A stretch of 37,714 nt of DNA. It comes from a virus (Duplodnaviria; Heunggongvirae; Uroviricota; Caudoviricetes). Below are positions 1 to 37,714 of this stretch, piece after piece (positions within the stretch are counted from its first letter, which is position 1; every line of letters starts with the position of its first letter). Both the position numbers and the translations under genes were made by a program. The stretch lies in the IMG/VR virus record IMGVR_UViG_2526164601_000037; one strand, written 5' to 3'. The notes beneath the pieces were generated by a model. It did not search any database, had not been told where the DNA came from, and saw only the letters and a list, made by a program, of their open reading frames with translations.

Positions 1-54
1 GGTATCCGTTCTGCTGAAGTGTCATGGCGTTGATTTTACGGTGACTCTTCGACA

Positions 55-83
55 GTGAAAAGAAAAAAGGCCGCAGAGCGGCC
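55..83 (-). terminator. Putative intrinsic terminator for the minus-strand operon ending at 193
   Basis: Inverted repeat GGCCGC-AGA-GCGGCC (69..83) followed on the minus strand by a T-rich run (complement of the A-run at 55..68). Confidence 0.4.
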
Positions 84-192
84 ATAATCACATTCAAAAA
101 TCAACAAGTTAAATAATTATCAATAACTTACAGACACACAAAAACACAGTCAACCACAACAAGTAACAGTGATGTGGTCACTTTGTGGATCA

Positions 193-735
193 TCAGCCAA
201 CAAATTTTGCAATGAAATACGTAGCCGCCGCTGTAAAAAGCGAAGTAAAGATGGCTATACACACAGGTATAATGATGCCACTCAACCGCCACTTCGTATT
301 ATCATCAACTTTGTCAAACCGCCGATTCATCTCATCCATAATCTTGTCAAAGCGTTTATCCATCGCTTCGGCAATCTCACCCTTCAGGCTGTTAATGTCT
401 GATTTGATCTGCTCTTTCAGGTGAGCTGTATCAGATTTAAGCTCACCTTTCAGATTCGCAATATCGCATTTAAGATCACCTTTCAGATTCGCAATGTCTG
501 CTTTGAGCTCACCTTTAACCTCACCAACATCGGCTTTGGTTGAGAGGTTTGTAGTGCGTTCAGCAAGCGTCGCAAGGTCGTTTCTTGTTAGCGATAAATC
601 ACCTTCGAGCCGCTCAATTCGCCTTTCAAGTTTATCTGACATTCCGCCTCCACTATCACCGCCTCCCCCACCGAAAGAGTTGCCAATGTCCTCACGAATA
701 AGGGTTATGCCATGCTCACTTTTAGCATATGCCAC
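193..735 (-). CDS. Coiled-coil protein with tandem 11-residue repeats and a C-terminal transmembrane anchor; function unknown
   Basis: ORF track; repeats DIANLKGDLKC / DIANLKGELKS / DTAHLKEQIKS / DINSLKGEIAE; Gly-rich N-terminus; hydrophobic C-terminal segment IIIPVCIAIFTSLFTAAATYFIAKF. True start may be the internal Met before SDKLERRIERLEG. Confidence 0.6.
   Translation of the reverse strand: MAYAKSEHGITLIREDIGNSFGGGGGDSGGGMSDKLERRIERLEGDLSLTRNDLATLAERTTNLSTKADVGEVKGELKADIANLKGDLKCDIANLKGELKSDTAHLKEQIKSDINSLKGEIAEAMDKRFDKIMDEMNRRFDKVDDNTKWRLSGIIIPVCIAIFTSLFTAAATYFIAKFVG
444..509. repeat. Tandem 33-bp coding repeats inside the coiled-coil gene
   Basis: Exact 19-bp direct repeat cacctttcagattcgcaat at 444..462 and 477..495, with degenerate neighbouring copies; period 33 bp keeps the reading frame. 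Confidence 0.6.
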
Positions 736-1149
736 TCAGATTCCCTCCCAAACTATATATCCTTTGTCTCTTGCCCAACAAACAACTGTGTGGGCTGTAT
801 ATGTGGATGTGAAGCCGCAATAAGAACATGACACTTCATACCGAGTATTGTAGATGTTAATGGGCTCGTTCTCCTTGTGTATGGGAGTGACATATTCCCA
901 ATCATTTGAATCATCATAATCATCAAGTTCAGGGTCTGTGCCGTGAACAACCGTATGTGGAATAAACAAATCTGGGCGCCCACACGAGAGACAAGAGGTT
1001 CTGGCTCCTCTATCTTTAAGGAATTGAATAAATAATTTGGGCGAAATCTGTTGCAGAACCTGCAAATGCCCACGTTCATTATCATTAAGAGACCTGTCTG
1101 CATATGGAAAATCATCAAATTTAAGAGGCTTCATATAAGGCATCTCCAA
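736..1149 (-). CDS. Hypothetical Cys-containing protein (CxxC pairs CLSC and CSYC); tightly coupled to the downstream coiled-coil gene
   Basis: ORF track; stop abuts the start of the 193..735 gene; the 5' end overlaps the 3' end of int, so the true start may be a downstream Met. Confidence 0.5.
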   Translation of the reverse strand: MEMPYMKPLKFDDFPYADRSLNDNERGHLQVLQQISPKLFIQFLKDRGARTSCLSCGRPDLFIPHTVVHGTDPELDDYDDSNDWEYVTPIHKENEPINIYNTRYEVSCSYCGFTSTYTAHTVVCWARDKGYIVWEGI

Positions 1150-2113
1150 GGGGATTAAATCTCACCGCATCCTGCAGGTAATCCGGCGCAAGATGGGCAT
1201 AAATCATCGTTGTCTGAATCTTTGCGTGCCCCAGAATTTTCTGGAGCGTCAGAATATTGCCGCCGTTCATCATGAAATGACTGGCGAAGGTGTGGCGCAG
1301 CGCATGAACAGCCTGGCCGTCAGGAACATCAGGTGCGACCGTTTTGATGACATCGCGAACCAATGGATAATCCAGCGTCGGAAACACCAGTTTCCCGCCC
1401 CGTTTTTTGATCTTTTCAAACAGGCTTTCAGAAATAGGAACGGTACGGTTTTTGCTGTTCTTCGTTTTTGAAAAAGTGATTCGACAATGAAGAACACGGC
1501 GCTGCTCCAGTGCCGCTACCTCGCCCCATCGCGCCCCGGTCGACAGAAGGATTTCGACAGCCAGCCGTTCATCGGGATTTTCAGCCAGTGCATCCAGCAA
1601 CTGAACACATTCAGACTTACTCAGATATCCCATTTCGCGCTCGTTAACCTTCATTCCTTTAAGGCCTTGAACGGGGTTATCGTTAAGAAAATGGCCGGAT
1701 GAGATGAGTGCGGTAAACATCGCGCTTAACGCCCCAATCTCTCGATTTATGGTGCTGGGCTGTATCCCCTGCTCTATCCTGGACACACGTAGCTCGGTGA
1801 GCATCGTTGTATTAAGTTTATGCACGCACGGGTCATCCATTGCCTCACTCAAGCGCAGCAATTTAAGGCGCGTGTTATGCCCTGACTTCATTAGCTGGCC
1901 GTGGTATTTCCACCACAAGTCAATAAGCACTGACAGCGGACGGCGATCAATGGAGTTTCCTTTCCACTCATTGTTATGCTGTTGCGCCAGCACCCACCGC
2001 TCATATAAAACTGCATCCGATTTCGTTTTAAATTTTTTGCGAATGCGTTTGCCTTTACGCCCCTCCGGGCGCATGTCAAGAAGATACCCTCCCGGAATTG
2101 ATTTTATGCTCAT
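1121..2113 (-). CDS. int: Tyrosine integrase, P2 Int-like
   Basis: N-terminus MSIKSIPGGYLLDMRPEGRKGKRIRKKF resembles the P2 Int N-terminus as recalled; catalytic-region motifs HALRHTFAS and MIYAHL. Start trimmed from the ORF-track 2263 to the ATG at 2113. Confidence 0.9.
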   Translation of the reverse strand: MSIKSIPGGYLLDMRPEGRKGKRIRKKFKTKSDAVLYERWVLAQQHNNEWKGNSIDRRPLSVLIDLWWKYHGQLMKSGHNTRLKLLRLSEAMDDPCVHKLNTTMLTELRVSRIEQGIQPSTINREIGALSAMFTALISSGHFLNDNPVQGLKGMKVNEREMGYLSKSECVQLLDALAENPDERLAVEILLSTGARWGEVAALEQRRVLHCRITFSKTKNSKNRTVPISESLFEKIKKRGGKLVFPTLDYPLVRDVIKTVAPDVPDGQAVHALRHTFASHFMMNGGNILTLQKILGHAKIQTTMIYAHLAPDYLQDAVRFNPLGDALYEAS

Positions 2114-2162
2114 TCGTGAAACCCCAGCGTTACAAGACCACCATGCCCCCAGCGCTCCATGA

Positions 2163-2474
2163 TTAGCCGGGCTGTGTGCCAGTCTTGCGGGGTTTTTGAG
2201 AAGGCGATGTGCTTTTTGGCCCATCAGGGGAGAGAGACGGACTGATCTGCCCAGCAGCCTCATTTGTTTCGTTACTCATCAACCACGTGGTGTATTTTTT
2301 AAAGTTCGGATGCATTGTGATTTTCAGTAAAACCTCCGTCCCCACACCTCTAATACCAGTCTCATATTGCTTAACTGTACCAACCGCAATACCTATTGAA
2401 TCCGCGAACTTTGCCTGGCTAAGTCCCTCAGATTCTCGAATTGCTTTTAGCTTCTTTGATATCTCTATTGACAT
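2163..2474 (-). CDS. C: Immunity repressor, P2 C-like
   Basis: Helix-turn-helix segment LSQAKFADSIGIAVGTVKQYETG and C-terminal FKKYTTWLMSNE...GQISPSL resembling P2 C as recalled; start trimmed to the internal ATG at 2474; divergent from the early operon. Confidence 0.8.
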   Translation of the reverse strand: MSIEISKKLKAIRESEGLSQAKFADSIGIAVGTVKQYETGIRGVGTEVLLKITMHPNFKKYTTWLMSNETNEAAGQISPSLSPDGPKSTSPSQKPRKTGTQPG

Positions 2475-2569
2475 GGTGTGCACCTGAATACTATATTGGT
2501 TATCAGTTGAGTACCACTTGACGCCACAAAAAGCCACAAATAGCACCAGATTGAATAGGTTATCACATC
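2475..2569. promoter_or_regulatory. Divergent repressor/early promoter-operator region
   Basis: Intergenic between divergent C and the first early gene; direct repeats GCCACAAA at 2523..2530 and 2533..2540 (10-bp phasing); GGTTATCA at 2498..2505 and 2558..2565; TTGACG at 2517..2522. Confidence 0.45.
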
Positions 2570-2848
2570 ATGGCAAAAGTCCTGAACACATACGAACAAG
2601 CGGATTTTGAGCGTTTGGCGGCGTTCTACCCATACCGTGATGAGCATGGGTTACCTGTGCTTGAAGAAAGCCTGGAAGATTACGCGAAACGCACGAATCA
2701 AAGCATTCTTGCGGTAAGAAGGCAGGCCGACAGATCAGTAATCCCCGTCACCCAAGAAGGAAGAAACACAAAACGCAAAGTAAACCTTTTCGCAATATTC
2801 CTGAAAACCATCAGGAGCGCAGAGAAATACGTGCAGATGACAAAATAA
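2570..2848 (+). CDS. First early-operon gene in the Cox/Apl position (excisionase/regulator by position only)
   Basis: ORF track; 92 aa; position immediately after the divergent repressor; no recognisable similarity to P2 Cox as recalled. Confidence 0.5.
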   Translation: MAKVLNTYEQADFERLAAFYPYRDEHGLPVLEESLEDYAKRTNQSILAVRRQADRSVIPVTQEGRNTKRKVNLFAIFLKTIRSAEKYVQMTK

Positions 2849-2862
2849 CGAGGTGTAATTTT

Positions 2863-3201
2863 ATGCTGAAGCAACGCCATAATTTTCGTACCGGAACGGA
2901 ACGCCACGCTAACCGTTTCGCTACCAGTGCATCACGTAGTAACTCCCGCTACAGCCTGAGCGAAACACACGCTACACCTGATGGCCATCCCGTAAAACAA
3001 ATTGGTGAACACACCTGGCTGATTGAGAAAGCTGGAATCGTGGTTCACAGATGCCAACGCAACCCATTTACCGGAAACCGCATTTTTGCTCTGAGCAACG
3101 GCGACACTCAGTTTGGACAGGATTTCACATTGTACGAAGCACTTCGCACGGTTGATCGTCTGCTTCGCGGGCAAAGTTTTATTAAACAGACTGATTTATA
3201 A
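2863..3201 (+). CDS. Hypothetical early-region protein
   Basis: ORF track, 112 aa, same strand and tight spacing within the early operon. Confidence 0.55.
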   Translation: MLKQRHNFRTGTERHANRFATSASRSNSRYSLSETHATPDGHPVKQIGEHTWLIEKAGIVVHRCQRNPFTGNRIFALSNGDTQFGQDFTLYEALRTVDRLLRGQSFIKQTDL

Positions 3202-3211
3202 CAGGTGCGTT

Positions 3212-3490
3212 ATGACCAAAGAGCATGCACAAGGTGTATTTATCCGTTTTATTGATTTTCGCGGTGAACTGTTATTGCGCGCATCAGCTATTGATGGAGT
3301 TGTCCCATCAGAAAAAAATGCAGCTACTTACGTTTATCTGAACGGCACGCGCCTGACCGTAGAACTTCCGTACCAGACTGTACACGGAATCATGAGCGAA
3401 GCTGAAAAGGCACGTCAGGTTAATGGCAATGAACCCTATATCGAAATTATTTGCATGGATTCAGAAGCTGAAATCCAGAAAGCAGATTAA
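3212..3490 (+). CDS. Hypothetical early-region protein
   Basis: ORF 3113..3490 trimmed to the ATG at 3212, preceded by AGGTG. Confidence 0.55.
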   Translation: MTKEHAQGVFIRFIDFRGELLLRASAIDGVVPSEKNAATYVYLNGTRLTVELPYQTVHGIMSEAEKARQVNGNEPYIEIICMDSEAEIQKAD

Positions 3491-3501
3491 AGGGTGTTGC
3501 A

Positions 3502-3744
3502 ATGGACAAAGAATATAAAACACTCATCAACAAAGCACTTGAGCGTTTTTATTTTCGCTTAAGCGCATCAGGCGTTCATGCTGAACGTGCAGCCCGTGAC
3601 TCATTGACCAGGGCAATCCGGAGTCTGTATGACGTGGCTTTTTACGCTGATGATCTGGATGCACTTAACGAACTTTCCGAGCTGATCTGTGCCGCAGAAT
3701 GCGGAGAACATATTGAACCGTATAAGCTGGGGAATATCGCATGA
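3502..3744 (+). CDS. Hypothetical early-region protein
   Basis: ORF track, 80 aa. Confidence 0.55.
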   Translation: MDKEYKTLINKALERFYFRLSASGVHAERAARDSLTRAIRSLYDVAFYADDLDALNELSELICAAECGEHIEPYKLGNIA

Positions 3745-3854
3745 GTATATTTATCTCATGGCTTGTTCTGATTATTTCGGTGGCCTGCGCCATTGGGATT
3801 ATGCGAATTATTAATTCAGTGAAAAAGATCGAGCGTTTTTTCTCTGATGAATAA
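3741..3854 (+). CDS. Possible small hydrophobic peptide (37 aa)
   Basis: ATGA overlap with the preceding stop; translation MSIFISWLVLIISVACAIGIMRIINSVKKIERFFSDE has one predicted membrane helix; below the ORF-track size cut-off. Confidence 0.35.
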   Translation: MSIFISWLVLIISVACAIGIMRIINSVKKIERFFSDE

Positions 3855-3947
3855 CGATACAAATAAAACATCAAATTAAATAAGAAAACGTGAAAACCAT
3901 CCGTATTAACGGAGGTATTCGCACACGCAAATAACGGAGATACAAAA

Positions 3948-4358
3948 ATGCACGCAAAAGAAGAAGGTATCATCAGAGCACTGAAAGAAATTTCAAAGAT
4001 GGAAAGCGAAGTAGCGAAAAAAGCCGTGGCCAATGCTCACATGGACGTCGCAACCCACACAATGATAGTCGCAAAAGTCACGGCAGAAGCTGCCAAAATC
4101 ATCGAAGAACAGGGTGTGGAACTTGCGCTTCTCAAAACTAAACCAGTCACCGGACTGGATTTATCTGACACCGGACGCCTTATTTACACTATTGGCTCGG
4201 AGTCACAGCGATACACCATTATCGCCGGATTACAGAACAAATACCTGATCACTCCTCATCCCATAAGGGAATCAGCGCTTCTGACAAATCTCCGCCTGAT
4301 AGAGCGCTCTCAAGTTGCATTCATTGATGACGCCCGACACACCGTATTTAACGCATAG
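3948..4358 (+). CDS. Hypothetical early-region protein
   Basis: ORF track, 136 aa, preceded by GGAG. Confidence 0.55.
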   Translation: MHAKEEGIIRALKEISKMESEVAKKAVANAHMDVATHTMIVAKVTAEAAKIIEEQGVELALLKTKPVTGLDLSDTGRLIYTIGSESQRYTIIAGLQNKYLITPHPIRESALLTNLRLIERSQVAFIDDARHTVFNA

Positions 4359-4381
4359 GGTTACTGGACAAAGGGGGGGCA

Positions 4382-4585
4382 ATGGCAATTAAGCATTTTC
4401 CCGTCGTTCGCTTTACCTCCAGAGGGCGCGAATACGAGGTCGACGAACGCCTGATTACCACTATCGACAAACATCGTTCGGAAAAGGATGCACACCACAT
4501 CTACCTCACTGACGGTACTTACTTCTGCGCCACCAACGTGGCGCGGGTGAATCTTATCCGACAGGTACAGGAGCCACGCAGATGA
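4382..4585 (+). CDS. Hypothetical early-region protein
   Basis: ORF track, 67 aa, preceded by a G-rich stretch. Confidence 0.5.
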   Translation: MAIKHFPVVRFTSRGREYEVDERLITTIDKHRSEKDAHHIYLTDGTYFCATNVARVNLIRQVQEPRR

Positions 4586-4848
4586 CCATTCTGGACTACA
4601 TCGCTACTCATCCGGGTTGTAGCGGCGGAGAGATCGCCGCAGCACTGAATACTCCAACCACAGCCATTAATGCTGAGTTACGCCAACTTTGGCGCGGCGG
4701 CTTAGTCATCAGAACAAACCGCAGCACAGGTGGTCGCGCTCGCAAAACTGGAGGCCAGGCTTCTTACCACGTAAACCCGATGCCGTTCGGGTGTAGCAAT
4801 CCACTTACTCACATGTTTAACCAGCTACTGAAGGAAGCCAGAACATGA
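4582..4848 (+). CDS. Hypothetical protein, possibly winged-helix DNA-binding
   Basis: ORF track, 88 aa; ATGA-type overlap with the upstream gene; helix-turn-helix-like segment GGEIAAALNTPTTAINAELRQL. Confidence 0.5.
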   Translation: MTILDYIATHPGCSGGEIAAALNTPTTAINAELRQLWRGGLVIRTNRSTGGRARKTGGQASYHVNPMPFGCSNPLTHMFNQLLKEART

Positions 4849-5144
4849 GCACCATCAACCACCAGAAGCTACGCGAACTGGCATTTTCCCTGCAACGAAT
4901 GGCAACGCCTCAAAAATTACTGGCGTTTCGCGCAATGCTCTCGCCGTCTGCTGTGCTGGCACTGCTGGATGAGCAGGAGCACGCCAGAACCACGGCTCCT
5001 GCCATTCGCCTGACGCTCCATCATGAAATCGCTGATTTCTGCGCAACGCTGGGGGCACCTGGCGAACCGGAAACGCCGGAAGCAATGCAGCAAGAGCTGC
5101 TGCAACGCATTGACAAGGTTTTTGATTTTTTTCTGAACCAGTAA
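4845..5144 (+). CDS. Hypothetical early-region protein
   Basis: ORF track, 99 aa, overlapping stop/start with the upstream gene. Confidence 0.5.
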   Translation: MSTINHQKLRELAFSLQRMATPQKLLAFRAMLSPSAVLALLDEQEHARTTAPAIRLTLHHEIADFCATLGAPGEPETPEAMQQELLQRIDKVFDFFLNQ

Positions 5145-5266
5145 GAAACCAGAACATGCACACACAAAAAAACCGCTTGCCATGCCGCAATCGGTCAGGT
5201 TACATTTCCGCTGCACCTCATAAAACGGGTGCCGGGATTCTCAACCCGATACAGAGCAAAGCGCAT

Positions 5267-5287
5267 AACCGCGCCAGCGGTTTTTTT
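5267..5287 (+). terminator. Weak candidate intrinsic terminator
   Basis: Short hairpin CCGC-GCCA-GCGG (5269..5280) followed by TTTTTTT (5281..5287). Confidence 0.35.
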
Positions 5288-5466
5288 GTGCGTACTGTAT
5301 TGCCACGTCTTTTTCGCGTCAGAATTATGGCGGGGCGTACGGGGCCGACTTCGGTCGGGCCGGATTCTTTGCTCTCCGGTGTTGAGAACCCTGTACGTCT
5401 CGCCACCCCGAGATTCTCAACTCTGGATGGTGAGCTATTTCTATCACCGAGCAAAGAGGCCACACC

Positions 5467-5697
5467 ATGGCAAACCGCAAACAACAGCGCGCATACGCTG
5501 CGCGTCGTCACATCCAGACTGAAATCAACCGCAGACTTTCCCGCGCATCACGCGTCGCGCAAATCATGCACATCAATATGCTGCATGAGCGCAGCCACGC
5601 ACTATCAAACATTTATTCCGCCTCTGTTTTCAGCTATCTGGCGGATGATCTGCACGAGCTTCAACAGCTCATCCAGCAGCAAAACAAACTCCATTAA
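5467..5697 (+). CDS. Hypothetical small basic protein
   Basis: ORF track, 76 aa; preceded by a structured intergenic region. Confidence 0.45.
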   Translation: MANRKQQRAYAARRHIQTEINRRLSRASRVAQIMHINMLHERSHALSNIYSASVFSYLADDLHELQQLIQQQNKLH

Positions 5698-5769
5698 TTC
5701 CTGTTCCGGGCCTTTCCTGCACCTTGCGGCGGGAGGCCTTCGCACATCTGTAGTAAAGAGAATTGCAGC

Positions 5770-6159
5770 ATGATTGACGCTCATGACTTCACAAGATGGG
5801 TGCGCACACAGGACACCAGTCTGGCTCCCGTTCTTCAGGGATTATTTGATCTCTACATCCGTGGTCGTGACAACAGAGCACGCACCACAAAACCAGAGAA
5901 TGCAGACACCCTTTATTTCACAGTAGACGACTGCTACCGCGTGGACTTCACACCACACGGGCTGGCGTTGCACTGCCTGACACCACACGGCGAATCACTA
6001 CTGGCGTATTACGACTCCCCGGCCTCCGTATTTGCGGCAATGCTGGCGCATCGCACTGCTGGCGGGTGTGCCTCGCTGAGTGAATACACCGCTGAATTTA
6101 ACCGCCTTTCCACCCTCTTCTCGCAGGAGTGGCAGCGCGTGACGGGATACCAGCCATGA
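5770..6159 (+). CDS. Hypothetical protein immediately upstream of, and translationally coupled to, gene A
   Basis: ORF track, 129 aa; its stop overlaps the A start (ATGA at 6156..6159). Confidence 0.55.
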   Translation: MIDAHDFTRWVRTQDTSLAPVLQGLFDLYIRGRDNRARTTKPENADTLYFTVDDCYRVDFTPHGLALHCLTPHGESLLAYYDSPASVFAAMLAHRTAGGCASLSEYTAEFNRLSTLFSQEWQRVTGYQP

Positions 6160-8996
6160 GTGAGTTTGCATGGAGCTGGAATGAACCACGGCCAGCCATT
6201 GATCCAGCCAGATTTACGGAGCACAGGCAGGAAACTGAAACCGACCTGCAACGCGCCATCCGTTACTACCTTGAGGCGGACAAAAGGGCACAGAAAGAAC
6301 AGGAAGCGAAGGAAGAAGCCTTTTTCGCACAATCCGCCATGGGTAAAAAACTCATGGCATCCCTTGAGGAAGCCGGACAGCGTGAAAAGCTGGCACAGAG
6401 CATCATCAGTAAGCGCCGGGCAACAGAACAAGACCCGGTAGCCCGTGCCTTTGCCACACTGAAGGCGCTTCCCGTTTATCTGCGAGAACCTCTGAGCCGC
6501 CACCTCTCTTTCCTGCGCAAGAAGCAGGAAGCCGATCGTCAGAAAGGCAAAAAGAGCTGGCAGGCGGAACGCTATGCACGCGGAACCCTGCGCAAAATAT
6601 TCGAACGTCTGGACCGCACCGACAGCCGCTGGCTGACACCGGGTTATCGCTCCCTTGCCGGACGCGAACGCCTGGACGATTTACTTTACCTGCCGCAGCT
6701 CAACAAACACCAGATACAGACGCTGGCCACCATGACGGCGGCGATGTTCAGCAGCACCTTCGAAAAACTCTGCGATGGCTTTGGCGCGACTGATGGCGAA
6801 CTGACCATGGATGTAACGCTGAAGGCGTATCAGATGCTGGCCCGCATGGCGTTACACCTGCACGCCATGCCTCCGCATTATGACGCACTGACAACAGACA
6901 AAGACCGGAGGAACGAACCGGACACGGAGCTGCTGCCGGGCGCAATCCTTCGCCTGACCTGTGCGGAATGGTGGAAACGAAAACTGTGGCTGTTACGTTG
7001 CGAGTGGAGAGAAGAACAACTCCGCGCCGCCTGTCTGGTTTCCAGAAAAACATCGCCCTATCTGAGCCAGGACGCGTTAAGCGAGTTTCGCGCACAGCGC
7101 GAGAAAACACGCGATTTCCTGAAAAGTTTCATGCTGGAAAATGAAGACGGGTTCACGATTGATCTCGAGACGGTGTATTACGCGGGAGTAAGTAACCCGG
7201 TTCACCGTAAGGCAGAAATGATGGCCACCATGAAGGGGCTGGAACTTCTGGCCGAAGCCCGTGGCGACAAAGCGGTGTTTCTGACTGTCACCTGCCCGTC
7301 AAAATACCACGCCACAACAGAGAACGGTCATCCGAATCCCAAATGGAACGGGGCCACCATGCGCGACTCCAGTGATTACCTGGTTAACACGTTTTTTGCG
7401 GCGGTCCGCAAGAAACTGAACCGCGACGGCCTGCGCTGGTATGGCATCCGCACGGTGGAGCCTCACCATGACGGCACCGTGCACTGGCATATGATGGTCT
7501 TTGCACATCCGGAAGAAATCGACACCATTGTGTCCCACACCCGCGATATTGCCATTCAGGAAGATCGTCACGAGCTGGGTGATGATATTACCCCACGCTT
7601 TAAGGCGGAGTACGTCGACGGCTCAAAAGGCACACCGACCAGCTACATCGCCACCTACATCGGGAAAAACCTGGACAGCCGTGCCGTGGATGGCATCGAC
7701 CCGAAAACGGGCAAGCCACGCGTTGACCACGAAACAGGTAAATCAATGGCCGAGAGTGTGGAGCGCGCCATCGGCTGGGCGCGCCTTCACCGGGTCCGCC
7801 AGTTCCAGTTCTTTGGCATCCCCTCCCGTCAGGTGTGGCGTGAACTCCGCCGCCTTGCCAGCCAGATGGCACGCAACCCGGAAGGCCCGCAACGGCTGAA
7901 GGATGACGCAATGGATGCGGTACTCGCTGCCGCTGATGCCGGATGTTTTGCCACCTACATTGAAAAACAGGGTGGCGTACTTGTTCCGCGCAAGGACTAC
8001 CTGATTCGCACCGCCTACGACCTCGCAGATGAGCTGAACGATTACGGCGAACAGAGTGTACAGATTTACGGGATCTGGTCGCCATTCATCGGGGAATCCT
8101 CCCGTGTGTGCACGCATCCGGATAACTGGAAGCTGGTAAGACGTAAACCGGAAGTGGAAGACAGCGCCCGCGAAAATGGTTTTGACCTTCAGGGCGGCCC
8201 TGCCGCCCCTTGGACTCGTGGCAATAACTGTCCCCGTGTACAGGAAACGGACAACAACGGGACAGAACAGCCGGAAGAACGGCCAGCACCGTGGCCGCAG
8301 CTCCCTGACGGCGTTGAAGTGAACGAATGGATGCGCTCACTGAAACGACACGAACGCCGGGCGCTGATGCGTTCGCTTCGTGACAAACAGGCAAAAAACA
8401 GCAGCGATGAAATGCAGAGCTGGACACAGAGCCGCAAACAGCAGCGGCCTTTGCCTGATAACCACGAATTACTCGCTAAAGAATGGCGGGAGTCTGCTGA
8501 ATCTCTCGGCCTGCATATCGGTGAACAACAGATGCAGCACCTGTTACGGGGCGGCAGTCTGTACGTTGACGGCAGCATCATTGCACCGCAGGGATTTGAA
8601 ATTGTACGCAAACCGGATACCCGCCCGGACAGCCGAATCACGCAGCTCTGGCAGCGCCTGAGCCGTAATCACGGTGTAAGCAGCACGGAGATCCGCCATA
8701 ACCCGATCGCCAGCTATCTGGAACAGCTGGGGGCATCAGACCCTGAAGCCGCCACACGCCTGGCATCCACACTTCAGCAGGACCAGAACACCATGAAAAC
8801 ACCCGTTACCGTGCTTTCTGACATGCTGCGCGCCATCCGCGACGCAGAGCACGCACAGAGAATCAGTGAAACCACTGAACGTGCCCGCCGCAAAGCAGAC
8901 CTGCTGCGGGGTGGCCTGACCAGTGGAAACAAAAAACAGACAGAAACGGGACTCACGAATCCCGTAAATGAGCAAAAAACGCGCAGCGATATATGA
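6156..8996 (+). CDS. A: Rolling-circle replication initiator (endonuclease), P2 gpA family
   Basis: HUH-type motif HWHMMVF and tyrosine motif YIATYIGKN; position at the end of the early operon. Alternative GTG start at 6129. Confidence 0.9.
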   Translation: MSEFAWSWNEPRPAIDPARFTEHRQETETDLQRAIRYYLEADKRAQKEQEAKEEAFFAQSAMGKKLMASLEEAGQREKLAQSIISKRRATEQDPVARAFATLKALPVYLREPLSRHLSFLRKKQEADRQKGKKSWQAERYARGTLRKIFERLDRTDSRWLTPGYRSLAGRERLDDLLYLPQLNKHQIQTLATMTAAMFSSTFEKLCDGFGATDGELTMDVTLKAYQMLARMALHLHAMPPHYDALTTDKDRRNEPDTELLPGAILRLTCAEWWKRKLWLLRCEWREEQLRAACLVSRKTSPYLSQDALSEFRAQREKTRDFLKSFMLENEDGFTIDLETVYYAGVSNPVHRKAEMMATMKGLELLAEARGDKAVFLTVTCPSKYHATTENGHPNPKWNGATMRDSSDYLVNTFFAAVRKKLNRDGLRWYGIRTVEPHHDGTVHWHMMVFAHPEEIDTIVSHTRDIAIQEDRHELGDDITPRFKAEYVDGSKGTPTSYIATYIGKNLDSRAVDGIDPKTGKPRVDHETGKSMAESVERAIGWARLHRVRQFQFFGIPSRQVWRELRRLASQMARNPEGPQRLKDDAMDAVLAAADAGCFATYIEKQGGVLVPRKDYLIRTAYDLADELNDYGEQSVQIYGIWSPFIGESSRVCTHPDNWKLVRRKPEVEDSARENGFDLQGGPAAPWTRGNNCPRVQETDNNGTEQPEERPAPWPQLPDGVEVNEWMRSLKRHERRALMRSLRDKQAKNSSDEMQSWTQSRKQQRPLPDNHELLAKEWRESAESLGLHIGEQQMQHLLRGGSLYVDGSIIAPQGFEIVRKPDTRPDSRITQLWQRLSRNHGVSSTEIRHNPIASYLEQLGASDPEAATRLASTLQQDQNTMKTPVTVLSDMLRAIRDAEHAQRISETTERARRKADLLRGGLTSGNKKQTETGLTNPVNEQKTRSDI

Positions 8997-9041
8997 AGCG
9001 CGCACAAAACAGGCAAAAACGGGATTTCAGAATCCCGTAAA
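8944..9041. repeat. Two 25-bp dyad-symmetric repeats upstream of parM; candidate ParR-binding centromere or operator
   Basis: aaacgggactcacgaatcccgtaaa (8944..8968) and aaacgggatttcagaatcccgtaaa (9017..9041), each with an ACGGGA...TCCCGT inverted repeat; the first lies within the 3' end of A. Confidence 0.4.
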
Positions 9042-9072
9042 CGATTAATTAATCAACATAAGGAAAAGCGAC

Positions 9073-10032
9073 ATGAAAATTTGTATCGACGACGGCTCCA
9101 CCAACATCAAGCTGGCATGGACTGAGAACAGCGAACGCCGCAACGCCATCAGCCCGAACAGCTTCAAGTCGGAATGGTCTGCGCCGTTCGGTGGCTCGCA
9201 GCCTGCGAACTACATGCTTGATGGCGTGCGCTATGGTTTTGATCCGGTCAGCGATCGCTTTGTCCAGACGACCGACACGCAATACCAGTACAGCGATGTG
9301 AATGTAATCGCCATTCACCACGCGCTGGTCAAATCAGGCATCACACCACAGGAGGTGGATGTGGTTGTCACCCTGCCACTGAGCGAGTATTTCGACACAA
9401 ACGCACAGCCGGACATGGCCAACATCAACCGCAAAAAAGCGAACGTTATGCGCCCGGTGGAGTACCAGAACGGTGAGGCATTCACTATCCGTAACGTGCG
9501 GGTTATGCCTGAATCCATTCCGGCTGGCTTTAAAGCACTGGCTGACATGAGTCCGTTTGAATCCCTGCTGATTGTGGATTTAGGCGGAACCACGCTGGAT
9601 GTGGCAAAGGTTCAGGGACAACTGGCAGGTATCAGCCAGGTGTTTTGCGATCCACACGTAGGCGTTTCCCTGATGGCCGATGCCGTACTGTCGGTGATGG
9701 CCACTAACGGTATGCGTACCAGTCACCACATCGCCAATACCATTATCGAACATCGCCATGATGAAGCCTGGCTGCGCCAGCACATCCACAATGACGCGCA
9801 TTACAACAGCCTGATGGCGGTTATTCGTGAAAAGGAAGAAACACTGAAACAACGCGTGATCCGCGCGCTGGCGGGTTTTTCGGGTTACGGGCGGGTGATG
9901 GTTGTCGGTGGAGGGGCGGAGATTGTGGCACCCGCTATCCGCGAAGCCTGCGGAGTTAATGCGACTTTCATCGCGGACGGGGTGCCACAGTTTGCTCTGG
10001 TTAATGGGCTGTACGCAATGGACAAGGAGTAA
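9073..10032 (+). CDS. parM: Actin-like segregation ATPase, ParM/StbA family
   Basis: N-terminus MKICIDDGSTNIKLAW and motifs SPNSF, YSDVNVIAIHHAL, VMPESIPAG, LIVDLGGTTLD, VMVVGGGAE match plasmid R1 ParM as recalled; RBS AAGGAAAAG. Confidence 0.9.
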   Translation: MKICIDDGSTNIKLAWTENSERRNAISPNSFKSEWSAPFGGSQPANYMLDGVRYGFDPVSDRFVQTTDTQYQYSDVNVIAIHHALVKSGITPQEVDVVVTLPLSEYFDTNAQPDMANINRKKANVMRPVEYQNGEAFTIRNVRVMPESIPAGFKALADMSPFESLLIVDLGGTTLDVAKVQGQLAGISQVFCDPHVGVSLMADAVLSVMATNGMRTSHHIANTIIEHRHDEAWLRQHIHNDAHYNSLMAVIREKEETLKQRVIRALAGFSGYGRVMVVGGGAEIVAPAIREACGVNATFIADGVPQFALVNGLYAMDKE

Positions 10033-10036
10033 ACCA

Positions 10037-10348
10037 ATGACGACACCAACCAGACGGATAAGTTTCTATCTGAAGCCCGCCGCCGTCAAGAACGAAGGCG
10101 AAGCATGCGCCTGGCTGGACAGCCTTACACCAGAAGCCCGCAAAAGCGGCCAACGCGTGGCTTTTCTGGCCGGGCTGGCACTTCTGAAAATGAATCCGGC
10201 AGAGGCTTACCGACTGGCTGCATGGGCTGACGATGAGGCGTTATCGGTGACACAAACCAGGACAGAACGCCCCGTGTCACAGCCAGTACCAACCGCACAG
10301 ATAACCAGTCAGATGGCAGGGAATATCCGGGCATTATTTCCTGAATGA
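10037..10348 (+). CDS. parR: ParR-like centromere-binding adaptor
   Basis: Immediately downstream of parM with strong RBS AAGGAG; ISFYLKP, AGLALL and C-terminal RALFPE resemble R1 ParR as recalled. Start trimmed to the ATG at 10037. Confidence 0.7.
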   Translation: MTTPTRRISFYLKPAAVKNEGEACAWLDSLTPEARKSGQRVAFLAGLALLKMNPAEAYRLAAWADDEALSVTQTRTERPVSQPVPTAQITSQMAGNIRALFPE

Positions 10349-10408
10349 CGAATTTGACGGCTTTTAATTTTATCGGGGTGCACTGTCGCCCCGCACGAGG
10401 AAAACACG

Positions 10409-10933
10409 ATGAAAAAATACGAATACATGCTAATGAAAGAAGCACTGCGGGCTGGTCTGGCTCCCTGTCCTGTATCCGTAGAAGCTGTTGTTGGGAACAC
10501 GATTTTCCGAACGCTGCGAAATCGCGTATCCGTGAAGATGATTCACCAACCACCCAAATCTACCAGCATGATCTATCTGCCGCTGCCCGAGGCTATCAAA
10601 CTTATGCGTTCGCTGAAATTTGCGATTTGGATGCAGACACAACTCAACAAAGCGGTGCAAAACACCTTCGTTAAGAAACTGATGCCGGAGCTTGCTGCCA
10701 GATGTGCAAAATGTACCAGACCCGCACTTCAATTTGATCTGTCATTGATTCAACAAGCTACGGAGGCAGAACTGTACCGCCTGTCACCTCTCCATGATGC
10801 TCACACGGAAGCCTCAGAAATGTTCCGGCTCATGTTTCAATTTAATTTTGCCGTTCGACGCACACGCATTCAGGTCAATCGCATGATGCAGGCGCAGGAA
10901 GAGCTGACGCAACACAAAGGAGGCAACCAGTGA
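10409..10933 (+). CDS. Hypothetical protein in the A-to-Q cargo region
   Basis: ORF track, 174 aa, RBS GAGG eight nt upstream; no similarity recognised. Confidence 0.55.
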   Translation: MKKYEYMLMKEALRAGLAPCPVSVEAVVGNTIFRTLRNRVSVKMIHQPPKSTSMIYLPLPEAIKLMRSLKFAIWMQTQLNKAVQNTFVKKLMPELAARCAKCTRPALQFDLSLIQQATEAELYRLSPLHDAHTEASEMFRLMFQFNFAVRRTRIQVNRMMQAQEELTQHKGGNQ

Positions 10934-11105
10934 GCAAAATTGACTATCAGGCATTACGCGAGGCGGCACAAAACTATCAATCGACGCTGGCGTGGTATGA
11001 GGTTGACGCGGGCTAGTTTTGCCGCAAGGATAATTCGTTTCAGCGGGTGATTTTTTGCGCTATCATTCCGGCAGTGGTTCACGATTATTGGCAGGAAAGG
11101 CAATT

Positions 11106-11699
11106 ATGAGCAGTAAAAAAAATAAAATAACATCTATGGCCGCAGCGCTGGCGGTGGCTCTCGCCCCTGTTCCTGCCAGTAGCATTGTGCATCATGACTT
11201 ATCAATCTCCCGGCACAGTACGTCTACGCTATCCCTCCAGGACGTAAAGGATTCTGTGGCATACCTTCCTATTGATGAGGCCACCAGTTATATGCTTAAC
11301 CTGGCTGATAGGATGAAGACACACAGGGCAAACCTTCGCATCGAATGGGAAGAAAAGCAGATCCCTATTATTCTGAAAAATCAGAAAAAAGAGACTCAGG
11401 AAGGGTTTGAAAGCCTTTTCCGTCATATTGCGGTATGTGCAAGTTTTGTCGAGGCTGCAAGGGTTGCGCTGAAAAGCGTACCTGAAAGTAACGCGGAACT
11501 GAGAAAAGAGATTGTCGCTTTTGCTCGTTCCGCTGCGACGCTCCGCTATACGATTGAAGATATTTTATCCTTCATTGAAAGCACGCATGTGCCGAAGAAA
11601 ACTTCAGATGCTGATCTGGGTGTTACCGCCGATCAGGTTCGCGCACTTATCCGCAGTGAACATAAAAAGCTGGGCCTTAAAGATCCAACGTTCCATTAA
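11106..11699 (+). CDS. Hypothetical protein upstream of the YafO-like toxin gene; candidate antitoxin or partner, not YafN-like
   Basis: ORF 11055..11699 trimmed to the ATG at 11106 (RBS AGGAAAGG); hydrophobic N-terminal stretch AAALAVALAPVPA; 9-nt gap to the downstream toxin gene. Confidence 0.55.
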   Translation: MSSKKNKITSMAAALAVALAPVPASSIVHHDLSISRHSTSTLSLQDVKDSVAYLPIDEATSYMLNLADRMKTHRANLRIEWEEKQIPIILKNQKKETQEGFESLFRHIAVCASFVEAARVALKSVPESNAELRKEIVAFARSAATLRYTIEDILSFIESTHVPKKTSDADLGVTADQVRALIRSEHKKLGLKDPTFH

Positions 11700-11708
11700 G
11701 GCAGGGCC

Positions 11709-12089
11709 ATGATTAAAGTCTCTGTCCACAATGACATAGAACTCCCCGCAGTTGCTCGTAAATATGCACATGCTTTGCAGTCATGGAAAAACGGCGGATC
11801 TTTACCCTCAGTCTTTGGCAACGAAGGGCAGTGGGAAGATAGCGGGCGTCTTCGTGATTCTTTTGTTTTTAAGATTCACATTCGTTTACCTGATGAACAG
11901 CCGTGGCCTGCAAAGCTACCTGCCGCCTCGCGTAAATCAAACAGTTATCTTGTTTACTCCCGCCATTTCTTATATCCAGATAAGTATCAGCTAATCAGCA
12001 TTATGACACCCAATGCGCATGAGTTAGCCCGTACATCCTACATGGCAGAAATTGAGCGCAGAGCAGAAGAGTTCCAGTCTTCTTTTTGA
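11709..12089 (+). CDS. YafO-family toxin-like protein (ribosome-dependent mRNA interferase family)
   Basis: Segments SWKNGGSLPSVFG, FKIHIRLP, SYLVYSRH, QLISIMTPNAHELAR and MAEIERRAEEF align with E. coli YafO as recalled. Confidence 0.7.
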   Translation: MIKVSVHNDIELPAVARKYAHALQSWKNGGSLPSVFGNEGQWEDSGRLRDSFVFKIHIRLPDEQPWPAKLPAASRKSNSYLVYSRHFLYPDKYQLISIMTPNAHELARTSYMAEIERRAEEFQSSF

Positions 12090-12130
12090 GTTTTGCGACG
12101 ACTATCTATCAATCCCTTACTAATCTGAAA

Positions 12131-12160
12131 AGCTGCCTTTTGAAGGCGGCTTTTCTTTCT
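12131..12160 (+). terminator. Candidate intrinsic terminator after the YafO-like operon
   Basis: Imperfect hairpin AGCTGCC-TTTTGAA-GGCGGCT followed by TTTCTTTCTT. Confidence 0.45.
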
Positions 12161-12180
12161 TCCTGGCCTTCTTTCTCTGT

Positions 12181-12210
12181 TGCACAATAGTGCACAAATT
12201 TGCACAATTT
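12181..12210. repeat. Three helically phased 10-bp direct repeats TGCACAA(N3)
   Basis: tgcacaatag / tgcacaaatt / tgcacaattt at 12181, 12191, 12201; a fourth TGCACAA at 12273..12279; adjacent direct repeat GGATCCGT at 12251..12258 and 12262..12269. Confidence 0.5.
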
Positions 12211-12631
12211 TTTTGAACGACTTTTTACCCTTCCGGCCCGCATGGCGGCTGGATCCGTCAAGGATCCGTGCGTGCACAAAAAAACGCGCTTTTTCTGCGC
12301 GCAGGTGACGGGGGAACAGCCCGCGTTTCAGGGGGTAAATAGCATTCCCTGAACGATGTCGCAGCGACACAACAGAATGGCTGTATTTCTCACACTGAGC
12401 GTGAAAAAGGCGTGAGGGCTTTTGATTTGATGGGGTGACAGATAAGGCCGTCAAAATCGCACTGAGGCGGCAAGAACATGCAGTCAACGCGGTGGGATTG
12501 CGTAAGAGCCTGACCGTCGATGATGGCGATAAGCTGGAAGACGTCGTGAAATTATCTGATTGATACAGGAGCTGGAGAGTCGGGGCATAAATTTTTTATG
12601 CCCCGGCGAAGCAGCAGACAAGCGAAGCGCG

Positions 12632-13678
12632 TCAGGATGTGGGCTGGGTGTCCAGCAGTGCGTAAGGGTTAAAGCGGATCACCTCTTCGCCAAGCCAGTC
12701 ATTGATATGCTTCATGGCCTCCATGACGGGCATCAGCTCGTTAATTGCGTAAACCCGCGCTGCCTTCTCCACATCACCAAACGCACTTTTTTCGCCCGGC
12801 ATCGCCCCCATCAGTTGCGGCGGAACGCGGTGCGCAGCCAGCACATCATCACGGGATGCCGCCTTAACATTCATGAACTCATCCTTTGCGGTGATCTGCT
12901 GGAACGGCAAAATTTGCACACCTTCTTTGCCCCCGTTGGGCGCGTGAATGAGCACGTTTTTAAATGCACCACCACCACGCGCACCCTGTAGCGTTTCCTT
13001 CAGGGAGTCCATGCTTTCGCGGTTTACCTGCGCTGCACCGATGTAGATGATGCACCCGGCGTGGGATCCATTGTCGTAGTACAGTTTTCTGAACATGTCC
13101 GCCGAATGAGACAGGCTGGCCGAGAGTAATGCGCCAAGATATTCCGGCATGCCGTAGATTTCCTGGTTAATATCCGGATTCATCAGGTGGCACACTTTGC
13201 CAGGGCGAAACTGGAACGCGTCCTTGCCATCCTGCACATACCACCATGATTCAAGATCGCTTCCGCGTCGCATGTATTTCGCCAGGGCGTGCCGTAATTT
13301 AAGCGGTTCGCCGAGCATATTGCTTCGAAGCTCAAGGAATGCGTTACCGAACACAAACCAGTCCAGCGCCAGCGCCGAGAAATCCTGCCGGGAAAGCAAC
13401 GGGTGCGGGATGTAGCAACCGAGTAATACATTGCGCTTAAAGTAAAGCGCAGACTGATGCCAGGACGTTTGCCGGGCAGCTCTTGCCAGACCGTACCAGT
13501 CCACCGGGGTTTCATACCACCGCCCGTTATCAGCACAGTACATATTATCCAGCAGGTCATGCCCGGTCAGGCGATAAGGACCATCAAATGTGAATGCACT
13601 GAGCGATGATTCTTTCCTGAGCGCATCAGCGAGATCAATGCGTGAACTCATGCGCACTTTTTTATTTTTTCTGCTCAT
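12632..13678 (-). CDS. Q: Portal protein, P2 gpQ-like
   Basis: ORF track, 348 aa; size and position next to terminase P on the minus strand match the P2 Q-P arrangement. Confidence 0.85.
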   Translation of the reverse strand: MSRKNKKVRMSSRIDLADALRKESSLSAFTFDGPYRLTGHDLLDNMYCADNGRWYETPVDWYGLARAARQTSWHQSALYFKRNVLLGCYIPHPLLSRQDFSALALDWFVFGNAFLELRSNMLGEPLKLRHALAKYMRRGSDLESWWYVQDGKDAFQFRPGKVCHLMNPDINQEIYGMPEYLGALLSASLSHSADMFRKLYYDNGSHAGCIIYIGAAQVNRESMDSLKETLQGARGGGAFKNVLIHAPNGGKEGVQILPFQQITAKDEFMNVKAASRDDVLAAHRVPPQLMGAMPGEKSAFGDVEKAARVYAINELMPVMEAMKHINDWLGEEVIRFNPYALLDTQPTS

Positions 13679-15429
13679 CAGAACTCCATAACCGTGAAAC
13701 GCTCGTTTTCTCCTTCGCCGCCAATCGGTTCGTTAATGACAGCAAGCATGGTTGCCCACGCAAGGTCGCCGTGGCTGATCCCCCTCGCGCGGTCCGTTTC
13801 GTAAGTGATAAAGCCGCCCGGTGTTTTCACCTTACGCACGGCGTTAAAGGCCGCGACCAGCTCGCGTTCGGCGCGATCGTATTCCCACCGCCCGGCACGC
13901 ATTATTTGCAGCATTTTCAGTACCAGCGACCGTTTTGATGACAGCGTGAAGGTGTACGGAATAGCAGCAGGGAAAAACCGTTTCACTATCTGATAAACAG
14001 CCTCCCCGTTCCCACCCGTCACATCAATGCCGATGTGTTCCACGTTGTAGCGATACGTGAACTCTTCAATGACTCTGGCCTGTTCTTCAAACTCCAGCCC
14101 CTGAACGCGTCGCGTCTCCACCGTTCGAAAACGGCCACCAGGAACAGCCGGAGGAACCACCACGGACACAGCGCCGCTGTCGCCGTTGCCACTGCTGCCG
14201 TTTGCGTCATACCCAATCCATACCGGACGATTCCCCATCGGGCGGGGAGCAAAAGGTTTCCAGTCTTTCCAGTCGTCGTATCCGTCAACACCGCAGCCAA
14301 TCAGGATATTCAGGTTAAATGCCGATTCCCCTTCGCGGACAAACTCACACATATAGAGATTGCGGAACTCGTCTTCGGTGTTTTCATCACGAATTTCATC
14401 AATATCGGTGTGTTTCCAGCCGTGATTAACCACATCTTCCAGCGTGACAATTTGCCGCCACGTCCGGTCGGGGCAGATAAGCCCGTTATGCAGCGTTTTC
14501 CAGTCCACAGAAAAACGCTGGCGTTTATGCGCGGCCTTTTTCTCGTTCCAGCGGTCGCCGTTCCAGTAGACGTATGCCTCGTGCGTTTCGGTTGATGGCG
14601 TGGAGAAGTAGGTGCGTCGCAGCCCGCTGAGGGTTGCCATAGCGCCAGCCACCTTGCGCAGTTCAGCAAAGCGACTGACCCAGAAAAATTCATCAAAATA
14701 AAAATTGCCTGTGTAGGACTGTGCCGTCGCAGCAGAAGTGCCGAGAAAATGCAGCTCTGCGCCGTTGGAGAGGATGATTTTATCGCCCCCTTTCAGCTCC
14801 ACATCAACTTCAGATGCAGCCTTCTGAATAATGCTTTTAAACTGGAACGCCTGACGACGCGACGCAGACAAAAAAATCTGGTTACGCTGGTAAGGTTGCG
14901 CCACATCGTCACGCAGCGCCATCAGCAGTGCTTCCTGTGCAAAATACCAGGTCGCCCCAATCTGTCGGGATTTCAGGATCATCCTGTTACGTATCCCGGC
15001 TTCCCTGCAAAGGGTCAGGGAGTCAAACCAGCCCCGCTGATGCCACTCCAGCCTGCTGATGATTTTTTCCCGCAGTGCGGCAATCTGTTCCGGCGTGAAA
15101 TGATTTTTAAGCTTTTTCGCCCGGCCTTTCTTTCCTGTGGCCGTCGCATCCGGCTGGCCATCATGCAGTTTTTTAAGCTGCCGGGTCAGCAGGTCTATTT
15201 CCTTAAAGTCACCGCCTGTTTTATTCTGTTTTTCAGTAAGCTGGATGAGGCGCGCATCGATGGACTGCGTGACACGCTGCACGGGTGGCGTTTCATCCCA
15301 CTGGTCGCGTTTTTTCCACGCATAAATCGTGTTCGGGTTTATTCCCATCAGACGTGATATTTCAGCGGGCGGATAACCCTGCCAGTAAAGTTGTCGCGCA
15401 CGCTGGCGCACAAAAGCGTCCTGAATCAT
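13678..15429 (-). CDS. P: Terminase large (ATPase) subunit, P2 gpP-like
   Basis: ORF track, 583 aa; divergent from the O-N-M-L capsid operon as in P2. Confidence 0.85.
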   Translation of the reverse strand: MIQDAFVRQRARQLYWQGYPPAEISRLMGINPNTIYAWKKRDQWDETPPVQRVTQSIDARLIQLTEKQNKTGGDFKEIDLLTRQLKKLHDGQPDATATGKKGRAKKLKNHFTPEQIAALREKIISRLEWHQRGWFDSLTLCREAGIRNRMILKSRQIGATWYFAQEALLMALRDDVAQPYQRNQIFLSASRRQAFQFKSIIQKAASEVDVELKGGDKIILSNGAELHFLGTSAATAQSYTGNFYFDEFFWVSRFAELRKVAGAMATLSGLRRTYFSTPSTETHEAYVYWNGDRWNEKKAAHKRQRFSVDWKTLHNGLICPDRTWRQIVTLEDVVNHGWKHTDIDEIRDENTEDEFRNLYMCEFVREGESAFNLNILIGCGVDGYDDWKDWKPFAPRPMGNRPVWIGYDANGSSGNGDSGAVSVVVPPAVPGGRFRTVETRRVQGLEFEEQARVIEEFTYRYNVEHIGIDVTGGNGEAVYQIVKRFFPAAIPYTFTLSSKRSLVLKMLQIMRAGRWEYDRAERELVAAFNAVRKVKTPGGFITYETDRARGISHGDLAWATMLAVINEPIGGEGENERFTVMEF

Positions 15430-15583
15430 TGCTCCCCCTGAGTAATTACAGGAAGATTACCCGCGCGCGAAACCGTTCTCCTTAACCCCCTGTTCTGGCC
15501 ATTTTCTTACAACAAAAGCCCTTTGTATCAGCCTGTTACGCTTTGCCATCATGACTGAAGAACCAGTCAGAGGGGCAAAAACT
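15430..15583. promoter_or_regulatory. Divergent late promoter region between P and O
   Basis: Intergenic region between divergently transcribed late operons; no specific activator site could be confirmed by eye. Confidence 0.35.
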
Positions 15584-16420
15584 ATGGCTAATGAAAAAAA
15601 GACATCACGCAAAAAGTTTCGCGTGGCTGTCTCCGGTGTAACGGCAGACGGGCGCGAAATCAACGGCGACATGCTGAAAGCTGCCGCCACCAGTTATAAC
15701 CCGTCCGTTTATGGTGCACGTGTGAATATTGAGCACATCCTGTCACCACTCCCCGGTAGCGAGTTTTCCGCTATGGGCGATGTTGTGGGGTTGAGCACCG
15801 AAGACATAACCGATGGCCCGCTGGCAGGCCGCACGGCACTGTATGCCGAAATTGAGCCGACCGCTCGCATGATGTCCCTGCTTAACGATGGTAAAAAAAT
15901 TTACTCCAGTATTGAGCTGGAACCACAGTCAACCATCACGGGAGGCCCTTACCTGCGCGGGCTGGCAATGACCGACACCCCTGCCAGCCTGGGCACGGAA
16001 CGTCTGGCCTTTGCGGCACAACAACGTATGCAACTGATGACATTCAACTGTCAGCAGGGAGACGTGGCGATGTTTACCGCCGCTATGGAGTCAGAACTTA
16101 TCGAACTCACCGAACAACGTCAGGAAGAAGGCACCCAGTGGTTTAACCGCGTTATGGGGATTATTGGCCGTGGCCGCAAAGCGGATGACGCCAGTTTCTC
16201 CCGTATTCAGGAAGCGGTGGAAGGTGTCGCAACGTCACAGGCCGACATTATCGACCGTTTTAATGCGCTGGAAACCCGCCATCAGCAGGACAGCCAGAAA
16301 ATCACTTTACTGACCACAGAGCTGACAGCACTGAAGGAAAAACTGCGCACGCAGGACGGCGATCCGCAGAACCGGTTCACCGCAACAGGCGCAGCCTCCG
16401 ACCAACTGGCTGACTTCTGA
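15584..16420 (+). CDS. O: Capsid scaffolding protein, P2 gpO-like
   Basis: ORF 15551..16420 trimmed to the ATG at 15584 (RBS GAGGGG); N-terminus resembles P2 O as recalled. Confidence 0.8.
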   Translation: MANEKKTSRKKFRVAVSGVTADGREINGDMLKAAATSYNPSVYGARVNIEHILSPLPGSEFSAMGDVVGLSTEDITDGPLAGRTALYAEIEPTARMMSLLNDGKKIYSSIELEPQSTITGGPYLRGLAMTDTPASLGTERLAFAAQQRMQLMTFNCQQGDVAMFTAAMESELIELTEQRQEEGTQWFNRVMGIIGRGRKADDASFSRIQEAVEGVATSQADIIDRFNALETRHQQDSQKITLLTTELTALKEKLRTQDGDPQNRFTATGAASDQLADF

Positions 16421-16443
16421 TAAGACAAAGGAGCAAAATTTTT

Positions 16444-17496
16444 ATGAATCTGGTGATGTCAGATAATGCCCGTAACAAGCTGGGCTGCTACATGACGCAG
16501 CAGGCGTCGCTTAACAATATCCCGGTTTCTGCGCTGGTATCGCGATTTACCGTCAATCCATCGGTACAACAGCGTTTTGAAAACGCTTCAAAGGAAAGTA
16601 CCGAATTTACGAAAAGAATTAACGTAATCGGTGTAACTGACCAGAAAGGCGAAAAAGTTCTCCTGGACACCACCGGGCCGATTGCGCGCACGAATACCAG
16701 TTATGACGGCACAGATCGCCGTAATCCGATTAACGCTGTCGATATGAAGGCTCGTCAGTACCAGTGTGAACAGGTGAACTACGACACCTTTATTTCGTAT
16801 CCGAAGCTTGATGCCTGGGCGGCTCACAGCGATTTTCAGTCGCGCATCAGCACACAGATTGCCCGGCAGGTGGCGCTTGACCGCATCATGATCGGCTTTA
16901 ACGGCACATCACACGCGGAAAAATCCAATTTCAGCACCAACAAGCTGCTTCAGGACGTTAACGTGGGCTGGCTGGAGCACATCAGAACCGATGCCAGTGA
17001 ACGCGTAATGAATGACGTGACGCTGACTTCCCGCAACATGGACAACACCGTGGCGCACGCGGGTAAGTATGCGAACGCTGATGCACTCGTACAGGACGCG
17101 CGCTCATCCCTGCTGGATGAATGGCACAAGGAAGCAGACGACCTCGTGGTGATTATGGGGCGCAACCTGTTTAACTCGCTGCGTCTGCCCGTTCTGAACA
17201 GCATCAGCGGCCAGAATCCCAATGCGGAATTACTCGCCGGACAGCTCATCCTGTCATCGCGCACCATTGGCGGGCTGGATGTATTCCTTGCGCCGTTCTT
17301 CCCGGATGCAACGATGCTGATTACCTCATTCAACAACCTGTCAATTTACTGGCAGAGAGGCTCAATGCGTCGCCTGATGAAAGACGAGCCGGAATACAAC
17401 CGCATCGCCACTTACCAGTCCATCAATGACGCTTATGTCGTTGAAGACTATGGCAAGTGCGCGATGGTCACTGGCCTGAAGTTCGCCGACAGCTAA
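16444..17496 (+). CDS. N: Major capsid protein, P2 gpN-like
   Basis: ORF track, 350 aa; RBS AAGGAG; position after O. Confidence 0.85.
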   Translation: MNLVMSDNARNKLGCYMTQQASLNNIPVSALVSRFTVNPSVQQRFENASKESTEFTKRINVIGVTDQKGEKVLLDTTGPIARTNTSYDGTDRRNPINAVDMKARQYQCEQVNYDTFISYPKLDAWAAHSDFQSRISTQIARQVALDRIMIGFNGTSHAEKSNFSTNKLLQDVNVGWLEHIRTDASERVMNDVTLTSRNMDNTVAHAGKYANADALVQDARSSLLDEWHKEADDLVVIMGRNLFNSLRLPVLNSISGQNPNAELLAGQLILSSRTIGGLDVFLAPFFPDATMLITSFNNLSIYWQRGSMRRLMKDEPEYNRIATYQSINDAYVVEDYGKCAMVTGLKFADS

Positions 17497-17541
17497 TCAA
17501 CTCACGGCGGGCATCATGCCCGCCTGTAACGGAGAGAAAGA

Positions 17542-18342
17542 ATGATTACCCCTGCACAGCAACACTGGCAGAACGTGATGGCGCAGCGCGCAGGCCGGGC
17601 GAATGAAGGCGTGGATCACGCCGCACGTACCGCGCATGAAGAGGTGCTGTATCGTCTGCGTCTGGCACAGGCCCGACTTAAGGGCGTACAGGCCAGAAGC
17701 GCCAAAGCCGCCATCAAAAAAGAGTTGTTACCGGACTTTTCTGGCTGGATTGAAGGAACGCTGGAGGCTGACGGCGGGCAGCAGGATGAGGTGATTGCCA
17801 CGCTGATGGTGTGGGCGATTGACTGTGGCGATCTTCCGCTGGCCTTGCGTATTGGTGCGTATGTGGTCCGTCACAACCTCATCATGCCGGATAACTTTGG
17901 CCGTACTGCTGCCACAGTGCTGACCGAAGAAATCTGCAACCCGGTACTGACGCAGGCCGGGACGGATGCCGACGCGGATTTGTCCGCCTTTATCGAACCA
18001 CTGGACACCCTCCGGGAGATTGTCACCGACCAGGATATGCCGGACGAAGTACGCGCCAAATTATGCAAGGCGTGCGCCTTTGCCCGCCGTGGCCTGAGCG
18101 ATGCGGACAGCATGGCCCTGTCACTGAAGCTGCTGCGCGAAGCGATGCACCTGAACCCGAACGCAGGTGTGAAACGCGAGATTGCAACCCTTTCCCGCGC
18201 CCTGAAAAAAGCCGATTCCGCAGCCGCCCCAGATGACGCCAGCGCACAGCAGGCGCAGGACGAAAGCAGCAAAAGTAAAAAGACAACGCGGAAGCCTGCA
18301 ACACGAAAAACCACCGCGACGCAGAAGGCGAAGCGCGTTTAA
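17542..18342 (+). CDS. M: Terminase small (endonuclease) subunit, P2 gpM-like
   Basis: ORF track, 266 aa; RBS GGAGAGAAAG; position after N. Confidence 0.8.
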   Translation: MITPAQQHWQNVMAQRAGRANEGVDHAARTAHEEVLYRLRLAQARLKGVQARSAKAAIKKELLPDFSGWIEGTLEADGGQQDEVIATLMVWAIDCGDLPLALRIGAYVVRHNLIMPDNFGRTAATVLTEEICNPVLTQAGTDADADLSAFIEPLDTLREIVTDQDMPDEVRAKLCKACAFARRGLSDADSMALSLKLLREAMHLNPNAGVKREIATLSRALKKADSAAAPDDASAQQAQDESSKSKKTTRKPATRKTTATQKAKRV

Positions 18343-18434
18343 CGACTGACCCCGTCAGCGGGCGGCGTGCACGGTGTTCCGGTTTGACTCCGTGACCGTT
18401 TACACCGCGCACCCACCGCCCGATTTTTTCAGGA

Positions 18435-18938
18435 GTGAACCCCATGAGTATGGTTGCCAGAACTGACCCCAGACCCGCAGAGGACGACATCACCGATACC
18501 GATGATGGCGACACTCGCATTTCAGCGGGCGCATTCTGGCCGGATATTGTGCTGCGAGATCTGCGTCTGGCGGTACGACTGCCGGGGCGTGTGACCACCT
18601 CCCGCCTGCTGCATACCGCCACCGGGGCCGTGGCACACGTTATCCGCGAGCTGGAAGCGTGGCAGCAGGAACAGCAGGCGGCTGGCCATCAGACGCTGGC
18701 CGATGTTCCGGCACCCGTAATTAACGGAGAAAGCGTCAATCTCTGGCACTGGCGCAATGCGGTTTACACCGCCACACGCGCCCTGATTCTGGAGCGTTAC
18801 CGCGATGCGGACACAACGGACAAGGGCGACCGCCGGGCGGACGCACTGGATATACAGACATCGGATTTGTGGCGCGATGTGAGCTGGGCCATCTCTGACA
18901 TTCTGTGCCGCCCGCGAATCTTTGCGGAGTTGTGCTGA
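18435..18938 (+). CDS. L: Head completion protein, P2 gpL-like
   Basis: ORF track, 167 aa; position after M. Confidence 0.75.
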   Translation: MNPMSMVARTDPRPAEDDITDTDDGDTRISAGAFWPDIVLRDLRLAVRLPGRVTTSRLLHTATGAVAHVIRELEAWQQEQQAAGHQTLADVPAPVINGESVNLWHWRNAVYTATRALILERYRDADTTDKGDRRADALDIQTSDLWRDVSWAISDILCRPRIFAELC

Positions 18939-19138
18939 TGAAAGTGAAGGCACTGGAAGGCGACACCGTGGATTCGCTCTGTTTTCGGTACTACGGCACG
19001 ACGCAGGGCGTCACCGAAAAGGTGCTGGATGCCAACCCCGGACTCTGTCAGCAGGTATTTCTGGACGCCGGGCAGGAAGTGGAGATGCCGGAGCCGGAGA
19101 AGAAGAAACGAGAAATGATTCAGTTGTGGGGGGGGTAG
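18938..19138 (+). CDS. X: Tail protein X, P2 gpX-like
   Basis: Internal ATG at 18938 overlapping the L stop; MKVKALEGDTVDSLCFRYYG...ANPGL resembles P2 X as recalled. Confidence 0.75.
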   Translation: MKVKALEGDTVDSLCFRYYGTTQGVTEKVLDANPGLCQQVFLDAGQEVEMPEPEKKKREMIQLWGG

Positions 19139-19140
19139 CA

Positions 19141-19464
19141 GTGAGCACCATTCAAACAGGGATCACAGAGCAGGTTATTGCGTGGCTCTTTGACCACCTG
19201 CCAACGGTGTATGCAGTAGGCGCGGCGGTCAGCATTTCCGCGCTGATGAGTCTTTATGACGGACGAACACTGGTTCAGACCGTAACGGGATCGCTGGCGT
19301 GCGGCGTTCTTGCCATGGCCGTGGCCGGGTCGTTGCGCTTCTTCGGTTTTCCTGAAGATGCCGTGACGTTTATCGGCGCATCAATCGGTTTTATGGGGGC
19401 AGAGAAAGCACGCGACAAGGTTATTGCGGCCTTTAATCGCAGGGTGAAGGAGAAAGACGAATGA
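19141..19464 (+). CDS. Holin
   Basis: GTG start at 19141 after a G-rich RBS; three hydrophobic segments and a charged C-terminus (RRVKEKDE); P2 gene Y position. Confidence 0.6.
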   Translation: MSTIQTGITEQVIAWLFDHLPTVYAVGAAVSISALMSLYDGRTLVQTVTGSLACGVLAMAVAGSLRFFGFPEDAVTFIGASIGFMGAEKARDKVIAAFNRRVKEKDE

Positions 19465-19853
19465 GCAACACATTTAAATTCAGCAGCCGGAGCGAAAAGA
19501 ATTTGCAGGGCGTAAATCCTGATCTGGTGAAAGTGACCCGACGGGCACTGGAAATCTCGGAAGTGGATTTTGGTATCACCGAAGGGTTGCGCAGCCGTTA
19601 CCGCCAGAAGCAACTTGTGGCCACAGGTAAGAGCCAGACCATGAACAGCCGCCACCTTACGGGGCATGCCGTGGATGTTGTGGCTTATATCGGCAGCCAG
19701 GTGTCATGGGAATGGCCGCTGTACGAAAAAATCGCAGCAGCATTCAGACAGGCCAGCCGGGAACTGAATATTCCGGTGGAATGGGGCGGCGACTGGAAGA
19801 CCCTGAAAGACGGACCGCATTTTCAGTTACCACACGGAGCCTATCCGGCATGA
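19461..19853 (+). CDS. Endolysin, peptidase M15-type (L-alanyl-D-glutamate peptidase-like)
   Basis: Zinc-ligand-like pattern HLTGHAVD (H-x6-D) plus downstream His in PHFQLPHG; lysis-cassette position. Confidence 0.75.
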   Translation: MSNTFKFSSRSEKNLQGVNPDLVKVTRRALEISEVDFGITEGLRSRYRQKQLVATGKSQTMNSRHLTGHAVDVVAYIGSQVSWEWPLYEKIAAAFRQASRELNIPVEWGGDWKTLKDGPHFQLPHGAYPA

Positions 19854-20257
19854 AGCTCTGGCCCACGCTGGGCGTCGCTTTCCTTCTGATTGCCGCATGG
19901 GGAACATCCATGCGTCTGTCGTGGTCGCTGGGCCGGGAGAACGCCAGAAACGAAGCGCAGGCCAGCACCCTGAAAAGTACCGTCGACACCCTGAATATCA
20001 TCAGCGCCGGGGTACAGGATATGCAGCAGGTGCTGGCACAACTCCGCGTGGAAAATCAGCAACGCAATCAGGACGGAGAAGCCAGACGTGAACAGCTACG
20101 CAACGATATTGCAAAAGATGAATGCGCCCACGCTTTGCCTGATGCTCGTTTTACTGACAGGTTGCGCAGGCACGCTGAACGCGCCACGGCCAGCGCCGTC
20201 AGTCCGGCTTATACCGCAGACGCTGACCATACCGGTAACGCCTCCCCCCGTCCCTGA
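19850..20257 (+). CDS. i-spanin (Rz/LysB-like)
   Basis: ATG at 19850 overlapping the endolysin stop; N-terminal membrane helix then coiled-coil-like sequence. Confidence 0.65.
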   Translation: MKLWPTLGVAFLLIAAWGTSMRLSWSLGRENARNEAQASTLKSTVDTLNIISAGVQDMQQVLAQLRVENQQRNQDGEARREQLRNDIAKDECAHALPDARFTDRLRRHAERATASAVSPAYTADADHTGNASPRP

Positions 20258-20408
20258 CACTCCCACATGGGGAAATCTCGGTATATGGGGCGACCGCCTT
20301 CTGGATGCACTGGAAACCTGTAACGCGGATAAACGGGCCATTGAATTACTGGAACAGCGCAGGCTGCAACGACTGAACAACGAGGACAACAACCATGCTG
20401 AAAACTGA
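20118..20408 (+). CDS. o-spanin lipoprotein (Rz1/LysC-like), overlapping the i-spanin gene in another frame
   Basis: Lipobox LLTGC in the signal peptide MNAPTLCLMLVLLTGC; Pro-rich mature region. Confidence 0.65.
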   Translation: MNAPTLCLMLVLLTGCAGTLNAPRPAPSVRLIPQTLTIPVTPPPVPDTPTWGNLGIWGDRLLDALETCNADKRAIELLEQRRLQRLNNEDNNHAEN

Positions 20409-20862
20409 TTCCCTGCGTGAAGCCATGACCCGTTCATGCCGATGGTGTCAGGCCAACCCGGAAAAATTCACCATTTTCGTGGAGAGCGGCAACATTGAAA
20501 CGACCGGAGAAACTCCCTCGTTTGTTTACCGCTATCAGATGGTGATGTTTGTCATGGATTACGCCGGGGAGCTGGACGACCTCACGCTGCCGCTGCTGGC
20601 GTGGTTATCCGAAAATCAGCCACAGTTGTTGCTCAACCCTGAGCGTAATCAGGACATCAAATTCTCCGCCGTTATCAATGACGATGACAGCGCCGATCTC
20701 CTGTTTACGCTCCCCCTGCGGGAACGCGTTCGCATCACGCGCAGCAGTCAGGGCACACCGCAGGCAGAACACCTGCCGGAGCCAAAACCCCGCCTGCCAT
20801 CTTCCGAAGGCGACTGGTCGCATGTATTCCAGGATGTGACGTGGGGTGAAAGCGATGGATAA
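20395..20862 (+). CDS. R: Tail completion protein, P2 gpR-like
   Basis: ORF track, 155 aa; position after the lysis genes. Confidence 0.75.
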   Translation: MLKTDSLREAMTRSCRWCQANPEKFTIFVESGNIETTGETPSFVYRYQMVMFVMDYAGELDDLTLPLLAWLSENQPQLLLNPERNQDIKFSAVINDDDSADLLFTLPLRERVRITRSSQGTPQAEHLPEPKPRLPSSEGDWSHVFQDVTWGESDG

Positions 20863-21490
20863 GGCATTCACCCGCGTGGATGAAACCTTTGAGGCTATCC
20901 GCGACAGCCTGAATCAGCAGGCCATCAATAACATCGCCAGAAAGCTGGCACAGGATTTACGTCGCGCCCAGCAGGCACGTATCCGGTCACAGAAAGCGCC
21001 GGACGGGACTGCATGGACACCACGCAGACGCCGCGTAACCCGGATACAGGAGCGCATTCGCTTTATCTGGAATAACGAAGCACGCACGCTGAAAAACTGG
21101 CATCACGACACGGGGAAATACGGGCGAACCATTACCGGGTGGGATGAGGATAAAAACAATATCCGCACGTTTTACCGGGATGACATCGACCGTTTTCTGG
21201 AAATACGCACCCGGCGCATCAACCAGGACAGCACAAAGCGCGTCCCCATGTTCGTAAAACTGCGCACCGCCCGCTACCTGAAAGCCCGTGCAGATGCTTC
21301 CGGTGTGACGGTGGGTTACAGCGGCGTGGCCGCACGTATTGCCCGCGTTCATCAGTTCGGTGAGCGCGATCAGGTTGCGCCGGGCATTTTCACCGATTAC
21401 CCGGTACGTGAGCTGTTGGGTATCAGCCAGGCAGATGAGCGCCTGATTTATAACACGGTGCTGGGCCGGATTGCGGAGGCTGTACGGTGA
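20855..21490 (+). CDS. S: Tail completion protein, P2 gpS-like
   Basis: ORF 20846..21490, ATG at 20855 overlapping the R stop; position before V. Confidence 0.7.
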   Translation: MDKAFTRVDETFEAIRDSLNQQAINNIARKLAQDLRRAQQARIRSQKAPDGTAWTPRRRRVTRIQERIRFIWNNEARTLKNWHHDTGKYGRTITGWDEDKNNIRTFYRDDIDRFLEIRTRRINQDSTKRVPMFVKLRTARYLKARADASGVTVGYSGVAARIARVHQFGERDQVAPGIFTDYPVRELLGISQADERLIYNTVLGRIAEAVR

Positions 21491-22068
21491 GCGCTGAACT
21501 CATGCGACTGCTGAGCAACATCATCCGTACCGGGATCATCTCTGAAGTTGATGAGGAATCCTGGTGCGTGCGCGTTCGCAGCGGCGAACTGGAAACAGGC
21601 TGGCTGCGCTGGAACACCACGCGCGCGGGTGCCTTCAATGTGTGGTTGCCGCCATCACCCGGCGAACAGGTGGTAATTGCCTGCATCGGCGGCAACCCGG
21701 AAACCGCCATGATAATTGGCAGTCTGTGGAGTGATGCCATTCCGGCACCCGGCAAAAGCCTGAAAGAAATCGTGGTCAGCGCGCCGGATGGCGCGGTGTT
21801 CCGCTACGACGCGGACGCAGGCGCACTGAGCGCCAGCGGCATGAAAACGGCCACCCTGCAGGCATCCGTCAGTGTGACACTGGACACACCTGTCGTGGAA
21901 TGCACAGACCTTCTGAGAACAGCGACGCTTGACGTCACAAAAGGAGGAAAGATGAGCGGCAATATCACGCACAGCGGCGGCAACTTCACCTCAAACGGCA
22001 TTACCGTGCATACGCATAAACACGGTGGCGTGAAAGGCGGCAGCGATTCGACAGGAGGCCCGCAGTGA
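21487..22068 (+). CDS. V: Baseplate spike/assembly protein, P2 gpV-like
   Basis: NIIRTGIISEVD and PSPGEQVVI motifs resemble P2 V as recalled; GTG start at 21487, alternative ATG at 21502. Confidence 0.85.
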   Translation: MSAELMRLLSNIIRTGIISEVDEESWCVRVRSGELETGWLRWNTTRAGAFNVWLPPSPGEQVVIACIGGNPETAMIIGSLWSDAIPAPGKSLKEIVVSAPDGAVFRYDADAGALSASGMKTATLQASVSVTLDTPVVECTDLLRTATLDVTKGGKMSGNITHSGGNFTSNGITVHTHKHGGVKGGSDSTGGPQ

Positions 22069-22415
22069 CAACCCGCTACACAGGAATGAATCCGGACGGG
22101 ACGGGAAACCTGAACGATATGGAGCACCTGAAACAGTCAGTCAGGGATATCCTGACCACCCCGCTGGCAAGCCGGGTTATGCGACGGGAATATGGCAGCC
22201 TTGTGCCTGATTTGATTGACGAACCCATGAATAACACCACGCGTCTGCAATGCATGAGTGCTGCCGTGATTGCGCTGACACGATGGGAACCCCGCATTGC
22301 CCTGGATGCCATCGACGTTGTCTGGAAAGCGGGAGGCCGCGCCGGGGTGACGCTGTCGGGCACTGTCATGCAGACCATGCAGAATGTTGAGTTAACCATC
22401 ACGCTGAGGGAGTAA
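22065..22415 (+). CDS. W: Baseplate protein, P2 gpW-like
   Basis: ORF track, 116 aa; RBS AGGAGG; GTG start overlapping the V stop. Confidence 0.8.
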   Translation: MTTRYTGMNPDGTGNLNDMEHLKQSVRDILTTPLASRVMRREYGSLVPDLIDEPMNNTTRLQCMSAAVIALTRWEPRIALDAIDVVWKAGGRAGVTLSGTVMQTMQNVELTITLRE

Positions 22416-22418
22416 ATC

Positions 22419-23315
22419 ATGCCCGCCGTTGACCTTTCCCAGTTACCGGAACCCGCCATCATCGCGGAGCCTGACTTTGAGGCAATTCTGGCTGACACAA
22501 AGGCCATGATGATTGCAGCTTATCCCGCCGAACAGCGTGAAGCCGTCTCCGCCGCGCTGGAGCTGGAATCGGAACCCCTGAACGTTATCGCCCAGACAAC
22601 AGCGTTTCGTGAAATGCTGTTACGCCAGCGGGTCAACGAGGGCGCACGCGCCTGCATGTTAAGCCACAGCGCCGGGACAGACCTGGACAACCTCGCGGGT
22701 AATATGAACACAAAGCGCCTGGTTATCACTCCTGCAACGGATACCACCGACGCGGTGATGGAAAGCGACACCTCACTGAGACTGCGGGCGCAGCGGGCGT
22801 ACGACGGGCTGAGCGTTGCTGGCCCGTCAGGTGCATACGAGTATTTTGCCCGCAGTGCCAGCGGTCTGGTGCGTGATGCGCGGGCCATCAGCCCGTCTCC
22901 GGCCAACGTGACGGTTTCCATCCTGTCCACTGAGGGCGACGGCACAGCAACGGAGGCGTTGCTTAATACCGTTCGCGCCGTTCTGAATGCAGAGGATACC
23001 CGCCCGGTGGCCGACCGCCTGACCGTACAGAGCGCCAGAATCGTGACATGGCGGCTGAATGCAAAACTGTACTTTTACCCCGGCCCGGAATCCGAACCTA
23101 TTCTGGCTGCGGCTGAATCGTCGTTCAGGAAGTGGCTGGCTGAGCAGGGGCTTATCGGTCAGGACGTGGCGTTGTCCGCCATTGCTGCCGCACTGCATGT
23201 GCACGGTGTGCAACGCGTGGAGATAATCGAACCCACACAGAATATGGCCATCAGCGACATACAGGCGGCGCGCTGTGAGTCATTCACCATCAGCGAAGGT
23301 GGGCGTAATGAGTAA
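22419..23315 (+). CDS. J: Baseplate protein, P2 gpJ-like
   Basis: ORF track, 298 aa; position after W. Confidence 0.8.
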   Translation: MPAVDLSQLPEPAIIAEPDFEAILADTKAMMIAAYPAEQREAVSAALELESEPLNVIAQTTAFREMLLRQRVNEGARACMLSHSAGTDLDNLAGNMNTKRLVITPATDTTDAVMESDTSLRLRAQRAYDGLSVAGPSGAYEYFARSASGLVRDARAISPSPANVTVSILSTEGDGTATEALLNTVRAVLNAEDTRPVADRLTVQSARIVTWRLNAKLYFYPGPESEPILAAAESSFRKWLAEQGLIGQDVALSAIAAALHVHGVQRVEIIEPTQNMAISDIQAARCESFTISEGGRNE

Positions 23316-23916
23316 TTCACTGTTACCACCATCAGCCAGCAATTTCATGCGTTGTGCCGAAGCCGTCGGAACACGCATTACAGACATTCCGGTAGACCTC
23401 AACACGCTGTGGTCGCCGGACACCTGCCCGGCGCATCTGCTGCCTTATCTCGCCTGGGCGTTTTCCGTTGACCGCTGGGATCGCAACTGGCCGGAAGAGA
23501 CAAAGCGACAGGTGATTCGTGATGCATGGCTGATACACCGACACAAAGGGACCATCAGCGCACTGCGAAGAGCCGTGGAGCCTCTCGGCTACCTGATTGA
23601 AGTAAAGGAGTGGTGGCAACTCAACGAGGAGCCAGGAACATTTCGCATTGTTGTCGGAGTACTTGATCAGGGCATCACCGATGAAATGTATCAGGAACTT
23701 GAGCGCCTTATTGCGGATGCAAAACCAGTAAGTCGCCATCTGACAGGGCTGGCGATCAGTCTGAGTGTGAACGGAAAGATTTTCGTTGGTACGGGATGCT
23801 ATCACGGCGATGCCCTGACGGTTTATCCCTACACCCCGGAGTCCATTATTGTCGAAGGGGATTATTTCCCTGCCCCGGCCATTCATTTAATTGATAATCT
23901 GAGAGTAAACGCATGA
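23308..23916 (+). CDS. I: Baseplate protein, P2 gpI-like
   Basis: ORF 23275..23916 trimmed to the ATG at 23308 overlapping the J stop. Confidence 0.75.
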   Translation: MSNSLLPPSASNFMRCAEAVGTRITDIPVDLNTLWSPDTCPAHLLPYLAWAFSVDRWDRNWPEETKRQVIRDAWLIHRHKGTISALRRAVEPLGYLIEVKEWWQLNEEPGTFRIVVGVLDQGITDEMYQELERLIADAKPVSRHLTGLAISLSVNGKIFVGTGCYHGDALTVYPYTPESIIVEGDYFPAPAIHLIDNLRVNA

Positions 23917-25526
23917 CAGTGAAATACTACGCCATTCTGACTAATCAGGGCGCGGCACGACTGGCTAACGCGACGATGCTCGGCAGTAAGCTGAATCTGA
24001 CGCAAATGGCCGTTGGTGATGCAAATGGTGTGTTACCAACACCAGACCCTGCACAAACAAAACTGATTAACCAGAAACGCATTGCACCGCTGAATCTTCT
24101 GAGTATTGACCCGAACAACCAGAACCAGATTATCGCGGAGCAAATCATCCCTGAGAACGAGGGCGGATTCTGGATCCGTGAGATTGGTCTTTATGATGAT
24201 GAAGGCGTACTCATTGCGGTGGCAAACTGCCCGGAAACGTACAAACCGCAGTTGCAGGAAGGCAGTGGACGCACCCAGACTATCCGCATGATTCTGGTTG
24301 TCACGAACACCGAAGCCATCACGCTGAAAATCGACCCGTCTGTGGTTCTGGCAACCCGCAAATATGTGGATGACAAAATCTCAGAGCACGAGCAGTCACG
24401 ACGTCACCCGGACGCCTCGCTGACCGCAAAAGGTTTTACTCAGTTAAGCAGTGCAATTAACAGTGAATCAGAAACACTGGCCGCAACACCGAAAGCGGTT
24501 AAGACTGCATATGACCTGGCTAACGGGAAATATACCGCCAAGAACGCCACCACAACACAAAAAGGGATTGTTCAGCTCAGTAGCGCCACAAACAGCACGT
24601 CTGAAACGCTGGCAGCGACACCAAAAGCTGTTAAGGCGGTAATGGATGAAACGAGCAAGAAAGCCCCATTAAACAGCCCGGCACTGACCGGAACGCCAAC
24701 AACACCAACAGCGCCACAAGGGACTAATAGTACCCAGATCGCAAGCACGGCTTTCGTTATGGCCGCGATTGCCGCACTTGTAGATTCGTCACCTGATGCA
24801 CTGAACACGCTGAACGAACTGGCTGCGGCGCTGGGCGATGACCCGAATTTTGCGACCACCATGACTAACGCGCTTGCGGGTAAGCAACCGAAGGATGCCA
24901 CCCTGACGGCGCTGGCGGAGCTTGCTACAGCAGCAGATAAACTCCCATATTTTACAGGGGCAGATCGTGCCGCGTTAACCGCGTTGACAAGTGTTGGACG
25001 TGCCATTCTTAGTAAGCCCAGCACACAGGGAGTTCTTGATTATCTTGGTTTGGGAGAAGGCTCTGCATTGCCTGTTGGTGTACCGATTCCGTGGCCTTCT
25101 GCTACTCCGCCGACAGGCTGGCTGAAATGCAATGGTGCTGCCTTTGATAAAGTGAAATATCCCAACCTTGCCAAAGCATACCCGTCAGGGAAACTGCTGG
25201 ATTTACGCGGTGAGTTTATTCGTGGATGGGATGACGGGCGTGGTATTGATGCAGGACGTGCTTTATTGAGCATTCAGGCTGGGATGCTGGAGAAGCACCG
25301 CCATATTGTTGTTGCCAACGATGGTTATGATTCAGGTGAAGAATGGGAGTTGGCTACAATTTTTCAGAATACATACACACAAGGTCGGGGGCTTGACGCC
25401 GTTTATACAGGGGGAACCCTTATTCCGGCTCCGAGGTTGCATTCACGAGGAAGTATTGGTAACACGGGCGGGAGCGAAACACGACCGCGCAATATTGCAT
25501 TTAACTTTATTGTGAGGGCTGCATAA
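23913..25526 (+). CDS. H: Tail fiber protein, P2 gpH-like
   Basis: ORF track, 537 aa; internal tandem repeat SETLAATPKAVK typical of tail fibers; position after I. Confidence 0.85.
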   Translation: MTVKYYAILTNQGAARLANATMLGSKLNLTQMAVGDANGVLPTPDPAQTKLINQKRIAPLNLLSIDPNNQNQIIAEQIIPENEGGFWIREIGLYDDEGVLIAVANCPETYKPQLQEGSGRTQTIRMILVVTNTEAITLKIDPSVVLATRKYVDDKISEHEQSRRHPDASLTAKGFTQLSSAINSESETLAATPKAVKTAYDLANGKYTAKNATTTQKGIVQLSSATNSTSETLAATPKAVKAVMDETSKKAPLNSPALTGTPTTPTAPQGTNSTQIASTAFVMAAIAALVDSSPDALNTLNELAAALGDDPNFATTMTNALAGKQPKDATLTALAELATAADKLPYFTGADRAALTALTSVGRAILSKPSTQGVLDYLGLGEGSALPVGVPIPWPSATPPTGWLKCNGAAFDKVKYPNLAKAYPSGKLLDLRGEFIRGWDDGRGIDAGRALLSIQAGMLEKHRHIVVANDGYDSGEEWELATIFQNTYTQGRGLDAVYTGGTLIPAPRLHSRGSIGNTGGSETRPRNIAFNFIVRAA

Positions 25527-26128
25527 TGAATCACGCGGTATTAAATAATGAACTTATTGCCGTGCAGGAAGGAAACATTATCGTTTACAACTATGACAGT
25601 GAGACGCGGGAATATATTTCTGCATCAACTGAATATCTTGCTGTGGGTGTCGGTATTCCGGCATATTCCTGTTTAGACGCTCCTGGCACACATAAGGCTG
25701 GTTATACAATTTGCCGTTCTGTGGATTTAAAATCATGGGAATATGTGTCAGACCATCGTGGTGAAATTGTCTATAGCACCGAAACAGGGGAATCAAAAGA
25801 AATTAAAACTCCGGGTGATTACCCTGAAAATACAACCACTATCGCCCCGTTAACGCCATACGATAAATGGGATGGTGAGAAATGGGTGACAGATACTGAG
25901 GAGCAACATCACGTCGCAGTAGAGACGGCAGAAACACAGCGCCAGTCGCTGATTGATGCCGCAATGGCTTCCATTAGTCTGATTCAACTGAAATTACAGG
26001 CCGGGCGGAAGCTGATGCAGGCAGAGACCTCCCGACTTAACACTGTGCTGGATTACATTGACGCGGTGACGGCAACAGATACCAGCACCGCGCCGGATGT
26101 CATCTGGCCTGAACTGCCGGAGGCGTAG
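25526..26128 (+). CDS. G: Tail fiber assembly chaperone, P2 gpG-like
   Basis: ORF track, 200 aa; C-terminal Tfa-type motif DTSTAPDVIWPELP. Confidence 0.8.
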   Translation: MNHAVLNNELIAVQEGNIIVYNYDSETREYISASTEYLAVGVGIPAYSCLDAPGTHKAGYTICRSVDLKSWEYVSDHRGEIVYSTETGESKEIKTPGDYPENTTTIAPLTPYDKWDGEKWVTDTEEQHHVAVETAETQRQSLIDAAMASISLIQLKLQAGRKLMQAETSRLNTVLDYIDAVTATDTSTAPDVIWPELPEA

Positions 26129-26351
26129 GCCATTCAATATCTGGCGCACTGGAAGTATCGACCAGTTCCAGTGCGTCCAGATAATCCAGCCACAAATTAT
26201 ATTGCGCCAGTTCCTCACCTTTCAGACGACCAATAGCCGCTTTACCGGGCCATTGTTTACTGTTCATGTATTCGTTGGTCTGATTAATCAGTTGCTGTTT
26301 TTTGATGGGGCCGACTAAAGACAGTCGCGACAGGAAACAACTGGCAATAAT
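26100..26351 (-). pseudogene. Remnant of a second tail-fiber-assembly (Tfa) gene C-terminus, convergent with and overlapping the end of G
   Basis: Minus-strand frame open 26351..26103 translates to ...KQQLINQTNEYMNSKQWPGKAAIGRLKGEELAQYNLWLDYLDALELVDTSSAPDIEWPTPP, matching the Tfa C-terminal motif of G (LDYIDAVTATDTSTAPDVIWP); no full-length gene. Confidence 0.5.
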
Positions 26352-26438
26352 TTACGGCATTGGTACATCGACGATTTATCGTTACCACCCCGCAGGAGAA
26401 TCAAGCGGAACAATTGAGAAGAGTCAGGAAACAAAATA

Positions 26439-26470
26439 ACCGCTAATCTGGCCATTAGCGGTTTTTGTGT
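26439..26470. terminator. Bidirectional intrinsic terminator between convergent G and U
   Basis: Stem ACCGCTAAT / ATTAGCGGT with loop CTGGCC, flanked by A-run upstream and TTTTTGTGTT downstream. Confidence 0.6.
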
Positions 26471-26474
26471 TAAA

Positions 26475-26969
26475 TCAGAACAGCCCTTTAACGGAACTGG
26501 CCGCGCTGTTAAGGGATGATGTCACCTTATCTTTGAAGCCGCACAGCATATCGCTGAACGATGAAGATTGCAGGCGCTCCCGCAAATCCTCATCACAGCG
26601 TTCAAGAGTCAGTGAAAATTCTATCTTTTTCGCCTTACCGTAGCGATCAAACTCGGAACGGGTCGTATTCGTTTCAGTCAGTACATACATGCCGTAAATC
26701 TGCCCGACACCATCAATCAGAGGCCAGGGGCGTCCTGTATATGCCTGCGTGGTCAGCAACGAAAGCGACACTTCGCCACCTGTAATTTCAGGATAAAGCA
26801 CGCCGGAAAGCACGATGCGATCATCACCTGCGCCGATATACTGCCAGCTTGCTGAACGGTTAACGCGTTCATTTTTCACATGCCGCCAGCTTTTGTTTTG
26901 CTGTAACTGCTGATGCGGCAATGTGCGCAGCTCAAAAACAAACATGCCGTAGATCATCATCATGGCCAT
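26475..26969 (-). CDS. U: Tail protein, P2 gpU-like
   Basis: N-terminus MAMMMIYGMFVFELRTLPHQQLQQNKSWRH resembles P2 U as recalled. Confidence 0.85.
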   Translation of the reverse strand: MAMMMIYGMFVFELRTLPHQQLQQNKSWRHVKNERVNRSASWQYIGAGDDRIVLSGVLYPEITGGEVSLSLLTTQAYTGRPWPLIDGVGQIYGMYVLTETNTTRSEFDRYGKAKKIEFSLTLERCDEDLRERLQSSSFSDMLCGFKDKVTSSLNSAASSVKGLF

Positions 26970-26975
26970 GACTCC

Positions 26976-29819
26976 TCAATCTTTATCGTAAAAACTGCCA
27001 CGTCCGGCACGGTCGCGTCGTTCCAATTCTGCCCTGACCATTTCACCGACCAGTTTCGCCAGTTCGCGGGGATTCTGCGTAACAACGTTATGCAGATGAA
27101 CATGAATTTCACCGCCAAATCCGGAGGCAACAGGCTCCCGGTTACGGGAAGTTGCAGGAACTGATGCCACTGGCGATCGTATGGCCTCCGCCACCGGGCG
27201 GGAGCTGGCCGTAACAACAGGGACCAGCGCCGGAGGCAGCGGAGCCGGAACCACGGGTGTGATCTTAATTGCGGGGGCAGGCTTACTGACCTGCGCAATC
27301 TTCCGCTCCTGCCACTCCCCACGAACAGCAAGTGCGCGGGGCAGGTTCTTAAAGACAATATCGCCAGGGCCAATGCGTTTTTTCGTCTCATCAACCAGCT
27401 TACCTGTGTTATCAGCAATCTTGCTGAGTCTGCGTAGCGTACCGGTATTGCTGTCTGTGAGCGGTTTGTTGTCTTTGGGTTTATCGCCTCCGGTGCCATT
27501 GCCATTTTCCGCAGACTTCGGCGGATTGATTTTCGCAATGTCCCCCTGAAGCAAGGCAACCTTGTCCTGAAGAATGGCCGCACGCTGTGCGTCTTCGATT
27601 TTCTTTCCCGCCCTTTCCGCTTCATCCGGAAGCACACCGAGTTTTTCAAGTATCCACGCCAGCGTATCCAGCAACATTTTTGCAGGCGTCAGAACAAGCT
27701 GTAACGCACCGCCAAGAACGTTACCGAATACCTCGCCAGCACTGGCACATTTATCCAGCGTTTCCTTGCTGGACTCCATCGGTGACAGCAGCGATTTAAA
27801 CCAGTTAAACACCTGGCTGATCCCGCTTCCGATTACGTCAAAAACAGGGCCAAACCGTTCAAAGGTTTCGCGCAACGGGGTCAGCCTTTCCATAATCCCG
27901 CTGAACACCCCGGCAAAAAATGCCCTGATGGGATCCCAGTATTTCCAGATAAGAACGGCAGCTCCGGCAAGCGCAGCCACGATAAGACCAACCGGACTGA
28001 ACAGCGCCCCGATAGCGCCTCCCAGTAAAGAAACGGAACCCGTCACCATTCCCCATAGTGCTGGCAGGACCCTGACAGCATTCATTGATCCGGTCAGGAG
28101 AGAAAAACCAAGACGCAGTTTTGCCAGCGGACCAGCAAGCACACCAATAGCCAGCGACAACGAGCCAACCGTTGCAGTCATTGCCAGCAACGCACCGCCT
28201 GCTATCAGTAGCTGGCGCGTCAGTGCCGGATGGGCCTGCGCCAGCGCCGTCACCCTTGATACCACCCGCGCGAGCCACTGCGTGACAGAACGCAGCGGAC
28301 CGTCAATCAGATCTGCAATGCGGATGCGCAACCCTTCCCATGCACTGCCGAGTGATTTCAGATCGCCGTCAAGGTTGTTGGCCATAACCTTTGCTGTGCG
28401 TTCAGCCTCACCGCGCGCGCCTTCAAGTTCTTTTCTCAGTTTGGGTAAGGAACCGTCACCCGCTGCATCAACGAGCGCCATAAACGATGTGAATGCCTCT
28501 TCTCCGGCAATGTCCTTAAAGAACGATACCCGGTCAACTTCCCCGTATTTGCGGGTGGCTTTATAAAGGTCGGCCAGCACATCTTCCATCGGGCGCATTT
28601 TGCCCCCGGCATCCGAGACGGACACGCCCAGCTCTTTCAGAGCTTCTGCCGCCGCCTTTGGCGGTGATGCCAGACGAGCCAGGCTGGCACGCATTGCCGT
28701 CCCGGCATCACTCCCTCTGATGCCCATATTCGCCAGCACGCCAGCCATCGCTGCGGCCTGTTCCAGCGATATTCCCAGCTTACCCGCCACCGGACCTGCA
28801 TATTTCATGGTTTCGCCCAGTGCGCGAAGGTCAGTGTTGGTACGGGTAAACGCTGCGGTGAGTGTGTCACCGACCCGGTCCATCTGGTCAGCAGAAAGGC
28901 CGAACTGCGTCAGGATATTTGAGCCAATATCTGCCGTCTCGCCGAGATCCATACCGCCAGCCGTTGCCATGCTCAGCACGCCGGGAAGCGCAGCCTGAAT
29001 GGCCTGCGGAGTGAAGCCAGCCATTGCAAGAAATGCCTGTCCACTGGCGGCATCGCCTGCGGTGAACTGCGTTTCAGAGCCAAGTTTTAACGCCTGCTCA
29101 CGCAGCGCCTTAAACTGCGGGCTGTTCTGGTCGATTCGCGTCAGTGCCTGAACGCGGGACATCTCTTTGCCGAACCCGATCGCAGGCTGCAAAAAACGCC
29201 CGGCAGCATAGCCGCCCGCCGCTGCCGCACCAATTGCCAGCGCACCACCTGTTTTCAGTTTTCCCGCTGTTTCCTGCGCGCGCGAATACCGCTCACGCGC
29301 CCGCGTTACACGCGCAAGCGCCTGCCGTTCGCGTTCAAGCTGGTTGTTGTACTGTTCGGTGCGTCTGATGGCCTGCTGGATGGTGTTATCGCTGCCTGTC
29401 AGGGAAATGCCGTGGCGTTTCAGCTCTCCGCCAAGCTCCCGCATTTTCTGAATTTCCCGTGTGCGCGATTCATTCAGGCGTTCAAGCCGGGTGCTTAACT
29501 GCTGCATCAGCTTTTGTTGTTTTTCGCTGAGCACTGTACCCGTGCGTTGTAACTGATTAAGGGCGTTAAGCTGGCGTCGTGCTTTCACGATACCCGCATC
29601 CGCTTTACTGACAGCGTCGCGGGCGCGCTCAAATGAACGCGCCTGACGCTCGAGATTTTTGATCGCCCCCTGCGTTCGCTGGATGGAGTCACCAAACTGC
29701 CCCATCAGGCGGCGTGCGTTTTCGGCAGGTCGGGTCAGCCTGTCAACGGCGCTGAAAGCGACCCGGATATCAAGAGTCTTCATTGTCTGCATTCCCGCTG
29801 CGAAGTGCCGCCCGCTCAC
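26976..29819 (-). CDS. T: Tail tape measure protein, P2 gpT-like
   Basis: ORF track, 947 aa; Ala/Gly-rich hydrophobic stretches typical of tape measure proteins; position between E/E' and U. Confidence 0.85.
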   Translation of the reverse strand: MSGRHFAAGMQTMKTLDIRVAFSAVDRLTRPAENARRLMGQFGDSIQRTQGAIKNLERQARSFERARDAVSKADAGIVKARRQLNALNQLQRTGTVLSEKQQKLMQQLSTRLERLNESRTREIQKMRELGGELKRHGISLTGSDNTIQQAIRRTEQYNNQLERERQALARVTRARERYSRAQETAGKLKTGGALAIGAAAAGGYAAGRFLQPAIGFGKEMSRVQALTRIDQNSPQFKALREQALKLGSETQFTAGDAASGQAFLAMAGFTPQAIQAALPGVLSMATAGGMDLGETADIGSNILTQFGLSADQMDRVGDTLTAAFTRTNTDLRALGETMKYAGPVAGKLGISLEQAAAMAGVLANMGIRGSDAGTAMRASLARLASPPKAAAEALKELGVSVSDAGGKMRPMEDVLADLYKATRKYGEVDRVSFFKDIAGEEAFTSFMALVDAAGDGSLPKLRKELEGARGEAERTAKVMANNLDGDLKSLGSAWEGLRIRIADLIDGPLRSVTQWLARVVSRVTALAQAHPALTRQLLIAGGALLAMTATVGSLSLAIGVLAGPLAKLRLGFSLLTGSMNAVRVLPALWGMVTGSVSLLGGAIGALFSPVGLIVAALAGAAVLIWKYWDPIRAFFAGVFSGIMERLTPLRETFERFGPVFDVIGSGISQVFNWFKSLLSPMESSKETLDKCASAGEVFGNVLGGALQLVLTPAKMLLDTLAWILEKLGVLPDEAERAGKKIEDAQRAAILQDKVALLQGDIAKINPPKSAENGNGTGGDKPKDNKPLTDSNTGTLRRLSKIADNTGKLVDETKKRIGPGDIVFKNLPRALAVRGEWQERKIAQVSKPAPAIKITPVVPAPLPPALVPVVTASSRPVAEAIRSPVASVPATSRNREPVASGFGGEIHVHLHNVVTQNPRELAKLVGEMVRAELERRDRAGRGSFYDKD

Positions 29820-30299
29820 GCCAGCTAACCACTTCGCCGGGCGTCATCATGAAGATTTCGGCGGGCGACCAGTTAAAAATAACGGCAATATCTGCCACAA
29901 AGTCTTCTATGTGCTCAAAGCACACAACCGTGATCAGGCTTCCGTCGCCTGTTCGTTCTTCCCGCCAGAGTCCGCACCGCTCAAAAAATTTACGGCAACC
30001 ACACATAACTGAATAAAGTCACGGGATGCCATTTTTTTGATCGTCACTTCATCCAGTCGCGGTGATGTCACGCGTGACAGCAGCGAAAACATGGATTCCG
30101 CTTTCAGACTCAGCACATCAGACAGCGACAAATCTCGCAGAGATCCAGCCTGCTCAATAGCCCCGGTGATCTCCACATACGTGATTTTTTCGCCGCTTCG
30201 CTCAATTGGTTGGGTAAGTTTTACGCCACGCTCACTGGTTTCTTTCACAGTGTCAGTAACTACCGTGTTTTCGGTATCGATGTTTTTCGTCTCTTTCAT
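29770..30299 (-). CDS. E': E+E' fusion produced by programmed -1 ribosomal frameshift
   Basis: Slippery heptamer T_TTT_TTG on the minus strand (plus-strand caaaaaa at 29982..29988), 16 codons before the E stop; the -1 frame continues as FFERCGLWREER... to 29770, overlapping the T start as in P2. Confidence 0.7.
29934..30299 (-). CDS. E: Tail assembly chaperone, P2 gpE-like (0 frame)
   Basis: ORF track; C-terminus VAVNFLSGADSGGKNEQATEA spans the slippery site. Confidence 0.8.
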   Translation of the reverse strand: MKETKNIDTENTVVTDTVKETSERGVKLTQPIERSGEKITYVEITGAIEQAGSLRDLSLSDVLSLKAESMFSLLSRVTSPRLDEVTIKKMASRDFIQLCVVAVNFLSGADSGGKNEQATEA

Positions 30300-30353
30300 C
30301 AGGAAACTCCTTTCAGTCAGAGGCGACGCACTGCGCCGCCTGCATATTACTTA

Positions 30354-30866
30354 TCAGCCAAGCCCAAGCGCGGAACGGATGCGATCGGGCACAATGTCCT
30401 TGCCGTCCTTCCGGTAAATGAAGTTCAGCAGGTCAATCTCCCACAACGGGCGATCGTTAACACTCAGCTTGTAGTAGGTGTTTTTAATGGCATAAGTGTG
30501 TGATGTGGCTTCGCCCTGTTTGGCTTCCCCCATATCAATTTCCGTCACACGTCCGCGCATTTCGACTTCATACAGATCGCTTTCTGCATCGGTGTAGTAT
30601 TCACCCGCAAAACGCAGCAGTGTGCCGTCAATCGTGCCGCCATACTTAAGGAACAGCTCACGAACTGCGCCCCCCATGACAAAGCTCGCATCAAGCGCGG
30701 AGTCGTCCAGGCCGAGATCAATACTTACCGCCCCCATCATGCCACCACCCCGGTAGCTGTCGGTTTTGCGCGTCAGCTTAGGCAGAGTGACGGACGTCAC
30801 CTTACCCACTTCGTTTTCACCATCCACAAACAGCGTAAAAAAGCGAAGATGTTTTGGCACAGCCAT
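30354..30866 (-). CDS. FII: Tail tube protein, P2 gpFII-like
   Basis: ORF track, 170 aa; position between sheath and E. Confidence 0.85.
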   Translation of the reverse strand: MAVPKHLRFFTLFVDGENEVGKVTSVTLPKLTRKTDSYRGGGMMGAVSIDLGLDDSALDASFVMGGAVRELFLKYGGTIDGTLLRFAGEYYTDAESDLYEVEMRGRVTEIDMGEAKQGEATSHTYAIKNTYYKLSVNDRPLWEIDLLNFIYRKDGKDIVPDRIRSALGLG

Positions 30867-32050
30867 CAGGCACCTCCCAGCACCGCAAATGCGGGTTCAA
30901 AGTATTCATCAGTAAACGTCTGGTAAAGCTCCATGTCTTCCAGTGGCGGAACGGGCGTATATTTGTAGCGAATACGCACACGTCCCTGACGTAAATCCGT
31001 GGTGCTGTTATCCACCACGTCATACCAGCACTCCGCGCCAATCAGTTTCCCGGCAGTAACCAGTGAATCCAGTTTTGCCCTGATGGCACTGATAACATCC
31101 TTCACGTTCGCAGGCGTCAGTGGACTGTCGATGGTTTCAAACTGCGCTTCCGCAATTGAATCAGCCAGCACCTGTGCGGTTCGGGTATACACCTCAAAGA
31201 TGTAGGCGTTCGTTTCCGGTGTGCGGTTGCCCCAGAAGCGGAACCCGTTGCGACGAATAATGGTCGTGATTTCTTTGTTGTTGAGGCTGTTGGCATCGCT
31301 GTCTTCGGCCTGCAACGACCAGAACACATGCCTCGACATCCCCAGCACATTTTTAACCGGAACGTTGGACAGTGATTTGTGCCATCCCTGCTCATGGTCA
31401 ATGTACGCACGAAGGCCGCACGCATAGGCAGACGCGGGGAACGTTTCGTTTTTGCCACTTTTCGGGTTGTAGGCGATGAAGTCCGGCCATAAGAGCATCA
31501 CCTCACGTTCGTTGAATTTCTGGCGGTAGGTAATCGCCTCAGCCATCGTGTTACAGCCGTGACATGAGGCATACACAAACGCGCGCAGTTTACCTGCAAT
31601 CACGCACAGGGATTTTGTTACAGCCTCCGTGTCCAGCTCCGGCGCGGCCAGAATACGCGGACGGTATCCGATGCTTTCATCCTGCTCTGCAACAAGCAGC
31701 GCATACATCCCCGTATAGCTGCCGTCATCCTCAGAACCACCGATAACCAGTTGATCCTGCGTCTTTCCGTCTTCTTCTTTGTGTTCAGCCACGCGAACGA
31801 CGATCACCTTTGTGCTCACCTGGTCTGCGATGGCCTTAAGCGCACGATAAAGCGTCCCCGTTGTCCCGCATTTTCCCAGCACGTCATTGACGCGGGTCAG
31901 CAGTGTGGGCTTGTTCAGCGGGAACAGCTTCGCGTCCGCATCATCCGCCGTTGCCACGATACCGATAACGCTGGAATCAACATCGTTAATCGCTGTTACC
32001 AGGTCGGTATTTTCCGTAACACGGGCACCATGAAAACGAGTTTCACTCAT
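30866..32050 (-). CDS. FI: Tail sheath protein, P2 gpFI-like
   Basis: ORF track, 394 aa; first gene of the minus-strand FI-FII-E-T-U block. Confidence 0.85.
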   Translation of the reverse strand: MSETRFHGARVTENTDLVTAINDVDSSVIGIVATADDADAKLFPLNKPTLLTRVNDVLGKCGTTGTLYRALKAIADQVSTKVIVVRVAEHKEEDGKTQDQLVIGGSEDDGSYTGMYALLVAEQDESIGYRPRILAAPELDTEAVTKSLCVIAGKLRAFVYASCHGCNTMAEAITYRQKFNEREVMLLWPDFIAYNPKSGKNETFPASAYACGLRAYIDHEQGWHKSLSNVPVKNVLGMSRHVFWSLQAEDSDANSLNNKEITTIIRRNGFRFWGNRTPETNAYIFEVYTRTAQVLADSIAEAQFETIDSPLTPANVKDVISAIRAKLDSLVTAGKLIGAECWYDVVDNSTTDLRQGRVRIRYKYTPVPPLEDMELYQTFTDEYFEPAFAVLGGA

Positions 32051-32207
32051 AGCTTCAGCCCCTTGTATCCGTTAAATGATTCGGCAACAATCATCACCCA
32101 CCACGCGCGTAATCTCACCCCTGCGCCGTTCTCCCGCCACGGCGACAACAAAAAGCAGTAACCCCCTCCGCACGCACATGCGACCATGCCGCACAGGGAG
32201 GGAACAG

Positions 32208-33308
32208 ATGACCGATACCACCATGCAATTGCTCAGTCAGGGCACAGACCCCGTGAAAATGCCGGATTTTGATATTCTCGCGGAGGGTAAAACGCTGTCA
32301 GGCGTGGCAGAGCGCCTGATGAGCCTGTCACTGACCGACAACCGGGGATTTGAGGCGGACCAGCTCACCATCACGCTGGATGATGCGGATGGTCAGTTGC
32401 AGCTACCGCCACGGGGCGCGCGCCTGACGGTTCTCATTGGCTGGAAAGGAGAACCGCTGACAGAAAAAGGCACTTACATTGTTGATGAAATCGCTCACGA
32501 AGGACCGCCGGACAGGCTGACTGTTTCAGCCAGAAGCGCAGATTTTCGGGATGAATTTAACGTTAAACGTGAGGTGTCCTGGCATGATGTGACCGTTGAG
32601 CGTGTGGTATCCGCCATCGCTCATCGATGGTCTGAAACCGCAAATCAGCGAAATGCTGATGGATATCGAAATCGACCACGCCGACCAGACCGAAGAAAGC
32701 GACATGTCCTTTCTTACGCGCATGGCGGAAATGCTGGGCGCAATCACCACCGTAAAAAGCGGCAATCTGTTATTCATCATGCCAGGTGGTGGCGTGAACG
32801 CACAGGGCCAGCCGTTGCCCTCGTTCGCCATTACACGCAGCAGCGGCGATCGCCATCAGTTCCGTATTGCTGACCGCGAGGCGTATACGGGGGTACGCGC
32901 TTACTGGCTTGATCTTAATTACGGGAAAAAGAAAAAGTCAGCGTGAAACGCCGCAAACCGCCAAAACCCAAAAAGGAGAAAAGCAGCAGCCGTGAAGGTG
33001 ATTATATGGAAGGCGCGGAAGGAAATGTGTTTGTGTTACGCAAGACTTATCAGAACGAGCAGGCAGCAAGACGCGCTGCGGCGGCAAAGTGGCAGCAGCT
33101 ACAACGCGGAGCCGCATCATTCTCCATCACGCTGGCGCGTGGACGTGCAGAACTCTACCCCGAAATGCATGGCACGGTAACAGGATTTAAAAGCGAGATT
33201 GATAATCAGGACTGGATTATTGCAAAAGCCGAGCACACCATTGATAACAGTGGCTTTACCACGCAGCTTGAGCTTGAGGCAAAAATCCCGGAATGGATAG
33301 CAGAATGA
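32208..33308 (+). pseudogene. D: Gene D (P2 gpD-like tail/late protein) interrupted by two frameshifts
   Basis: gpD similarity runs through three frames: 32208 to about 32625 (LSLTDNRGFEADQL, SARSADFR), about 32626..32946 (FLTRMAEMLG, ITRSSGDRHQF, AYTGV), and 32943..33308 (GDYMEGAEGNVF, NSGFTTQLELE). Second shift lies in the A-run gggaaaaagaaaaag (32923..32937). Confidence 0.55.
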
Positions 33309-33472
33309 GACTCTTAAATGTATTAGTCCAGACACGTACTAGCGGGCTAAACGGCACAGTCTTATCTGACCATCTGCCCCTAACACAGAGCAGACGGTCC
33401 TTGATCTTACCCACTAATAATGGACGCGCGACTAATATAATTTATTGCTTTTTATTTATACCTCACTGAGAT

Positions 33473-34108
33473 TTAGCGAGCTAATATATTCAAAGAATTT
33501 AACAATTGAGTGTCGAGTGTTTCAGTTGCAGGAATCGGTAATCCATTCGCAATGCGGTAATTTTTCACAGACAGCCTTGTGGATGGCCCCATTATGCCGT
33601 CAATATTTCCGTTATAAAATCCCCTGTCCAGCAATGCGAACTGAACTCGCATAATCAATCGCTTACGTTTCTCTGCATCAGAAGCAAGCCCATTACTCGT
33701 ACGGTTAACCTCTGAAGTTCCAACAGAACTCGTGTTAGTGGTTCTATTATTATCGTTAGAACGAAGTGCACGCACCGAGGAAGAGGACGATGAGGAACTT
33801 GCACCTGAACTTGAAGAACCAGATGAACTTGGTGAGCTGTATGTTTTTGGATAATAGGGGGTACTTCCACCATAGTATCCACCACCTGATGAGGATCTAT
33901 GAGAGCTATGGCTCCTATGAGAGCTATGGCTTCGATGCCCTGCGATATAAAATGGGACTTCCGTGTTAAGTGGAGCTATCACTAAATCATGCTCATTAAG
34001 AGTCATACCAGGTAAATCACTCGCTCCTGTAGATGAATCGCTTGCCCATACAGAATTGTTGAGAGCCAAAAATCCCGGAAGTAGAGCAGCAAAATTAAAC
34101 TTTTTCAT
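33473..34108 (-). CDS. hxsA: His-Xaa-Ser repeat protein (HxsA-like precursor) with signal peptide, Ser-rich tract and C-terminal peptidoglycan-binding-like domain
   Basis: Start at the ATG at 34108 (MKKFNFAALLPGFLALNNSVWA); repeats HRSHSSHRSHSSHRSSS; poly-Ser tract; C-terminal LDRGFYNGNIDGIMGPSTRLSVKNYRIANGLP. ORF-track frame extends upstream to 34186. Confidence 0.7.
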   Translation of the reverse strand: MKKFNFAALLPGFLALNNSVWASDSSTGASDLPGMTLNEHDLVIAPLNTEVPFYIAGHRSHSSHRSHSSHRSSSGGGYYGGSTPYYPKTYSSPSSSGSSSSGASSSSSSSSVRALRSNDNNRTTNTSSVGTSEVNRTSNGLASDAEKRKRLIMRVQFALLDRGFYNGNIDGIMGPSTRLSVKNYRIANGLPIPATETLDTQLLNSLNILAR

Positions 34109-35217
34109 AAAATTGGTCTCGGTGATTGATGAAAACGGCCTTTTGAGGAACTGAAATAGCCAGCACAGGAAGGCTTCTGAGTACATTCATCACATTCTTT
34201 TGGATAGTAATTTTTCCAATCAGAGATCGACTGAACAGCAAGCTCCCTAGCCCTTTCAGGAAGATAACACAAAGGATAATTAAAAATTGTCAGAGGTATG
34301 CCTGACCTGTATGCAGCGTCTATGGCAGAGATTATTTTCTCACTATAACTACTGTGATCAATGAAGATGGTGGACCAGTTTTTTCGTGCCCAACCGATAG
34401 GCTCCAACCCCATAAGGGAAATCTGATTGATGTTGGAGAACACACGGCCAGCGAATTCTACAATATCATCCAATTCGGTATAGTTAGCCAGTGTAGGAAT
34501 AACTCTAAGTTCGATATTAATCCCCAAGTTTCCTGCATTGATTAACCCTTTAACCGTTTCATTAAATGCGCCATCACTCCCTACCAGATGATCATGCACA
34601 AGTGGTCTTGATGAGTAGAGCGGGATACCAAAGGTGATTTTGATCTTTTTGCTTCGCTTTGCCATTTCCTGTGTAAAGTTGATATCAGCAAATTTGCGTC
34701 CGTTTGTTAAAACATGTAAAGCAGTATCTGGTGAATTCTCGATGATAAAGTCAATGAAGTGAAGGAAGTCATCCCCATATAGCAAAGGTTCACCACCGCT
34801 GACCCCAACAACTCCGTTCAAGCCAAATGAAGCTATAGCAAGAGCTGATTGGGTAAGTAGCCAGTCATCATTTATTTTCTTTGGTGGCTGCGAACAAAAC
34901 AGACACAAGTTATTGCAGCGTTCCGTAACTAAGACAGTATTATGATTGGCTTTGCGTGACAGAATAACGCGTATCATATTGCCATTGTTGATTATCCCAA
35001 TATCTCCATCTTCAATTGACTCAAATAATTCAGTGCTAATAACAGAGAAATCAAAGCATGGTGGAATGGCATCATTATTGCCTTCAGCAACTACTAGCAA
35101 ATTGGGCAAAAAGAATAAAGGGTTCACTGGTTTTTGTTTGCATAACCGATAGAACCCCGTGGGCACGTTCTCTGTAGAAGCAAAATGAAAGATATCGTTC
35201 CTGATAACCTCAGACAT
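34105..35217 (-). CDS. hxsC: Radical SAM maturase of the His-Xaa-Ser system (HxsC-like; B/C assignment tentative)
   Basis: CNNLCLFC (CX3CX2C) cluster motif, GGEPLL SAM-binding motif, C-terminal Cys cluster CDECTQKPSC; overlaps neighbours by a few nt. Confidence 0.8.
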   Translation of the reverse strand: MSEVIRNDIFHFASTENVPTGFYRLCKQKPVNPLFFLPNLLVVAEGNNDAIPPCFDFSVISTELFESIEDGDIGIINNGNMIRVILSRKANHNTVLVTERCNNLCLFCSQPPKKINDDWLLTQSALAIASFGLNGVVGVSGGEPLLYGDDFLHFIDFIIENSPDTALHVLTNGRKFADINFTQEMAKRSKKIKITFGIPLYSSRPLVHDHLVGSDGAFNETVKGLINAGNLGINIELRVIPTLANYTELDDIVEFAGRVFSNINQISLMGLEPIGWARKNWSTIFIDHSSYSEKIISAIDAAYRSGIPLTIFNYPLCYLPERARELAVQSISDWKNYYPKECDECTQKPSCAGYFSSSKGRFHQSPRPIL

Positions 35218-36598
35218 ATGCCCATCCTTTTAGCATCTCAGCCTTCGAACCACCCTCTGAGATGCAGTTCATCAGATACCTGAACATCCCCTTGTGGTAT
35301 TGACAAAACGTTGAACGACTCCTATCACCGACAGGCTCACCCTGTACACTTATGTTCTGGCATGGATCTGAACCACAAAATGGTTGATATGCACATGTAT
35401 CACAACCTGGCAGAGCAAAATTGAACGATGAACTCAATACTGCGTTATAGTAAGGACTATCAGAAAATGATAGCGTCTTAACTTCACCCGCACTGAACTC
35501 CATTTCAGGATTCACCTTCTGCAACATACGGCTCTCATCGCTACCATATACTCGACCGTCATAATTGAAAAGAATACTGTTAAGCACGACTCCACTTGGA
35601 GACTTTAAATCCGCATAACCACTAAAACCGGGATTGAAGATCCTTTTCAGATGAATGGAGGCCGAATGTTCCACAACCCTTATCCCTTCATTATTAATCT
35701 TAAGGATTTCATCTATCAACGAGGCATAGAAGCTGAAGTATTCGTCCATAGAAAAGGTGAAAGAAGCTTTTTGTGCAAACCCATAGGGACTAACAGGTCG
35801 GATAAACATGTCCTTGAGACCAAGAGACAAGTGAGCCTGAACAATCGATTCAGGACGTCTGATAAGCTCTTTAGTAACTGTAGTAACCGTTGCAACGCGG
35901 CCAGCACCTAAAGAGTGTTTGATAGCCTCCACCCCTGACACTGTTCTACTGTACGCAAGCCCACGACCAAGAATTCGATTACTGTTGTGAACAACTTCCT
36001 CACCATCAAGCGACACAGAGAACGTTATGTTCCGGTCTCTCGACCATTCAATCATATCCTCATTCAAGACAGACAGACTTGATGCCACCACCATCTCAAA
36101 ATTGGTTCTTCCCAGCGTTTCAGCACATTGATCATAGATGCTCTGAATTAAATCAAACCGCAAGAGAGGCTCCCCACCCTGTATCTCTATTTTGTAAGGT
36201 GGCGTTGATAGTTTTTTAATAGCCGAAATAATATCGGGGATGAGCTCAGGATTTAGGTCGTAACCTAAGGCATTAACAGAAGCTCTACTAACCTGGCAAT
36301 ACTTGCATGTATGGTCACAACGTAATGTGGGTACAATCATGAAAATTGGCCTGACAGCCAGTTCATTCATCAATCGTTTTGCAAAAGCAGAACTTAAAGC
36401 ATAGGGAGTTATAGCAGATGAGCTTTCACTGGTTATGAAAAGCTTACTTTCTAGCACGTTTGATTGCTCCGAACTAATTCGCTCATCAGAAAGATCAATA
36501 AGGTCTTGCTCACCAATGAAATGATGAAAACCTGCAAGGTTGCTTATAAACACCTGTCCATTAGGCAATCTGTCAAAATTAAATGGCATCAATTCCAT
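35210..36598 (-). CDS. hxsB: Radical SAM maturase of the His-Xaa-Ser system with SPASM-like C-terminal Cys cluster (HxsB-like; B/C assignment tentative)
   Basis: CDHTCKYC (CX3CX2C), GGEPLL, C-terminal CDTCAYQPFCGSDPC; start overlaps the hxsD stop. Confidence 0.8.
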   Translation of the reverse strand: MELMPFNFDRLPNGQVFISNLAGFHHFIGEQDLIDLSDERISSEQSNVLESKLFITSESSSAITPYALSSAFAKRLMNELAVRPIFMIVPTLRCDHTCKYCQVSRASVNALGYDLNPELIPDIISAIKKLSTPPYKIEIQGGEPLLRFDLIQSIYDQCAETLGRTNFEMVVASSLSVLNEDMIEWSRDRNITFSVSLDGEEVVHNSNRILGRGLAYSRTVSGVEAIKHSLGAGRVATVTTVTKELIRRPESIVQAHLSLGLKDMFIRPVSPYGFAQKASFTFSMDEYFSFYASLIDEILKINNEGIRVVEHSASIHLKRIFNPGFSGYADLKSPSGVVLNSILFNYDGRVYGSDESRMLQKVNPEMEFSAGEVKTLSFSDSPYYNAVLSSSFNFALPGCDTCAYQPFCGSDPCQNISVQGEPVGDRSRSTFCQYHKGMFRYLMNCISEGGSKAEMLKGWAYV

Positions 36599-36912
36599 TA
36601 TGAAAGTCTCTCATCAACACTGCGAAGCACTTTATGGACAATAGAGTCTCTCAACGCCCCTGTTTTATGCTGTAGCTTTTCTCGCAAAGAGTAATCATTA
36701 AGCAGCCTATCGAATTCATAAAGGAATTTGGGATTATCGTTTTCAAAAGAGATTATCCAGTGGGAAACGTCTTCATGGAGTTTCCATCGAGTAAGCGGAG
36801 TCATCCAATATAGACTATTGCGTATAACCCATTCAGAATATAGTTCTTTCTCAAACACTCTTTCGCTCATTGCAATTATCTTCCAATACAAATATTCATG
36901 ATCAGCAACCAC
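36598..36912 (-). CDS. hxsD: His-Xaa-Ser system protein HxsD-like
   Basis: Contains LLNDYSLRE, matching the LLNDYxLRE signature recalled for the HxsD family; first gene of the minus-strand cassette. Confidence 0.8.
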   Translation of the reverse strand: MVADHEYLYWKIIAMSERVFEKELYSEWVIRNSLYWMTPLTRWKLHEDVSHWIISFENDNPKFLYEFDRLLNDYSLREKLQHKTGALRDSIVHKVLRSVDERLS

Positions 36913-37122
36913 TTTAAAGCGGATTTTTCCTATGGCAACAATAATATAACATATCCATAGATATGTTACAGATGCCTTGTTTCCCGTTGACTAATACATC
37001 ACAACGTTAGTAATGGCTATCACAATTGTGAACTTCCACTTTTCACACAAGACAAGCTGTTAATTGGAATCTGTATCAGTACAACTTAGAATAGCGGAAG
37101 CACCACAGTAAGGGAGGTCGCT

Positions 37123-37383
37123 ATGTTCCGTTGTCCACTTTGTGGCGCATCTGCCCGTATCCGCACTAGTCGTCCGGAAAATGATTCAAACACTGTGCGG
37201 CAAAAGTATTACCAATGTAACAACCTAGAATGCGGCGTATGCTTCTCAACACTGGAAGCTTTCCATAAATTCACATCGAAACACGCCTCCGGCGCTCACT
37301 CTTCAGAAGGTATCCCGTGGCATGAACTGCCAGCTTCACACAAAGGAAACAATCAGATGAGTTTGCCCTTACCTCAAAATTAA
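37123..37383 (+). CDS. ogr: Late-gene transcription activator, Ogr/Delta zinc-finger family
   Basis: MFRCPLCGASARIRTSRPE...YYQCNNLECG matches the P2 Ogr pattern (MFHCPLC...ARTSR...QC.N..C) as recalled; RBS AGGGAGG. Confidence 0.85.
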   Translation: MFRCPLCGASARIRTSRPENDSNTVRQKYYQCNNLECGVCFSTLEAFHKFTSKHASGAHSSEGIPWHELPASHKGNNQMSLPLPQN

Positions 37384-37473
37384 CAGGCAGAATTGCCGGA
37401 GTAACAAAAAAGAGATAGATTACGCGCGGGTGCCTTTCGGCTGATGGTCGGAGGGAATACCTGAAGGCCAGAT

Positions 37474-37707
37474 GTGGAAAGGCCCCGGAAAACATTTCTG
37501 TTTAACCGAGGCCCTAACCGCATTACCTTGACAAGTGAAAGGTTAGCGCCTCTCCGGAAAAGGAGCAAGTGCTATGTCGCAAAAATCGCTTACGGCCATC
37601 ACGTTCTGCGTGACGGCAATCCTCATCATCTGGATGTTGCACGGTTCGCTGTGCGAAATACGGATGAGCTTCTGGGGAGCGGAGTTTGCGGCGTTCTTAC
37701 AGTGTAA
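37474..37707 (+). CDS. Possible mok-like overlapping reading frame of the hok locus
   Basis: ORF track; overlaps nearly all of the hok-like gene in another frame, as mok does in hok/sok loci. Confidence 0.35.
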   Translation: MERPRKTFLFNRGPNRITLTSERLAPLRKRSKCYVAKIAYGHHVLRDGNPHHLDVARFAVRNTDELLGSGVCGVLTV

Positions 37708-37714
37708 GCAGTAA
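37574..37714 (+). CDS. hok: Hok/Gef-family membrane toxin (type I toxin-antitoxin)
   Basis: 46-aa product MSQKSLTAITFCVTAILIIWMLHGSLCEIRMSFWGAEFAAFLQCKQ with the SLCEIR motif and single TM helix; RBS AGGAG; stop codon is the last three bases of the window. Confidence 0.8.
   Translation: MSQKSLTAITFCVTAILIIWMLHGSLCEIRMSFWGAEFAAFLQCKQ

What the first reader, a model, noticed from the sequence alone, without database searches (positions are those of the whole stretch)
193..1149. Two-gene module downstream of int: Cys-rich protein plus repeat-containing tail-anchored coiled-coil protein
These coupled genes overlap the 3' end of int and end at a terminator, so they look co-transcribed with the integrase region. 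The second protein has tandem 11-residue repeats, a Gly-rich N-terminus and a C-terminal membrane anchor, resembling small phage-associated membrane effectors. The function is unrecognised and the location is a typical cargo position next to att.
Basis: partly seen in the sequence, partly recalled or inferred. Interest (0 to 1): 0.5.

Follow-up and report, generated by a model that had tools for sequence, protein, structure and literature searches.

The report
Prophage zinc-ribbon and membrane-stalk gene pair
Between the integrase and the attachment site of a P2-like E. coli prophage sits a conserved gene pair of untested function: a small zinc-binding protein and a membrane-anchored coiled-coil stalk, related to DUF1640 and Borrelia Bdr proteins, whose length varies in 11-residue steps; it is most likely used in phage-against-phage competition.

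Summary
On the minus strand, int (1121-2113) overlaps by 14 nt a 132-aa four-cysteine protein, A (736-1134). A's stop codon abuts the GTG start of a 180-aa protein, B (193-735). The next minus-strand terminator is the ihfA hairpin inside the 25-bp att core (59-83), so both genes are phage cargo and not host genes.

A belongs to a small zinc-ribbon family (PHROG 4293, 79 clusters) with no Pfam or fold match. B has a disordered N-peptide, a Gly linker, a helix, an LSTKAD beta-layer motif, eight hendecads and a tail anchor. This is the neck-stalk-anchor of DUF1640/CCDC90 and Borrelia Bdr proteins with a different head, and it scores below Pfam threshold.

A-B adjacency holds in 11 of 12 divergent contexts, nearly all in the repressor/integrase operon of P2/186-like prophages. 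Stalk length is quantised in 11-residue steps (50-94 residues among E. coli alleles). Gene A and B's N-peptide are exchanged together, independently of the stalk.

No function is published and no PADLOC model matches. Best reading (0.45): a lysogen-expressed, membrane-tethered exclusion or defence module. It is a new variant of a known kind and moderately interesting.

The parts
59..83 (.). att core (attL copy), 25 bp AAAGAAAAAAGGCCGCAGAGCGGCC; left boundary of the prophage
   Evidence: All 5426 E. coli genomes match window 1-83 only unless they are lysogenic. The empty site was read, and the identical 25 bp were found at attR in DEC5B.
69..83 (-). Intrinsic terminator hairpin (the ihfA terminator) followed by the T-run at 59-68; first minus-strand terminator after gene B
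   Evidence: 6 GC pairs, loop 3, TTTTTTCTTT. It is retained in the reconstructed attP because it lies inside the core.
84..192 (.). Phage arm of att between the core and gene B (non-coding)
   Evidence: It is absent from empty sites. It is shared at >=80% coverage by 304 of 5426 genomes.
193..735 (-). Gene B: 180-aa tail-anchored coiled-coil protein (DUF1640/CCDC90-like, Bdr-like stalk); stop at 193-195, GTG start at 733-735
   Evidence: PF07798 27.9 bits, below GA 33.5; phrog_9415, 2.3e-15.
673..735 (-). B residues 1-21: variable N-terminal peptide (MAYAKSEHGITLIREDIGNSF), predicted disordered; its sequence tracks the allele of gene A
   Evidence: pLDDT <50; identity tracks A, not the B body.
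643..672 (-). B residues 22-31: Gly-rich linker GGGGGDSGGG; recombination junction of the cassette
   Evidence: homology with the O157 allele ends at 663.
547..642 (-). B residues 32-63: the most conserved helix (MSDKLERRIERLEGDLSLTRNDLATLAERTTN)
   Evidence: invariant E37, R39, L43, E44; H32-63.
529..546 (-). B residues 64-69: LSTKAD, which matches the beta-layer neck consensus [aliphatic]-A-T-K-[polar]-[DE] described for DUF1640
   Evidence: helix break at 64-66; the motif definition is in PMC4786415.
283..546 (-). B residues 64-151: eight hendecads (stalk); the DNA tandem repeat of 33 nt is most regular at 376-538
   Evidence: length quantised in units of 11.
199..303 (-). B residues 145-179: C-terminal transmembrane anchor (KW...P.V...AKFVG)
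   Evidence: hydropathy; H145-179; W149, P157, V158, A176 invariant.
736..1134 (-). Gene A: 132-aa zinc-ribbon protein (PHROG 4293); stop at 736-738, ATG at 1132-1134; overlaps the int stop by 14 nt
   Evidence: (2.5e-30).
982..993 (-). A residues 48-51: first CxxC knuckle
   Evidence: C48 and C51 are invariant in 60 sequences at 20-66% identity to the window protein.
817..828 (-). A residues 103-106: second CxxC knuckle
   Evidence: C103 and C106 are invariant, and W120 is invariant downstream.
664..1143 (-). [not shown]
   Evidence: This cassette type is present in 14 of 5426 complete E. coli genomes.
1121..2113 (-). int, P2-type tyrosine integrase (330 aa from MSIKS...)
   Evidence: (Int_N 2.2e-28, Phage_integrase 4.1e-20).
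2163..2474 (-). C-type HTH repressor, the first gene of the same-strand run C-int-A-B
   Evidence: (HTH_3 1.5e-09).

Best explanation
The region encodes a conserved two-gene accessory module of the lysogeny (repressor-integrase) operon of a P2-like prophage.

SHOWN:
- Gene A encodes a soluble ~130-aa protein with two invariant CxxC knuckles (a zinc ribbon) and an N-terminal helical pair.
- Gene B, whose start abuts A's stop, encodes a protein with no signal peptide. It consists of a variable disordered N-peptide, a poly-Gly linker, a conserved helix, an LSTKAD beta-layer motif, a stalk of hendecads and a single C-terminal transmembrane helix.
- The pair sits inside the att boundaries. It runs in one same-strand gene string with C and int, up to the terminator held in the att core.
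- The A-B pairing is kept across very divergent members.
- Stalk length varies in 11-residue quanta.
- Gene A and the N-peptide of B are exchanged together, independently of the stalk and anchor.

INFERRED:
- B is tail-anchored in the inner membrane, with its stalk (probably trimeric, as in DUF1640 proteins) in the cytoplasm.
- A docks on B's N-peptide and serves as a detachable 'head', held at a set distance from the membrane.
- The module is made in the lysogen from the repressor promoter.
- Like other cargo in P2 variable slots, it acts against superinfecting phages or other mobile elements, either by exclusion at the membrane or by abortive infection, with A as the recognition part and B as the membrane tether or effector.
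For: - Anatomy.
- Inside att.
- A family and zinc site: PHROG 4293 at 2.5e-30; 79 clusters at 50% identity with four invariant Cys plus W120; generic Zn-ribbon Pfam hits in some members; AF2 pLDDT 74.
- B architecture: PF07798 match to profile positions 68-168; beta-layer motif as defined for DUF1640; Bdr repeats aligned at 35% identity.
- Pairing: 17/17 IMG/VR loci and 11 of 12 divergent contexts. The order is C-int-A-B or repressor-A-B-int in P2/186-like prophages.
- Reciprocal recombinants: L045 vs L046 have A 94%, N-peptide 89% and body 48% identity. L024 vs L045 have A 31%, N-peptide 27% and body 93%. Window vs O157 have A 28%, N-peptide 10% and body 90%. Breakpoints fall at 663/664 and 1143/1144.
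- Stalk quantisation: the neck-to-anchor distance is 39, 50, 61, 72, 83 or 94 residues in 35 of 45 homologues.
- Cargo-slot behaviour. The int-att gap is a minor P2 defence hotspot (PMC13586616).
- Rare and patchy: A cassette in 14 and B body in 39 of 5426 complete genomes.
- No minus-strand sigma-70 consensus between Pc and B.
Against: - No experiment exists and no homologue has a known function.
- No PADLOC model matches beyond coiled-coil noise, and no literature on the pair was found.
- Binding of A to the N-peptide is not tested. Co-inheritance could follow from physical linkage alone, with the conserved Gly-linker/helix DNA acting as the crossover point.
- B-like proteins occur without A (Liberibacter phage SC1, Borrelia Bdr, an Aliivibrio plasmid), and A occurs once without B (L036).
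- Bdr proteins are regarded as lysogenic-conversion proteins of unknown function, not as defence proteins.
- Transcription from Pc through int is inferred from P2 biology and was not measured here.
Confidence: 0.45

Rival explanations
1. Lysogenic-conversion membrane protein with a host-directed role. Like Borrelia Bdr or mitochondrial MCUR1/CCDC90B, B would scaffold or regulate a host inner-membrane complex, with A as its regulatory partner. There would be no direct anti-phage activity.
For: - B shares the neck-stalk-anchor with DUF1640/CCDC90 and the repeat and anchor with Bdr.
- Bdr proteins are inner-membrane associated prophage (cp32) proteins classed as lysogenic-conversion genes of unknown function.
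- The TM helix carries invariant residues (W149, P157, V158, A176), more than a mere anchor would need.
Against: - No target is known.
- The DUF1640 head, which binds MCU in MCUR1 (from my own recollection of Adlakha et al. 2019, not checked with the tools), is absent: Pfam profile positions 1-67 are not matched.
- The cassette-like allele swapping, rarity and position in a variable slot are more typical of conflict genes.
Confidence: 0.25
2. Addiction or toxin-antitoxin-like pair. B would be a membrane-damaging toxin and A, encoded upstream and translationally coupled, its neutraliser, stabilising the prophage.
For: - The pair is two small abutting genes with the soluble partner first.
- There is weak similarity of B's C-terminal part to haemolysin XhlA (E 0.0077; phrog_1193).
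- The same prophage carries a Hok-type toxin at its other end.
Against: - B-type proteins exist alone in other phages and plasmids, so they are not intrinsically lethal.
- A has no DNA-binding antitoxin features.
- A long quantised stalk has no role in a simple toxin.
Confidence: 0.1
3. Phage life-cycle function: a lysis accessory (XhlA-like) or a modulator of integration/excision acting with Int.
For: - Gene A overlaps int.
- There are sub-threshold XhlA and Rz-like spanin hits.
Against: - The module is absent from most P2-like phages, including other prophages at the same att site, so it is not essential.
- It lies in the lysogeny operon and not in the late lysis cassette.
- Its order relative to int is not fixed: A-B-int in L030, L037 and L042.
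- All XhlA scores are far below threshold (16.8 vs 34.7 bits).
Confidence: 0.07
4. The ORFs are not genes (chance ORFs or host DNA). RefSeq/PGAP omits gene A in most genomes.
For: In 12 of 14 complete genomes nothing is annotated over gene A.
Against: - A has 79 homologous clusters with four invariant Cys, a PHROG family and a confident fold.
- Both genes are absent from empty att sites.
Confidence: 0.01

Closest known systems
DUF1640 / CCDC90-like family (Pfam PF07798; human MCUR1 and CCDC90B, prokaryotic homologues; the 'head-neck-stalk-anchor' proteins of the Lupas laboratory)
   Same: - A beta-layer motif ([aliphatic]-A/S-T-K-x-D) at the start of the stalk.
- A coiled-coil stalk and a single C-terminal membrane anchor.
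- The Pfam match covers profile positions 68-168 of 175.
- RefSeq names B-type proteins DUF1640/CCDC90 family.
   Different: - The score of 27.9 bits is below the gathering score of 33.5.
- The family's head region (profile positions 1-67) is not matched. B instead has a short variable peptide, a poly-Gly linker and one helix.
- A partner zinc-ribbon gene is always upstream.
- Family members without hendecad repeats do not hit PF07798 at all.
Borrelia Bdr (Borrelia direct repeat) proteins of cp32 prophages and linear plasmids
   Same: - Prophage-borne.
- The same ELK-[AS]-D-I-x-x-[LV]-K hendecad repeat, followed by K-W and a C-terminal hydrophobic anchor.
- Repeat number differs between otherwise near-identical alleles (PMC3303823).
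- Inner-membrane associated, function unknown (PMC10016077).
   Different: - The Bdr N-terminal domain (NCBIfam NF040499) is absent from B.
- No A-type zinc-ribbon partner was seen next to the one bdr gene inspected.
- The host phylum is different.
Lambda RexA/RexB (functional analogy only)
   Same: A two-gene accessory unit co-transcribed with the prophage repressor, comprising a soluble component and an inner-membrane component. RexAB excludes other phages (my own knowledge of lambda biology).
   Different: There is no sequence or fold relationship. RexB is a polytopic membrane protein, not a tail-anchored stalk. An exclusion phenotype has not been shown for A-B.
XhlA (PF10779), the membrane protein of the PBSX/SPbeta lysis cassettes
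   Same: A small protein with an N-terminal coiled coil and a C-terminal TM helix. There is a weak match to B residues 109-165.
   Different: The score is 16.8 bits against a threshold of 34.7. XhlA sits with the holin and endolysin genes, whereas B sits in the lysogeny operon.
PHROG 4293 (A) and PHROG 9415 (B)
   Same: Both window proteins match these phage protein families (2.5e-30 and 2.3e-15).
   Different: Both families are listed as 'unknown function', and PHROGs does not record that they form a pair.

Membership tests
DUF1640 / CCDC90-like (PF07798) | Pfam HMM score at or above the gathering score (33.5 bits) | tested here: not met
   The score is 27.9 bits (E 2.5e-06). Close relatives score 26.9-33.1, and only the distant Kuenenia protein P0061 passes at 41 bits.
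DUF1640 / CCDC90-like (PF07798) | Beta-layer neck motif [aliphatic]-A-T-K-[polar]-[DE] at the start of the stalk | tested here: met
   L-S-T-K-A-D is at residues 64-69. T66, K67 and D69 are invariant or nearly so. There is a helix break at 64-66 in the model. The motif is as defined in PMC4786415.
DUF1640 / CCDC90-like (PF07798) | Single C-terminal transmembrane anchor after the stalk | tested here: met
   Hydropathy peaks at 2.19 over residues 153-171. AF2 gives a helix at 145-179.
DUF1640 / CCDC90-like (PF07798) | Conserved N-terminal head domain of the family | tested here: not met
   Profile positions 1-67 are not aligned. Residues 1-31 are predicted disordered.
DUF1640 / CCDC90-like (PF07798) | Trimeric coiled-coil stalk | not testable with these tools
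   Only monomer prediction was available. The hendecad periodicity is compatible with a trimer but does not prove it.
Borrelia Bdr family | Bdr N-terminal domain (NCBIfam NF040499 Bdr_N_group1) | tested here: not met
   The model hits a true Bdr at 80.4 bits. It is absent from B's NCBIfam hits at E<=1.
Borrelia Bdr family | Central 11-residue K-[x]-D-I type repeats of variable copy number plus a C-terminal hydrophobic anchor | tested here: met
   BLASTP gives 35% identity over 101 residues, with E 2e-14 for the single comparison, and tblastn gives 2e-6. Copy number is 4-8 among E. coli alleles.
Zinc ribbon (protein A) | Two CxxC knuckles that together make a four-cysteine site, each on a beta hairpin | tested here: met
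   C48, C51, C103 and C106 are invariant in 60 sequences. Strands flank both knuckles. Some family members hit generic Zn-ribbon Pfam models.
Zinc ribbon (protein A) | Significant structural match to a solved zinc-ribbon protein | tested here: inconclusive
   [not shown]
Known anti-phage defence systems (PADLOC-DB v2) | Match to a model of a described or candidate defence protein | tested here: not met
   A gives no hit. B gives only weak coiled-coil matches (ZorA tail 2.6e-05, LmuB).
XhlA (PF10779) | Pfam score at or above 34.7 bits and a location in a lysis cassette | tested here: not met
   The score is 16.8 bits. The gene lies next to int and att, not with the lysis genes.

The most novel reading that the evidence does not exclude
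A-B is a 'split head-neck-stalk-anchor' device. A tail-anchored, probably trimeric, hendecad stalk acts as a molecular ruler. It holds an exchangeable zinc-ribbon head, docked on the stalk's N-terminal peptide, at quantised distances (about 7-14 nm) below the inner membrane. There the head would intercept an incoming phage's DNA or ejection proteins, or trigger membrane damage. This would be a new class of prophage-encoded exclusion or abortive-infection system. It would also give the first function to bacterial DUF1640/Bdr-type proteins.
Probability: 0.15. Interest if true: 0.75.

Novelty: new variant of a known kind. Interest (0 to 1): 0.5.

Why it matters
- It adds a defined, testable candidate to the cargo that temperate phages carry for conflicts with other phages. 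The slot (int-att) has only recently been recognised as a minor hotspot.
- It shows that gene A is systematically missed by standard annotation, being unannotated in 12 of 14 complete genomes.
- It links three orphan groups through a shared neck-stalk-anchor with hendecad repeats of variable number: enterobacterial prophage 'DUF1640' proteins, Borrelia Bdr proteins (function unknown for 25 years) and the MCUR1/CCDC90B family.
- E. coli genetics on this module could therefore address what such stalks do and why their length is tuned in 11-residue steps.

Tried and rejected
- Host-gene explanation: rejected, because empty sites lack everything to the right of position 83.
- Known defence system: PADLOC gives nothing meaningful.
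- PDB sequence and profile searches for A and B gave only sub-significant hits: apolipoprotein, beta-layer GCN4 fusions and 6h9l.
- Scans of genome contigs failed: no confirmed hit or an alignment too divergent to use.
- The sixth copy of the 33-nt repeat, at 26214-26244, lies in a tail-fibre-assembly gene fragment and is a chance match.
- A in plasmids: no match.
- Literature and supplement searches for DUF1640/CCDC90 in phage-defence papers found nothing on this pair.
- The older Bdr papers are not held in the library.
- The protein upstream of the Aliivibrio DUF1640 gene is not an A homologue; it has no CxxC pairs.
Full report
**Where the window comes from**

The window is an E. coli chromosomal segment holding a P2-like prophage. 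Its first 83 bases match all 5426 complete E. coli genomes, but most genomes match nothing beyond position 83. In the unoccupied site of BW25113, position 83 is joined directly to the ihfA 3' flank, and btuC starts just left of window position 1.

In strain DEC5B, which carries a near-identical prophage (98.6% over 1-2299), the other junction repeats 25 bp, AAAGAAAAAAGGCCGCAGAGCGGCC. That repeat is the att core, at window 59-83. Everything from 84 rightward is phage DNA.

**Anatomy (minus strand)**

- The C-type HTH repressor (2163-2474) and a P2-type integrase (1121-2113) are followed by gene A.
- Gene A most likely starts at ATG 1132-1134, with a GGAG 9 nt upstream. This gives 132 aa, as in its 132-aa homologues. 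It overlaps the int stop codon by 14 nt.
- A's TGA (736-738) is followed directly by the GTG (733-735) of gene B (193-735, 180 aa).
- No sigma-70 consensus was found on the minus strand between the repressor and B.
- The first minus-strand terminator is the GC hairpin at 69-83 with a T-run. This is the ihfA terminator and lies inside the att core, so it is also present in the reconstructed attP.

**The start of B**

RefSeq/PGAP annotates a 149-aa form starting at M32. Three observations favour the 180-aa form.
- The frame is open from A's stop in 17 of 17 complete IMG/VR loci, always with TGA-GTG adjacency. In divergent relatives the called start of B overlaps or abuts A's end, or follows it within about 11 nt.
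- The Gly run and a G-[IV]-T-x-I-R motif are conserved as protein.
- The K. pneumoniae homologue P0050 has no Met at the short-form position.

**Protein B**

- Hydropathy shows one hydrophobic segment, at the C-terminus.
- The AF2 model (mean pLDDT 67) has residues 1-31 disordered, a helix at 32-63, a break at 64-66, a helix at 67-140 and a helix at 145-179.
- The break coincides with L-S-T-K-A-D. This matches the beta-layer consensus [aliphatic]-A-T-K-[polar]-[DE] reported at the start of the stalk in DUF1640 membrane proteins (PMC4786415).
- From that motif an 11-residue register runs for eight units to the anchor.
- At the DNA level five 33-nt units lie at 376-538, and TRF reports a period of 33 with score 94.
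- Pfam PF07798 (CCDC90-like/DUF1640) matches profile positions 68-168 at 27.9 bits, below the 33.5-bit threshold. The family's head is not matched. Relatives without hendecad repeats do not hit PF07798.
- B therefore shares the neck, stalk and anchor of that family but has a different N-terminal end.

**Relation to Bdr and other stalk proteins**

A tblastn search of plasmids returned the Borrelia Bdr proteins. They have the same ELK-S-D-I-x-x-V-K hendecads, then K-W and a hydrophobic tail. Bdr proteins are cp32-prophage proteins associated with the inner membrane, of unknown function. Their repeat number differs between near-identical alleles (PMC10016077; PMC3303823).

The Bdr N-terminal domain (NF040499) is absent from B. 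Liberibacter phage SC1 gp26 and an Aliivibrio plasmid protein have the same kind of stalk.

**Stalk length is quantised**

I measured the distance from the T of the T-K-x-D motif to the W before the anchor in 45 homologues.
- It is 39, 50, 61, 72, 83 or 94 residues in 35 of them. All of these are 6 modulo 11.
- The other ten fall in three further classes modulo 11: 10 (six homologues), 2 (three) and 8 (one). Classes 2 and 10 are offset from 6 by four residues.
- E. coli alleles that are otherwise more than 80% identical carry 4 to 8 units (50-94 residues). Total protein lengths consequently run 112/123/134/145/156 and 148/159/170/181/192.
- Unrelated hendecad sequences have expanded in other lineages: EMAETREGLRL x5 in L035 and ELKAQITGDMK x3 in L037.

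The phase between neck and anchor is thus preserved while the length changes.

**Protein A**

- It has no Pfam family but matches PHROG 4293 at 2.5e-30, a family of unknown function.
- A profile search of 1.84 billion representative proteins found 79 clusters of 70-180 aa.
- In an alignment of 60 members at 20-66% identity to the window protein, only C48, C51, C103, C106 and W120 are invariant besides the start Met.
- AF2 (pLDDT 74, pTM 0.69) gives two N-terminal helices, hairpins carrying the two CxxC knuckles and a C-terminal helix.
- RefSeq leaves gene A unannotated in 12 of the 14 complete genomes that carry this allele.

**A and B form a pair**

A-family genes are followed at once by a B-type gene (variable peptide, Gly run, LE-[KR]-R-[VI]-E-x-LE helix, usually a T-K-x-D motif, a stalk of variable length, and a TM helix) in these loci:
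- the window;
- a Klebsiella element;
- 17 IMG/VR prophage ends;
- L024, L028, L030, L031, L035, L037, L040 and L042.

In L033 the B gene is cut by an IS element. Only L036 has A alone, beside a type I-F CRISPR-Cas locus.

The order is C-int-A-B or repressor-A-B-int, in P2- or 186-like prophages. Exceptions are L031 (an island without int at the btuC-ihfA site), L033 (a mobile-element region), L036 (A alone, as above) and L040 (a non-prophage context).

**Modular exchange**

Protein identities in eight loci show both reciprocal classes.

| Comparison | A | N-peptide of B | B body |
|---|---|---|---|
| L045 vs L046 | 94% | 89% | 48% |
| L024 vs L045 | 31% | 27% | 93% |
| Window vs O157 | 28% | 10% | 90% |

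The N-peptide thus follows A and not the rest of its own protein. This fits A binding that peptide. Physical linkage, with crossovers in the conserved linker/helix DNA, would give the same pattern, so the interaction remains an inference.

**Context as cargo**

- About 304 genomes share the phage arm 84-200, but only 39 carry this B body and 14 this A cassette.
- Another prophage at the same site has an unrelated 131-aa gene in the slot.
- G+C of the module is 0.43-0.46, against 0.50 for int.
- A 2026 survey of P2-like prophages reports the int-att gap as a minor defence hotspot holding 3% of systems (PMC13586616).
- PADLOC models do not match.
- I found no paper on the pair.

**Interpretation**

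What is shown is a conserved, translationally coupled pair, laid out as part of the lysogeny operon and inside att. It encodes a zinc-ribbon protein and a tail-anchored DUF1640/Bdr-type stalk of quantised length, with an exchangeable [A + N-peptide] unit.

What is inferred:
- a cytoplasmic orientation of the stalk (no signal peptide, tail anchor, a cysteine-zinc partner);
- docking of A on the N-peptide;
- expression in the lysogen from Pc (by analogy with P2, where C and int are co-transcribed; my own knowledge);
- a role in excluding or aborting other phages (by analogy with other P2 cargo slots and with the lambda cI-rexA-rexB arrangement; my own knowledge).

I put 0.45 on that full reading. 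The rivals are a host-directed lysogenic-conversion role like that suspected for Bdr (0.25), an addiction pair (0.10), a lysis or integration accessory (0.07) and non-genes (0.01).

**Verdict**

This is a new variant of a known kind: prophage accessory cargo built on a known stalk architecture, with a new obligatory partner and a new head arrangement. Interest is moderate (0.5). The function is untested. However, the module is cleanly delimited and genetically tractable, and it touches the unexplained Bdr/DUF1640 proteins.

Noticed in passing
window 33473-36912 (minus strand): A four-gene run lies between gpD and ogr. It comprises a 237-aa protein with a sub-threshold PG_binding_1 match, two radical SAM proteins (370 and 462 aa; PF04055 at 4.5e-12 and 3.6e-10; only weak pVip/viperin PADLOC hits) and a 104-aa protein. 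It looks like a second cargo island at the other prophage end.
   Followed up: partly
window 37124-37384 and 37575-37714: An ogr/delta-type zinc-finger gene and a Hok/Gef-type toxin ORF lie near attR. The window ends exactly at the hok stop. attR itself lies about 280 bp further on in strain DEC5B.
   Followed up: partly
window 736-1134: RefSeq/PGAP leaves gene A unannotated in 12 of the 14 complete E. coli genomes that carry this allele. It also calls B from an internal Met (149 aa).
   Followed up: yes
window 32076-33308: The late-control gene D appears split into two ORFs (32076-32873 and 32943-33308). In DEC5B the corresponding region is annotated as a 264-aa VgrG/Pvc8-family protein next to a short partial pseudogene. 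This may be a frameshift or a defective prophage.
   Followed up: no
window 26100-26267 (minus strand): A 55-aa ORF resembles the C-terminal end of a tail-fibre assembly protein, next to the full 200-aa copy at 25526-26128. It holds the chance sixth copy of the 33-nt repeat.
   Followed up: partly
window 8930-9044: Two 42-nt direct repeats (81% identical, 73 nt apart), each with an internal GGGA...TCCC hairpin, straddle the stop of the 955-aa ORF (6129-8996), presumably the replication gene. They lie at the edge of the classical P2 tin/old cargo slot.
   Followed up: no
window 9073-12500: Several ORFs (319, 174, 214 and 126 aa) occupy the slot between the 955-aa ORF (6129-8996, presumably the replication gene) and the ORFs I take to be portal and terminase (12632-15429). 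This is the main P2 defence hotspot. They were not examined.
   Followed up: no
L044 2790-3185 (E. coli OkiPb01675): A related prophage at the same btuC-ihfA att site carries a single unrelated 131-aa hypothetical protein (WP_000416306.1, no Pfam hit) in the int-att slot instead of A-B.
   Followed up: partly
L031 3001-3728: An A-B pair lies between mdtJI and ihfA with no integrase nearby. It appears to be a remnant or stand-alone island at the same chromosomal site in another enterobacterium.
   Followed up: no
L028/L029 2111-2947: In one lineage a 278-aa protein with N-terminal hydrophobic segments sits between int and the A-B pair. It is a possible third component.
   Followed up: no

Follow-up and report, generated by a model that had tools for sequence, protein, structure and literature searches.

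In phages P1/P7 and P4, an antisense RNA of the C4 type is cut out by RNase P, and the control it exerts is translational as reported for P1 and by premature termination as reported for P4. In terms of RNA families, IsrK corresponds to the P4 seqA region and C4 to the P4 CI RNA, and an "IsrK-C4 immunity system" has been described in P4, P1, P7, N15, and lambdoid prophages, with the link from the Gifsy-1 IsrK to C4 drawn in the same study (Barquist 2013). In Gifsy-1, IsrK activates the translation of downstream genes in trans, and terminates leakily, the long form being translationally silent, and two structures (A and B) have been described; an ~80-nt processed RNA was also reported from the region that matches C4 here (Hershko-Shalev 2016). 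We found no mention of "phage P1", "immI", or "icd" in that IsrK paper, and a 2025 review carries IsrK and c4 as separate, unlinked entries.

Here, we propose that the gap at positions 5145 to 5466 of a 37,714-nt viral sequence (hereafter the window, meaning the whole stretch of DNA analysed) is, very probably, an IsrK-C4 antisense-RNA immunity cassette of the P1 c4 / P4 CI / N15 CA type in a P88-like prophage. The gap encodes two RNAs, a terminated IsrK-like leader and a C4 antisense RNA, and the repeats that crowd it are their RNA-RNA pairing sites (Table 1). Established here are family membership, RNA structure, three-way complementarity together with covariation, overlap with the Shine-Dalgarno sequence, and the identity of the downstream genes. 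The element is of an already known, curated kind and adds no new principle; since the dense repeats are the pairing sites of a catalogued antisense-RNA switch, no new class of element is needed. An earlier, sequence-only reading had offered three options for the region: a small RNA, which is what we find; an attenuator, which holds in part, as a terminated leader; and a protein-binding site, for which we see no support, as no operator-like sequence is common to the gap and the C/cox region. It had overlooked both the P1 c4 / P4 CI type of cassette and the fact that one repeat copy lies over the ribosome-binding site of the next gene.

Table 1. Features of the cassette and of the genes that follow it (window coordinates)
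Feature	Position	Strand	Evidence or remark
A7CCGC box ACACACAAAAAAACCGCTTGC	5160-5180	+	just 5' of and overlapping the -35; inverted repeat I1
Predicted promoter, sigma-70-like: -35 TTGCCA, 18 nt, -10 TACATT	5177-5206	+	consensus match
IsrK-like leader RNA (P4 "seqA" region)	5213-5287	+	Rfam RF01394, 62.8 bits vs gathering score 50, model 1-77 of 77
a1 target/decoy box GGATTCTCAAC	5235-5245	+	loop of IsrK hairpin 2; complementary to C4 a'
b1 target/decoy box AGAGCAAAG	5253-5261	+	single-stranded in IsrK; complementary to C4 b'
IsrK intrinsic terminator, AACCGC GCCA GCGGTT + U7	5267-5287	+	consensus match and fold
C4 antisense RNA	5323-5410	+	Rfam RF01695, 78.5 bits vs gathering score 45, model 1-87 of 87, E = 6.5e-14
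b' antisense element AUUCUUUGCUCU	5364-5375	+	12-nt loop of C4 hairpin 2
a' antisense element GUUGAGAA	5381-5388	+	single-stranded C4 joiner
a2 target box GATTCTCAAC	5412-5421	+	downstream mRNA, between C4 and the next ORF
b2 target box GAGCAAAGA	5449-5457	+	overlaps Shine-Dalgarno AGAGG 5455-5459 of the ORF at 5467
First regulated gene, 76-aa derepression-family protein (eps-like)	5467-5697	+	Pfam PF25738, E = 5.6e-8
orf129, second gene: 129 aa, phrog_3237, function unassigned	5770-6159	+	end overlaps start of A
Replication endonuclease A (P2 GPA family)	6129-8996	+	Pfam PF05840, E = 1.8e-131

Scanning the window against Rfam returned exactly two matches over the curated gathering scores, both of them in the gap, on the plus strand, and full length. 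CRISPR-DR33 and the other sub-threshold matches (E = 0.05-0.9) lay far under their gathering scores and were rejected. The predicted IsrK fold consists of two hairpins, a single-stranded stretch, and an intrinsic terminator, the last being the terminator-like hairpin with a T-run already noticed in the sequence-only reading (5267-5282, then T7). The predicted promoter would place the start of transcription near 5213, where the isrK match begins. Its -35 and -10 hexamers are invariant in 7 of 7 P88-like loci, the terminator likewise, and a promoter-like sequence sits at the equivalent place in every other module compared. Going by model scores, the upstream segment is better described by isrK than by c4-a1b1 (RF03163), which stays below its cut-off in the window (15.9 bits at 5200-5252 vs a gathering score of 46.7); elsewhere c4-a1b1 scores 51.0 bits in P1 and 48.1 bits in Gifsy-1, both of which pass, and 44.1 bits in P4, slightly under the cut-off. 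A second promoter-like site, at 5300-5328, was considered as a source of intact C4 and rejected: what serves as its -10 (AATTAT) belongs to the conserved 5' flank of C4, and transcription beginning 7 nt further on would start inside the C4 closing stem; the -35 of this site reads TCGCCA in most relatives.

The leader, which carries the a1 and b1 complements of C4, adjoins the antisense RNA across a gap of 35 nt. The C4 of the window outscores P1 c4 itself (78.5 vs 68.8 bits), and its minimum free energy (MFE) structure is the model structure (-47.6 kcal/mol, z = -4.86): a 17-bp closing stem (5328-5344 with 5389-5405), a UUCG hairpin (5345-5358), and a second hairpin (5359-5380) with a 12-nt loop, followed by an 8-nt joiner. 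Across 12 sequences, 99.7% of the cells of this fold are paired and 12 of the 27 pairs have changed on both sides in a compensatory manner, a level reached by 0 of 500 shuffles, with slid controls at 32-46% paired. The tRNA-like closing stem is among the parts kept by covariation. Folding of both strands, which had been suggested as a check, gave z = -4.9 and -2.5 for the plus-strand RNAs and worse values, -2.7 and -1.4, for those of the minus strand. The isrK-C4 tandem was found at the gathering score in all 11 related loci scanned (P88, P88_4B11, Citrobacter phage Shae_phiSM, Salmonella, E. albertii, and "Vagococcus" contigs, an Stx-like phage, Stx2a_1447, N15, ST64B, and P4). Both isrK and C4 are likewise present in Gifsy-1; in P1, a c4-a1b1 match takes the place of isrK ahead of C4.

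The repeats that had been listed from the sequence mostly stand as described. GATTCTCAAC has exactly two copies in the 37.7-kb window (5236-5245 and 5412-5421), for a chance expectation of 0.04 and with two or more copies in 0 of 100 shuffles, and its complement GTTGAGAA is present at 5381-5388. Copies of GAGCAAAG lie at 5254-5261 and 5449-5456 as given; its complement CTTTGCTC is at 5367-5374, one base off the 5366-5373 first reported, and the GGCCGAC-TTCG-GTCGG hairpin exists with its end misplaced, spanning 5343-5358 and not reaching 5361. Extended, the direct-repeat copies measure 11-14 nt (ACAGAGCAAAG/ACCGAGCAAAG and CCGGGATTCTCAAC/CCGAGATTCTCAAC), and with their inverted partners of 9-11 nt they all fall inside 230 nt, in a consistent antiparallel order. 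The same-strand complements of a' and b' are 8-11 nt long, at 5235-5261 and 5412-5457, the b' element of the hairpin-2 loop being given as CUUUGCUC. On the downstream side, GAGCAAAGAGG reaches into the Shine-Dalgarno sequence, followed by 7 nt and the ATG at 5467; b2 continues into the Shine-Dalgarno sequence in 12 of 12 loci compared, and likewise in the P1 annotation.

We give hardly any credence to the notion that these are chance repeats around an ordinary inter-operon terminator, or else an array of protein operator sites. The GAGCAAAG 8-mer taken alone would fit it, as it is not significantly enriched (17 of 100 shuffles reach three matches), but GATTCTCAAC is enriched, both RNA families exceed their gathering scores, and the boxes co-vary three ways. 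The motifs common to the gap and the C/cox operator region were only low-complexity 8-mers, and no complete LexA-type box (CTGT-N8-ACAG) was seen by eye in 5150-5330.

In every locus compared, two box pairs, one on either side of C4, complement its loop and joiner, and the box sequences themselves are phage-specific; the sequence-only reading had made conservation of the repeats or of their pairing potential its test, and it is the pairing potential that is kept. A MAFFT alignment of seven P88-like loci shows an almost invariant scaffold with the variation concentrated in six boxes. In these seven, a'/b' with a1/b1 have 96.6% of cells paired and 10 of 17 pairs compensatory (slid controls 24-56%), and a'/b' with a2/b2 have 96.6% paired and 9 of 17 compensatory (slid controls 42-50%). 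For a larger sample, the window and the six earlier P88-like loci were joined by those that could be parsed among 80 further IMG/VR loci, giving 68 parsed loci; the further loci came from a scan of viral contigs, a scan with the 76-aa protein over genome contigs having yielded 3 loci. The 68 loci hold 14 loop/joiner combinations (10 loops and 7 joiners), with cognate complements averaging ~9 and ~7 nt vs 3.4-4.6 nt for non-cognate ones. The a and b boxes reassort independently among P88-like loci, and the P88-type C4 boxes read CUGUAGUUG and GUGGAAA. Such variation is what one would expect if diversifying selection acted on an RNA-RNA recognition code.

Some loci show box changes of other kinds. 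In E. albertii, a1 and a2 differ in length from those of the other loci in a matching way, by +1 and -1 (L006 3772-3779 and 3948-3955; A1 columns 115 and 285), such that both target copies stay identical and complementary to a'. In an IMG/VR contig (L047, ~95-396, 5' of eps, which starts at 397), C4 is chimeric and has its b' loop twice in tandem, first in the window type (ATTCTTTGCTCT) and then in the P88_4B11 type (GTTCTTGTGTAG), with targets of the P88_4B11 type only, which looks like the footprint of recombination between two box types. Lastly, the a-boxes of P4 (L003) and of the Stx-like phi349 (L009) are strand-swapped: the P4 C4 has UUCUCAC and its targets GUGAGAA, and the phi349 C4 has GUGAGAA and its targets UUCUCAC, so that the two C4 RNAs could pair with each other.

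Could the region instead encode a protein? A 205-aa ORF (5156-5773) runs across it, is open in 7 of 7 P88-like loci, and gives a weak match to Pfam Phage_ASH (PF10554; 19 bits in the window, 26.5 bits in P88_4B11). That this is a real Ash-family protein is nonetheless very improbable, and we rejected it: the window score is under the Pfam cut-off of 26 bits, the E. albertii +1 indel at a1 and -1 at a2 would put ~57 codons into another frame, and in the overlap with eps 9% of changed codons are synonymous in the 205-aa frame vs 45% in the eps frame. In addition, the variation within this ORF is concentrated in boxes that co-vary as RNA pairs, and Phage_ASH matches translations of the equivalent RNA module in P4 and N15. 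Several database entries translate the cassette RNA as protein; the P88_4B11 record calls the 205-aa frame a "transcriptional regulator", and a related record labels the region "similar to ash family protein".

Two observations on annotation extend beyond the window. A long open frame lies over the IsrK-C4 module, and Phage_ASH matches the translated module in N15, P4, and P88_4B11; the positions concerned are 5156-5773 (+) in the window, 2457-3074 in L007, 8168-8584 (-) in P4 (L003), and 2100-2390 in L011. The family thus has the look of an RNA gene that was translated, not of a protein. In Stx2a_1447 (L010 1646-2797) and ST64B (L012 1647-2804), the CDS annotated as "antirepressor"/Sb41 crosses the isrK and C4 matches (2006-2194 and 2001-2189, respectively); here the true ORF start is probably the ATG just 3' of b2 and the annotated starts over-extended.

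Set beside the immI region of P1/P7 (c4, icd-ant), the antisense cassette shares the C4 family and the order, on one strand, of promoter, a1, b1, C4, a2, b2 with the Shine-Dalgarno sequence, and a small first ORF. The P1 GenBank record annotates a1, b1, c4 (as misc_RNA), a2, b2, and icd, with spacing within 1-2 nt of the window where comparable (P1 record vs window: 14 vs 15 nt from a1 start to b1 start, 10 vs 9 nt from b2 to the ATG). GAGGCC follows b2 in both, and the annotated P1 promoters P1c4 and P2c4 occupy a position equivalent to that of the window promoter, which, unlike in P1/P7, has no evident C1-type operator. The two also differ in their upstream segment (c4-a1b1 in P1, isrK in the window), in what lies downstream (icd-ant1/2 vs an epsilon-like protein, orf129, and the A nickase), and in P1/P7 being plasmid prophages whereas the window belongs to an integrating P2-family phage.

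The satellite phage P4, whose immunity region runs PLE - seqA - CI RNA - seqC - epsilon - orf151 - alpha, has isrK (60.8 bits) and C4 (74.9 bits), with epsilon as the next functional gene and a replication gene farther on in the operon. In contrast to the window, its IsrK-C4 spacer is 107 nt (35 nt in the window), its replication gene is the alpha primase-helicase rather than a P2-type A endonuclease, its box sequences are unrelated, and its cassette stands at the start of the operon, that of the window being in the middle of a long early operon; the window also has no orf151 homologue. The anti-immunity locus of N15 (CA RNA, antA/B/C) has isrK and C4 in tandem (62.4 and 78.8 bits), followed by small ORFs and an antirepressor. 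Its a' box (GUUGAGAA) is identical to that of the window, but the b' box and downstream genes differ, and the cassette is a separate locus 3' of the replication gene, labelled "cA: secondary immunity repressor" in GenBank. In Gifsy-1 isrK-orf45-anrP, isrK scores 79.3 bits and is followed by a C4 match of 69 bits, which falls on the published "orf45" / STnc1160 segment (L014 2048-2131); the downstream gene there encodes the AnrP antirepressor, the host phage is lambdoid, and the locus adjoins the late antiterminator Q gene.

P2 and 186 share with the window an early operon of C-type repressor, cox/apl, small ORFs, and then A. No isrK or C4 was found in the early regions of either, even at E <= 1, and 186 uses the LexA-controlled Tum antirepressor instead of the cassette. 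Thus, of the three, only the P88-like branch has the cassette, as an addition to the shared operon.

The source element is a P88-like (Xuanwuvirus, Peduoviridae, P2-family) E. coli prophage. Of 5,426 complete E. coli genomes, 1,470 have matches to the 5-kb region that surrounds the cassette, with 98% identity at the best places listed; over the gap itself, identity to phage P88 and relatives of it is 84-87%. The cassette lies within a long rightward early operon, 3' of MarR-like and ead-like genes, in a prophage whose repressor, at 2163-2474, is of the P2 C type (39% identical to P2 C). The first gene after the cassette encodes a protein with 33% identity to P4 epsilon (E = 1e-9); orf129 showed no similarity to P4 orf151 when the two were compared; and RefSeq homologues of A start at the equivalent of 6156. 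A tRNA/tmRNA search of the window found none. From its family and the P2 C-type repressor, the eps-like gene would fit a putative antirepressor or anti-immunity operon, with anti-repressor activity of its product suggested by homologues. A near-identical eps-like gene is found as well in another prophage, the repressor of which is similar to the C type only in the N-terminal HTH, so the target of the eps-like protein may not be the phage's own repressor.

Directly 3' of A, the window holds a ParM actin-like segregation gene and a StbB/ParR-like plasmid stability gene (9073-10348, +). The classic carriers of C4-type RNA, P1, P7, N15, and P4, are all known to persist as plasmids, and taken with these genes this suggests that P88-like phages may have a plasmid phase. 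One of the related contigs, NZ_JBQPOM010000071.1 (L005), is labelled Vagococcus sp., a Gram-positive, and contains a P88-like enterobacterial prophage segment with an eps 93% identical; this is likely contamination or a mislabelled assembly.

In light of this being an IsrK-C4 cassette, how might it work in the prophage? By analogy with the homologues, we infer promoter use, RNase P processing, a translational block with polarity, decoy action, and an epsilon-like anti-repressor activity. The constitutive-looking internal promoter would fire near 5213, and most transcripts would stop at the terminator, giving a ~75-nt IsrK-like RNA that displays a1 and b1. As in Gifsy-1, the terminator would be leaky, and read-through transcripts would carry C4 (~5328-5405 with a short tail). 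The 12-nt b' loop and 8-nt a' joiner of C4 would then pair with a2 and b2, either in cis, on the unprocessed transcript, or in trans. Since b2 overlaps the Shine-Dalgarno sequence of the eps-like gene, such pairing would block its translation, and polarity from this block would lower the expression of orf129 and A. We propose that the a1 and b1 boxes on IsrK compete for C4, so that the IsrK:C4 ratio sets the switch, and that each phage represses only its own type, as related phages have different box sequences. The sequence alone does not distinguish translational control (as in P1) from premature termination (as in P4) or refolding in cis (as in Gifsy-1), and the latter two each supply an alternative to the scheme just given.

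One option is that C4 acts as in P4, pairing with a1/b1 and a2/b2 on the nascent transcript and causing premature termination 5' of eps-orf129-A rather than mainly a block of translation. The P4 immunity region likewise has an isrK-C4 pair followed by epsilon, its layout of C4, epsilon homologue, and replication gene is the closest synteny to the window, and P4 uses the isrK-C4 pair for immunity (Barquist 2013). However, we found no terminator-like site between C4 and the ORF start, and b2 overlaps the Shine-Dalgarno sequence in every locus, P4 included, so that both phenotypes would follow from a translational block and subsequent Rho polarity. We therefore regard P4-style termination as a tentative possibility, and one that does not exclude the main model.

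Another option is a riboswitch-like leader acting only in cis, as in Gifsy-1, where the C4 segment would sequester a2 and b2, IsrK in trans would open the structure, and free processed C4 would have no role. In the predicted MFE structure of the full leader, C4 (5364-5391) does pair in cis with 5412-5457, and structures A and B with trans-activation by IsrK are on record (Hershko-Shalev 2016). This we consider unlikely for the window. The Gifsy-1 model relies on translation of an "orf45" that ends at the start of the next gene and is coupled to anrP, but the window frame from the ATG at 5327 continues to 5773, with no equivalent coupling possible, and the covarying tRNA-like closing stem fits a processed, stand-alone RNA as in P1, where c4 is annotated as misc_RNA.

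In lytic growth, transcripts from the upstream early promoter must somehow pass the IsrK terminator, a point that weighs against the main model. The sequence-only reading had missed a further inverted repeat of 21 nt, in which the A7CCGC box is 90% complementary to 5273-5293, the 3' half of the terminator with its U-tract. The box is near-invariant in P88-like loci regardless of the upstream gene, and the P4, N15, Stx, and ST64B modules in which it was looked for lack it. With the box in the transcript, the terminator hairpin is predicted to form at the decision point with a probability of 0.56-0.71 instead of 0.97, and after the U-tract has emerged the long-range box helix is predicted to dominate. 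Over 85 loci the two arms hardly vary (one matched A6/T6 change and one unmatched T6), which is too little for a covariation test. As a speculative and rather improbable idea, the box might be an anti-terminator through which the terminator senses the promoter of origin, early-lytic transcripts reading through into C4-eps-orf129-A and those from the internal promoter ending as the IsrK decoy. If true, this would explain how a P2-family phage without N-type antitermination expresses its replication gene across an immunity terminator. Alternatively, the A-tract of the box, which occupies -47 to -41 relative to the IsrK start, may be no more than an UP element.

Our searches of the literature found no experimental study of the P88-like cassette context. 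The variable boxes of the antisense cassette, in at least 14 combinations among 68 loci, would provide a ready set of mutually independent RNA repressor-target pairs. With its position before the eps-like gene and A, and with the surrounding 5 kb matched in over a thousand complete E. coli genomes, the cassette is probably a second layer of immunity and of induction control in P88-like prophages.

Follow-up and report, generated by a model that had tools for sequence, protein, structure and literature searches.

The closest well-described relatives of the locus presented here are ParMRC of plasmid R1 and StbAB of plasmid R100, with which it shares the gene order repeats, parM, parR. In R1, the 11-bp direct iterons of parC are grouped in two clusters of about five, one on either side of the strong, autoregulated parMR promoter, and the R100, IncFIA/N and IncL/M loci display arrays of 10-11-bp iterons. 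R1 and R100 are low-copy plasmids, whereas the replicon concerned here is an integrating phage. Phage D6 has a StbA-type partition; we take it to be P1-like and such phages to be kept as plasmid prophages, unlike the P88-like phages, which integrate. In the integrated Corynebacterium prophage CGP3, the actin-like filament former AlpC is accompanied by a DNA-binding adaptor, AlpA, on repeats upstream of the operon, and the alp genes are early, induced on excision and needed for efficient replication of circular phage DNA (PMC4446434). SrpMRC is a type II partition locus of the normally integrated SXT/R391 ICEs, where it stabilises the transient excised form that replicates by rolling circle, its expression being tied to activation of the element (PMC4489591).

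The window (the whole stretch of DNA analysed, 37,714 nt) is an integrated P2-like, P88-type E. coli prophage; it starts with core chromosomal DNA adjoining btuC, common to all E. coli genomes. It belongs to the P88-like lineage (Xuanwuvirus, Peduoviridae), with 95-98% DNA identity to P88, P884B11, phiSM and others. Escherichia phage P88 and other Xuanwuvirus carry the same parMR module at this identity and nothing substantive sets the window apart, the integrase/att module and cargo being different ones. The gene order is of P2 type (int, C, cox ... A, parM, parR, cargo, Q, P, O, N, M ...). P88-like phages can be induced, form plaques and lend themselves to genetics in E. coli. The relevant features are:

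1121..2263, minus strand: tyrosine integrase of the prophage
6129..8996, plus strand: gene A, P2-type rolling-circle replication endonuclease (Phage_GPA, 1.8e-131), ending 76 nt upstream of parM
8930..9044, no strand assigned: whole candidate centromere region with two units (A-tracts at 8931, 8974, 9006 and 9015)
8930..8971, plus strand: candidate parC repeat unit 1, 42 nt, dyad ACGGGACTCACGAATCCCGT at 8946-8965
9003..9044, plus strand: candidate parC repeat unit 2, 42 nt, dyad ACGGGATTTCAGAATCCCGT at 9019-9038, intergenic, 29 nt upstream of the parM start codon
9073..10032, plus strand: parM, actin-like ATPase, 319 aa (Shine-Dalgarno AAGGA at 9060-9064; Pfam; phrog_691)
10037..10348, plus strand: parR, adaptor protein, 103 aa (ATG 4 nt past the parM stop; Pfam; phrog_2515)

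The ParM and ParR proteins

The initial annotation had recognised a ParM actin-like ATPase directly after gene A, and profile searches bear this out. The protein matches StbA_N (7.7e-82) and the ParM C-terminal domain (1.4e-68) in Pfam, as well as R1 ParM structures (1mwk and others) over its full length (E = 2e-92); full-length identity with R1/R100-type ParM is about 47-50%. The strings IDDGSTNIKL, MPESIPAG, DLGGTTLD and GGGAE align with near-identical strings in R1 ParM, and we take them to be the phosphate-1, catalytic-Glu, phosphate-2 and adenosine motifs of the nucleotide-binding site. ParM possesses in this way the actin-fold ATPase with intact nucleotide-binding motifs that characterises type II (ParMRC) partition. 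It is intact in 84 of 85 relatives and, since the parM dN/dS is 0.054, sequence evolution indicates that the parMR module is clearly under selection and no inactive relic. A purely chromosomal prophage carrying such a relic had been named as a finding that would contradict the initial annotation: the chromosomal part proved right, the relic part did not. In a neighbour-joining tree, phage ParMs split into two deep groups without resolved monophyly, and there may have been two separate ParM acquisitions by phages.

ParR, proposed from the outset as ParR-like, matches Plasmid_stab_B (PF10784) at 1.6e-24, and both phage proteins fall in the same Pfam families as their R1/R100 counterparts. Type II systems have a small adaptor with an N-terminal ribbon-helix-helix directly downstream of parM; ParR has this size and position, and its fold is partly verified. 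The top PDB match of a profile of ParR relatives is pB171 ParR (2JD3, residues 8-74, E = 0.0096), whose N-terminal ribbon-helix-helix shows weak similarity to the phage protein, and an AF2 monomer (pLDDT 58.8) contains two helices, leaving the strand unmodelled and the N-terminus unstructured. The invariant N-terminal PTRRISFYLKP is the predicted strand of this fold. Compared with R100 StbB, ParR is 25% identical and 14 residues shorter (103 versus 117 aa), the N-terminal strand-helix-helix region and a C-terminal K/G-N-x-x-x-L motif being common to both. The linker (approximately residues 66-93) is hypervariable and is followed by a conserved C-terminal NI(R/Q)ALFPE; N96 is invariant, plasmid ParRs included. 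By analogy with the R1 complex, we infer that this C-terminal peptide binds ParM. ParR is intact in 82 of 85 relatives, with a dN/dS of 0.13 for residues 1-65 versus 0.53 for the linker. Two ParR alleles, about 53% identical, have identical N-terminal strands and the same repeats; since the recognition strand hardly varies, no covariation between ParR and the repeats is observed.

The repeats upstream of parM

Two dyad-containing repeats do precede parM, as initially proposed, but the direct repeat spans 42 nt and not 25 bp. The first had been placed in the 3′ end of gene A and it indeed occupies part of the last 22 codons, since gene A stops at 8996. The units are 81% identical and start 73 bp apart, about seven helical turns. 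Each includes an imperfect 20-nt dyad, ACGGGA-N8-TCCCGT, a pattern found twice in the window versus 0.07 times expected, at least two matches being obtained in none of 100 shuffles; the core motif of the repeat does not recur elsewhere in the window. The A-tracts are in phase with a 10.5-bp period (coherence 0.94, P ~0.009, for n = 4 tracts chosen post hoc).

Comparison with relatives singles out the two units. Unit 1 is 80% identical to its Hafnia homologue versus 46% for the gpA coding DNA just before it, and unit 2 is 86% identical versus 48% for the spacer between the units. The repeats form conservation islands of 80-86%, to be compared with this 48% and with 72% at neutral third positions. 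Their 73-bp spacing is kept in 76 of 79 relatives. At one locus (L060), a different upstream sequence is found and homology restarts exactly at unit 1. The repeats still adjoin parM at L094 and L097, where one or two additional genes stand between it and gpA. In Plesiomonas a two-copy repeat of different sequence has a 72-bp spacing. Repeat architecture follows the ParM/ParR lineage. From these comparisons we infer that the repeats are a functional cis-element tied to parMR and a candidate ParR-binding centromere.

The operator role that was also suggested initially is doubtful: a crude consensus scan, which weak or activator-dependent promoters could escape, detects no sigma-70 promoter between gene A and parM, be it in this lineage or in any of four diverged lineages. 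The only scan matches, at L096 and L097, both end on the ATG itself. A plus-strand terminator was not found either by sequence scan of the gap between gene A and parM. In place of the iteron clusters around a promoter that make up R1-type parC, there are two 42-nt dyad units 73 bp apart, with no sigma-70 promoter found. Because there are two dyads, compared with 10 promoter-flanking iterons in R1 parC, full centromere activity of the repeats is uncertain. The initial description of a plasmid-type (type II) ParM/ParR pair with possible centromere repeats is otherwise backed by profile, structure-sequence and comparative evidence.

Distribution of the module among phages and chromosomes

The parMR genes of P88-like phages are already known as a lineage-wide annotated trait. 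RefSeq and PHROGs name them, and the labels ‘plasmid segregation protein ParM’ and ‘partition protein’ appear on 14 phage records and over 1300 E. coli chromosomes. Pfeifer 2021 and Rousset 2022 each mention their presence briefly. Among 5426 complete E. coli genomes, 1375 (about a quarter) contain the module, a number to be compared with the 1389 that contain the 3.5-kb int/cox early region of P88-like phages. DNA shared among these phages spans repeat unit 1 to the parR stop, and cargo varies beyond. On the basis of these genome comparisons, parMR is a fixed backbone part of P88-like phages, located at the end of the early replication operon.

Actin-type partition had been stated to lie outside canonical P2. 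In agreement, a tblastn search of ParM against 50,697 phage records gave matches only in P88-like phages and in D6 (47.5% identity), the sole other phage of this collection with an R1-type ParM. In all five diverged relatives examined, from Hafnia (two), Plesiomonas, Serratia and Enterobacter (53-94% ParM identity), the ParMR pair occupied the gpA-portal interval of a P2-like prophage. Diverged pairs at 53-62% ParM identity occur at this position in the four genera, each with a two-copy repeat directly upstream of parM. The association of parMR with P2-like phages appears to be old. Three relatives at 48-51% pairwise ParM identity sit in plasmid or ICE contexts.

Proposed function and alternative readings

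We propose, with a probability of roughly 0.6, that 8930-10348 is a complete type II (ParMRC-like) segregation cassette acting on excised or replicating circular phage DNA and co-transcribed with the early operon. Upon infection or induction, the early promoter would transcribe cox through A and continue into parM-parR; this read-through is suggested by the same-strand order, the 76-nt gap and the lack of a detectable promoter or plus-strand terminator. As in P2, where gpA-driven replication is established to generate circular phage genomes, gpA would provide the circles. ParR dimers could then assemble a partition complex on every circle by binding the phased dyads at 8946-8965 and 9019-9038 and perhaps extending across the phased A-tracts. 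Homology to R1 ParMRC suggests that ATP-ParM filaments, captured by the conserved helix at the C-terminus of ParR, would push the bound genomes apart. The likely benefit belongs to the extrachromosomal phase: replicating circles would be spread or positioned for efficient replication and packaging, and an unintegrated or excised circle would be kept in both daughter cells. Such a role would be comparable to those of AlpAC and SrpMRC, and not to stable plasmid maintenance of the prophage. Differences exist with both. The actin-like family of CGP3 AlpA/AlpC/alpS is unrelated or distant and the adaptor gene comes first; CGP3 is moreover a cryptic element of a Gram-positive host, unlike P88-like phages, whose module is known here from sequence. 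SrpMRC resides in an ICE, not a phage; and while the phage ParM is closely homologous to the R1 type, SrpM/SrpR are distant from R1 ParMR.

Other explanations deserve consideration. In the one speculated on by Pfeifer 2021 and Rousset 2022, and implied by the initial annotation, ParMRC would keep the P88-like prophage as a stable low-copy plasmid, in some hosts if not in all. Phage-plasmids typically carry partition systems, D6 with its related ParM being an example, and one circular 34,461-bp record, deposited as a ‘plasmid’ (NZ_CP148288.1), is a complete P88-like genome. However, the same phage type is chromosomal in 281 genomes at ≥80% coverage, and over the complete E. coli genomes parMR copies are found at 1544 chromosomal places and only 2 on plasmid replicons. 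Most PLSDB matches are insertions within replicons of 228 kb to 1.4 Mb, and what is recorded as ‘phage 520873’ is a linear excerpt of a prophage in which host yecA is included. Phage-plasmids appear as autonomous replicons in assemblies, with a plasmid-type initiator and usually no integrase; here an integrase is encoded, host DNA flanks the window and no plasmid replication gene occurs among its annotated or scanned genes, gpA being the sole replication protein noted. We consider this lifestyle improbable. The same holds for a moron role, in which parMR expressed from the integrated prophage would act beyond the phage genome, on competing plasmids (destabilisation), in anti-phage defence or in segregation of the host chromosome at the integration site. 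It is true that parMR lies at the start of the gpA-gpQ hotspot, home of defence and conversion genes, and that it figures as a ‘fitness’ gene in a paper on a Citrobacter prophage. Yet hotspot cargo is expected to vary between closely related phages and to match known defence families, whereas parMR is invariant within the lineage, the real cargo changing right after parR, and has no PADLOC match; its own promoter was not found upstream of parM. Cross-reaction with IncF centromeres is unlikely as well, because the repeats differ from R1 parC iterons and ParR is so far from R100 StbB.

The dyads themselves could be read differently, as hairpins and not ParR sites: either minus-strand intrinsic terminators shielding gene A from antisense cargo transcription, or elements for processing or stability of the early transcript. 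Both score as terminator-like on the minus strand (a stem, then a T-rich tail), RNA 8925-9075 folds at z = -4.98, and the common dyad 2 substitutions A9019G and C9036T would retain G-U pairs in plus-strand RNA. Against this, three of four dyad 1 variant types break pairs with zero compensatory double changes, the plus strand has no U-tract, and no minus-strand feature is placed to need termination, parM and parR being on the plus strand. Moreover, repeats of Plesiomonas and of the second Hafnia lineage are not terminator-like on either strand, with a dyad symmetry of 3-4 bp, yet keep the two-copy 72-bp layout, and a gap of 26-28 nt separates the arms in Serratia and Enterobacter. We regard hairpins as unlikely, if a little less so than the two preceding proposals. 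Less probable still is that the repeats belong to gene A or to the replication origin, as gpA or host-factor sites, and precede parM by chance. Unit 1 does lie within the gene A reading frame and the P2 ori is within gene A, but the return of homology exactly at unit 1 in L060, the repeats staying by parM when genes intervene in L094 and L097, and the match of repeat architecture to ParM/ParR lineage all argue otherwise.

The practical gain is modest: the segregation cassette is bounded (8930-10348), a cis-site is nominated and the hypothesis moves from a plasmid prophage to an extrachromosomal replicative phase. About a quarter of E. coli genomes harbor this segregation module in a prophage that is essentially always integrated, and yet the module is under strong purifying selection. 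The published guess of plasmid maintenance being at odds with the distribution data, the question becomes what actin-type segregation does for an integrating phage. Tentatively, and at somewhat less than even odds, ParMRC could be a core early function of a whole branch of P2-like phages across Enterobacterales: a phage-owned actin spindle with a minimal two-site, promoter-less centromere unlike plasmid parC, which positions or separates monomeric circles arising from gpA replication or carries an unintegrated circle through division. If true, this would provide the first demonstrated case of actin-based genome positioning by an integrating tailed phage of Gram-negative hosts.

The parMR genes and their conservation

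The region following gene A, which encodes the rolling-circle endonuclease gpA, displays these features in the window:

6129-8996 (+), gene A, P2-type gpA, upstream of parM (Phage_GPA, 1.8e-131)
8930-8971, unit 1, 42-nt repeat
9003-9044, unit 2, 42-nt repeat, 81% identical to unit 1 and 73 bp apart from it
9073-10032 (+), parM, 319 aa (Pfam StbA_N, 7.7e-82, and ParM C-terminal domain, 1.4e-68)
10037-10348 (+), parR, 103 aa (Pfam PF10784 Plasmid_stab_B, the ParR/StbB family, 1.6e-24)

The initial annotation had placed a ParM and a ParR after gene A. Profile search bears this out for both proteins, as does the alignment of ParM, from end to end, with the sequences of R1 ParM crystal structures (E = 2e-92). 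IDDGSTNIKL, MPESIPAG, DLGGTTLD and GGGAE, which we take to be the nucleotide-binding motifs of ParM, have near-identical counterparts in this alignment. parR starts 4 nt after the parM stop. A profile built from ParR relatives finds the N-terminal structure of pB171 ParR as its best PDB match (2JD3, E = 0.0096), and the AlphaFold2 monomer model of ParR is of low confidence (pLDDT 58.8). ParR consists of an invariant N-terminal PTRRISFYLKP, a conserved helical domain, a hypervariable linker (about residues 66-93) and a conserved C-terminal NI(R/Q)ALFPE. The same layout is found in R100 StbB and two other plasmid ParRs at 24-28% identity, R6, F10, P14 and the C-terminal Asn being invariant across them all.

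Comparison of 85 loci (80 from IMG/VR, 3 from genomes, one from a chromosome, and that of the window) revealed a full-length ParM in 84 and an intact ParR in 82. Pairwise dN/dS is 0.054 for parM; within ParR it rises from 0.13 (residues 1-65) to 0.53 (linker). The initial annotation had considered that the element might be a chromosomal prophage carrying an inactive relic: it is indeed an integrated prophage, but the intact reading frames and low dN/dS show that the module is not a relic. At least two allelic types of parR exist, of 103 and 104 aa and about 53% identical (window 10037-10348; relatives' loci L005-L084), with identical first 18 codons and a common C-terminal motif. In one phage subset DNA homology ends at 10091, indicating recombination breakpoints inside parR.

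The upstream gpA is itself variable. It is 955 aa long, with a Phage_GPA domain spanning residues 194-518 only, and its C-terminal ~440 residues have no family match and differ between lineages. Relatives with an intact gene encode gpA of 785 to 913 aa, and in one relative's locus, L060, the 3' region of the gene is replaced.

A two-site candidate centromere

Two dyad-bearing repeats are present upstream of parM as first described, although the units are larger than the 25 bp proposed, at 42 nt. The first was correctly located in the 3' end of gene A: unit 1 falls in the final 22 codons of that gene, which stops at 8996. Each unit holds a 20-nt imperfect dyad, ACGGGA-N8-TCCCGT, whose only two occurrences in the 37.7-kb window are those in the repeats, versus 0.07 expected; two matches were obtained in none of 100 shuffles.

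In P88-like phages (the Xuanwuvirus lineage of P2-like phages) homology spans unit 1 to the parR stop and is followed by variable cargo. At L060 the sequence ahead of the cassette differs, and homology returns with the very first base of unit 1; thus the cassette supplies the last codons of the upstream ORF. Compared with a Hafnia homologue, units 1 and 2 are 80% and 86% identical, against 48% for the spacer between them, 46% for the preceding gpA coding DNA and 72% for third positions of conserved parM codons. The 73-bp unit spacing is kept in 76 of 79 relatives, among which the variable dyad positions are the centre and the outermost pairs. More diverged relatives carry other arrangements: a two-copy 26-nt direct repeat of different sequence (GCGGGACAAC...) spaced by 72 bp in Plesiomonas, and an inverted pair of 14-20-nt arms upstream of parM in Serratia and Enterobacter. 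In a second Hafnia lineage two GGG(A/T)T...CCC elements were seen by eye, where the repeat tool found no repeat family. Even where extra genes lie between gpA and parM (L094 and the Enterobacter locus L097), the repeats still adjoin parM.

On this evidence the repeats belong to the par cassette, in which they are putative ParR-binding sites. The ParR alleles, so different overall, share their 18 N-terminal residues and have the same repeats, consistent with recognition by the predicted ribbon-helix-helix strand. This strand hardly varies among relatives, and ParR and the repeats accordingly show no covariation.

The organization differs from that of plasmid parC. The R100, IncFIA/N and IncL/M loci contain 10-11-bp direct iterons arrayed in two clusters, which in R100 flank a visible TTGAC-type promoter-like sequence, whereas the phage module has two units with internal dyads and four A-tracts that follow a 10.5-bp phase. 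This phasing was noticed post hoc (n = 4 tracts) and is no more than a hint. Consensus scans detected no sigma-70 promoter in 8600-10600, nor a usable one upstream of parM in four diverged lineages. Neither a plus-strand terminator between gene A and parM nor an Ogr-type late-promoter dyad (TGT-N12-ACA) upstream of parM was found. Such a two-site, promoter-less candidate centromere is unusual. In the simplest reading, parMR would be the distal end of the early operon, with expression when the phage infects or is induced and not while the prophage is repressed.

Chromosomal residence and cargo of the prophage

At the DNA level the region matches Escherichia phage P88, Xuanwuvirus P884B11, Citrobacter phage phiSM and other P2-like phages at 95-98% identity. 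The plasmid-prophage lifestyle implied by the initial annotation does not agree with its distribution: the module is found in 1375 of 5426 complete E. coli genomes, at 1544 chromosomal places versus 2 on plasmid replicons. The left part of the window encodes a tyrosine integrase (1121-2263) and contains host DNA, part of the first 2.6 kb matching all 5426 E. coli genomes and the window starting directly after btuC in the best genome match. Between btuC and the integrase, in this left junction region, lies a DUF1640/CCDC90-like ORF (193-735, minus strand) with only weak SMC-like similarity, which may be the phage's or that of a remnant element. The right end is still within prophage cargo (hxsCBD, 34105-36912; ogr, 37123-37383), so that the right junction is not in the window. 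Colinearity of the window with NZ_CP019944, assumed in a search for att sites, does not hold: the window has a different integrase module. Among the genes annotated or scanned no plasmid-type replication gene was seen, gpA being the sole replication protein noted.

Most PLSDB matches are insertions in replicons between 228 kb and 1.4 Mb in size. 'Escherichia phage 520873' (NC_049344), the one opened of the two records 520873 and 503458, is not an episome but a linear excerpt of a prophage: it opens with host yecA and contains frameshifts and an IS100. Only NZ_CP148288.1 (L100), from E. coli of a cat, is a circular complete phage genome deposited as a plasmid: a P88-like genome of 34,461 bp in which the integrase and methyltransferase/com ends meet across the record start, leaving attP intact. 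The record may reflect an excised circle captured during assembly or a truly episomal phage. In the complete-genome collection, which does not include this strain, 281 genomes carry this type of phage on the chromosome.

A His-Xaa-Ser radical-SAM cluster, just before ogr and a Hok/Gef gene, adds a system for peptide maturation to the phage cargo, with all genes above NCBIfam cut-offs:

34105-35217 (-), hxsC
35210-36598 (-), hxsB
36598-36912 (-), hxsD

Directly after parR, a 174-aa ORF (10409-10933) opens the variable region; it is followed closely by what RefSeq annotates as an ead/Ea22-like pseudogene fragment. Further on in this gpA-gpQ hotspot, a 198-214-aa ORF (11055-11699) lies ahead of the gene for a YafO-family type II toxin (11709-12089; Pfam YafO_toxin, 2.3e-27) and could encode an unusually large, unclassified antitoxin. 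Neither ORF has a match in Pfam, NCBIfam, PHROGs or PADLOC. In each of the diverged P2-like relatives the cargo right behind parR differs: a HicA/HicB toxin-antitoxin pair in Serratia (L096, 6450-7084) and a KAP-family NTPase in Enterobacter (L097, 6411-7757). This fits parR as the left edge of a defence/cargo hotspot across genera.

Possible role of parMR in P2-like phages

P2-type phages replicate by gpA-initiated rolling-circle synthesis. Together with two precedents, this leads us to favour, at a probability of roughly 60%, the view that parMR positions or partitions phage circles, whether excised, infecting or replicating. Two integrated elements are known to use actin-like systems for an extrachromosomal phase, CGP3 and SXT/R391 (PMC4446434, PMC4489591). 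In prophage CGP3, the AlpA adaptor binds repeats upstream of alpAC and couples circular phage DNA to AlpC filaments, and mutants show about 2-fold less replication (PMC4446434). Similarly, SrpMRC stabilizes the excised, rolling-circle-replicating form of SXT/R391 ICEs (PMC4489591).

Stable plasmid maintenance of the prophage is improbable in view of the overwhelmingly chromosomal distribution. Alternatively, the repeats could act as hairpins or terminators: a scan flagged both dyads as minus-strand terminator-like and RNA of the region folds well. Yet this character is absent in Plesiomonas and the second Hafnia lineage, the arms are far apart in Serratia and Enterobacter, and in dyad 1 the majority of substitutions disrupt a pair with no compensating change, making this reading unlikely. 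We give similarly little credit to parMR being a host-directed moron, PADLOC returning no defence matches for ParM or ParR, and least of all to the repeats being an ori element.

Plasmid-borne ParMs are at most 52% identical to the phage ParM, and the only other R1-type ParM in the phage collection of 50,697 records is that of P1-like phage D6 (47.5%). A single-protein scan of genome contigs gave only three near-identical loci; diverged relatives were found by homologous-protein search and contig look-ups, their context being examined wherever this was possible. All five (ParM identity: Hafnia 94% and 61%, Plesiomonas 62%, Serratia 58%, Enterobacter 53%) come from P2-like prophages, with parM flanked by gpA on one side and the portal/terminase genes on the other, whereas three relatives at 48-51% identity have plasmid or ICE contexts. 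A neighbour-joining tree separates two deep phage-associated groups, E. coli/Hafnia/Plesiomonas and Serratia/Enterobacter, and does not settle monophyly of the phage ParMs. The association of parMR with P2-like phages is old.

The initial finding was thus accurate and its interpretation essentially right, and its novelty is low: records of P88-like phages already annotate ParM and a partition protein, both proteins fall in 'partition protein' families (PHROGs 691 and 2515), and P88 was caught in a phage-plasmid screen through its partition genes (Pfeifer et al. 2021). Rousset et al. (2022) mention the module as well. The P88 and C. rodentium prophage papers contain no analysis of the module, and our literature search found no experimental study of it and no description of the upstream repeats. 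The module has been remarked on before and is shared across the lineage of P88-like phages; what still makes it interesting is the function of parMR, for which the published guess of 'plasmid maintenance' is at odds with an overwhelmingly chromosomal distribution, and its two-site, promoter-less candidate centromere.

Follow-up and report, generated by a model that had tools for sequence, protein, structure and literature searches.

Gene content and organisation of the A–Q region

The stretch of DNA analysed here (the window, 37,714 nucleotides) is a complete P2-like prophage of the P88/Xuanwuvirus type, and the same prophage element adjoins pheA in E. coli DSM 103246. The genes in the region between the replication gene A and the portal gene Q are arranged in the order A, parM, parR, orf174, an ead/Ea22-like pseudogene remnant, a pair of small genes that is the subject of this report, the cos-proximal region, Q and P, with Q and P on the minus strand. 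The gpA–gpQ interval is a documented P2 defence hotspot, in which P2 itself carries old and tin (PMC9122126; also PMC13586616). The features of the region are as follows.

9073..10032, ParM/StbA-like actin ATPase gene of the A–Q hotspot, 319 aa
10037..10348, Plasmid_stab_B (ParR-like) gene of the A–Q hotspot, 103 aa
10409..10933, orf174, 174 aa, no Pfam match
10997..12170, plus strand, mobile cargo cassette comprising a leader, the gene pair and a terminator, recognised as a block of DNA identity with a drop in GC content
11046..11075, plus strand, conserved upstream element GGTGATTTTTTGCGCTATCATTCC..., candidate promoter/operator, common to the Klebsiella copy (locus L012)
11106..11699, plus strand, partner gene (putative antitoxin of an uncharacterised family), 197 aa, ATG preceded by AGGAAAGG
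11106..11183, plus strand, partner residues 1–26, Sec-signal-peptide-like N-terminus MSSKKNKITSMAAALAVALAPVPASS with a tripartite layout
11628..11696, plus strand, partner residues 175–197, C-terminal end (helix plus tail) VRALIRSEHKKLGLKDPTFH, with the highest mean pairwise identity in the family (0.48)
11709..12089, plus strand, YafO-family toxin gene (RelE/BECR fold), 126 aa, ATG preceded by AAGGCAGGG
12127..12155, plus strand, intrinsic terminator ending the two-gene operon, 13-bp stem (6 G-C pairs), 3-nt loop, T-rich tail

The partner and YafO genes are separated by 9 nt and share a common frame, and both are annotated as CDSs in the RefSeq record of E. coli DSM 103246 (WP_000095653 and WP_000598767). 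The original prediction, made from the window's sequence, had placed two ORFs of this size, position and spacing in the A-to-Q cargo hotspot, and both the gene calls, with which RefSeq agrees, and their location between genes A and Q are borne out. Both genes are real and under purifying selection, with dN/dS values relative to the Serratia copy of 0.15 for the partner gene and 0.02 for the YafO gene; in more distant comparisons the synonymous sites are saturated, and the non-synonymous differences of the two genes are 0.09–0.44. We note that between the E. coli window and Serratia (11709..12089 and L004 6604-6981, respectively, for the toxin gene) dS is 0.58 for the YafO gene and 0.22 for the partner gene, the reverse of the order at the protein level, where the YafO proteins are 97.6% and the partners 92.4% identical. 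This contrast hints at a mosaic history inside the cassette.

The terminator is a strong one and lies 38 nt 3' of the YafO stop codon. At the other end, the Klebsiella copy, which has a different insertion site, keeps approximately 30 nt of 5' sequence, GGTGATTTTTTGCGCTATCATTCC, in common with window 11046-11070; this element travels with the cassette and is a candidate promoter or operator. A promoter scan upstream of the pair found no consensus sigma-70 promoter, and the only inverted repeats there are weak. The cassette holds no further candidate ORF or RNA, and Rfam gives no match in the region.

Three observations concern the immediate surroundings. We considered orf174 as a possible third component and rejected it; it has no Pfam match and is outside the block shared across genera, which starts at 10997. 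A fragment of about 70 nt from an ead/Ea22-like pseudogene follows orf174 (the two together occupying 10409..11001) and ends at the cassette start at 10997; it looks like a recombination scar that marks the left junction of a cargo swap. To the right, 12156..12630, which presumably holds the cos site, contains extra terminator-like hairpins at 12190-12205 (plus strand) and 12302-12284 (minus strand).

The downstream protein belongs to the YafO toxin family

The 126-aa protein matches the Pfam YafO_toxin profile (PF13957), whose gathering score is 25 bits, with a score of 95.5 bits (E 2.3e-27) over profile positions 2–100 of 101. It scores 59.4 bits against the NCBIfam YafO equivalog model (NF007377 / PRK09885), which is below the cutoff of 153, and its alignment with K-12 YafO shows 34% identity across 106 aa (E 1e-13). 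It is thus a member of the YafO_toxin family without being the orthologue of K-12 YafO. Among the PHROGs its match is phrog_1651, whose function is unknown. A RelE-like alpha/beta fold is predicted for it, and the residues that are invariant across its YafO subfamily and K-12 YafO include G37, S51, H57, R75, H104 and E120; a search of PDB sequences with the 126-aa protein gave no match and thus no solved structure for this family member.

YafO is among the least studied of the RelE-superfamily toxins. Experiments have established the K-12 protein as a translation-dependent mRNA interferase (PMC2814082), and some ribosome-independent cleavage has been suggested as well (PMC11980606). By homology, and from its dN/dS of 0.02, the window's YafO protein is predicted to cleave mRNA in a translation-linked manner and to arrest growth when expressed.

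The upstream gene encodes a member of a small helical family

The 197-aa partner matches no family in Pfam, NCBIfam, PHROG or PADLOC and no PDB entry by sequence profile, and neither it nor the YafO protein matches a known or candidate defence family in PADLOC-DB v2. YafN is, to our knowledge, the sole characterised YafO antitoxin, and the partner does not resemble it; the BLASTP E value between the two is 49, the hhalign probability of the partner family profile against YafN is 0.4%, and there is no match of the partner to the Pfam PhdYeFM family. The original prediction described the downstream protein as YafO-like and the upstream one as unlike YafN and hydrophobic at its N-terminus, and it proposed profile searches of both. 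Those searches agree with it, since the toxin passes the YafO profile (95.5 bits against 25) and the partner corresponds to no known antitoxin, and the partner's N-terminus is indeed hydrophobic, its charged start (+3) being followed by a stretch whose most hydrophobic 12 residues have a mean Kyte-Doolittle value of 2.26.

The partner family is small and belongs to the Enterobacterales. Its close homologues form 23 clusters at 90% identity among 5.8 billion proteins, and 33 representatives at 50% identity were found among 1.84 billion proteins; the full-length representatives are about 190–210 aa and the others are shorter fragments. The genera represented among the named members are Escherichia, Serratia, Buttiauxella, Erwinia, Mixta, Izhakiella, Photorhabdus and Klebsiella.

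An AF2 model of the partner (mean pLDDT 70) is a predicted all-helical bundle. Residues 1–51 are modelled with low confidence as a short helix (4–18) and a disordered linker; these are followed by long helices at 56–84, 95–124 and 130–159 and by a C-terminal helix at 175–189. A Foldseek search of the PDB with this model returned only generic helical bundles at E values of at least 0.4. The sole pointer to a DNA-binding domain is a Pfam match to FaeA that stays below threshold (16.6 bits, cutoff 20.7), and Pfam and the Foldseek search of the PDB together reveal no HTH, RHH, AbrB or Phd domain and no DNA-binding fold. Some genuine antitoxins lack a DNA-binding domain.

Conservation of the partner across its distant members is bimodal. 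The mean pairwise identity is 0.12 in the n-region of the N-terminus, 0.14 in the linker and 0.19–0.31 in the helical core, and the two best-conserved segments are residues 11–26 (0.45) and the C-terminal helix and tail (0.48). I182, E185, L189 and G190 are invariant in the latter, and residues 175–197 may well be the motif that binds YafO.

The partner has a conserved signal-peptide-like N-terminus

The N-terminus of the partner is tripartite. An n-region MSSKKNK is followed by the h-region ITSMAAALAVALA with a hydrophobic core of 13–14 residues, and by a c-region that reads PVPA followed by SS, or PASS followed by I, with small residues at -3 and -1. This is the layout of a Sec (SPase I) signal peptide, which is defined by a positive n-region, a hydrophobic core of 10–15 residues and small residues at -3/-1; the layout is a property of the sequence, and export and cleavage themselves are predicted. 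A signal peptide has also been called by Phobius for this exact protein (Rousset et al. 2022 Table S5B, PMC9122126). Of 16 distant family members, 13 show the same layout, with n-region charges of +1 to +5. If the positive-inside rule is applied, the main part of the protein would lie on the periplasmic side.

Even where the overall identity of the partners is as low as 25–32%, the motif A-P-V-P-A-x-S is invariant. In a codon alignment the third positions of A-P-V-P-A are free to vary (GCC/GCT/GCA for alanine, CCT/CCG/CCC/CCA for proline and GTT/GTG/GTA/GTC for valine), which indicates that it is the protein that is selected, rather than an RNA or DNA element. The N-terminal coding segment at 11121-11197 is the sole DNA-level match (blastn) to the Photorhabdus copies; an RNA or DNA element underlying the motif was considered and rejected, given the free synonymous variation and the lack of an Rfam match. 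The conserved signal-like N-terminus is the single feature of the pair that has no explanation in any standard model, and an export-like partner is hard to reconcile with the neutralisation of a toxin inside the cell.

The two genes are conserved as a pair

Partner and YafO genes are adjacent in about 20 loci from at least eight genera and in four kinds of insertion site, and a YafO_toxin gene lies directly downstream of every partner homologue that was examined except one, P0102. These loci come from three sources. Six genome loci were found with the partner profile. Eight more were reached from the toxin side through three YafO-subfamily clusters, in which the gene upstream of YafO encodes 197–209 aa without a Pfam match (147 aa as called in locus L014); the products of these upstream genes are distantly homologous to the partner (BLASTP E 2e-11 to 2e-22). 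Three further loci belong to distant representatives of the partner family; in one locus, L019, the YafO gene is uncalled and was recovered by tblastn (47.6% identity).

The homologous loci have gaps of 0–15 nt between the two genes or overlaps of 1–16 nt. Identity in these loci is 25–49% for the partner and 52–65% for the toxin, so the partner diverges faster. The pair is thus organised in the manner of a type II toxin-antitoxin (TA) system, being two small co-directional genes that are tightly spaced or overlapping and conserved together.

No member of the partner family is more divergent than the exception, P0102 (L017 3001-3600; L018 241-840), which lacks the hydrophobic N-terminus. Its gene is directly after the P2 gpA gene and is followed by hicAB, with no adjacent YafO gene. 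An orphan antitoxin and an anti-defence decoy are both possible roles for it.

Mobility, distribution and prior record of the cassette

Mixta, Izhakiella and Serratia carry P2-like prophages that are 90–95% identical to the window over the DNA from 10997 to about 12337, while the neighbouring portal gene is only 69% identical to theirs at the DNA level and its protein 69–70% identical. Other E. coli P2-like prophages match the window only to the left of approximately 11000 and to the right of approximately 12171–12181, and these flank-only matches set the limits of a cassette of about 1.2 kb. The GC content across the pair is 46–48%, against 54–57% in the phage backbone.

The cassette occurs in 7 of 5426 complete E. 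coli genomes, and INPHARED contains no sequenced phage with the partner. Its other locations are diverse. It adjoins the portal gene in an Erwinia tracheiphila P2-like prophage whose portal is only about 35% identical; in Klebsiella (L012, about 3240-3400) it lies between a tRNA 3' end, which is the att site, and the integrase gene of a P2-like prophage; in Serratia fonticola it follows gpU-gpD-ogr; and it is also found at the end of an HP1-like element and at the chromosomal intergenic sites rne/sbcB and yajL/thiI.

The pair has been recorded before. In their Table S5B, Rousset et al. 2022 (PMC9122126) list exactly this pair as system 123, "YafO_toxin", with 24 occurrences and a signal peptide in protein 1. 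Both of its protein sequences are identical to those of the window and it occupies the same gpA–gpQ hotspot. System 123 is a catalogue entry only, with no name or mechanism given in that paper, and the sequences of the pair are absent from those of its other supplementary files that are in text form, among them its table of tested systems. Beyond this catalogue line the partner family is undescribed; our literature search found no experimental test of the pair and no paper in which a YafO module was tested for phage defence.

Function of the pair

We consider it somewhat probable that the two genes form a type II-like TA pair, in which a YafO mRNase is matched with a dedicated partner of a new family and which is carried as exchangeable cargo in the gpA–gpQ hotspot; anti-phage defence as its specific purpose is less probable than the TA assignment. 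In such a pair the YafO-family RelE-fold endoribonuclease would stop translation by cleaving mRNA, and the partner would bind it directly and so neutralise it, with the partner's conserved C-terminal helix and tail as the most probable contact. The module might then act in abortive infection, where an infecting phage would cut off the supply of partner and so free YafO, or it might serve as an addiction module for the prophage. Support for a TA pair with a novel antitoxin, or for an abortive-infection module, is indirect and comes from the strict pairing, the tight spacing or overlap, the joint mobility of the two genes and their position in the hotspot. An abortive-infection role is plausible for a cassette found in phage hotspots.

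This functional reading is complicated by the signal-peptide-like N-terminus and by the lack of a detectable DNA-binding domain in the partner. If the partner were exported, or its body lay in the periplasm, it could not sequester a cytoplasmic RNase; classical autoregulation is unsupported because no DNA-binding domain was detected. Also to be set against a TA pair are the P0102 locus without YafO, the lack of a PADLOC match, and the shortness and 37% probability of the motif match to the partner of phage CUS-3 (see below).

It is rather unlikely that the pair serves instead to stabilise the P2-like element, as a prophage or episome, through post-segregational killing and has no part in defence against phages. 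TA modules are classically stabilisers, and such a function would suit a phage whose ParM (9073..10032) and Plasmid_stab_B (10037..10348) genes lie about 1 kb upstream of the cassette. This ParM/ParR-like pair is system 1 of the Rousset catalogue, with 4592 occurrences, and Rousset et al. propose that P2-like phages of this kind may persist as plasmids (PMC9122126). However, tblastn finds no ParM in the Mixta, Izhakiella, Serratia, Erwinia and Photorhabdus loci, which means that the cassette travels without parMR; it is also present at chromosomal intergenic sites, it is rare in E. coli, and it is exchanged like other hotspot cargo.

Less likely again is a control of the toxin that is linked to export. 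The partner would be a Sec substrate, or a protein anchored with its N-terminus inside and its C-terminus outside, and either its short-lived cytoplasmic precursor would restrain YafO or the two would form a complex at the translocon or membrane. The antitoxin would then be labile through secretion and not through proteolysis, and YafO would be freed when partner synthesis stops or when the membrane or Sec machinery is disturbed, for example by phage infection. The tripartite layout in distant members, the c-region of the form VPA followed by xS and the Phobius call all fit such a mechanism, as does the variable Ser/Thr-rich linker that follows, which is a feature of many exported proteins. 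The unusual protein-level conservation of the h- and c-regions suggests a role beyond generic targeting, the YafO partner of phage PhiR40_1 is signal-like at its N-terminus as well, and membrane-associated BECR-toxin modules have recently been proposed (PMC11980606). On the other hand, our literature search turned up no periplasmic antitoxin, some relatives have no signal peptide (the CUS-3 type, paired with YafO, and P0102, which lacks the N-terminus), and signal-peptide prediction can err on an Ala-rich segment. The strict form of this idea, that a genuine Sec substrate or signal-anchored protein doubles as the YafO antitoxin and couples toxin control to export or membrane integrity, we hold to be slightly more doubtful still. 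In that case the partner would be turned over by secretion or sequestered at the translocon, which would give a RelE-fold abortive-infection toxin a membrane-coupled trigger, and A-P-V-P-A-x-S would serve in both targeting and regulation.

Finally, it is very improbable that the genes are independent, the partner being an exported prophage moron (superinfection exclusion or envelope) and YafO an orphan or otherwise controlled, for although the signal-like N-terminus, the one family member without YafO and the absence of a DNA-binding or known antitoxin fold in the partner would allow this, the genes are adjacent with tight gaps or overlaps in about 20 loci, which span eight or more genera and insertion sites of four kinds, and an uncontrolled RelE-fold RNase with a dN/dS of 0.02 would be hard to maintain in a cassette that offers no other ORF or RNA as a candidate neutraliser.

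That a TA pair should be found in the P2 hotspot is expected and this one was already catalogued; the oddity is a putative antitoxin that is built like a secreted protein. A whole branch of YafO toxins, spread through the Enterobacterales by P2-like and other temperate phages, uses a partner other than YafN, namely a helical protein of about 200 residues with no known domain and an export-like N-terminus. Should the pair prove functional in TA or abortive infection, it would bring a new family of antitoxins and, from the P2 hotspot, one more candidate for defence. If the partner is truly exported or anchored, the control of a cytoplasmic RNase toxin would be linked to the cell envelope, for which we found no precedent. 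The cassette is self-contained and only about 1.2 kb long, so it should be easy to clone and test.

Comparison with known YafO and RelE-superfamily systems

YafO toxins are known to pair with Phd-type antitoxins or with unclassified partners identified by guilt by association (Leplae et al. 2011, PMC3141249). The window's pair resembles K-12 YafN-YafO in its toxin, which is of the same family (PF13957) with a predicted RelE/BECR-type fold and shared invariant residues, and in its gene order, with the partner gene first, the toxin gene second and a very short gap between them. It differs in the partner, which at 197 aa is about twice as long as the 97-aa YafN, has no similarity of the Phd/YefM type, and combines an all-helical predicted fold with a signal-like N-terminus. 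The setting also differs, since K-12 YafN-YafO is part of the SOS-regulated dinB operon and the window's pair is phage cargo.

Two other phages have YafO genes with long upstream partners, the P22-like CUS-3 (ECRS218_0007/0008; L023 908-1911; YafO_toxin score 43.6 bits) and the lambdoid PhiR40_1 (L024 222-1212; 76.5 bits). Their partners are likewise 180–200 aa long, have no Pfam match and are encoded directly upstream of, or overlapping, the YafO gene in a phage accessory region, but the toxins are only about 30% identical to that of the window, and neither partner has significant full-length similarity to the window's. For CUS-3 the likeness is confined to a 21-residue motif. The CUS-3 partner (199 aa), which has no hydrophobic N-terminus, ends in ...FKKSVEDSHKRLGMEPPxWKTA, and hhalign aligns it with the window partner's end, ...VRALIRSEHKKLGLKDPTFH, over 21 columns at an E value of 3.6e-4 and a probability of 37%. 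Its C-terminal motif, H-K-x-L-G-[LM]-x-x-P-x-[FW], resembles that of the window partner, both motifs are at the extreme C-terminus, and the sole other feature that the two proteins share is the YafO gene downstream; on its own this resemblance of short sequences is weak. The PhiR40_1 partner, which is annotated as "YafM antitoxin", has a signal-like N-terminus (MNPFNAITFAALCGPLACPAAMA followed by QE) and a different C-terminus.

The nearest parallel for a membrane connection is ToxM, the TM-fused BECR-fold toxins (Gerdes 2025 mBio, PMC11980606), which are likewise RelE-superfamily TA modules with a proposed link to the membrane. In ToxM, however, the TM domain is on the toxin, whereas in the pair described here the toxin is a soluble monodomain protein and the hydrophobic N-terminus is on its partner.

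Follow-up and report, generated by a model that had tools for sequence, protein, structure and literature searches.

Organization of the tail region

The window analysed here, that is, the whole stretch of viral DNA of 37,714 nt (IMG/VR record IMGVR_UViG_2526164601_000037), carries the tail genes FI, FII, E, E+E', T and U contiguous and co-oriented, as in the F (FETUD) operon of phage P2 (Table 1). The block lies on the minus strand (26475-32050), convergent with H and G and divergent from D. In the P2 record, by contrast, G, fun(Z), FI, FII, E/E', T, U, D and ogr follow one another on a single strand; the F operon comes after G and is oriented like the V-G operon, and the stop codon of U overlaps the start of D by 1 nt. 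In the window FI-U points the opposite way, and D, instead of being downstream of U, lies upstream of FI, at a distance of 157 bp and on the opposite strand. The initial annotation had described the block as inverted relative to P2, in agreement with the ORF list, the Pfam assignments and the annotation of the P2 record, and its description of D as set apart from U is equally correct.

The internal order from FI to U is identical to that of the P2 F operon (FI-FII-E-E'-T-U-D, promoter pF). As in P2, a -1 frameshift on TTTTTTG produces E+E', whose frameshifted extension contains the Phage_P2_GpE domain (Pfam, 6.4e-12), and the stop of E' overlaps the start of T; the latter was set following P88 at the ATG at 29783, the open frame reaching a GTG at 29819. 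The proteins compared for the F operon are only 31-57% identical between P2 and the window. Over 383 aa, H shares 72% identity with its P2 counterpart.

Table 1. Features of the tail and late control regions, with window coordinates.
Feature	Position	Strand	Evidence and remarks
Second activator box, same type as the FI-D box	15494-15511	same as FI-D box	P-O spacer; internal reference for the FI-D box
H, tail fibre gene	23913-25526	+	Pfam Phage_tail_fib, Phage_fiber_2, Collar; near end of rightward late operon
G, tail fibre assembly protein	25526-26128	+	Pfam Caudo_TAP, 2.2e-30; last intact gene of rightward operon
tfa' pseudogene fragment, C-terminal 68 aa	26100-26306	-	Caudo_TAP positions 71-130 of 131, 8.3e-18
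Din-type serine DNA invertase remnant, C-terminal HTH, 39 aa	26320-26439	+	Pfam HTH_7, 4.1e-6
Predicted bidirectional intrinsic terminator	26438-26463		10-bp stem, U-run on both strands
U, tail protein	26475-26969	-	Pfam Phage_P2_GpU, 5.5e-39; last gene of leftward tail operon
T, tape measure protein	26976-29783	-	Pfam PhageMin_Tail; P88 annotation
E+E', 176 aa	29770-30299	-	-1 frameshift at TTTTTTG (29982-29988); product reconstructed
E	29934-30299	-	P2 E match, 31% identity, 2.9e-8
FII, tail tube protein	30354-30866	-	Pfam Phage_tube, 7.5e-47
FI, tail sheath protein	30866-32050	-	Pfam sheath domains; first gene of leftward tail operon
Divergent late control region (FI-D spacer), 157 bp	32051-32207		Promoter functions inferred
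-10-like GATGAT (P_F)	32090-32095	-	Predicted leftward start ~32083
Putative Ogr-type activator box	32130-32147		TCT-N12-ACA (TGT-N12-AGA on minus); centre between 32138 and 32139
-10-like GACCAT (putative P_D)	32182-32187	+	Predicted rightward start ~32194
D, baseplate hub (late control D)	32208-33308	+	Phage_GPD; sole plus-strand gene there, disrupted
hxsA-hxsC-hxsB-hxsD, His-Xaa-Ser radical-SAM system	33473-36912	-	NCBIfam TIGR03979, TIGR03977, TIGR03978, TIGR03976, all above cut-off
ogr-type late activator, 86 aa	37123-37383	+	Pfam Ogr_Delta, 5.4e-14; 38% identical to P2 Ogr

Remnants between G and U and disruption of D

As for the claim that no fun(Z)-type gene lies between G and the block, no fun(Z)-sized ORF is present there, in contrast with P2, where fun(Z) separates G from FI; however, the 346-bp spacer does hold a tfa' fragment and a remnant of a serine invertase. 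The tfa' gene is an alternative, inverted tail-fibre assembly gene that is intact in JP538 and P88; in strain 96_1414B the stretch is identical to that of the window and is annotated as a partial gene (PGAP). At the position of the invertase remnant, P88 and JP538 encode a full recombinase of 195-199 aa, and the P88 copy has the Resolvase and HTH_7 domains, whereas the window remnant lacks the catalytic one (Pfam). Compared with JP538, 1128 bp are missing between positions 26290 and 26309, and these 1128 bp, which belong to the invertible tail-fibre cassette and its invertase, are likewise lacking with respect to P88. The G-U spacer represents what remains of an invertible tail-fibre cassette after its deletion, along with a truncated invertase.

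In the relatives of the window, the cassette beside the block comprises the constant part of H, G, the inverted tfa' and H', the serine invertase and two crossover sites, resembling the Din-family segments of Mu (G/Gin), P1 (C/Cin) and e14 (P/Pin). Such a Din-type cassette flips the fibre tips only, not the FI-U block, and in the window it is reduced to two fragments with no crossover site left. The bidirectional terminator that had been placed between G and the block was recovered as a hairpin scoring on both strands (-15.7 and -16.1 kcal/mol; z -2.9 and -3.1). From its sequence, it is predicted to be common to the rightward unit, represented by the invertase remnant, and the leftward FI-U operon.

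Gene D had been described as divergent from FI on the plus strand, and its orientation is confirmed; alignment with P88, JP538 and 96_1414B revealed two frameshifts, caused by the loss of 2 bp between 32626 and 32627 and of 1 bp in the A-run at 32932-32936. The intact D of P88 matches Pfam Phage_GPD above the cut-off (1.5e-17, 64 bits), and the third D fragment of the window scores 28.4 bits, just under the cut-off of 30.1. Both frameshifts are private to the window in the comparison with P88; the 2-bp deletion was present in none of 950 E. coli genomes, and the 1-bp deletion in one of 1127.

Conservation of the layout among P88-like phages

Over positions 26309-33305, the window is 97.7% identical to Escherichia phage P88, with the same gene order according to the P88 annotation. 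P88 was obtained as a phage by induction of E. coli K88 (PMC5285337). The order in P88 and Xuanwuvirus is H-G, the tfa'-H'-invertase cassette, U-T-E'/E-FII-FI on the opposite strand and then the divergent D, and that of the window is alike. Across the virion genes, the nucleotide identity of P88 and its relatives to the window is 95-98%, and their FI-D spacer is the same, 99.9% identical across the junction. These relatives are members of the genus Xuanwuvirus (Peduoviridae), for example 500465-2, 520873, 503458, PhiR44_2, Chuche and Citrobacter phage Shae_phiSM, and we take the window to be a P88-like phage of the Xuanwuvirus type within the P2-like group. By blastn, ~26 kb of the ~36.5-kb prophage aligns with P88 at 81-98% identity. 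Owing to the lack of alignment in the early region, the accessory regions and the hxs cargo, the overall similarity is roughly 68-70%; parts of the early region and of the A-Q accessory region differ between the two genomes. In ICTV practice, the threshold for a genus is about 70% nucleotide similarity over the whole genome; taken alone, the virion module, at 95-98%, falls clearly within this range.

Of 5426 complete E. coli genomes, 1355 contain the 701-nt FI-D junction (coverage at least 80%), and collinearity extends over the full 8.5-kb region in 1042 records. In a species-level survey seeded with the FI protein of the window, which listed 57 loci and places the base of the inverted clade only roughly, all 23 listed loci with an FI 69-97% identical have the arrangement of the window, that is, ogr-D, FI-FII-E-T-U and H-I-J-W-V as successive units. 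They span about 13 genera of Enterobacterales (Salmonella, Citrobacter, Edwardsiella, Enterobacter, Kosakonia, Pantoea, Erwinia, Mixta, Izhakiella, Kluyvera, Trabulsiella, Serratia and Symbiopectobacterium), together with one 'Vagococcus' assembly that is probably contaminated. The P2 order, on the other hand, appears in every listed locus whose FI is 33-48% identical (34/34), in alpha-, beta- and gammaproteobacteria, and since all of these are collinear like P2, the collinear order is the outgroup state.

The layout is the standard, ancient one of the common P88-like (Xuanwuvirus) group and is not unusual. The initial annotation had implied an anomaly, such as a local rearrangement, a recombinase flip or a misjoin, a view that is not supported: the orientation is conserved in the close relatives, which the annotation itself had named as a refutation, and likewise in the E. 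coli genomes and in the listed loci with FI at least 69% identical. A block FI-U on the opposite strand with a divergent D is normal in the P88-like lineage and should not be read as a sign of rearrangement or misassembly. The layout belongs to a described phage genus and occurs in roughly one in four complete E. coli genomes; it carries little weight as a discovery. In the literature on P88, Xuanwuvirus, P2-like gene order and inversion, FETUD and the P2 hotspot we found no explicit description of the inversion, and the paper on P88 compares modules and never mentions their orientation. For annotators and prophage callers, the P2 gene order is an unsafe template for all P2-like prophages.

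Origin of the inverted layout

We consider it very probable that, taken jointly, an ancient inversion occurred in place and its order was retained, that FETUD became two divergent late units, and that one Ogr box serves both. A segment with P_F and FI-FII-E/E'-T-U would have flipped in place in an ancestor of the Enterobacterales lineage, and this lineage would have retained the inverted order from then on, the inversion being neither switchable nor recent nor artefactual. The FETUD operon of P2 would thereby have been split into two divergent late transcription units. The proteins of the block have identities to their P2 counterparts (FI 46%, FII 42%, T 33%, U 46%) in the range of those of their neighbours (Q 47%, P 44%, N 41%, V 46%, W 44%, J 55%); because the block is no further from P2 than its neighbours, and because the E/E' frameshift and the E'/T overlap were kept, an in-place inversion is favoured over a foreign module.

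A replacement of the original sheath-tube-tape-measure module by that of another contractile-tail phage, inserted in the opposite orientation, would explain why FI to U are merely 31-46% identical to P2, and modular exchange is common in temperate phages. We regard it as improbable, given that the flanking head, baseplate and D genes are equally far from P2 (37-57%), that the P_F box has the polarity of P2 and is of the same type as the window's own P-O box, and that the E/E'/T architecture is that of P2. A recent, strain-specific inversion of FI-U by the adjoining serine invertase, an IS element or recombination between inverted repeats is suggested by the invertase remnant right at the left boundary and by the working-looking invertase that intact relatives carry at the same place. 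Since the 1355 E. coli genomes share this orientation and it recurs in some 13 further genera, with FI identity down to 69%, a recent inversion is extremely improbable. Furthermore, no inverted repeats or invertase crossover sites pair the two boundaries (26129-26474 and 32051-32207); a search for inverted repeats linking them within 25900-32400 returned just short chance pairs and the terminator hairpin. The crossover core AAACC-NN-GGTTT is absent from the window, even with one mismatch, and its occurrences in P88 are confined to the two ends of the tail-fibre cassette, away from the block boundaries. The invertase was rejected as the cause of the inversion, since most loci with the inverted layout lack any invertase and the boundaries are free of crossover sites. 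As for a misjoin in the assembly of the source genome, nothing speaks for it beyond the difference from P2, except that the two private indels in D hint at problems of sequence quality; both junctions recur, base for base, in complete genomes assembled independently (identity to strain 96_1414B, 100% and 99.93%) and are also present in sequenced phage genomes, which leaves this explanation practically negligible.

The FI-D spacer and late control

Late promoters of the P2 type, which depend on Ogr/Delta, have a TGT-N12-ACA-like dyad whose centre is about 55 nt upstream of the start, and their -35 is weak or absent. The putative activator box in the spacer between FI and D has one mismatch to the P2 consensus TGT-N12-ACA. 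Exact matches to this consensus number 2 in the window, where chance alone would give about 10, and neither is at a late promoter; with one mismatch there are 174 against 180 expected. The bare consensus, not being enriched, is therefore uninformative, and the signal comes solely from an extended motif and from footprinting across genera. The extended motif, TTGTTGT-N12-AGAAC, is found in intergenic DNA of the window only in the P-O and FI-D spacers. Its GTTGT arm is distal to FI, as in the box upstream of FI at pF of P2. The FI-D box and both of its flanking blocks are conserved in 20 sequences, those of the window and 19 loci, from about 12 genera.

Each of the two hexamers of the FI-D spacer is located 43 nt from the centre of the box, a spacing held within 1 nt in 20 of the 20 sequences, even where indels occur elsewhere in the spacer, and the A2 and T6 of the hexamer are kept in all variants, of which there are five on the D side. 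The P-O spacer has a -10-like TAATCT 43 nt towards P and CCATCA/CATCAT 43-44 nt towards O; the shared-box model would place its starts near 15447 and 15558. In the P2 record, one Ogr/Delta activator site at 3057-3087 is annotated for pO and pP, whose starts, 3016 and 3127, are each 55.5 nt from its centre; this site is midway between the divergent late units, and the P-O spacer of the window appears to be organized likewise. The arrangement with a shared site is annotated in P2 only for P-O, whereas in the window we infer it for FI-D too. FI to U would be read leftward from P_F, stopping at the bidirectional hairpin, and D would be read rightward from the 157-bp spacer as a late unit of its own, with a single dyad-like Ogr box common to P_F and P_D at about 55 nt from each predicted start. 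D would not be left without regulation, as it adjoins a putative late activator box in what looks like a mirror-image arrangement of promoters.

We give about even chances to the proposal that the pF box moved with the block and now drives the divergent P_D from its other face, D having been rescued without a new regulator. The D-side hexamers, GACCAT and GATCCT, are weak and may have been conserved through shared ancestry or under other constraints, and the predicted leader of D, only about 14 nt long, counts against P_D. D might instead be expressed from its own promoter, constitutive or dependent on another factor and independent of the FI box, in which case the mirror geometry would be coincidental; the poor -10 matches of the D-side hexamers and a block rich in CGCGCGCG, which most genera conserve between box and hexamer, are in line with this. 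Nevertheless, such a promoter seems rather unlikely, considering that the 69 nt from the centre of the box to the ATG of D are too short for a second activator site at -55, that the spacer yielded no sigma-70 consensus promoter for D, that the spacing of 43 nt is so constant, and that pO and pP of P2 offer a precedent for a shared site. If the shared box serves both P_F and P_D, P88-like phages would run all their late genes from two bidirectional activator sites, P-O and FI-D, and would represent a natural case of operon splitting solved by the symmetric reuse of an activator site. The proposed two-box late regulation makes a small testable point on Ogr-type activators at divergent promoters.

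The hxs cargo

A PADLOC search with the hxs proteins and the four accessory ORFs between A and Q yielded just generic radical-SAM similarity to viperins. The hxsABCD genes are inserted between D and ogr and are not part of the tail block; in P88, which is devoid of this 3.8-kb cargo, the end of D joins the ogr region directly.

Gene order of the prophage and of its tail block

The window is a complete P2-like prophage, and Pfam bears out the identity of every gene in the tail block, D and ogr. The E/E' construction is the same as in P2, with a -1 shift at the slip site TTTTTTG (29982-29988) leading into an extension with the Phage_P2_GpE domain, whose end overlaps the start of T. In the P2 reference record the order is G, fun(Z), FI, FII, E/E', T, U, D and ogr, all on one strand except fun(Z), with U overlapping D. 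Compared with this record, the ORF map and Pfam confirm the initial annotation in that the FI-U block (26475-32050) is inverted relative to P2, convergent with H-G and divergent from D. The predicted hairpin between G and U is where the rightward unit and, from the other side, the leftward FI-U unit end.

Features of the prophage and of the region around the tail block
Feature	Position	Strand	Support
Integrase	1121-2263	-	
Early genes and replication gene A		+	
Q and P	12632-15429	-	
O to G, single long rightward run	ends 26128	+	
tfa' C-terminal fragment (final 68 codons of an additional tail-fibre assembly gene, in inverted orientation)	26100-26306	-	
Serine invertase remnant (last 39 codons, HTH)	26320-26439	+	
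Hairpin terminator	26438-26463	both	
U	26475-26969	-	Pfam
T	26976-29783	-	Pfam
E/E'	29770-30299	-	Pfam
FII	30354-30866	-	Pfam
FI	30866-32050	-	Pfam
D	from 32208	+	Pfam
hxsA-hxsC-hxsB-hxsD cargo cluster (His-Xaa-Ser radical-SAM), 3.8 kb, between D and ogr	33473-36912	-	4/4 NCBIfam equivalogs above cut-off
ogr	37123-37383	+	Pfam

Conservation of the inverted layout

A reading of the arrangement as an anomaly is not supported: it is almost certainly the conserved layout of a lineage, which is the outcome that the initial annotation had named as refuting its point. An 8.5-kb region is collinear with Escherichia phage P88 (Peduoviridae, genus Xuanwuvirus), induced from E. coli K88 (PMC5285337), at 97.7% identity; the P88 annotation has the same gene order and strands, and about a dozen further related phage records match the region, all collinearly. 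At least 80% of the region lies in one collinear place in 1042 records (complete E. coli genomes), a 701-nt probe of the FI/D junction is present in 1355 of 5426 complete E. coli genomes, and Klebsiella phages and Serratia phage KSP20 likewise span this junction. The layout is thus already known from deposited, classified genomes; we found no paper that discusses it or the inversion explicitly. A misjoin in the source assembly was rejected because both junctions recur at 99.9-100% identity in E. coli strain 96_1414B. The prophage of that strain carries IS600 in the 3' end of U (6586-7742 of its locus; about 26518-26520 in the window), an element missing from the window prophage, to which it is otherwise near-identical.

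Age and origin of the inversion

With FI as the query protein, the survey covered a single genome for each species, and we annotated the 57 listed loci by tblastn with window and P2 proteins. Among these, the layout is inverted in all 23 whose FI is 69-97% identical and follows P2 in all 34 whose FI is 33-48% identical, alpha- and betaproteobacteria included, so that the collinear order is the outgroup state. By this split, the sequences surveyed indicate that the inversion is the mark of one widespread Enterobacterales lineage, with representatives in Salmonella, Citrobacter, Edwardsiella, Enterobacter, Kosakonia, Pantoea, Erwinia, Mixta, Izhakiella, Kluyvera, Trabulsiella, Serratia and Symbiopectobacterium, together with one assembly labelled Vagococcus sp. 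WN89Y. In the latter, a 226-kb contig (NZ_JBQPOM010000071.1) carries this prophage type with FI 97% identical; this Gram-positive assembly with its enterobacterial prophage is probably contaminated or mislabelled.

The block could have been turned in place or have come in as a tail module from a foreign phage. Its proteins are 31-46% identical to those of P2 and those of the surrounding head, baseplate and D genes 37-57%; since the block is no further from P2 than its neighbours, an inversion in place appears favoured over an imported module. We searched for an inverted repeat joining 26129-26474 to 32051-32207 and found no pairing. The G-U spacer (26100-26439) is not empty intergenic DNA but the wreck of an invertible tail-fibre cassette of the Mu-G/P1-C type, of which relatives such as strain JP538 and P88 have the full set (tfa', H' and invertase) at this position, whereas the window keeps only the C-terminal fragment of tfa' and the HTH tail of the invertase; 1128 bp of the cassette present in JP538 are missing. 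The invertase was nevertheless rejected as the cause of the block orientation, because P88 has the crossover core AAACC-NN-GGTTT at both ends of the fibre cassette and nowhere else, and most inverted loci of the survey lack the invertase altogether. No copy of this core is left in the window.

The FI/D spacer and predicted expression of D

The FI/D spacer (157 bp) contains TTGTTGT-N12-AGAAC on the minus strand (core 32130-32147), a predicted box for an Ogr-type activator found in the intergenic DNA of the window only here and in the P/O spacer (15430-15584; box 15494-15511). Aligning the spacers of 19 inverted-layout loci (about 12 genera) with that of the window, we found conservation of the box, of a -10-like GATTAT/GATGAT towards FI and of a block towards D, the -10-like hexamer beginning 43 nt from the box centre on each side. 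The window has GATGAT towards FI and GACCAT towards D; other genera have AATCAT, GATCCT, GATCGT or AATTAT on the D side, all keeping A2 and T6. In the P/O spacer, TAATCT on the P side and CCATCA/CATCAT on the O side stand 43-44 nt from the box. In the P2 record, pO and pP have one annotated activator-binding site between them (3057-3087), and their transcripts begin at 3016 and 3127, each 55.5 nt from the dyad centre. This matching geometry indicates that the FI/D spacer repeats the P2 pO/pP design, and we lean slightly towards one Ogr box being shared by two divergent late promoters, which would start at about 32083 and 32194. A second box at -55 would not fit into the spacer, and a search of it revealed no sigma-70 consensus promoter that could serve D. 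As -10 matches the D-side hexamers are weak, and shared ancestry may account for part of their conservation.

By the same box geometry, transcription of O is predicted to start near 15558, such that its start codon is probably the ATG at 15584, rather than the ORF's first ATG (15551). The ATG at 15584 is the annotated O start in P88 and is preceded by GAGGGG.

Mutations in D, cargo and other features

D (32208-33308) has a 2-bp deletion at 32626|32627 and a 1-bp deletion in the A-run 32932-32936, which together shift the reading frame for about 100 codons before it is regained. The 2-bp deletion occurs in none of 950 E. coli genomes and the 1-bp deletion in one of 1127, and near-identical 96_1414B has neither; the alternatives are a recent inactivation of the gene, making it a fresh pseudogene, and sequencing error.

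The hxs cluster is complete and inserted as cargo; PADLOC did not recognise it and gave only generic viperin-like radical-SAM matches. As the cluster is missing from P88 and its place in JP538 is taken by a different gene of 606 nt, the interval between D and ogr seems to be a site at which this lineage takes up cargo.

The genes S and V share 4 nt (21487-21490), and neither an orf30-type gap nor a third activator box lies in the region around them (20846-22068); a separate pV may therefore be absent from P88-like phages, with O through G read as a single unit. Genes at 9073-10346, downstream of replication gene A and 97% identical to P88, are ParM-like segregation and partition genes according to the P88 annotation; these are unusual for an integrating P2-like phage.

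Follow-up and report, generated by a model that had tools for sequence, protein, structure and literature searches.

The prophage and its tail genes

The window, by which we mean the whole stretch of 37,714 nucleotides that was analysed (IMG/VR record IMGVR_UViG_2526164601_000037), is a prophage of E. coli DEC9E. It corresponds to the draft contig AIGO01000033.1 of that strain (assembly GCA_000249975.2), which is 100% identical to window positions 29943-36308. DEC9E is an stx-negative O26:H11 ST29 strain of the DEC collection (PMC5592225). On sequence grounds, the prophage is assigned to the P88-like phages of the P2 family (Xuanwuvirus, Peduoviridae). The closest finished genome is NZ_CP074781, in which the same element lies between btuC and ihfA. 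The first part of the element in that genome carries integrase, replication gene A, ParM, portal, terminase, capsid and tail fibre genes, and the later part carries the U-T-E-tube-sheath block, gene D, the hxsDBCA cargo, ogr and hok. Features of the window around gene D are listed in Table 1.

Between positions 26475 and 33308, the U, T, E, tube and sheath genes are encoded on the minus strand, whereas the plus strand carries gene D downstream of them and the tail fibre genes H and G upstream. Relative to the P2 'FETUD' operon, the FETU portion is thus inverted, which means that transcription of D must start at a separate promoter within the sheath/D intergenic region. A scan of positions 31900-33600 for promoters and terminators returned nothing above background. 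The sheath and tube genes have the same arrangement relative to D in phage P88_4B11, in the part compared (sheath, tube and the adjacent tail protein).

The cargo downstream of D is a His-Xaa-Ser system comprising two radical-SAM maturases and a repeat peptide; in P88_4B11 and many relatives, ogr is found directly 3' of D without hxs between them. At 26518-26520, between gpU and the tail fibre assembly genes, NZ_CP074781 has an IS600 element that is absent from the window, so that the window has the more intact copy here. The early region (2557-12182) is mosaic, with 90-97% identity to a relative that is 99.9% identical elsewhere. Among its genes are partition genes of ParM/StbB type, one for a YafO-family toxin (11709-12089) and one for an Ash-family protein. 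NZ_CP074781 has nothing corresponding to positions 10342-12182 and carries a Phd/Doc pair there.

Table 1. Gene D, its two deletion sites and neighbouring features, in window coordinates
Feature	Position	Strand	Remarks
Sheath gene	30866-32050	-	Divergent from D
Sheath/D intergenic region	32051..32207	.	157 bp; identical in the alignment with intact relatives, no difference noted
Gene D	32208-33308	+	Predicted baseplate hub
D segment 1, frame 0	32208..32627	+	Codons 1-140, ATG to Arg140 (CGG to CGA); protein identical to intact gpD
Perfect inverted repeat CCATCG-CTCAT-CGATGG	32614..32630	+	Exists only through the GT deletion
GT-deletion junction	32626..32627	+	Intact homologues have CATCGGTATGG or CATCGGTACGG
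D segment 2, frame +1	32629..32936	+	Gly142-Lys244 of intact gpD
TGA ending the frame-0 reading	32871..32873	+	Yields the 221-aa product; precedes the second deletion
A-run site of the 1-nt deletion	32926..32937	+	AAAAAGAAAAAAG (A6, intact) to AAAAAGAAAAAG (A5, window)
D segment 3, frame 0 again	32937..33308	+	Val245 to Glu367 and stop codon
TGA ending the frame +1 reading	32944..32946	+	Shares bases with the GTG start (32943-32945) of the 121-aa third ORF
His-Xaa-Ser system (hxsA, hxsC, hxsB, hxsD)	33473-36912	-	Cargo between D and ogr
ogr/Delta zinc-finger late activator gene	37123-37383		Coordinates mapped from NZ_CP074781
hok/gef toxin gene	37574-37714		Window end is the exact hok end; coordinates mapped from NZ_CP074781

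Two deletions in gene D

Window positions 32100-33400 were aligned with NZ_CP074781 and with phage P88_4B11. The alignment with NZ_CP074781 contains exactly two gaps and no substitutions in 1301 nt, giving 100% identity to the intact gene apart from the two indels. Compared with about 1000 intact orthologues, D lacks exactly 3 bases. At the upstream site, GT is missing between 32626 and 32627, which converts CATCGGTATGG to CATCGATGG. At the downstream site, a single A is missing from the second A-run (the A6 run of intact genes, 32932-32936 in the window), which is the only A6 run and the longest homopolymer in D. A sequence-only reading of the window had proposed that gpD homology is continuous at the protein level but requires two frame changes, and both alignments bear this out. 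The positions given there (32615..32630 and the A-run at 32923..32937) proved accurate, as did the proposal of a small deletion at the upstream site. That reading also described D as split across three reading frames; there are only two frames, in three segments, and only 32629-32936 is shifted.

The first and third segments share a frame (coordinate mod 3 = 0) because the two deletions sum to 3 nt. Translation from the ATG yields 140 native residues followed by 81 out-of-frame residues, and D as recorded encodes three pieces: this 221-aa product, an internal ORF without a proper start, and a 121-aa C-terminal ORF with a GTG start. In GenBank, the 221-aa and 121-aa products of DEC9E are EHW58302.1 and EHW58303.1. 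Mutual compensation of the frameshifts (-2 then -1, a net -3) was considered and ruled out, as frame 0 has a stop at 32871-32873 and two more ahead of the second site.

At the GT site, the intact sequence is an imperfect palindrome, CCATCG-CTCAT-CGGTATGG, which the deletion makes perfect. Of all 2-bp deletions in D, 2.4% create a perfect inverted repeat of at least 6 bp across the junction (p about 0.024, post hoc). No homopolymer is involved in the GT deletion, which, judging from the repeat, looks like polymerase template switching, either in vivo or in library preparation. If the deletion is a plain consensus error, no explanation gives a full account of this signature.

The product of gene D

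With both sites repaired, D encodes a protein of 367 aa (P0033), which is recorded on 539 contigs. The repaired protein matches PF05954 (Phage_GPD) with 63.2 bits over residues 91-349 (cut-off 30.1). In their recorded form, the fragments reach 17.6 and 28.4 bits, and no score is obtained for the 221-aa product. Residues 18-356 of the repaired protein are homologous to the R2 pyocin hub (6U5H chain C, E = 5.4e-41), and the three chains in the 6U5H entry, combined with this homology, support a trimeric hub role. D also occupies its place in a P2-type tail cluster (sheath, tube, E, T, U, D, ogr), with sheath-to-U inverted relative to D and hxsDBCA located between D and ogr. Taken together, gene D is predicted to encode the trimeric baseplate hub of P2 gpD type; in place of a single ORF of about 365-370 codons, the record has the three pieces in two frames. 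In P2, D belongs to the FETUD group of tail genes and is essential, and a true null would give tail-less particles.

The A-runs of D are located in a Lys/Pro-rich stretch at residues about 241-270. A 9-bp in-frame deletion polymorphism in this linker, at window positions 32961-32969 (CCAAAACCC), is present in contigs L011 and L028, and the match in phage P88 is 9 bp shorter, which is consistent with the same deletion. The linker of gpD appears to tolerate length changes.

Annotation of D varies between records. For D of NZ_CP074781 (3109-4212 of locus L001) and of most RefSeq matches, RefSeq/PGAP gives a 'contractile injection system protein, VgrG/Pvc8 family' of 264 aa that is short at the N-terminus, and adds a partial 'hypothetical protein' pseudogene on the opposite strand. 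The full 367-aa ORF is open, and many records list it under the name 'phage late control D family protein'.

A probable second assembly of the strain

Three contigs from the Logan assembly of SRR124113 cover window positions 29945-35039, 5276-6406 and 35115-37461. Over these about 8.6 kb there are no substitutions relative to the window, and all five DEC9E alleles in range that are distinct from NZ_CP074781 (at 30086, 30576, 34750, 35155 and 36267) are present. The exact 462-aa HxsB of the window was found on one contig in the whole collection, SRR124113_1628, which is the contig covering 35115-37461. A 129-aa early protein, recorded on only 8 contigs, is likewise found in SRR124113 (on the contig covering 5276-6406). 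From the absence of substitutions, the shared alleles, the private HxsB and the rare early protein, we infer that SRR124113 is DEC9E or an isogenic isolate.

SRR124113 contig L005 reads CATCGGTATGG, with GT present and without the upstream frameshift. The strain therefore does not show this frameshift reproducibly. The A-run is A5 in SRR124113 as well, and D is there divided into two pieces of 246 and 121 aa. With A5 present in both assemblies, it must be supported by two reads or more. Besides the GT, SRR124113 and the record disagree at a single place, a T6 versus a T7 (record, 5276-5282), six bases from a contig end, which suggests homopolymer-length noise in the reads. Of the SRR124113 contig ends, one falls on a T-run and the others are uninformative as homopolymer markers. 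Because the reads seem to be homopolymer-noisy, the agreement of the two assemblies on A5 is weak evidence; both may rest on the same flow-based reads, and they would then not be independent at a homopolymer.

Distribution of the two deletions

The GT deletion is absent from all 996 finished E. coli genomes that contain this segment, from the contigs in IMG/VR and from the JGI metagenomes, and the 221-aa product was found in DEC9E only. The metagenome contig ERZ1749457 NODE_1098 (ENA; P0002/L017) was considered as a second case of the GT deletion and rejected, as its 2-bp deletion is a different one. At 1150-1176 of this unrelated contig (3x coverage), CGGTATGG is changed to CGGTGG in the same codon of D, which may be a coincidence or may indicate a small local hotspot.

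A5 is found in one of 1127 finished E. coli genomes, that of KSC9 (NZ_CP018323), which is an error-laden assembly in which 8 kb contain five pseudogenes annotated as 'frameshifted', sheath, flk and a methyltransferase among them. In IMG/VR, A5 is present on 6 contigs and A6 on at least 120. Genomes with ids 2526-2534, the earliest batch, contribute 6/6 of the A5 contigs versus 13/80 of the A6 contigs among the matches listed, and a Fisher test of batch against A5/A6 with these 80 gives p about 6e-5. The six A5 contigs have different backbones; in three of these contigs, four additional 1-nt homopolymer indels are present within 3-4 kb.

The exact 246-aa product, expected from A5 alone, is recorded on 165 contigs. 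We rejected this number as proof of a real circulating A5 allele on the grounds of ascertainment bias, since the contigs were selected on the product and their number is inflated by noise. Seven of ten fetched loci represent one clone, the members of which differ only by further homopolymer indels, located in the tube gene and in intergenic DNA. Several A5 contigs (L006, L007, L011, L014, L027, L029 and L030) are free of any other indel, and A5 may arise for real too.

Accuracy of the draft and signs of decay

The sequence-only reading had noted that the other large genes are intact, and according to the ORF list all of them are single long ORFs, with no other split gene in the window. No signs of relaxed selection were seen, neither as substitutions in D relative to the closest intact allele (NZ_CP074781) nor as other broken phage genes. 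The 25.5-kb late region differs from NZ_CP074781 by 13 SNPs and the missing IS600, and its only indels are the two in D. For the early region and the chromosomal flank, the indel count was made against draft relatives (L020-L022), finished relatives having at most about 97.6% identity there, and no indels were found in 12-15 kb. In about 39 kb of comparable sequence, the DEC9E draft contains no other indel, and each of the 30 homopolymers of at least 6 bases found there agrees with the reference. The draft is thus not generally sloppy. Given one error in D, the chance of a second within this 1.1-kb gene (the two are 308 bp apart) is about 3%, unless coverage was locally poor.

Good-quality related genomes have inherited neither lesion (GT in 0/996; A5 in 1/1127, that genome being frameshift-rich). 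Delannoy et al. described cas3 frameshifts in the drafts of DEC9E, DEC9A and DEC10D, for which error and real change were undecidable (PMC5592225).

Origin of the two frame changes

We regard it as likely that both lesions are sequencing or assembly artefacts and that D is intact in DEC9E. The two frame changes would then be a property of a 2012-era draft record rather than of the bacterium. For the GT deletion, this would mean an error of the consensus or the assembly, or a minority variant at the most. The change from A6 to A5 would be a homopolymer-length miscall at the only A6 run of D, a run that seems to be repeatedly miscalled in older or error-prone assemblies. SRR124113 would presumably be the homopolymer-error-prone read set of DEC9E itself, and the A5 call would probably be wrong in DEC9E too. 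We favour artefacts because the second assembly is discordant, both variants are nearly absent from reliable genomes, A5 shows a batch effect in IMG/VR and is tied to noisy assemblies, and everything else in the prophage is pristine. Against this stand the presence of A5 in both assemblies, the otherwise accurate draft, the occurrence of two lesions in one gene, and the position of the GT deletion outside any homopolymer.

The sequence-only reading had offered real pseudogenisation, implying a defective prophage, and alternatively a homopolymer sequencing error at the A-run. The second of these is better supported. The first is disfavoured, as the GT deletion was not reproduced, A5 resembles a recurrent homopolymer miscall and there is no other decay. 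The split gene is a real observation in the record, and the conclusion that the prophage is defective is unsupported; most likely, the split is something ordinary and not a real feature of the organism. If D is intact, the record therefore holds no evidence of a tail-defective prophage.

Alternatively, only the GT deletion may be an artefact, of the GenBank consensus, with the change from A6 to A5 being a real slipped-strand mutation in DEC9E. D would then fall into two ORFs, of 246 aa (N-terminal) and 121 aa (C-terminal), and the prophage would be tail-defective or leaky. We consider this unlikely, though worth keeping in mind. Both assemblies of the strain have A5, which also occurs on several unrelated backbones and on contigs without any other indel, including a contig of 168 kb, and the wide recording of the exact 246-aa product points in the same direction. 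Since no homopolymer in D is longer than the A6 run, real slippage too would be most likely there. However, the virtual absence of A5 from finished genomes, where KSC9 is the sole and error-laden case, argues against such a mutation, as do its confinement in IMG/VR to one early genome batch, the variable homopolymer noise of many A5 contigs, and the possibility that the two DEC9E assemblies share flow-based reads. Even if true, the A-run frameshift would just be an ordinary inactivating mutation of a well-known tail gene.

That both deletions are real is in our judgement improbable. D would be a two-hit pseudogene in a defective remnant kept for its cargo (HxsABCD, Hok and the toxin-antitoxin genes), and SRR124113 would be a sister isolate or an earlier stock without the newer GT deletion. 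Both lesions are in the deposited record, they cluster in one gene of an assembly that is otherwise free of indels, and the GT deletion perfects a quasi-palindrome, which is a known signature of replication template switching. On the other hand, the GT deletion is found nowhere else, not even in the isogenic SRR124113 assembly, and neither substitutions in D nor other damaged phage genes accompany it. Since the frame-0 stop at 32871 precedes the second site, a second hit would also bring no selective gain.

A further idea, to which we give very little credence, is that DEC9E and other strains truly have A5 and that it works as a switch, either leaky or reversible. Prophage productivity would then be tuned through the A6 run as a contingency site, and the GT deletion would be a second hit templated by the quasi-palindrome. 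A -1 slip of tRNA-Lys on AAA-AAG (32932-32937) would restore the exact wild-type gpD, and as three hub copies suffice per virion, tailed particles could still form in low yield from a frameshifted D. That such a slip regenerates the wild type makes a real A5 allele only potentially leaky.

Programmed recoding of D, with +1 and -1 shifts near 32626 and on AAA-AAG (32932-32937), respectively, has next to no chance of being correct and was rejected, together with any designed ribosomal or transcriptional slippage, because the two-frame arrangement is not conserved among homologues, essentially all of which have one open frame. A -1 slip at the A-run would yield exactly the wild-type YGKKKKVSV, and the G-AAA-AAG motif resembles the dnaX-type slippery site, which is prone to slippage; but D is one uninterrupted ORF in P88_4B11 (a single CDS), in 1126/1127 finished genomes and on at least 120 IMG/VR contigs, and 10 further phage records have match lengths that fit one ORF. 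Moreover, CAU-CGA-U offers no +1 site competent for re-pairing, 32622-32631 contains no plausible +1 site, the sole hairpin by the A-run (2 nt downstream) is weak and mismatched on the mRNA strand, and no Rfam match was obtained for 31900-33600.

Returning to artefacts as the preferred explanation, a prophage that looks tail-defective in an old draft is probably complete. Calls of a pseudogene or a 'defective prophage' that are based on this record, or more generally on the AAAAAGAAAAAA site in D genes of P88-like phages, are untrustworthy without read-level support.

Comparison with known systems

The nearest known relative of this D is gene D of P88_4B11/P88, to which the repaired protein is 99.7% identical and the DNA 97.8%. 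In both, divergent sheath and tube genes lie upstream of D. The window differs by the 3 nt that are missing at two sites and by the end of the gene, which reads WIAE-stop at the junction with the hxs cargo, versus WIAETA-stop followed by ogr in P88_4B11. The gpD proteins of Wphi and other P2-like Peduovirus phages are about 48-50% identical to the repaired D. The R2 pyocin hub lacks most of the Lys/Pro-rich stretch, and the alignment with 6U5H chain C is gapped there.

The homopolymer artefacts of KSC9, which are of a type found in draft and long-read-only assemblies, include the identical A6 to A5 call in the same gene, and this call recurs on unrelated backbones. In contrast to such assemblies, the DEC9E window has no other indel where it was compared, and its second lesion lies outside a homopolymer. 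A frame change inside a tail gene is also known from the P2 family in the programmed -1 frameshift of the tail chaperone genes E/E+E' (here at 29770-30299, minus strand). The E/E' shift is conserved and is annotated in relatives as a separate GpE family protein, whereas the changes in D are private or nearly private to this record.

Follow-up and report, generated by a model that had tools for sequence, protein, structure and literature searches.

The closest described relative of the locus analysed here is the His-Xaa-Ser (HXS) system, a broad anti-phage system (Li et al., Nat Commun 2026, PMC13128918) in which three proteins, HxsB, HxsC and HxsD, mature a fourth, HxsA; the product is an effector that is anchored to peptidoglycan in the periplasm and stalls the entry of phage DNA. 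The homologue tested in that study restricts 110 of 113 coliphages, most of them by at least 10^3-fold, with all four genes being required, and the cloned system of E. coli MEM (CP012378) delays the entry of T7 DNA. HxsA undergoes N-terminal processing and receives a +8 Da modification on the sequence SHRSS; the DNA-binding model for HxsA is provisional, and the authors give three alternatives to it (PMC13128918). The genes occur in the order D-B-C-A in 99.6% of HXS systems (PMC13128918).

We analysed a 37,714-nt stretch of viral DNA (hereafter the window; IMG/VR record IMGVR_UViG_2526164601_000037), in which a preliminary description, made from the sequence alone, had recognized a His-Xaa-Ser cassette of four tightly overlapping genes lying between the phage genes D and ogr. 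The four ORFs are as follows:

33473-34108, minus strand: hxsA, 211-aa effector precursor (NCBIfam TIGR03979, 161.1 bits, cut-off 121.65)
34105-35217, minus strand: hxsC, radical SAM maturase (TIGR03977, 397.5 bits, cut-off 267.9; PF04055)
35210-36598, minus strand: hxsB, radical SAM/SPASM-type maturase (TIGR03978, 556 bits over the full profile length, cut-off 370)
36598-36870, minus strand: hxsD, 90-aa accessory protein (TIGR03976, 90.6 bits, cut-off 50)

The genes follow the operon order of the published system (hxsD-hxsB-hxsC-hxsA), in which hxsB and hxsC are neighbours, and successive genes overlap by 1 nt (hxsD/hxsB), 8 nt (hxsB/hxsC) and 4 nt (hxsC/hxsA). The longest hxsA ORF extends to 34186, with the start at MKKFNF being the RefSeq one; the longest hxsD ORF begins with a GTG at 36912, the end coordinate of the preliminary description, instead of which RefSeq annotates an ATG start. 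An HMM search, proposed in that description as a check, placed all four proteins above the curated NCBIfam equivalog cut-offs (TIGR03976-TIGR03979), with E-values of 6e-167 for HxsB, 3e-119 for HxsC, 3e-47 for HxsA and 6e-26 for HxsD, which puts the matches far beyond chance. The window cassette is a genuine, intact HXS system. PADLOC v2 contains no HXS model, and the radical SAM domains gave only weak, uninformative cross-hits to viperin there.

The sequence hallmarks by which the cassette had been recognized were all located in the translated proteins. HxsD, the small protein described as bearing LLNDYSLRE, has this instance of the LLNDYxLRE motif at residues 56-64, preceded by the LYW motif at 20-22. 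Both radical SAM enzymes carry the CX3CX2C cluster, as C94-x3-C98-x2-C101 in HxsB, together with the C-terminal auxiliary-cluster residues C399/C402/C408/C413, and as C101-x3-C105-x2-C108 in HxsC, together with a second cysteine pair (C342/C345). All loss-of-function residues reported in PMC13128918 are present with identical numbering (HxsB C98/C101/C399/C402 and HxsC C105/C108/C342/C345). HxsA, described as a secreted protein with HRS/HSS repeats, begins with the leader MKKFNFAALLPGFLALNNSVWA, whose signal peptide (residues 1-22) has the length of the 22-residue signal peptide of PMC13128918, and carries the repeats HRS-HSS-HRS-HSS-HRS at residues 58-72, a Ser-rich linker and a C-terminal peptidoglycan-binding domain that scored 22.0 bits against PF01471 (PG_binding_1), slightly below the Pfam cut-off of 23. 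The features of HxsA that are essential in PMC13128918 (the signal peptide, five HxS repeats ending in SHRSS, and the peptidoglycan-binding domain) are thereby all found in the window protein.

The two systems, both from E. coli, thus share the four families, the gene order and the cysteine positions, but they are different alleles. The window allele is ~91% identical in nucleotides, and its proteins 81-94% identical in amino acids, to the island-borne E. coli type that fits the numbering of the paper, with residues 1-100 of HxsA being identical between them. The HxsD numbering of PMC13128918 fits alleles starting MAMCER (the ~91% nucleotide type) rather than the window allele, and the modified peptide spanning HxsA residues 48-78 was published at m/z 714.5 (5+), which does not match the 678.7 predicted from the window sequence with +8 Da.

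The surroundings of the cassette, with boundaries taken from homology breakpoints for the two linkers and from a consensus scan and cross-allele conservation for the promoter, are:

32208..33308, plus strand: D, late tail gene forming the left flank (97-98% nucleotide identity to gene D of P88)
33306..33469: left linker, from the D stop codon to the hxs core
36871..36974, minus strand: cassette-borne leader and putative promoter
36975..37081: right linker
37123..37383, plus strand: ogr, late-gene activator (zinc finger) forming the right flank (PF04606 Ogr_Delta, 52.3 bits)

From the end of the D stop codon (33308) to the ogr start (37123) there are 3814 bp, in line with the insert of about 3.8 kb on the opposite strand that had been noted before. 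Homology to P88 and UTI89-type prophages stops at 33305 and restarts at 37082, positions that are ~10 bp apart in those prophages, which defines an inserted segment of 3.78 kb (33306-37081). This segment is AT-richer, as had been seen by eye (GC 0.414, against 0.532 in the remainder of the window). In P88, as in some 700 E. coli prophages of its type, the gap between D and ogr is ~10 bp; in P2 proper it is 81 bp, the two genes being neighbours there as the preliminary description had stated. Because the site is empty in P88, in UTI89 and in ~57% of a spread sample of 1250 E. coli records, in which D and ogr are directly adjacent, and because the cassette occurs in only 46 of the ~1246 E. coli genomes bearing the P88-type D/ogr flank, the hxs cassette is an insertion and not a core component, as had been proposed. 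A scan of the stretch between D and hxsA, which converge, revealed no terminator-like site. The hxs core is flanked by a perfect inverted repeat of 11 nt (33318-33328 / 36989-36999), which was considered as a mobile-element end and rejected, since chance alone would give ~2 such pairs per 4 kb and the repeat is absent from the other cargo loci.

The host element had been framed as P2-like, and a relative of P2 it is, although not P2 itself: it is a P88-like prophage of E. coli (Xuanwuvirus, Peduoviridae), a type of P2 relative in which the inverted orientation of the FI-U tail block is native. Comparison with a 99.9%-identical relative (over window 32001-37714) and with strain E1739, both of which carry an intact 367-aa D, identified two frameshifting deletions in gene D of the window, one of 2 bp at ~32626 and one of 1 bp at ~32931; given the broken D, the surrounding prophage may be decaying. 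The ogr gene is 92-95% identical in nucleotides to that of P88-like phages. An IMG/VR scan returned four contigs, all in the same P88-like context, and a search of deposited phage genomes for hxs found no coliphage carrier, the sole distant HxsB homologues there being in Leptospira phage LE1 and an unclassified 7.5-kb contig.

Upstream of hxsD we found a -35-like GTAACA (36969-36964) and a -10-like TATTAT (36946-36941), together a weak match to the consensus (9/12 positions). Four hxs alleles, 72-91% identical, all have the heptamer GTAACAT unchanged, and the homology shared with the island hxs copies breaks off 5 nt upstream of this heptamer. On these sequence grounds, the cassette is probably expressed in the lysogen from its own promoter, divergent from ogr. 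A perfect palindrome upstream of hxsD, AACATATC-N4-GATATGTT, was considered as an operator candidate and dropped, as it is not conserved in other alleles. The right linker holds a -35-like TTGGAA (37064-37069), 17 nt ahead of a conserved TAGAAT in the ogr promoter region; other occupied sites have TTGGAG or TTGGAT at the same position, and empty sites lack it. On the left, the first ~38 bp of the linker form a "bracket" common to another cargo at D-ogr, homology to the loci L011 (DUF3800 cargo) and L008 reaching 33343/33347, whereas homology with island-borne hxs begins at 33470.

RefSeq annotates the cassette, as hxsABCD, in 46 E. coli genomes at no less than 99% identity, and in all of them it is located at D-ogr. 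The O26:H11 strain 11368 has it at 99.7% identity. A further ~106 hxs loci, some of them partial copies, occur elsewhere in E. coli; all of those sampled (6/6) are on mobilisable (integrase/relaxase) islands, four of them next to ssrA, and the P88-like location accounts for ~30% of the E. coli genomes with hxs. The hxs core is also present at ~91% identity on 354 plasmids. The unit shared with the mobilisable islands of E. coli and the conjugative plasmids of Klebsiella comprises the putative promoter and the four genes (33470-36974). Other cargo at D-ogr includes a DUF2971 protein matching the PADLOC candidate defence system PDC-S31. We lean, by a modest margin, towards the view that D-ogr of P88-like prophages is a dedicated cargo-exchange site, bracketed by short conserved sequences of which the right one provides the ogr -35, and that HXS is an exclusion module that is mobile and in part encoded by prophages, not an "intrinsic chromosomal" defence. 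The cargoes swapped there may be HXS, the PDC-S31-like DUF2971 protein, a DUF3800 protein and a 221-aa protein of unknown function.

Very probably, the locus is an HXS anti-phage operon that is complete and appears functional, and that a P88-like E. coli prophage carries at D-ogr as cargo for lysogenic conversion. The mechanism has been established for a close homologue and would extend to the window allele by homology. In this model, the radical SAM enzymes HxsB and HxsC would work in the cytoplasm with HxsD, which would bind HxsC, and the three together would trim the N-terminus of HxsA and place +8 Da on its last HxS repeat (SHRSS). After export, mature HxsA would be tethered to peptidoglycan by its C-terminal domain, and its basic HxS array would stall incoming phage DNA in the periplasm, the cell not being killed. 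For the prophage, the benefit would be a broad superinfection-exclusion module guarding its lysogen.

A cassette that is functionally silent, or a decaying passenger in a degenerating prophage, would fit the two deletions in gene D and the fate of the operon in sister genomes, where hxsB or hxsC is interrupted by IS2, IS3 or ISVsa5 and where O55:H7 strains have a frameshifted hxsC. We consider this unlikely, as none of the four window ORFs is truncated or has lost a catalytic or motif residue, and all are 99-100% identical to the copies in relatives with an intact D. That the product instead serves a non-defence purpose, for example as a His-rich periplasmic protein that binds metals or modifies the envelope, or as a RiPP-like product, is less probable still and can be largely set aside: HxsB is weakly similar to many RiPP maturases (PapB, SCIFF, CbpB and others), His-rich repeats could bind metals and the +8 Da modification has yet to be explained chemically, but the genetics of the close homologue and the PDC-S31 match among the other cargo speak against it.

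The anti-phage role guessed at in the preliminary description is now experimentally established for the HXS family, and its statement that the product and biological role are unknown has been outdated since January-March 2026 (PMC13128918). The observation of the cassette is correct but no longer new, with HXS defence published and the genes already named in RefSeq, and it represents no new kind of system. What is added is context: a broad blocker of DNA entry that rides a temperate P2-family phage and whose four genes travel together with their putative promoter, as one tight module, among prophages, mobilisable islands and Klebsiella plasmids, which is of relevance for forecasting resistance to phage therapy in STEC, ETEC and Klebsiella lineages.

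Compared with the published HXS system, the window copy differs in location, lying inside a P88-like prophage, whereas PMC13128918 describes HXS as "typically chromosomally encoded", with 77% outside geNomad-predicted prophages. It shares with the P2-family hotspots (old/tin between gpA and gpQ, and Z/fun in the tail region; Rousset et al. 2022, PMC9122126; PMC13586616) the features of AT-rich, non-essential, swappable cargo amid conserved core genes that shields the lysogen from other phages, but D-ogr is neither of these two classical sites. A "third hotspot between a tail protein and CI" has been described in the P2 family (bioRxiv 10.1101/2024.10.15.618418); in a text search, ogr and radical SAM were not mentioned in that preprint, PMC9122126 or PMC13586616, nor was HXS in PMC13586616. 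The T4 Imm/Sp superinfection exclusion proteins (cited in PMC13128918) resemble HXS in being a phage-encoded block to DNA entry, but they are single membrane or periplasmic proteins of narrow range, whereas the HXS effector needs radical-SAM maturation and the range of its tested homologue is very broad.

Four overlapping minus-strand ORFs were found between the tail gene D and the regulator gene ogr, at exactly the coordinates claimed in the preliminary description. An HMM search placed all four proteins above the curated NCBIfam equivalog cut-offs for the His-Xaa-Ser (HXS) families:

33473-34108, minus: hxsA, RefSeq-type start MKKFNF (TIGR03979; 161.1 bits, cut-off 121.65)
34105-35217, minus: hxsC (TIGR03977; 397.5 bits, cut-off 267.9)
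35210-36598, minus: hxsB (TIGR03978; 556 bits, cut-off 370)
36598-36870, minus: hxsD (TIGR03976; 90.6 bits, cut-off 50); the longest ORF runs from a GTG at 36912, the end coordinate of the preliminary description

The tight packing noted from the sequence corresponds to overlaps of 4, 8 and 1 nt, and every motif named there is present: LLNDYSLRE in HxsD (together with LYW), CX3CX2C in both HxsB and HxsC, which carry Pfam Radical_SAM domains, and, in the secreted HxsA, a 22-residue signal peptide and the repeats HRS-HSS-HRS-HSS-HRS followed by SS. The C-terminus of HxsA matches PG_binding_1 at 22.0 bits, slightly below the Pfam cut-off of 23. The hxs genes are undamaged in the window; in several sister genomes an IS element interrupts hxsB or hxsC. 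The AT-richer stretch of about 3.8 kb said to split D from ogr is a gap of 3814 bp (D ends at 33308, ogr starts at 37123), with a GC content of 0.41 over 33306-37081 versus 0.53 in the remaining window.

D and ogr are indeed neighbours in P2, 81 bp apart, with the ogr promoter inside that gap. Across the tail and D region the window shares 98% identity with phage P88 (Peduoviridae, genus Xuanwuvirus), and in P88 and UTI89-type prophages homology to the window ends at 33305 and restarts at 37082, with only about 10 bp where the window has the cassette. When the flanks alone were searched against 5426 complete E. coli genomes, 1246 genomes had such a D or ogr flank, and D and ogr were directly adjacent in 34 of 60 records sampled evenly across the flank matches. 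Since so many sampled sites are empty, the cassette is accessory and not a universal core component of the relatives; the alignments show that it is an insertion in a P88-like prophage.

Other cargo occupies the same site elsewhere: a hypothetical protein of 221 aa (locus L008), a DUF2971 protein matching the PADLOC candidate system PDC-S31 (L009; E = 5e-27), and a DUF3800 protein with an ISKpn26 element (L011). These three sites and the window (33312-33343 and 37049-37092) have common brackets of about 35 bp, both absent from empty sites. The left bracket lies directly past the D stop codon, and the right one holds a TTGGA-type -35-like box 17 nt ahead of a conserved TAGAAT in the promoter region upstream of ogr. 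Such shared brackets would fit a model in which cargo is swapped at D-ogr by recombination between them. Empty sites contain the motif CTTA(G/A)A(A)T once, and inserts have it at either end as an imperfect repeat. An 11-nt perfect inverted repeat outside the ends of the hxs core (ATGTATTAGTC / GACTAATACAT; 33318-33328, 36989-36999) is probably coincidental, as chance alone would give about two such pairs and it is missing at the other cargo loci. A 2024 preprint (bioRxiv 10.1101/2024.10.15.618418) describes a third P2-like hotspot 'between a tail protein and CI'; the texts of the main P2 hotspot papers (PMC9122126, PMC13586616) contain neither 'ogr' nor 'radical SAM' or 'radical', and 'HXS' is absent from PMC13586616.

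The window covers the prophage from its integrase end (int at 1121-2263) to hok, slightly beyond ogr; in two close relatives the prophage sits between btuC and ihfA. Gene D (32208-33308) has lost 2 bp at about 32626 (CGGTATGG to CGATGG) and 1 bp within an A-run at about 32931, leaving about 100 codons out of frame, as scored against strain E1739 and a relative 99.9% identical over 32001-37714, both with an intact 367-aa D. Either D is a real pseudogene and this prophage has a tail-assembly defect, or the indels are errors of the sequence assembly. The FI-FII-E-T-U tail block (26475-32050, minus) is inverted relative to P2, so that the sheath gene and D (plus) diverge; because P88 and all related prophages have the same arrangement, the inversion is a native feature of Xuanwuvirus and did not arise by rearrangement in this strain. 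In the classical gpA-gpQ hotspot (10345-12487), Pfam recognises a YafO-family toxin (11709-12089) at 95.5 bits; before it come a ParM-type partition module (about 9073-10346) and ORFs that lack annotation. At the hotspot 96_1414B, the nearest match over D-hxs-ogr, has Phd/Doc instead. Between genes G and U, at the Z/fun-equivalent position (26100-26439), lie fragments of tail-fibre assembly and helix-turn-helix (invertase-like) genes, where 96_1414B has an IS600 absent from the window and E1739 an LbetaH-domain gene. A Hok/Gef-family toxin gene (37574-37714), between ogr and the prophage end, is further cargo of this phage lineage, as it is kept in P88 and the empty-site prophages.

An hxs match was detected in 152 of the 5426 E. 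coli genomes. In 46 of these its identity to the window reached 99% or more, and both flanks, D and ogr, matched too (46/46). The other approximately 106 genomes carry alleles roughly 91%, 89% or 75% identical, some of them partial, with homology confined to 33470-36974 or less; the common unit is tight, extending 3 bp past the hxsA stop codon at one end and, at the other, reaching 5 bp upstream of a -35-like box, the conserved GTAACA. Each of the six non-prophage loci inspected (L002, L003, L004, L012, L013, L014) belongs to an island that carries integrases and a relaxase, with ssrA annotated beside the island in three (L002, L004, L012). In all six, a DUF6119/TIGR04141 'sporadically distributed' gene directly follows hxsA on the same strand (10304-11935 in L002); it is missing from the prophage copy, has no PADLOC match, and could be either a linked accessory or a defence gene in its own right. 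Plasmids carry the genes as well: 354 have a 91%-identical copy, and almost all of these come from Klebsiella, most being conjugative. In IMG/VR, four contigs show the prophage context of the window, and no hxs genes were found among isolated coliphages in a 50,697-record phage collection. All sampled copies reside on mobile elements.

The product and role, held to be unknown in the preliminary description, have since been reported by Li et al. (bioRxiv January 2026; Nat Commun March 2026, PMC13128918), who cloned an E. coli hxsDBCA operon from strain MEM. Of 113 coliphages it restricted 110, in most cases 10^3-fold or more, with escape limited to P1 and T4-like phages; all four genes were required, adsorption was unchanged and there was no abortive infection. 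T7 escaped through mutations in gp15 and gp16, both ejectosome proteins, and its DNA took 30-50 minutes to enter instead of about 10. HxsA undergoes N-terminal processing, which needs HxsB, HxsC and HxsD (HxsC binds HxsD), and a +8 Da modification on SHRSS; the mature protein is periplasmic, binds DNA in vitro and depends on its PG-binding domain and on every one of its five HxS repeats (PMC13128918). Because the anti-phage role predicted from the sequence had already been verified by others, in a cloned homologous system, this function is known and not new; the original observation is accurate and its interpretation correct.

The cysteines mutated in that study occupy identical positions in the window (HxsB C98/C101/C399/C402, HxsC C105/C108/C342/C345), and by homology we infer that the window cassette would block DNA entry as its close homologue does. 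The HxsD numbering used there (Y23, D61, R65) suits alleles starting MAMCER (L002 and L003, for example), not the IAMSER of the window, so the system tested was probably of the type about 91% identical in nucleotide sequence, whose proteins are 81-94% identical to those of the window. The prophage share of E. coli hxs found here (about 30%) is near the 23% inside geNomad prophages in PMC13128918, and 'chromosomally encoded' understates HXS mobility. To the published system our analysis adds useful context: it fixes exactly where the cassette begins and ends, assigns its host element to the P88-like prophages, identifies D-ogr as a site of swappable cargo and places the sampled copies on mobile elements.

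Follow-up and report, generated by a model that had tools for sequence, protein, structure and literature searches.

What does a temperate phage carry when it carries a gene for a His-Xaa-Ser repeat protein, and how much of the answer lies in the protein and how much in its place in the phage genome? The stretch of DNA that we analysed (the window) comprises 37,714 nucleotides of a Caudoviricetes virus (IMG/VR record IMGVR_UViG_2526164601_000037) and contains such a gene, hxsA. An earlier note on this DNA had described the product as a precursor with several distinct parts and had proposed that it is exported and anchored to the cell wall. Our analysis indicates that hxsA is very probably the effector gene of a complete HXS anti-phage system, carried as cargo by a P88-like (Xuanwuvirus, P2-like) E. 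coli prophage.

hxsA closes a complete hxs operon

The hxsA open reading frame encodes 211 amino acids, as first described (Table 1). Its product belongs to the NCBIfam equivalog family TIGR03979: residues 4–209 align to positions 4–189 of the 190 in the model, a full-length alignment with a score of 161.3 bits against a cutoff of 121.65. RefSeq contains an identical CDS, which is named hxsA. The start codon at 34108 is supported by four observations: the hxsC stop and the hxsA start share an ATGA overlap, all 39 aligned relatives share the initial methionine, the TIGR03979 match begins at residue 4 and model position 4, and the RefSeq CDS is identical. An upstream start at 34186, which would give an ORF of 237 amino acids, was rejected; it lies inside hxsC and is backed neither by the family alignment nor by annotation.

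Table 1. Features of hxsA, its operon and the surrounding prophage region, in coordinates of the window.
Feature	Position	Strand	Basis
gpD (P2 late control D, tail gene), left border	32208..33308	+	frameshifted in the window
Cargo insertion with the whole hxs operon, 3,776 bp	33306..37081	.	junctions compared with Xuanwuvirus P88_4B11
hxsA CDS, His-Xaa-Ser repeat precursor and probable effector	33473..34108	-	TIGR03979 match and RefSeq hxsA annotation
Predicted PG_binding_1-type three-helix domain, codons 148-211	33476..33667	-	Pfam, profile, AlphaFold, Foldseek
Ser-rich low-complexity linker, codons 91-147	33668..33838	-	40% Ser; predicted disordered, pLDDT <50
Gly/Tyr-rich segment GGGYYGGSTPYYPKTY, codons 75-90	33839..33886	-	composition, family alignment
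Five tandem His-Xaa-Ser repeats, codons 58-74 (HRS HSS HRS HSS HRS, then SS)	33887..33937	-	sequence, shuffles
Sec-type signal-like N-terminus MKKFNFAALLPGFLALNNSVWA, codons 1-22	34043..34108	-	rule-based n/h/c-region check; cleavage predicted after VWA
hxsC, radical SAM maturase	34105..35217	-	TIGR03977, 397.5 bits (cutoff 267.9)
hxsB, radical SAM maturase	35210..36598	-	TIGR03978, 556 bits (cutoff 370)
hxsD, 90-aa accessory protein with LYW and LLNDYSLRE motifs	36598..36870	-	TIGR03976, 90.6 bits (cutoff 50)
ogr, late-gene activator, right border	37123..37383	+	Pfam Ogr_Delta, E = 5.4e-14; RefSeq ogr/Delta-like

hxsA is the last gene of a complete hxsD-hxsB-hxsC-hxsA operon, whose genes lie on the same strand and overlap or abut each other. 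This order, D-B-C-A, is found in 99.6% of HXS systems (Li et al., Nat Commun 2026; PMC13128918). All four Hxs proteins exceed the cutoffs of their NCBIfam equivalog models, and RefSeq names the operon in 46 near-identical E. coli genomes. The HxsA–D families reportedly go back to work by Haft and Basu in the Journal of Bacteriology in 2011, as cited by Li et al.

The functional motifs defined by Li et al. are all present here, namely the radical SAM Cys clusters, LYW and LLNDYxLRE in HxsD, and SHRSS in HxsA. HxsB has a CxxxCxxC motif at 94–101 and a second Cys pair at 399/402, and in HxsC these elements are at 101–108 and 342/345. They include the very positions that were mutated in the published system of E. 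coli strain MEM (HxsB 98/101 and 399/402; HxsC 105/108 and 342/345), in which the Cys motifs are identically placed. HxsD is modelled with a pLDDT of 94. We also considered HxsD as a PqqD-like RiPP recognition element and rejected this, as its top 50 PDB folds were designed beta-sheet heterodimers and KH-like or ferredoxin-like domains and contained no such element.

When the operon was searched by megablast against the genomes of 50,697 deposited phages, nothing matched, and tblastn with HxsB against deposited phages yielded no more than Leptospira phage LE1 (30% identity) and a single faecal contig. Deposited phages therefore provide no close comparison. PHROGs contains families for HxsC and HxsB, and HxsA had only two weak matches there (E ~1e-3), to an endolysin family and to a family of unknown function. 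PADLOC returned weak viperin-type matches to the radical SAM domains and nothing for HxsA and HxsD. PADLOC-DB v2.0.0 (2023) has no dedicated HXS model, and prophage defence censuses based on that database would thus miss HXS. Scans of the cargo for promoter and terminator consensus sequences showed no enrichment over shuffled sequences (12 versus 8.9 +/- 3.1 and 4 versus 2.8 +/- 1.6, respectively).

Architecture of HxsA

The earlier note held that HxsA is not a minimal repeat peptide, and we found each of the parts that it listed: a signal-like N-terminus, HxS repeats, a Gly/Tyr-rich segment, a Ser-rich tract and a domain resembling those that bind peptidoglycan. As read from the alignments, this five-part layout is the defining architecture of TIGR03979 and not a peculiarity of the prophage-borne copy. 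Our alignment of relatives, which made the comparison with non-phage loci that the note had called for, contains the same architecture in non-phage E. coli islands and in other genera. Members of TIGR03979 share the N-terminal region, the HxS array, the C-terminal domain and the co-occurrence with HxsB, HxsC and HxsD (TIGR03978, TIGR03977 and TIGR03976). Nothing of substance sets the window copy apart from them, except that the Ser-rich linker of the enterobacterial clade is longer than in most.

The N-terminus begins with MKK, continues with FNFAALLPGFLAL and reaches V-W-A|S at 22/23, a division that comes from a rule-based check only. By that rule it has the positively charged n-region (two Lys), the hydrophobic h-region and the small residues at -3/-1 of a Sec-dependent (SPase I) signal. 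The hydrophobic stretch is 13 residues long, with a mean Kyte-Doolittle hydropathy of 2.2 over 11 residues, and the n-, h- and c-region pattern recurs in all 39 sequences checked (HxsA and 38 relatives). A search for a twin-arginine motif in this N-terminus found none. The signal peptide that the note had read from the sequence thus agrees with the rule, and the start codon that yields it is the supported one. In the HxsA of Li et al. the signal peptide likewise spans residues 1–22 and is needed for periplasmic localisation (PMC13128918). Because these authors found that N-terminal cleavage is not plain removal by signal peptidase (PMC13128918), the export route of HxsA is incompletely understood. 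Our family alignment shows that the first 57 residues, with LLPGF and APLN, are unusually conserved for a signal peptide. It may be, speculatively, that this region (LLPGF...APLN) doubles as a recognition leader for HxsB, HxsC and HxsD.

Residues 58–74, HRSHSSHRSHSSHRSSS, consist of five tandem HxS units. The chance expectation for such an array, given the composition, is 1e-9, and the longest run in 200,000 shuffles was three units, which bears out the repeats described earlier. In the DNA, a perfect 18-nt unit is repeated 1.9 times at 33897–33931. Within the family, H58, R59, S69, H70 and S72 are invariant and R71 is nearly so. The last unit is part of the SHRSS motif (residues 69–73), to which a +8 Da modification was mapped in the homologous HxsA (Li et al., PMC13128918). 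The mass of the published modified peptide, HxsA(48-78) with m/z 714.5 at 5+ (3567.46 Da), does not fit residues 48–78 of the window protein (3380.55 Da + 8), and no sub-peptide of window HxsA that contains SHRSS comes within 1 Da of it. The mismatch may mean that the protein of Li et al. is not the same in sequence, or that the label in their figure is only approximate.

The Gly/Tyr-rich segment and the Ser-rich tract were also found as described. G75 is invariant and an SSSGGGY consensus is kept across the family, and the Ser-rich linker varies in length and sequence. Residues 114–139 of the 214-aa protein of Li et al., in their numbering, were dispensable for antiphage activity (PMC13128918). 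For mature residues 48–211 of the window protein we computed a pI of 10.3 and, at pH 7, a net charge of +9.

The C-terminal domain is predicted to have the PG_binding_1 three-helix fold, in keeping with the resemblance that the note had pointed out. HxsA itself scores 22.3 bits against Pfam PG_binding_1 (PF01471), 0.7 below the gathering score of 23. PG_binding_1 matches at E <= 0.001 in 33 of 39 aligned relatives, with a best value of 3.4e-14, and the family profile matches the peptidoglycan-binding domain of SleB in the PDB (E = 4e-6). The AlphaFold model of residues ~141–211 contains three helices with pLDDT 84–97. The best 13 Foldseek matches in the PDB are all PG_binding_1 domains (rmsd 1.0–2.0 A, probability 0.63–1.00), led by SleB 6tci (rmsd 1.0 A over 55 columns, probability 1.00); their E-values are modest (0.02–3) because the domain has only ~55 residues. 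The PG_binding_1 modules of SleB, SltB2/SltB3, CtpB, L,D-transpeptidases and phage endolysins share this fold and the motif Q..L...G....DG..G..T. In HxsA the module has no enzyme as its partner and is instead joined to a modified repeat array and a linker that is predicted to be disordered.

A characterised homologue and the proposed mechanism

The closest point of reference is the HXS system of strain MEM. As in the window, its HxsA has a signal peptide at residues 1–22, five HxS repeats ending in SHRSS and a peptidoglycan-binding domain; the window protein has 211 residues and the MEM protein 214. The class of copies with at least 99% identity (46 copies) derives from an E. coli collection that does not include MEM (CP012378), and the tested operon does not belong to this class. 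HxsB and HxsC of E. coli fall into clusters with 80–90% identity within each (PMC13128918).

The homologous operon restricted 110 of 113 coliphages. Phage adsorption was unchanged, and entry of T7 DNA was delayed from ~8–12 min to 30–50 min (PMC13128918). HxsA was matured by HxsB, HxsC and HxsD; all four genes were required, and mutation of any single HxS repeat led to loss of defence (PMC13128918). Only wild-type HxsA reached the periplasm, and defence was abolished when its signal peptide was replaced or its peptidoglycan-binding domain was mutated (PMC13128918). These experiments support, by way of the homologue, the exported and wall-anchored product that the earlier note had proposed. They also match its guess of superinfection exclusion at the envelope, which was already known.

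By analogy, the prophage copy would be active too, and its mechanism may be pictured as follows. HxsA would be synthesised as a 211-aa precursor, on which HxsB, HxsC and HxsD would act in the cytoplasm, processing the N-terminal part and modifying the last of the HxS repeats (SHRSS). The Sec-type N-terminus would carry it to the periplasm, where the C-terminal domain would retain it on peptidoglycan. The flexible Ser-rich linker would then display the basic HxS array, such that genome ejection by incoming phages stalls. In a lysogen the outcome would be a broad superinfection exclusion, useful to both prophage and host. The direct target is presumably either the DNA itself or the ejection channel across the periplasm.

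Weighing other functions

HxsA could instead be read as a classical RiPP precursor, from which the radical SAM machinery frees a small diffusible HxS peptide (a bacteriocin, signal or metallophore) and of which the rest is carrier. HxsB and HxsC do resemble peptide-modifying radical SAM/SPASM maturases (PapB, CbpB, anaerobic sulfatase maturase and others), HxsB has been catalogued among RiPP-type radical SAM enzymes (PMC9062424), and the conserved N-terminal 57 residues are what one would see in a leader peptide. However, the family always keeps a folded C-terminal domain, matched by PG_binding_1 in 33 of 39 relatives and 64 residues long in the window protein, where a classical RiPP releases a short peptide as its product. 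In the homologue that domain is needed for function, and mass spectrometry recovered nearly all of residues 48–214 as one processed protein (PMC13128918). We therefore regard a released peptide as very improbable. Still harder to credit is a periplasmic, wall-anchored binder of Ni, Zn or Cu, chelated by the His/Ser repeats, for which phage resistance would be indirect or absent; the earlier note had named metal binding beside exclusion. Five regularly spaced His in 17 positions do recall metal-binding His-rich tracts, but in none of three E. coli contexts are there metal-related genes in or adjoining the operon, which instead is carried by a prophage and by integrase-bearing islands, with other defence-type genes (ABC-three-component systems) as neighbours. 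The conserved Arg residues of the repeats fit a basic, polyanion-binding array better than a chelator. A direct anti-phage phenotype and DNA binding have moreover been reported for the homologue (PMC13128918).

A further reading, itself a form of the main explanation, keeps the anti-phage function and changes the direct target: HxsA would act on the cell wall rather than on DNA. While bound to peptidoglycan, it would interfere with the channel assembly or the local remodelling of the wall that phages require to get through the periplasm, and T7 gp16 or virion-associated lysins are examples of what it might block. Escape mutations of T7 map to gp15 and gp16, both of them ejectosome proteins, and not to DNA features, the peptidoglycan-binding domain is essential, and Li et al. 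list channel obstruction as a possible mode (PMC13128918). The closest structural relatives of the domain are, in addition, the peptidoglycan-binding modules of lytic transglycosylases, L,D-transpeptidases and endolysins. On the other hand, a pull-down detected no interaction of HxsA with gp15 or gp16, periplasmic HxsA bound DNA in vitro, and the breadth of restriction argues against recognition of specific phage proteins (PMC13128918). Action on the wall is on balance unlikely, though a serious contender. A model based on DNA binding is itself mechanistically weak, since a protein channel normally encloses phage DNA on its way through the periplasm, as Li et al. acknowledge (PMC13128918).

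The hxs operon as prophage cargo

The whole operon lies in an insertion between gpD and ogr. This insertion takes the place of 10 bp in the interval from the gpD stop to ogr, which measures 42 bp in P88_4B11, and its GC content is ~41% versus ~54% in the flanking tail genes. Its position between phage core genes, its absence from P88_4B11 and its deviating GC identify it as cargo (a moron). The same arrangement is found in 46–47 complete E. coli genomes, and the gpD-ogr junction of other strains holds other cargo (DUF3800, PIN, YecA-like and ParA-like proteins) or none. Compared with three references in which gpD is intact, gpD of the window lacks 2 nt at 32627 and 1 nt at 32932 and is thereby frameshifted; with gpD broken here, the benefit to the phage may be historical only. 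Identical loci with an intact gpD are present in IMG/VR viral contigs. The available text of two surveys of P2 hotspots does not name the gpD-ogr slot, and the hotspots described for P2 in that text are gpA-gpQ or lie in the tail genes.

In contrast to this location inside a P2-like prophage, Li et al. found HXS to be typically chromosomal: 77% of the operons did not fall within prophages called by geNomad (PMC13128918). There is, in our estimate, about an even chance that HXS in this lineage is a phage-borne, broad-spectrum superinfection-exclusion module in the gpD-ogr cargo slot of P88/P2-like prophages. If so, prophage cargo would account for ~30% of the HXS operons found in complete E. 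coli genomes, and the rest would reside on integrase-bearing islands. Carriage by both prophages and islands would therefore mean that HXS is mobile and is deployed by phages against other phages, and that it is not intrinsic to the chromosome. The prophage location thus qualifies the published view of HXS as an intrinsic bacterial defence that is distinct from phage-encoded exclusion.

The protein itself adds little, as its architecture is contained in a curated model, its gene is named by RefSeq and its function was established by the 2026 paper. HxsA is already annotated and characterised, and the cargo context is only a modest addition: a temperate phage carries a system that blocks DNA entry, in a junction whose cargo varies among strains, which bears on how such systems spread. 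T4 Imm and Sp and the P2 cargo genes old, tin and fun are likewise phage-carried accessory genes that protect against other phages, and HXS, like Imm and Sp, takes effect no later than genome entry. HXS has no sequence or architectural relationship to any of these five and, as described by Li et al., differs from them in its broad spectrum and its need for radical SAM maturation (PMC13128918).

Architecture of HxsA

The translated hxsA ORF (211 aa) matches NCBIfam TIGR03979 over its full length (161.3 bits, cutoff 121.65), so the multi-part architecture is the family's own and not peculiar to the window copy. The upstream products score 397.5 (HxsC, cutoff 267.9), 556 (HxsB, cutoff 370) and 90.6 bits (HxsD, cutoff 50) with their NCBIfam models. 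In the near-identical E. coli genomes among the matches listed, the RefSeq annotation of this locus already carries the names hxsA, hxsB, hxsC and hxsD.

The start at 34108 is supported because it is overlapped by the hxsC stop codon (ATGA), an arrangement typical of translational coupling, because M1 is invariant in the family alignment of 39 sequences, because the NCBIfam model aligns from residue 4 at model position 4, and because an identical CDS is annotated by RefSeq for E. coli O26:H11 11368. A longer ORF starting at 34186 was rejected, as that start lies inside hxsC and has no support. In a rule-based check the N-terminus qualifies as a Sec/SPase I signal peptide, having two Lys, 13 consecutive hydrophobic residues and V-W-A|S at 22/23; the pattern recurs in 38/38 relatives examined. 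The signal peptide predicted in the earlier note, and the start on which it depends, are thus both supported.

All other features listed in that note were found in the translation. Residues 58–74 (HRSHSSHRSHSSHRSSS) form five tandem HxS units, for which the chance expectation from composition is 1e-9; the maximum among 200,000 shuffles was three units. The coding DNA includes 1.9 perfect copies of an 18-nt unit. Residues 75–90 are Gly/Tyr-rich, and residues 91–147 contain 40% Ser and are predicted to be disordered in the model. The mature protein (residues 48–211) has a computed pI of 10.3 and a charge of about +9.

Relatives were aligned from Pantoea, Serratia, Providencia, Proteus, Marinobacter, Pseudoalteromonas, Alteromonas, Alcanivorax, Sulfurovum and metagenomes. 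They share an N-terminal LLPGF segment, a core (APLN...YIAGHRSHSSH...SHSSHRSSSGGGY), a variable Pro/Ser/Thr-rich linker, and the same C-terminal domain throughout; the enterobacterial clade has a longer Ser tract. HxsA proteins from non-phage E. coli islands, a comparison proposed earlier, have the same architecture: residues 1–90 are identical except for a 7-residue deletion in the O55:H7 copy (L003), and differences lie mainly in the linker and C-terminal domain.

Residues 1–57 (window 34043–34108 and 33938–34042) are unusually conserved across genera: LLPGF lies in the hydrophobic core, and at least 90% of sequences have L47 and N48. As ordinary signal peptides lack such cross-genus conservation, this region may double as a recognition sequence for the maturases. 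Residues 23–47 are required (Li et al., PMC13128918), whereas the O55:H7 copy lacks residues 23–29.

The C-terminus resembles a peptidoglycan-binding domain, as the earlier note had proposed. Pfam PG_binding_1 scores 22.3 bits against residues 154–191, just below the gathering score of 23; of the 39 aligned relatives, 33 match it at E <= 0.001, the lowest E-value being 3.4e-14. Searched against solved structures, the family profile finds the SleB PG-binding domain (E = 4e-6) and those of an L,D-transpeptidase, SltB3, SltB2, CtpB and the phiKZ endolysin. In an AlphaFold2 model made from the family alignment, confidence is high only at residues about 141–211 (pLDDT 84–97), which form three helices. 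The 13 best Foldseek matches in the PDB were all PG_binding_1 modules, led by SleB 6tci (rmsd 1.0 A over 55 columns, probability 1.00). Their E-values are modest (0.02–3) because the domain is small. As these matches are consistent and accompany the sequence-profile result, the predicted PG_binding_1 domain is a secure assignment.

Function of the HXS system

An E. coli homologue of the window operon was cloned by Li et al. (Nat Commun 2026, PMC13128918), and this cloned HXS operon restricted 110 of the 113 coliphages tested. Phage adsorption did not change, and at high MOI the growth curves lacked the rapid death of cells that typifies abortive infection. Entry of T7 DNA was delayed, from about 8–12 min to 30–50 min, and T7 escape mutations fell in the ejectosome proteins gp15 and gp16. 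Only wild-type HxsA reached the periplasm, and a +8 Da modification was located at SHRSS; every HxS repeat was needed, periplasmic HxsA bound DNA in vitro, and an HxsC–HxsD complex was found (PMC13128918).

The window copy has Cys motifs at the positions mutated in that study (HxsB 98/101 and 399/402, HxsC 105/108 and 342/345) and SHRSS at 69–73. Together with the homologue experiments, these correspondences support the earlier suggestion that HxsA is exported, anchored to the wall and excludes superinfecting phages. The architecture and, for the homologue, the anti-phage function are already published; the observation is confirmed and its interpretation supported by analysis of the homologue. 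The published +8 Da peptide HxsA(48–78), at m/z 714.5 (5+), corresponds to 3567.5 Da, compared with 3380.55 Da for window residues 48–78 (33875–33967), and no SHRSS-containing sub-peptide of window HxsA lies within 1 Da of the published mass. Either the tested HxsA differs at 48–78 or the labelling is approximate.

In the best-supported account, HxsA would be made as a cytoplasmic precursor and matured there by HxsB, HxsC and HxsD. Maturation is placed in the cytoplasm because radical SAM chemistry requires SAM and a reducing environment; the HxsC–HxsD complex is also cited. The Sec-type N-terminus would export HxsA, the PG_binding_1 domain would tether it to peptidoglycan with the disordered Ser-rich linker as a spacer, and the basic HxS array would act at the genome-ejection step. 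The direct target could be DNA, as Li et al. (PMC13128918) prefer, or a trans-periplasmic channel or the local peptidoglycan, a live variant suggested by the gp15/gp16 escape mutations.

HxsA could instead yield a diffusible RiPP product or, as the earlier note also offered, bind metal. Both readings are much less likely than an ejection block, because the folded domain is conserved, near-full-length processed HxsA was recovered and HXS neighbourhoods are mobile and of defence type.

The highly confident HxsD model (pLDDT 94.4) has a strand–helix–strand–strand fold followed by one 43-residue helix. In the PDB it most resembles designed beta-sheet heterodimers and KH-like or ferredoxin-like domains; none of the top 50 matches has a PqqD/RRE fold. 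We speculate from this model that an exposed sheet edge binds peptide by strand addition.

HXS as prophage cargo

What the window adds to this is modest: HXS occurs as prophage cargo in a slot between gpD and ogr. The window is a P2-like prophage, with the features listed in the table.

Features of the window prophage and its hxs cargo
Feature	Position	Strand	Basis or remark
Integrase	1121-2263		
ParM-type plasmid segregation ATPase	9073-10032	+	StbA_N, E = 7.7e-82; gpA-gpQ hotspot
YafO-family toxin	11709-12089	+	E = 2.3e-27; gpA-gpQ hotspot
P2-type portal, terminase, capsid, baseplate, tail genes			annotation of near-identical O26 prophage
Tail sheath and tube genes	30354-32050		
gpD (late control D)	32208-33308	+	frameshifted
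hxsA	33473-34108	-	NCBIfam
hxsC	34105-35217	-	NCBIfam
hxsB	35210-36598	-	NCBIfam
hxsD	36598-36870	-	NCBIfam
Region around right cargo end	37050-37122		degenerate copy of gpD 3' end
Promoter-like site	37064-37092		TTGGAA, 17 nt, TAGAAT
ogr	37123-37383	+	
hok (Hok/Gef-family toxin)	37574-37714	+	just after ogr, at right end

Window gpD is 97–98% identical to gpD of Escherichia phages P88 and P88_4B11 (Xuanwuvirus, Peduoviridae). In P88_4B11, gpD and ogr are 42 bp apart; homology between this phage and the window ends at 33305 and restarts at 37082, so the hxs operon is a 3,776-bp insertion, with about 41% GC compared with about 54% in the tail genes. All 46 aa of the Hok ORF, which extends to the right edge of the window, can be aligned to Hok of P88_4B11 and O26; hok also lies just after ogr in P88 and P88_4B11.

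At the right cargo end the gpD 3' end is present as a degenerate copy (GGAATCTGTATCAG versus GGAATGGATAGCAG), upstream of ogr the TAGAAT element of the phage is kept, and the promoter-like site straddles the junction. These features point to recombination within short conserved flanks as the means by which cassettes are exchanged, with ogr expression preserved.

Compared with the intact gpD of P88_4B11, O26:H11 and the IMG/VR viral contig L008, window gpD lacks 2 nt at 32627 and 1 nt in an A-run at 32932; about 100 codons are read in the wrong frame, and a stop follows at 32873. The prophage is therefore probably defective, unless the deletions are sequencing errors. The O26:H11 11368 gpD has a different lesion, a 5'-end truncation. 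In the gpA–gpQ hotspot, unannotated ORFs lie between the ParM-type ATPase and YafO-family toxin genes, and no hotspot gene had a PADLOC match.

The hxs operon is present at >=99% identity in 46 complete E. coli genomes, and the gpD–hxs–ogr arrangement in 46–47, as well as in four IMG/VR viral contigs; gpD matches nearly full length in three of these (L008, L009 and L011, 367/369 aa) and over only 279/369 aa in L010. Several E. coli genomes carry IS elements (IS2/IS3 family, ISVsa5) inside hxsB or hxsC, so HXS has been inactivated repeatedly.

Other E. coli HXS operons have about 91% or about 75% DNA identity to the window operon. Of the three sampled non-phage copies, two are in islands adjacent to ssrA and one is in another island; integrase genes or remnants, together with a relaxase, are found near each. 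Directly downstream of hxsA, each encodes a DUF6119/TIGR04141 'sporadically distributed protein' of roughly 540 aa (L002 7292–8935, L003 7122–8934, L004 7376–8983), which is absent from the prophage copy. Prophage cargo makes up about 30% of the E. coli HXS operons found by megablast (46/152), in rough agreement with the 23% reported inside geNomad prophage calls (Li et al., PMC13128918).

PADLOC-DB (2023) contains no HXS model. The two P2 hotspot surveys examined, as far as their searchable text goes, name sites other than gpD–ogr, such as gpA–gpQ in Rousset et al. The searchable text of Rousset et al. 2022 mentions neither ogr, gpD, 'His-Xaa' nor 'radical SAM', and that of a 2026 NAR survey of P2 hotspots neither ogr, gpD, HXS nor radical SAM. 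In P88/P2-like prophages the gpD–ogr junction is a slot with variable cargo. Among 48 HXS-less junctions, an evenly spaced sample of E. coli matches, 26 were empty and 22 held 0.9–1.9 kb of other cargo: DUF3800, PIN domain, YecA family, ParA family, alpha/beta hydrolase and hypothetical genes.
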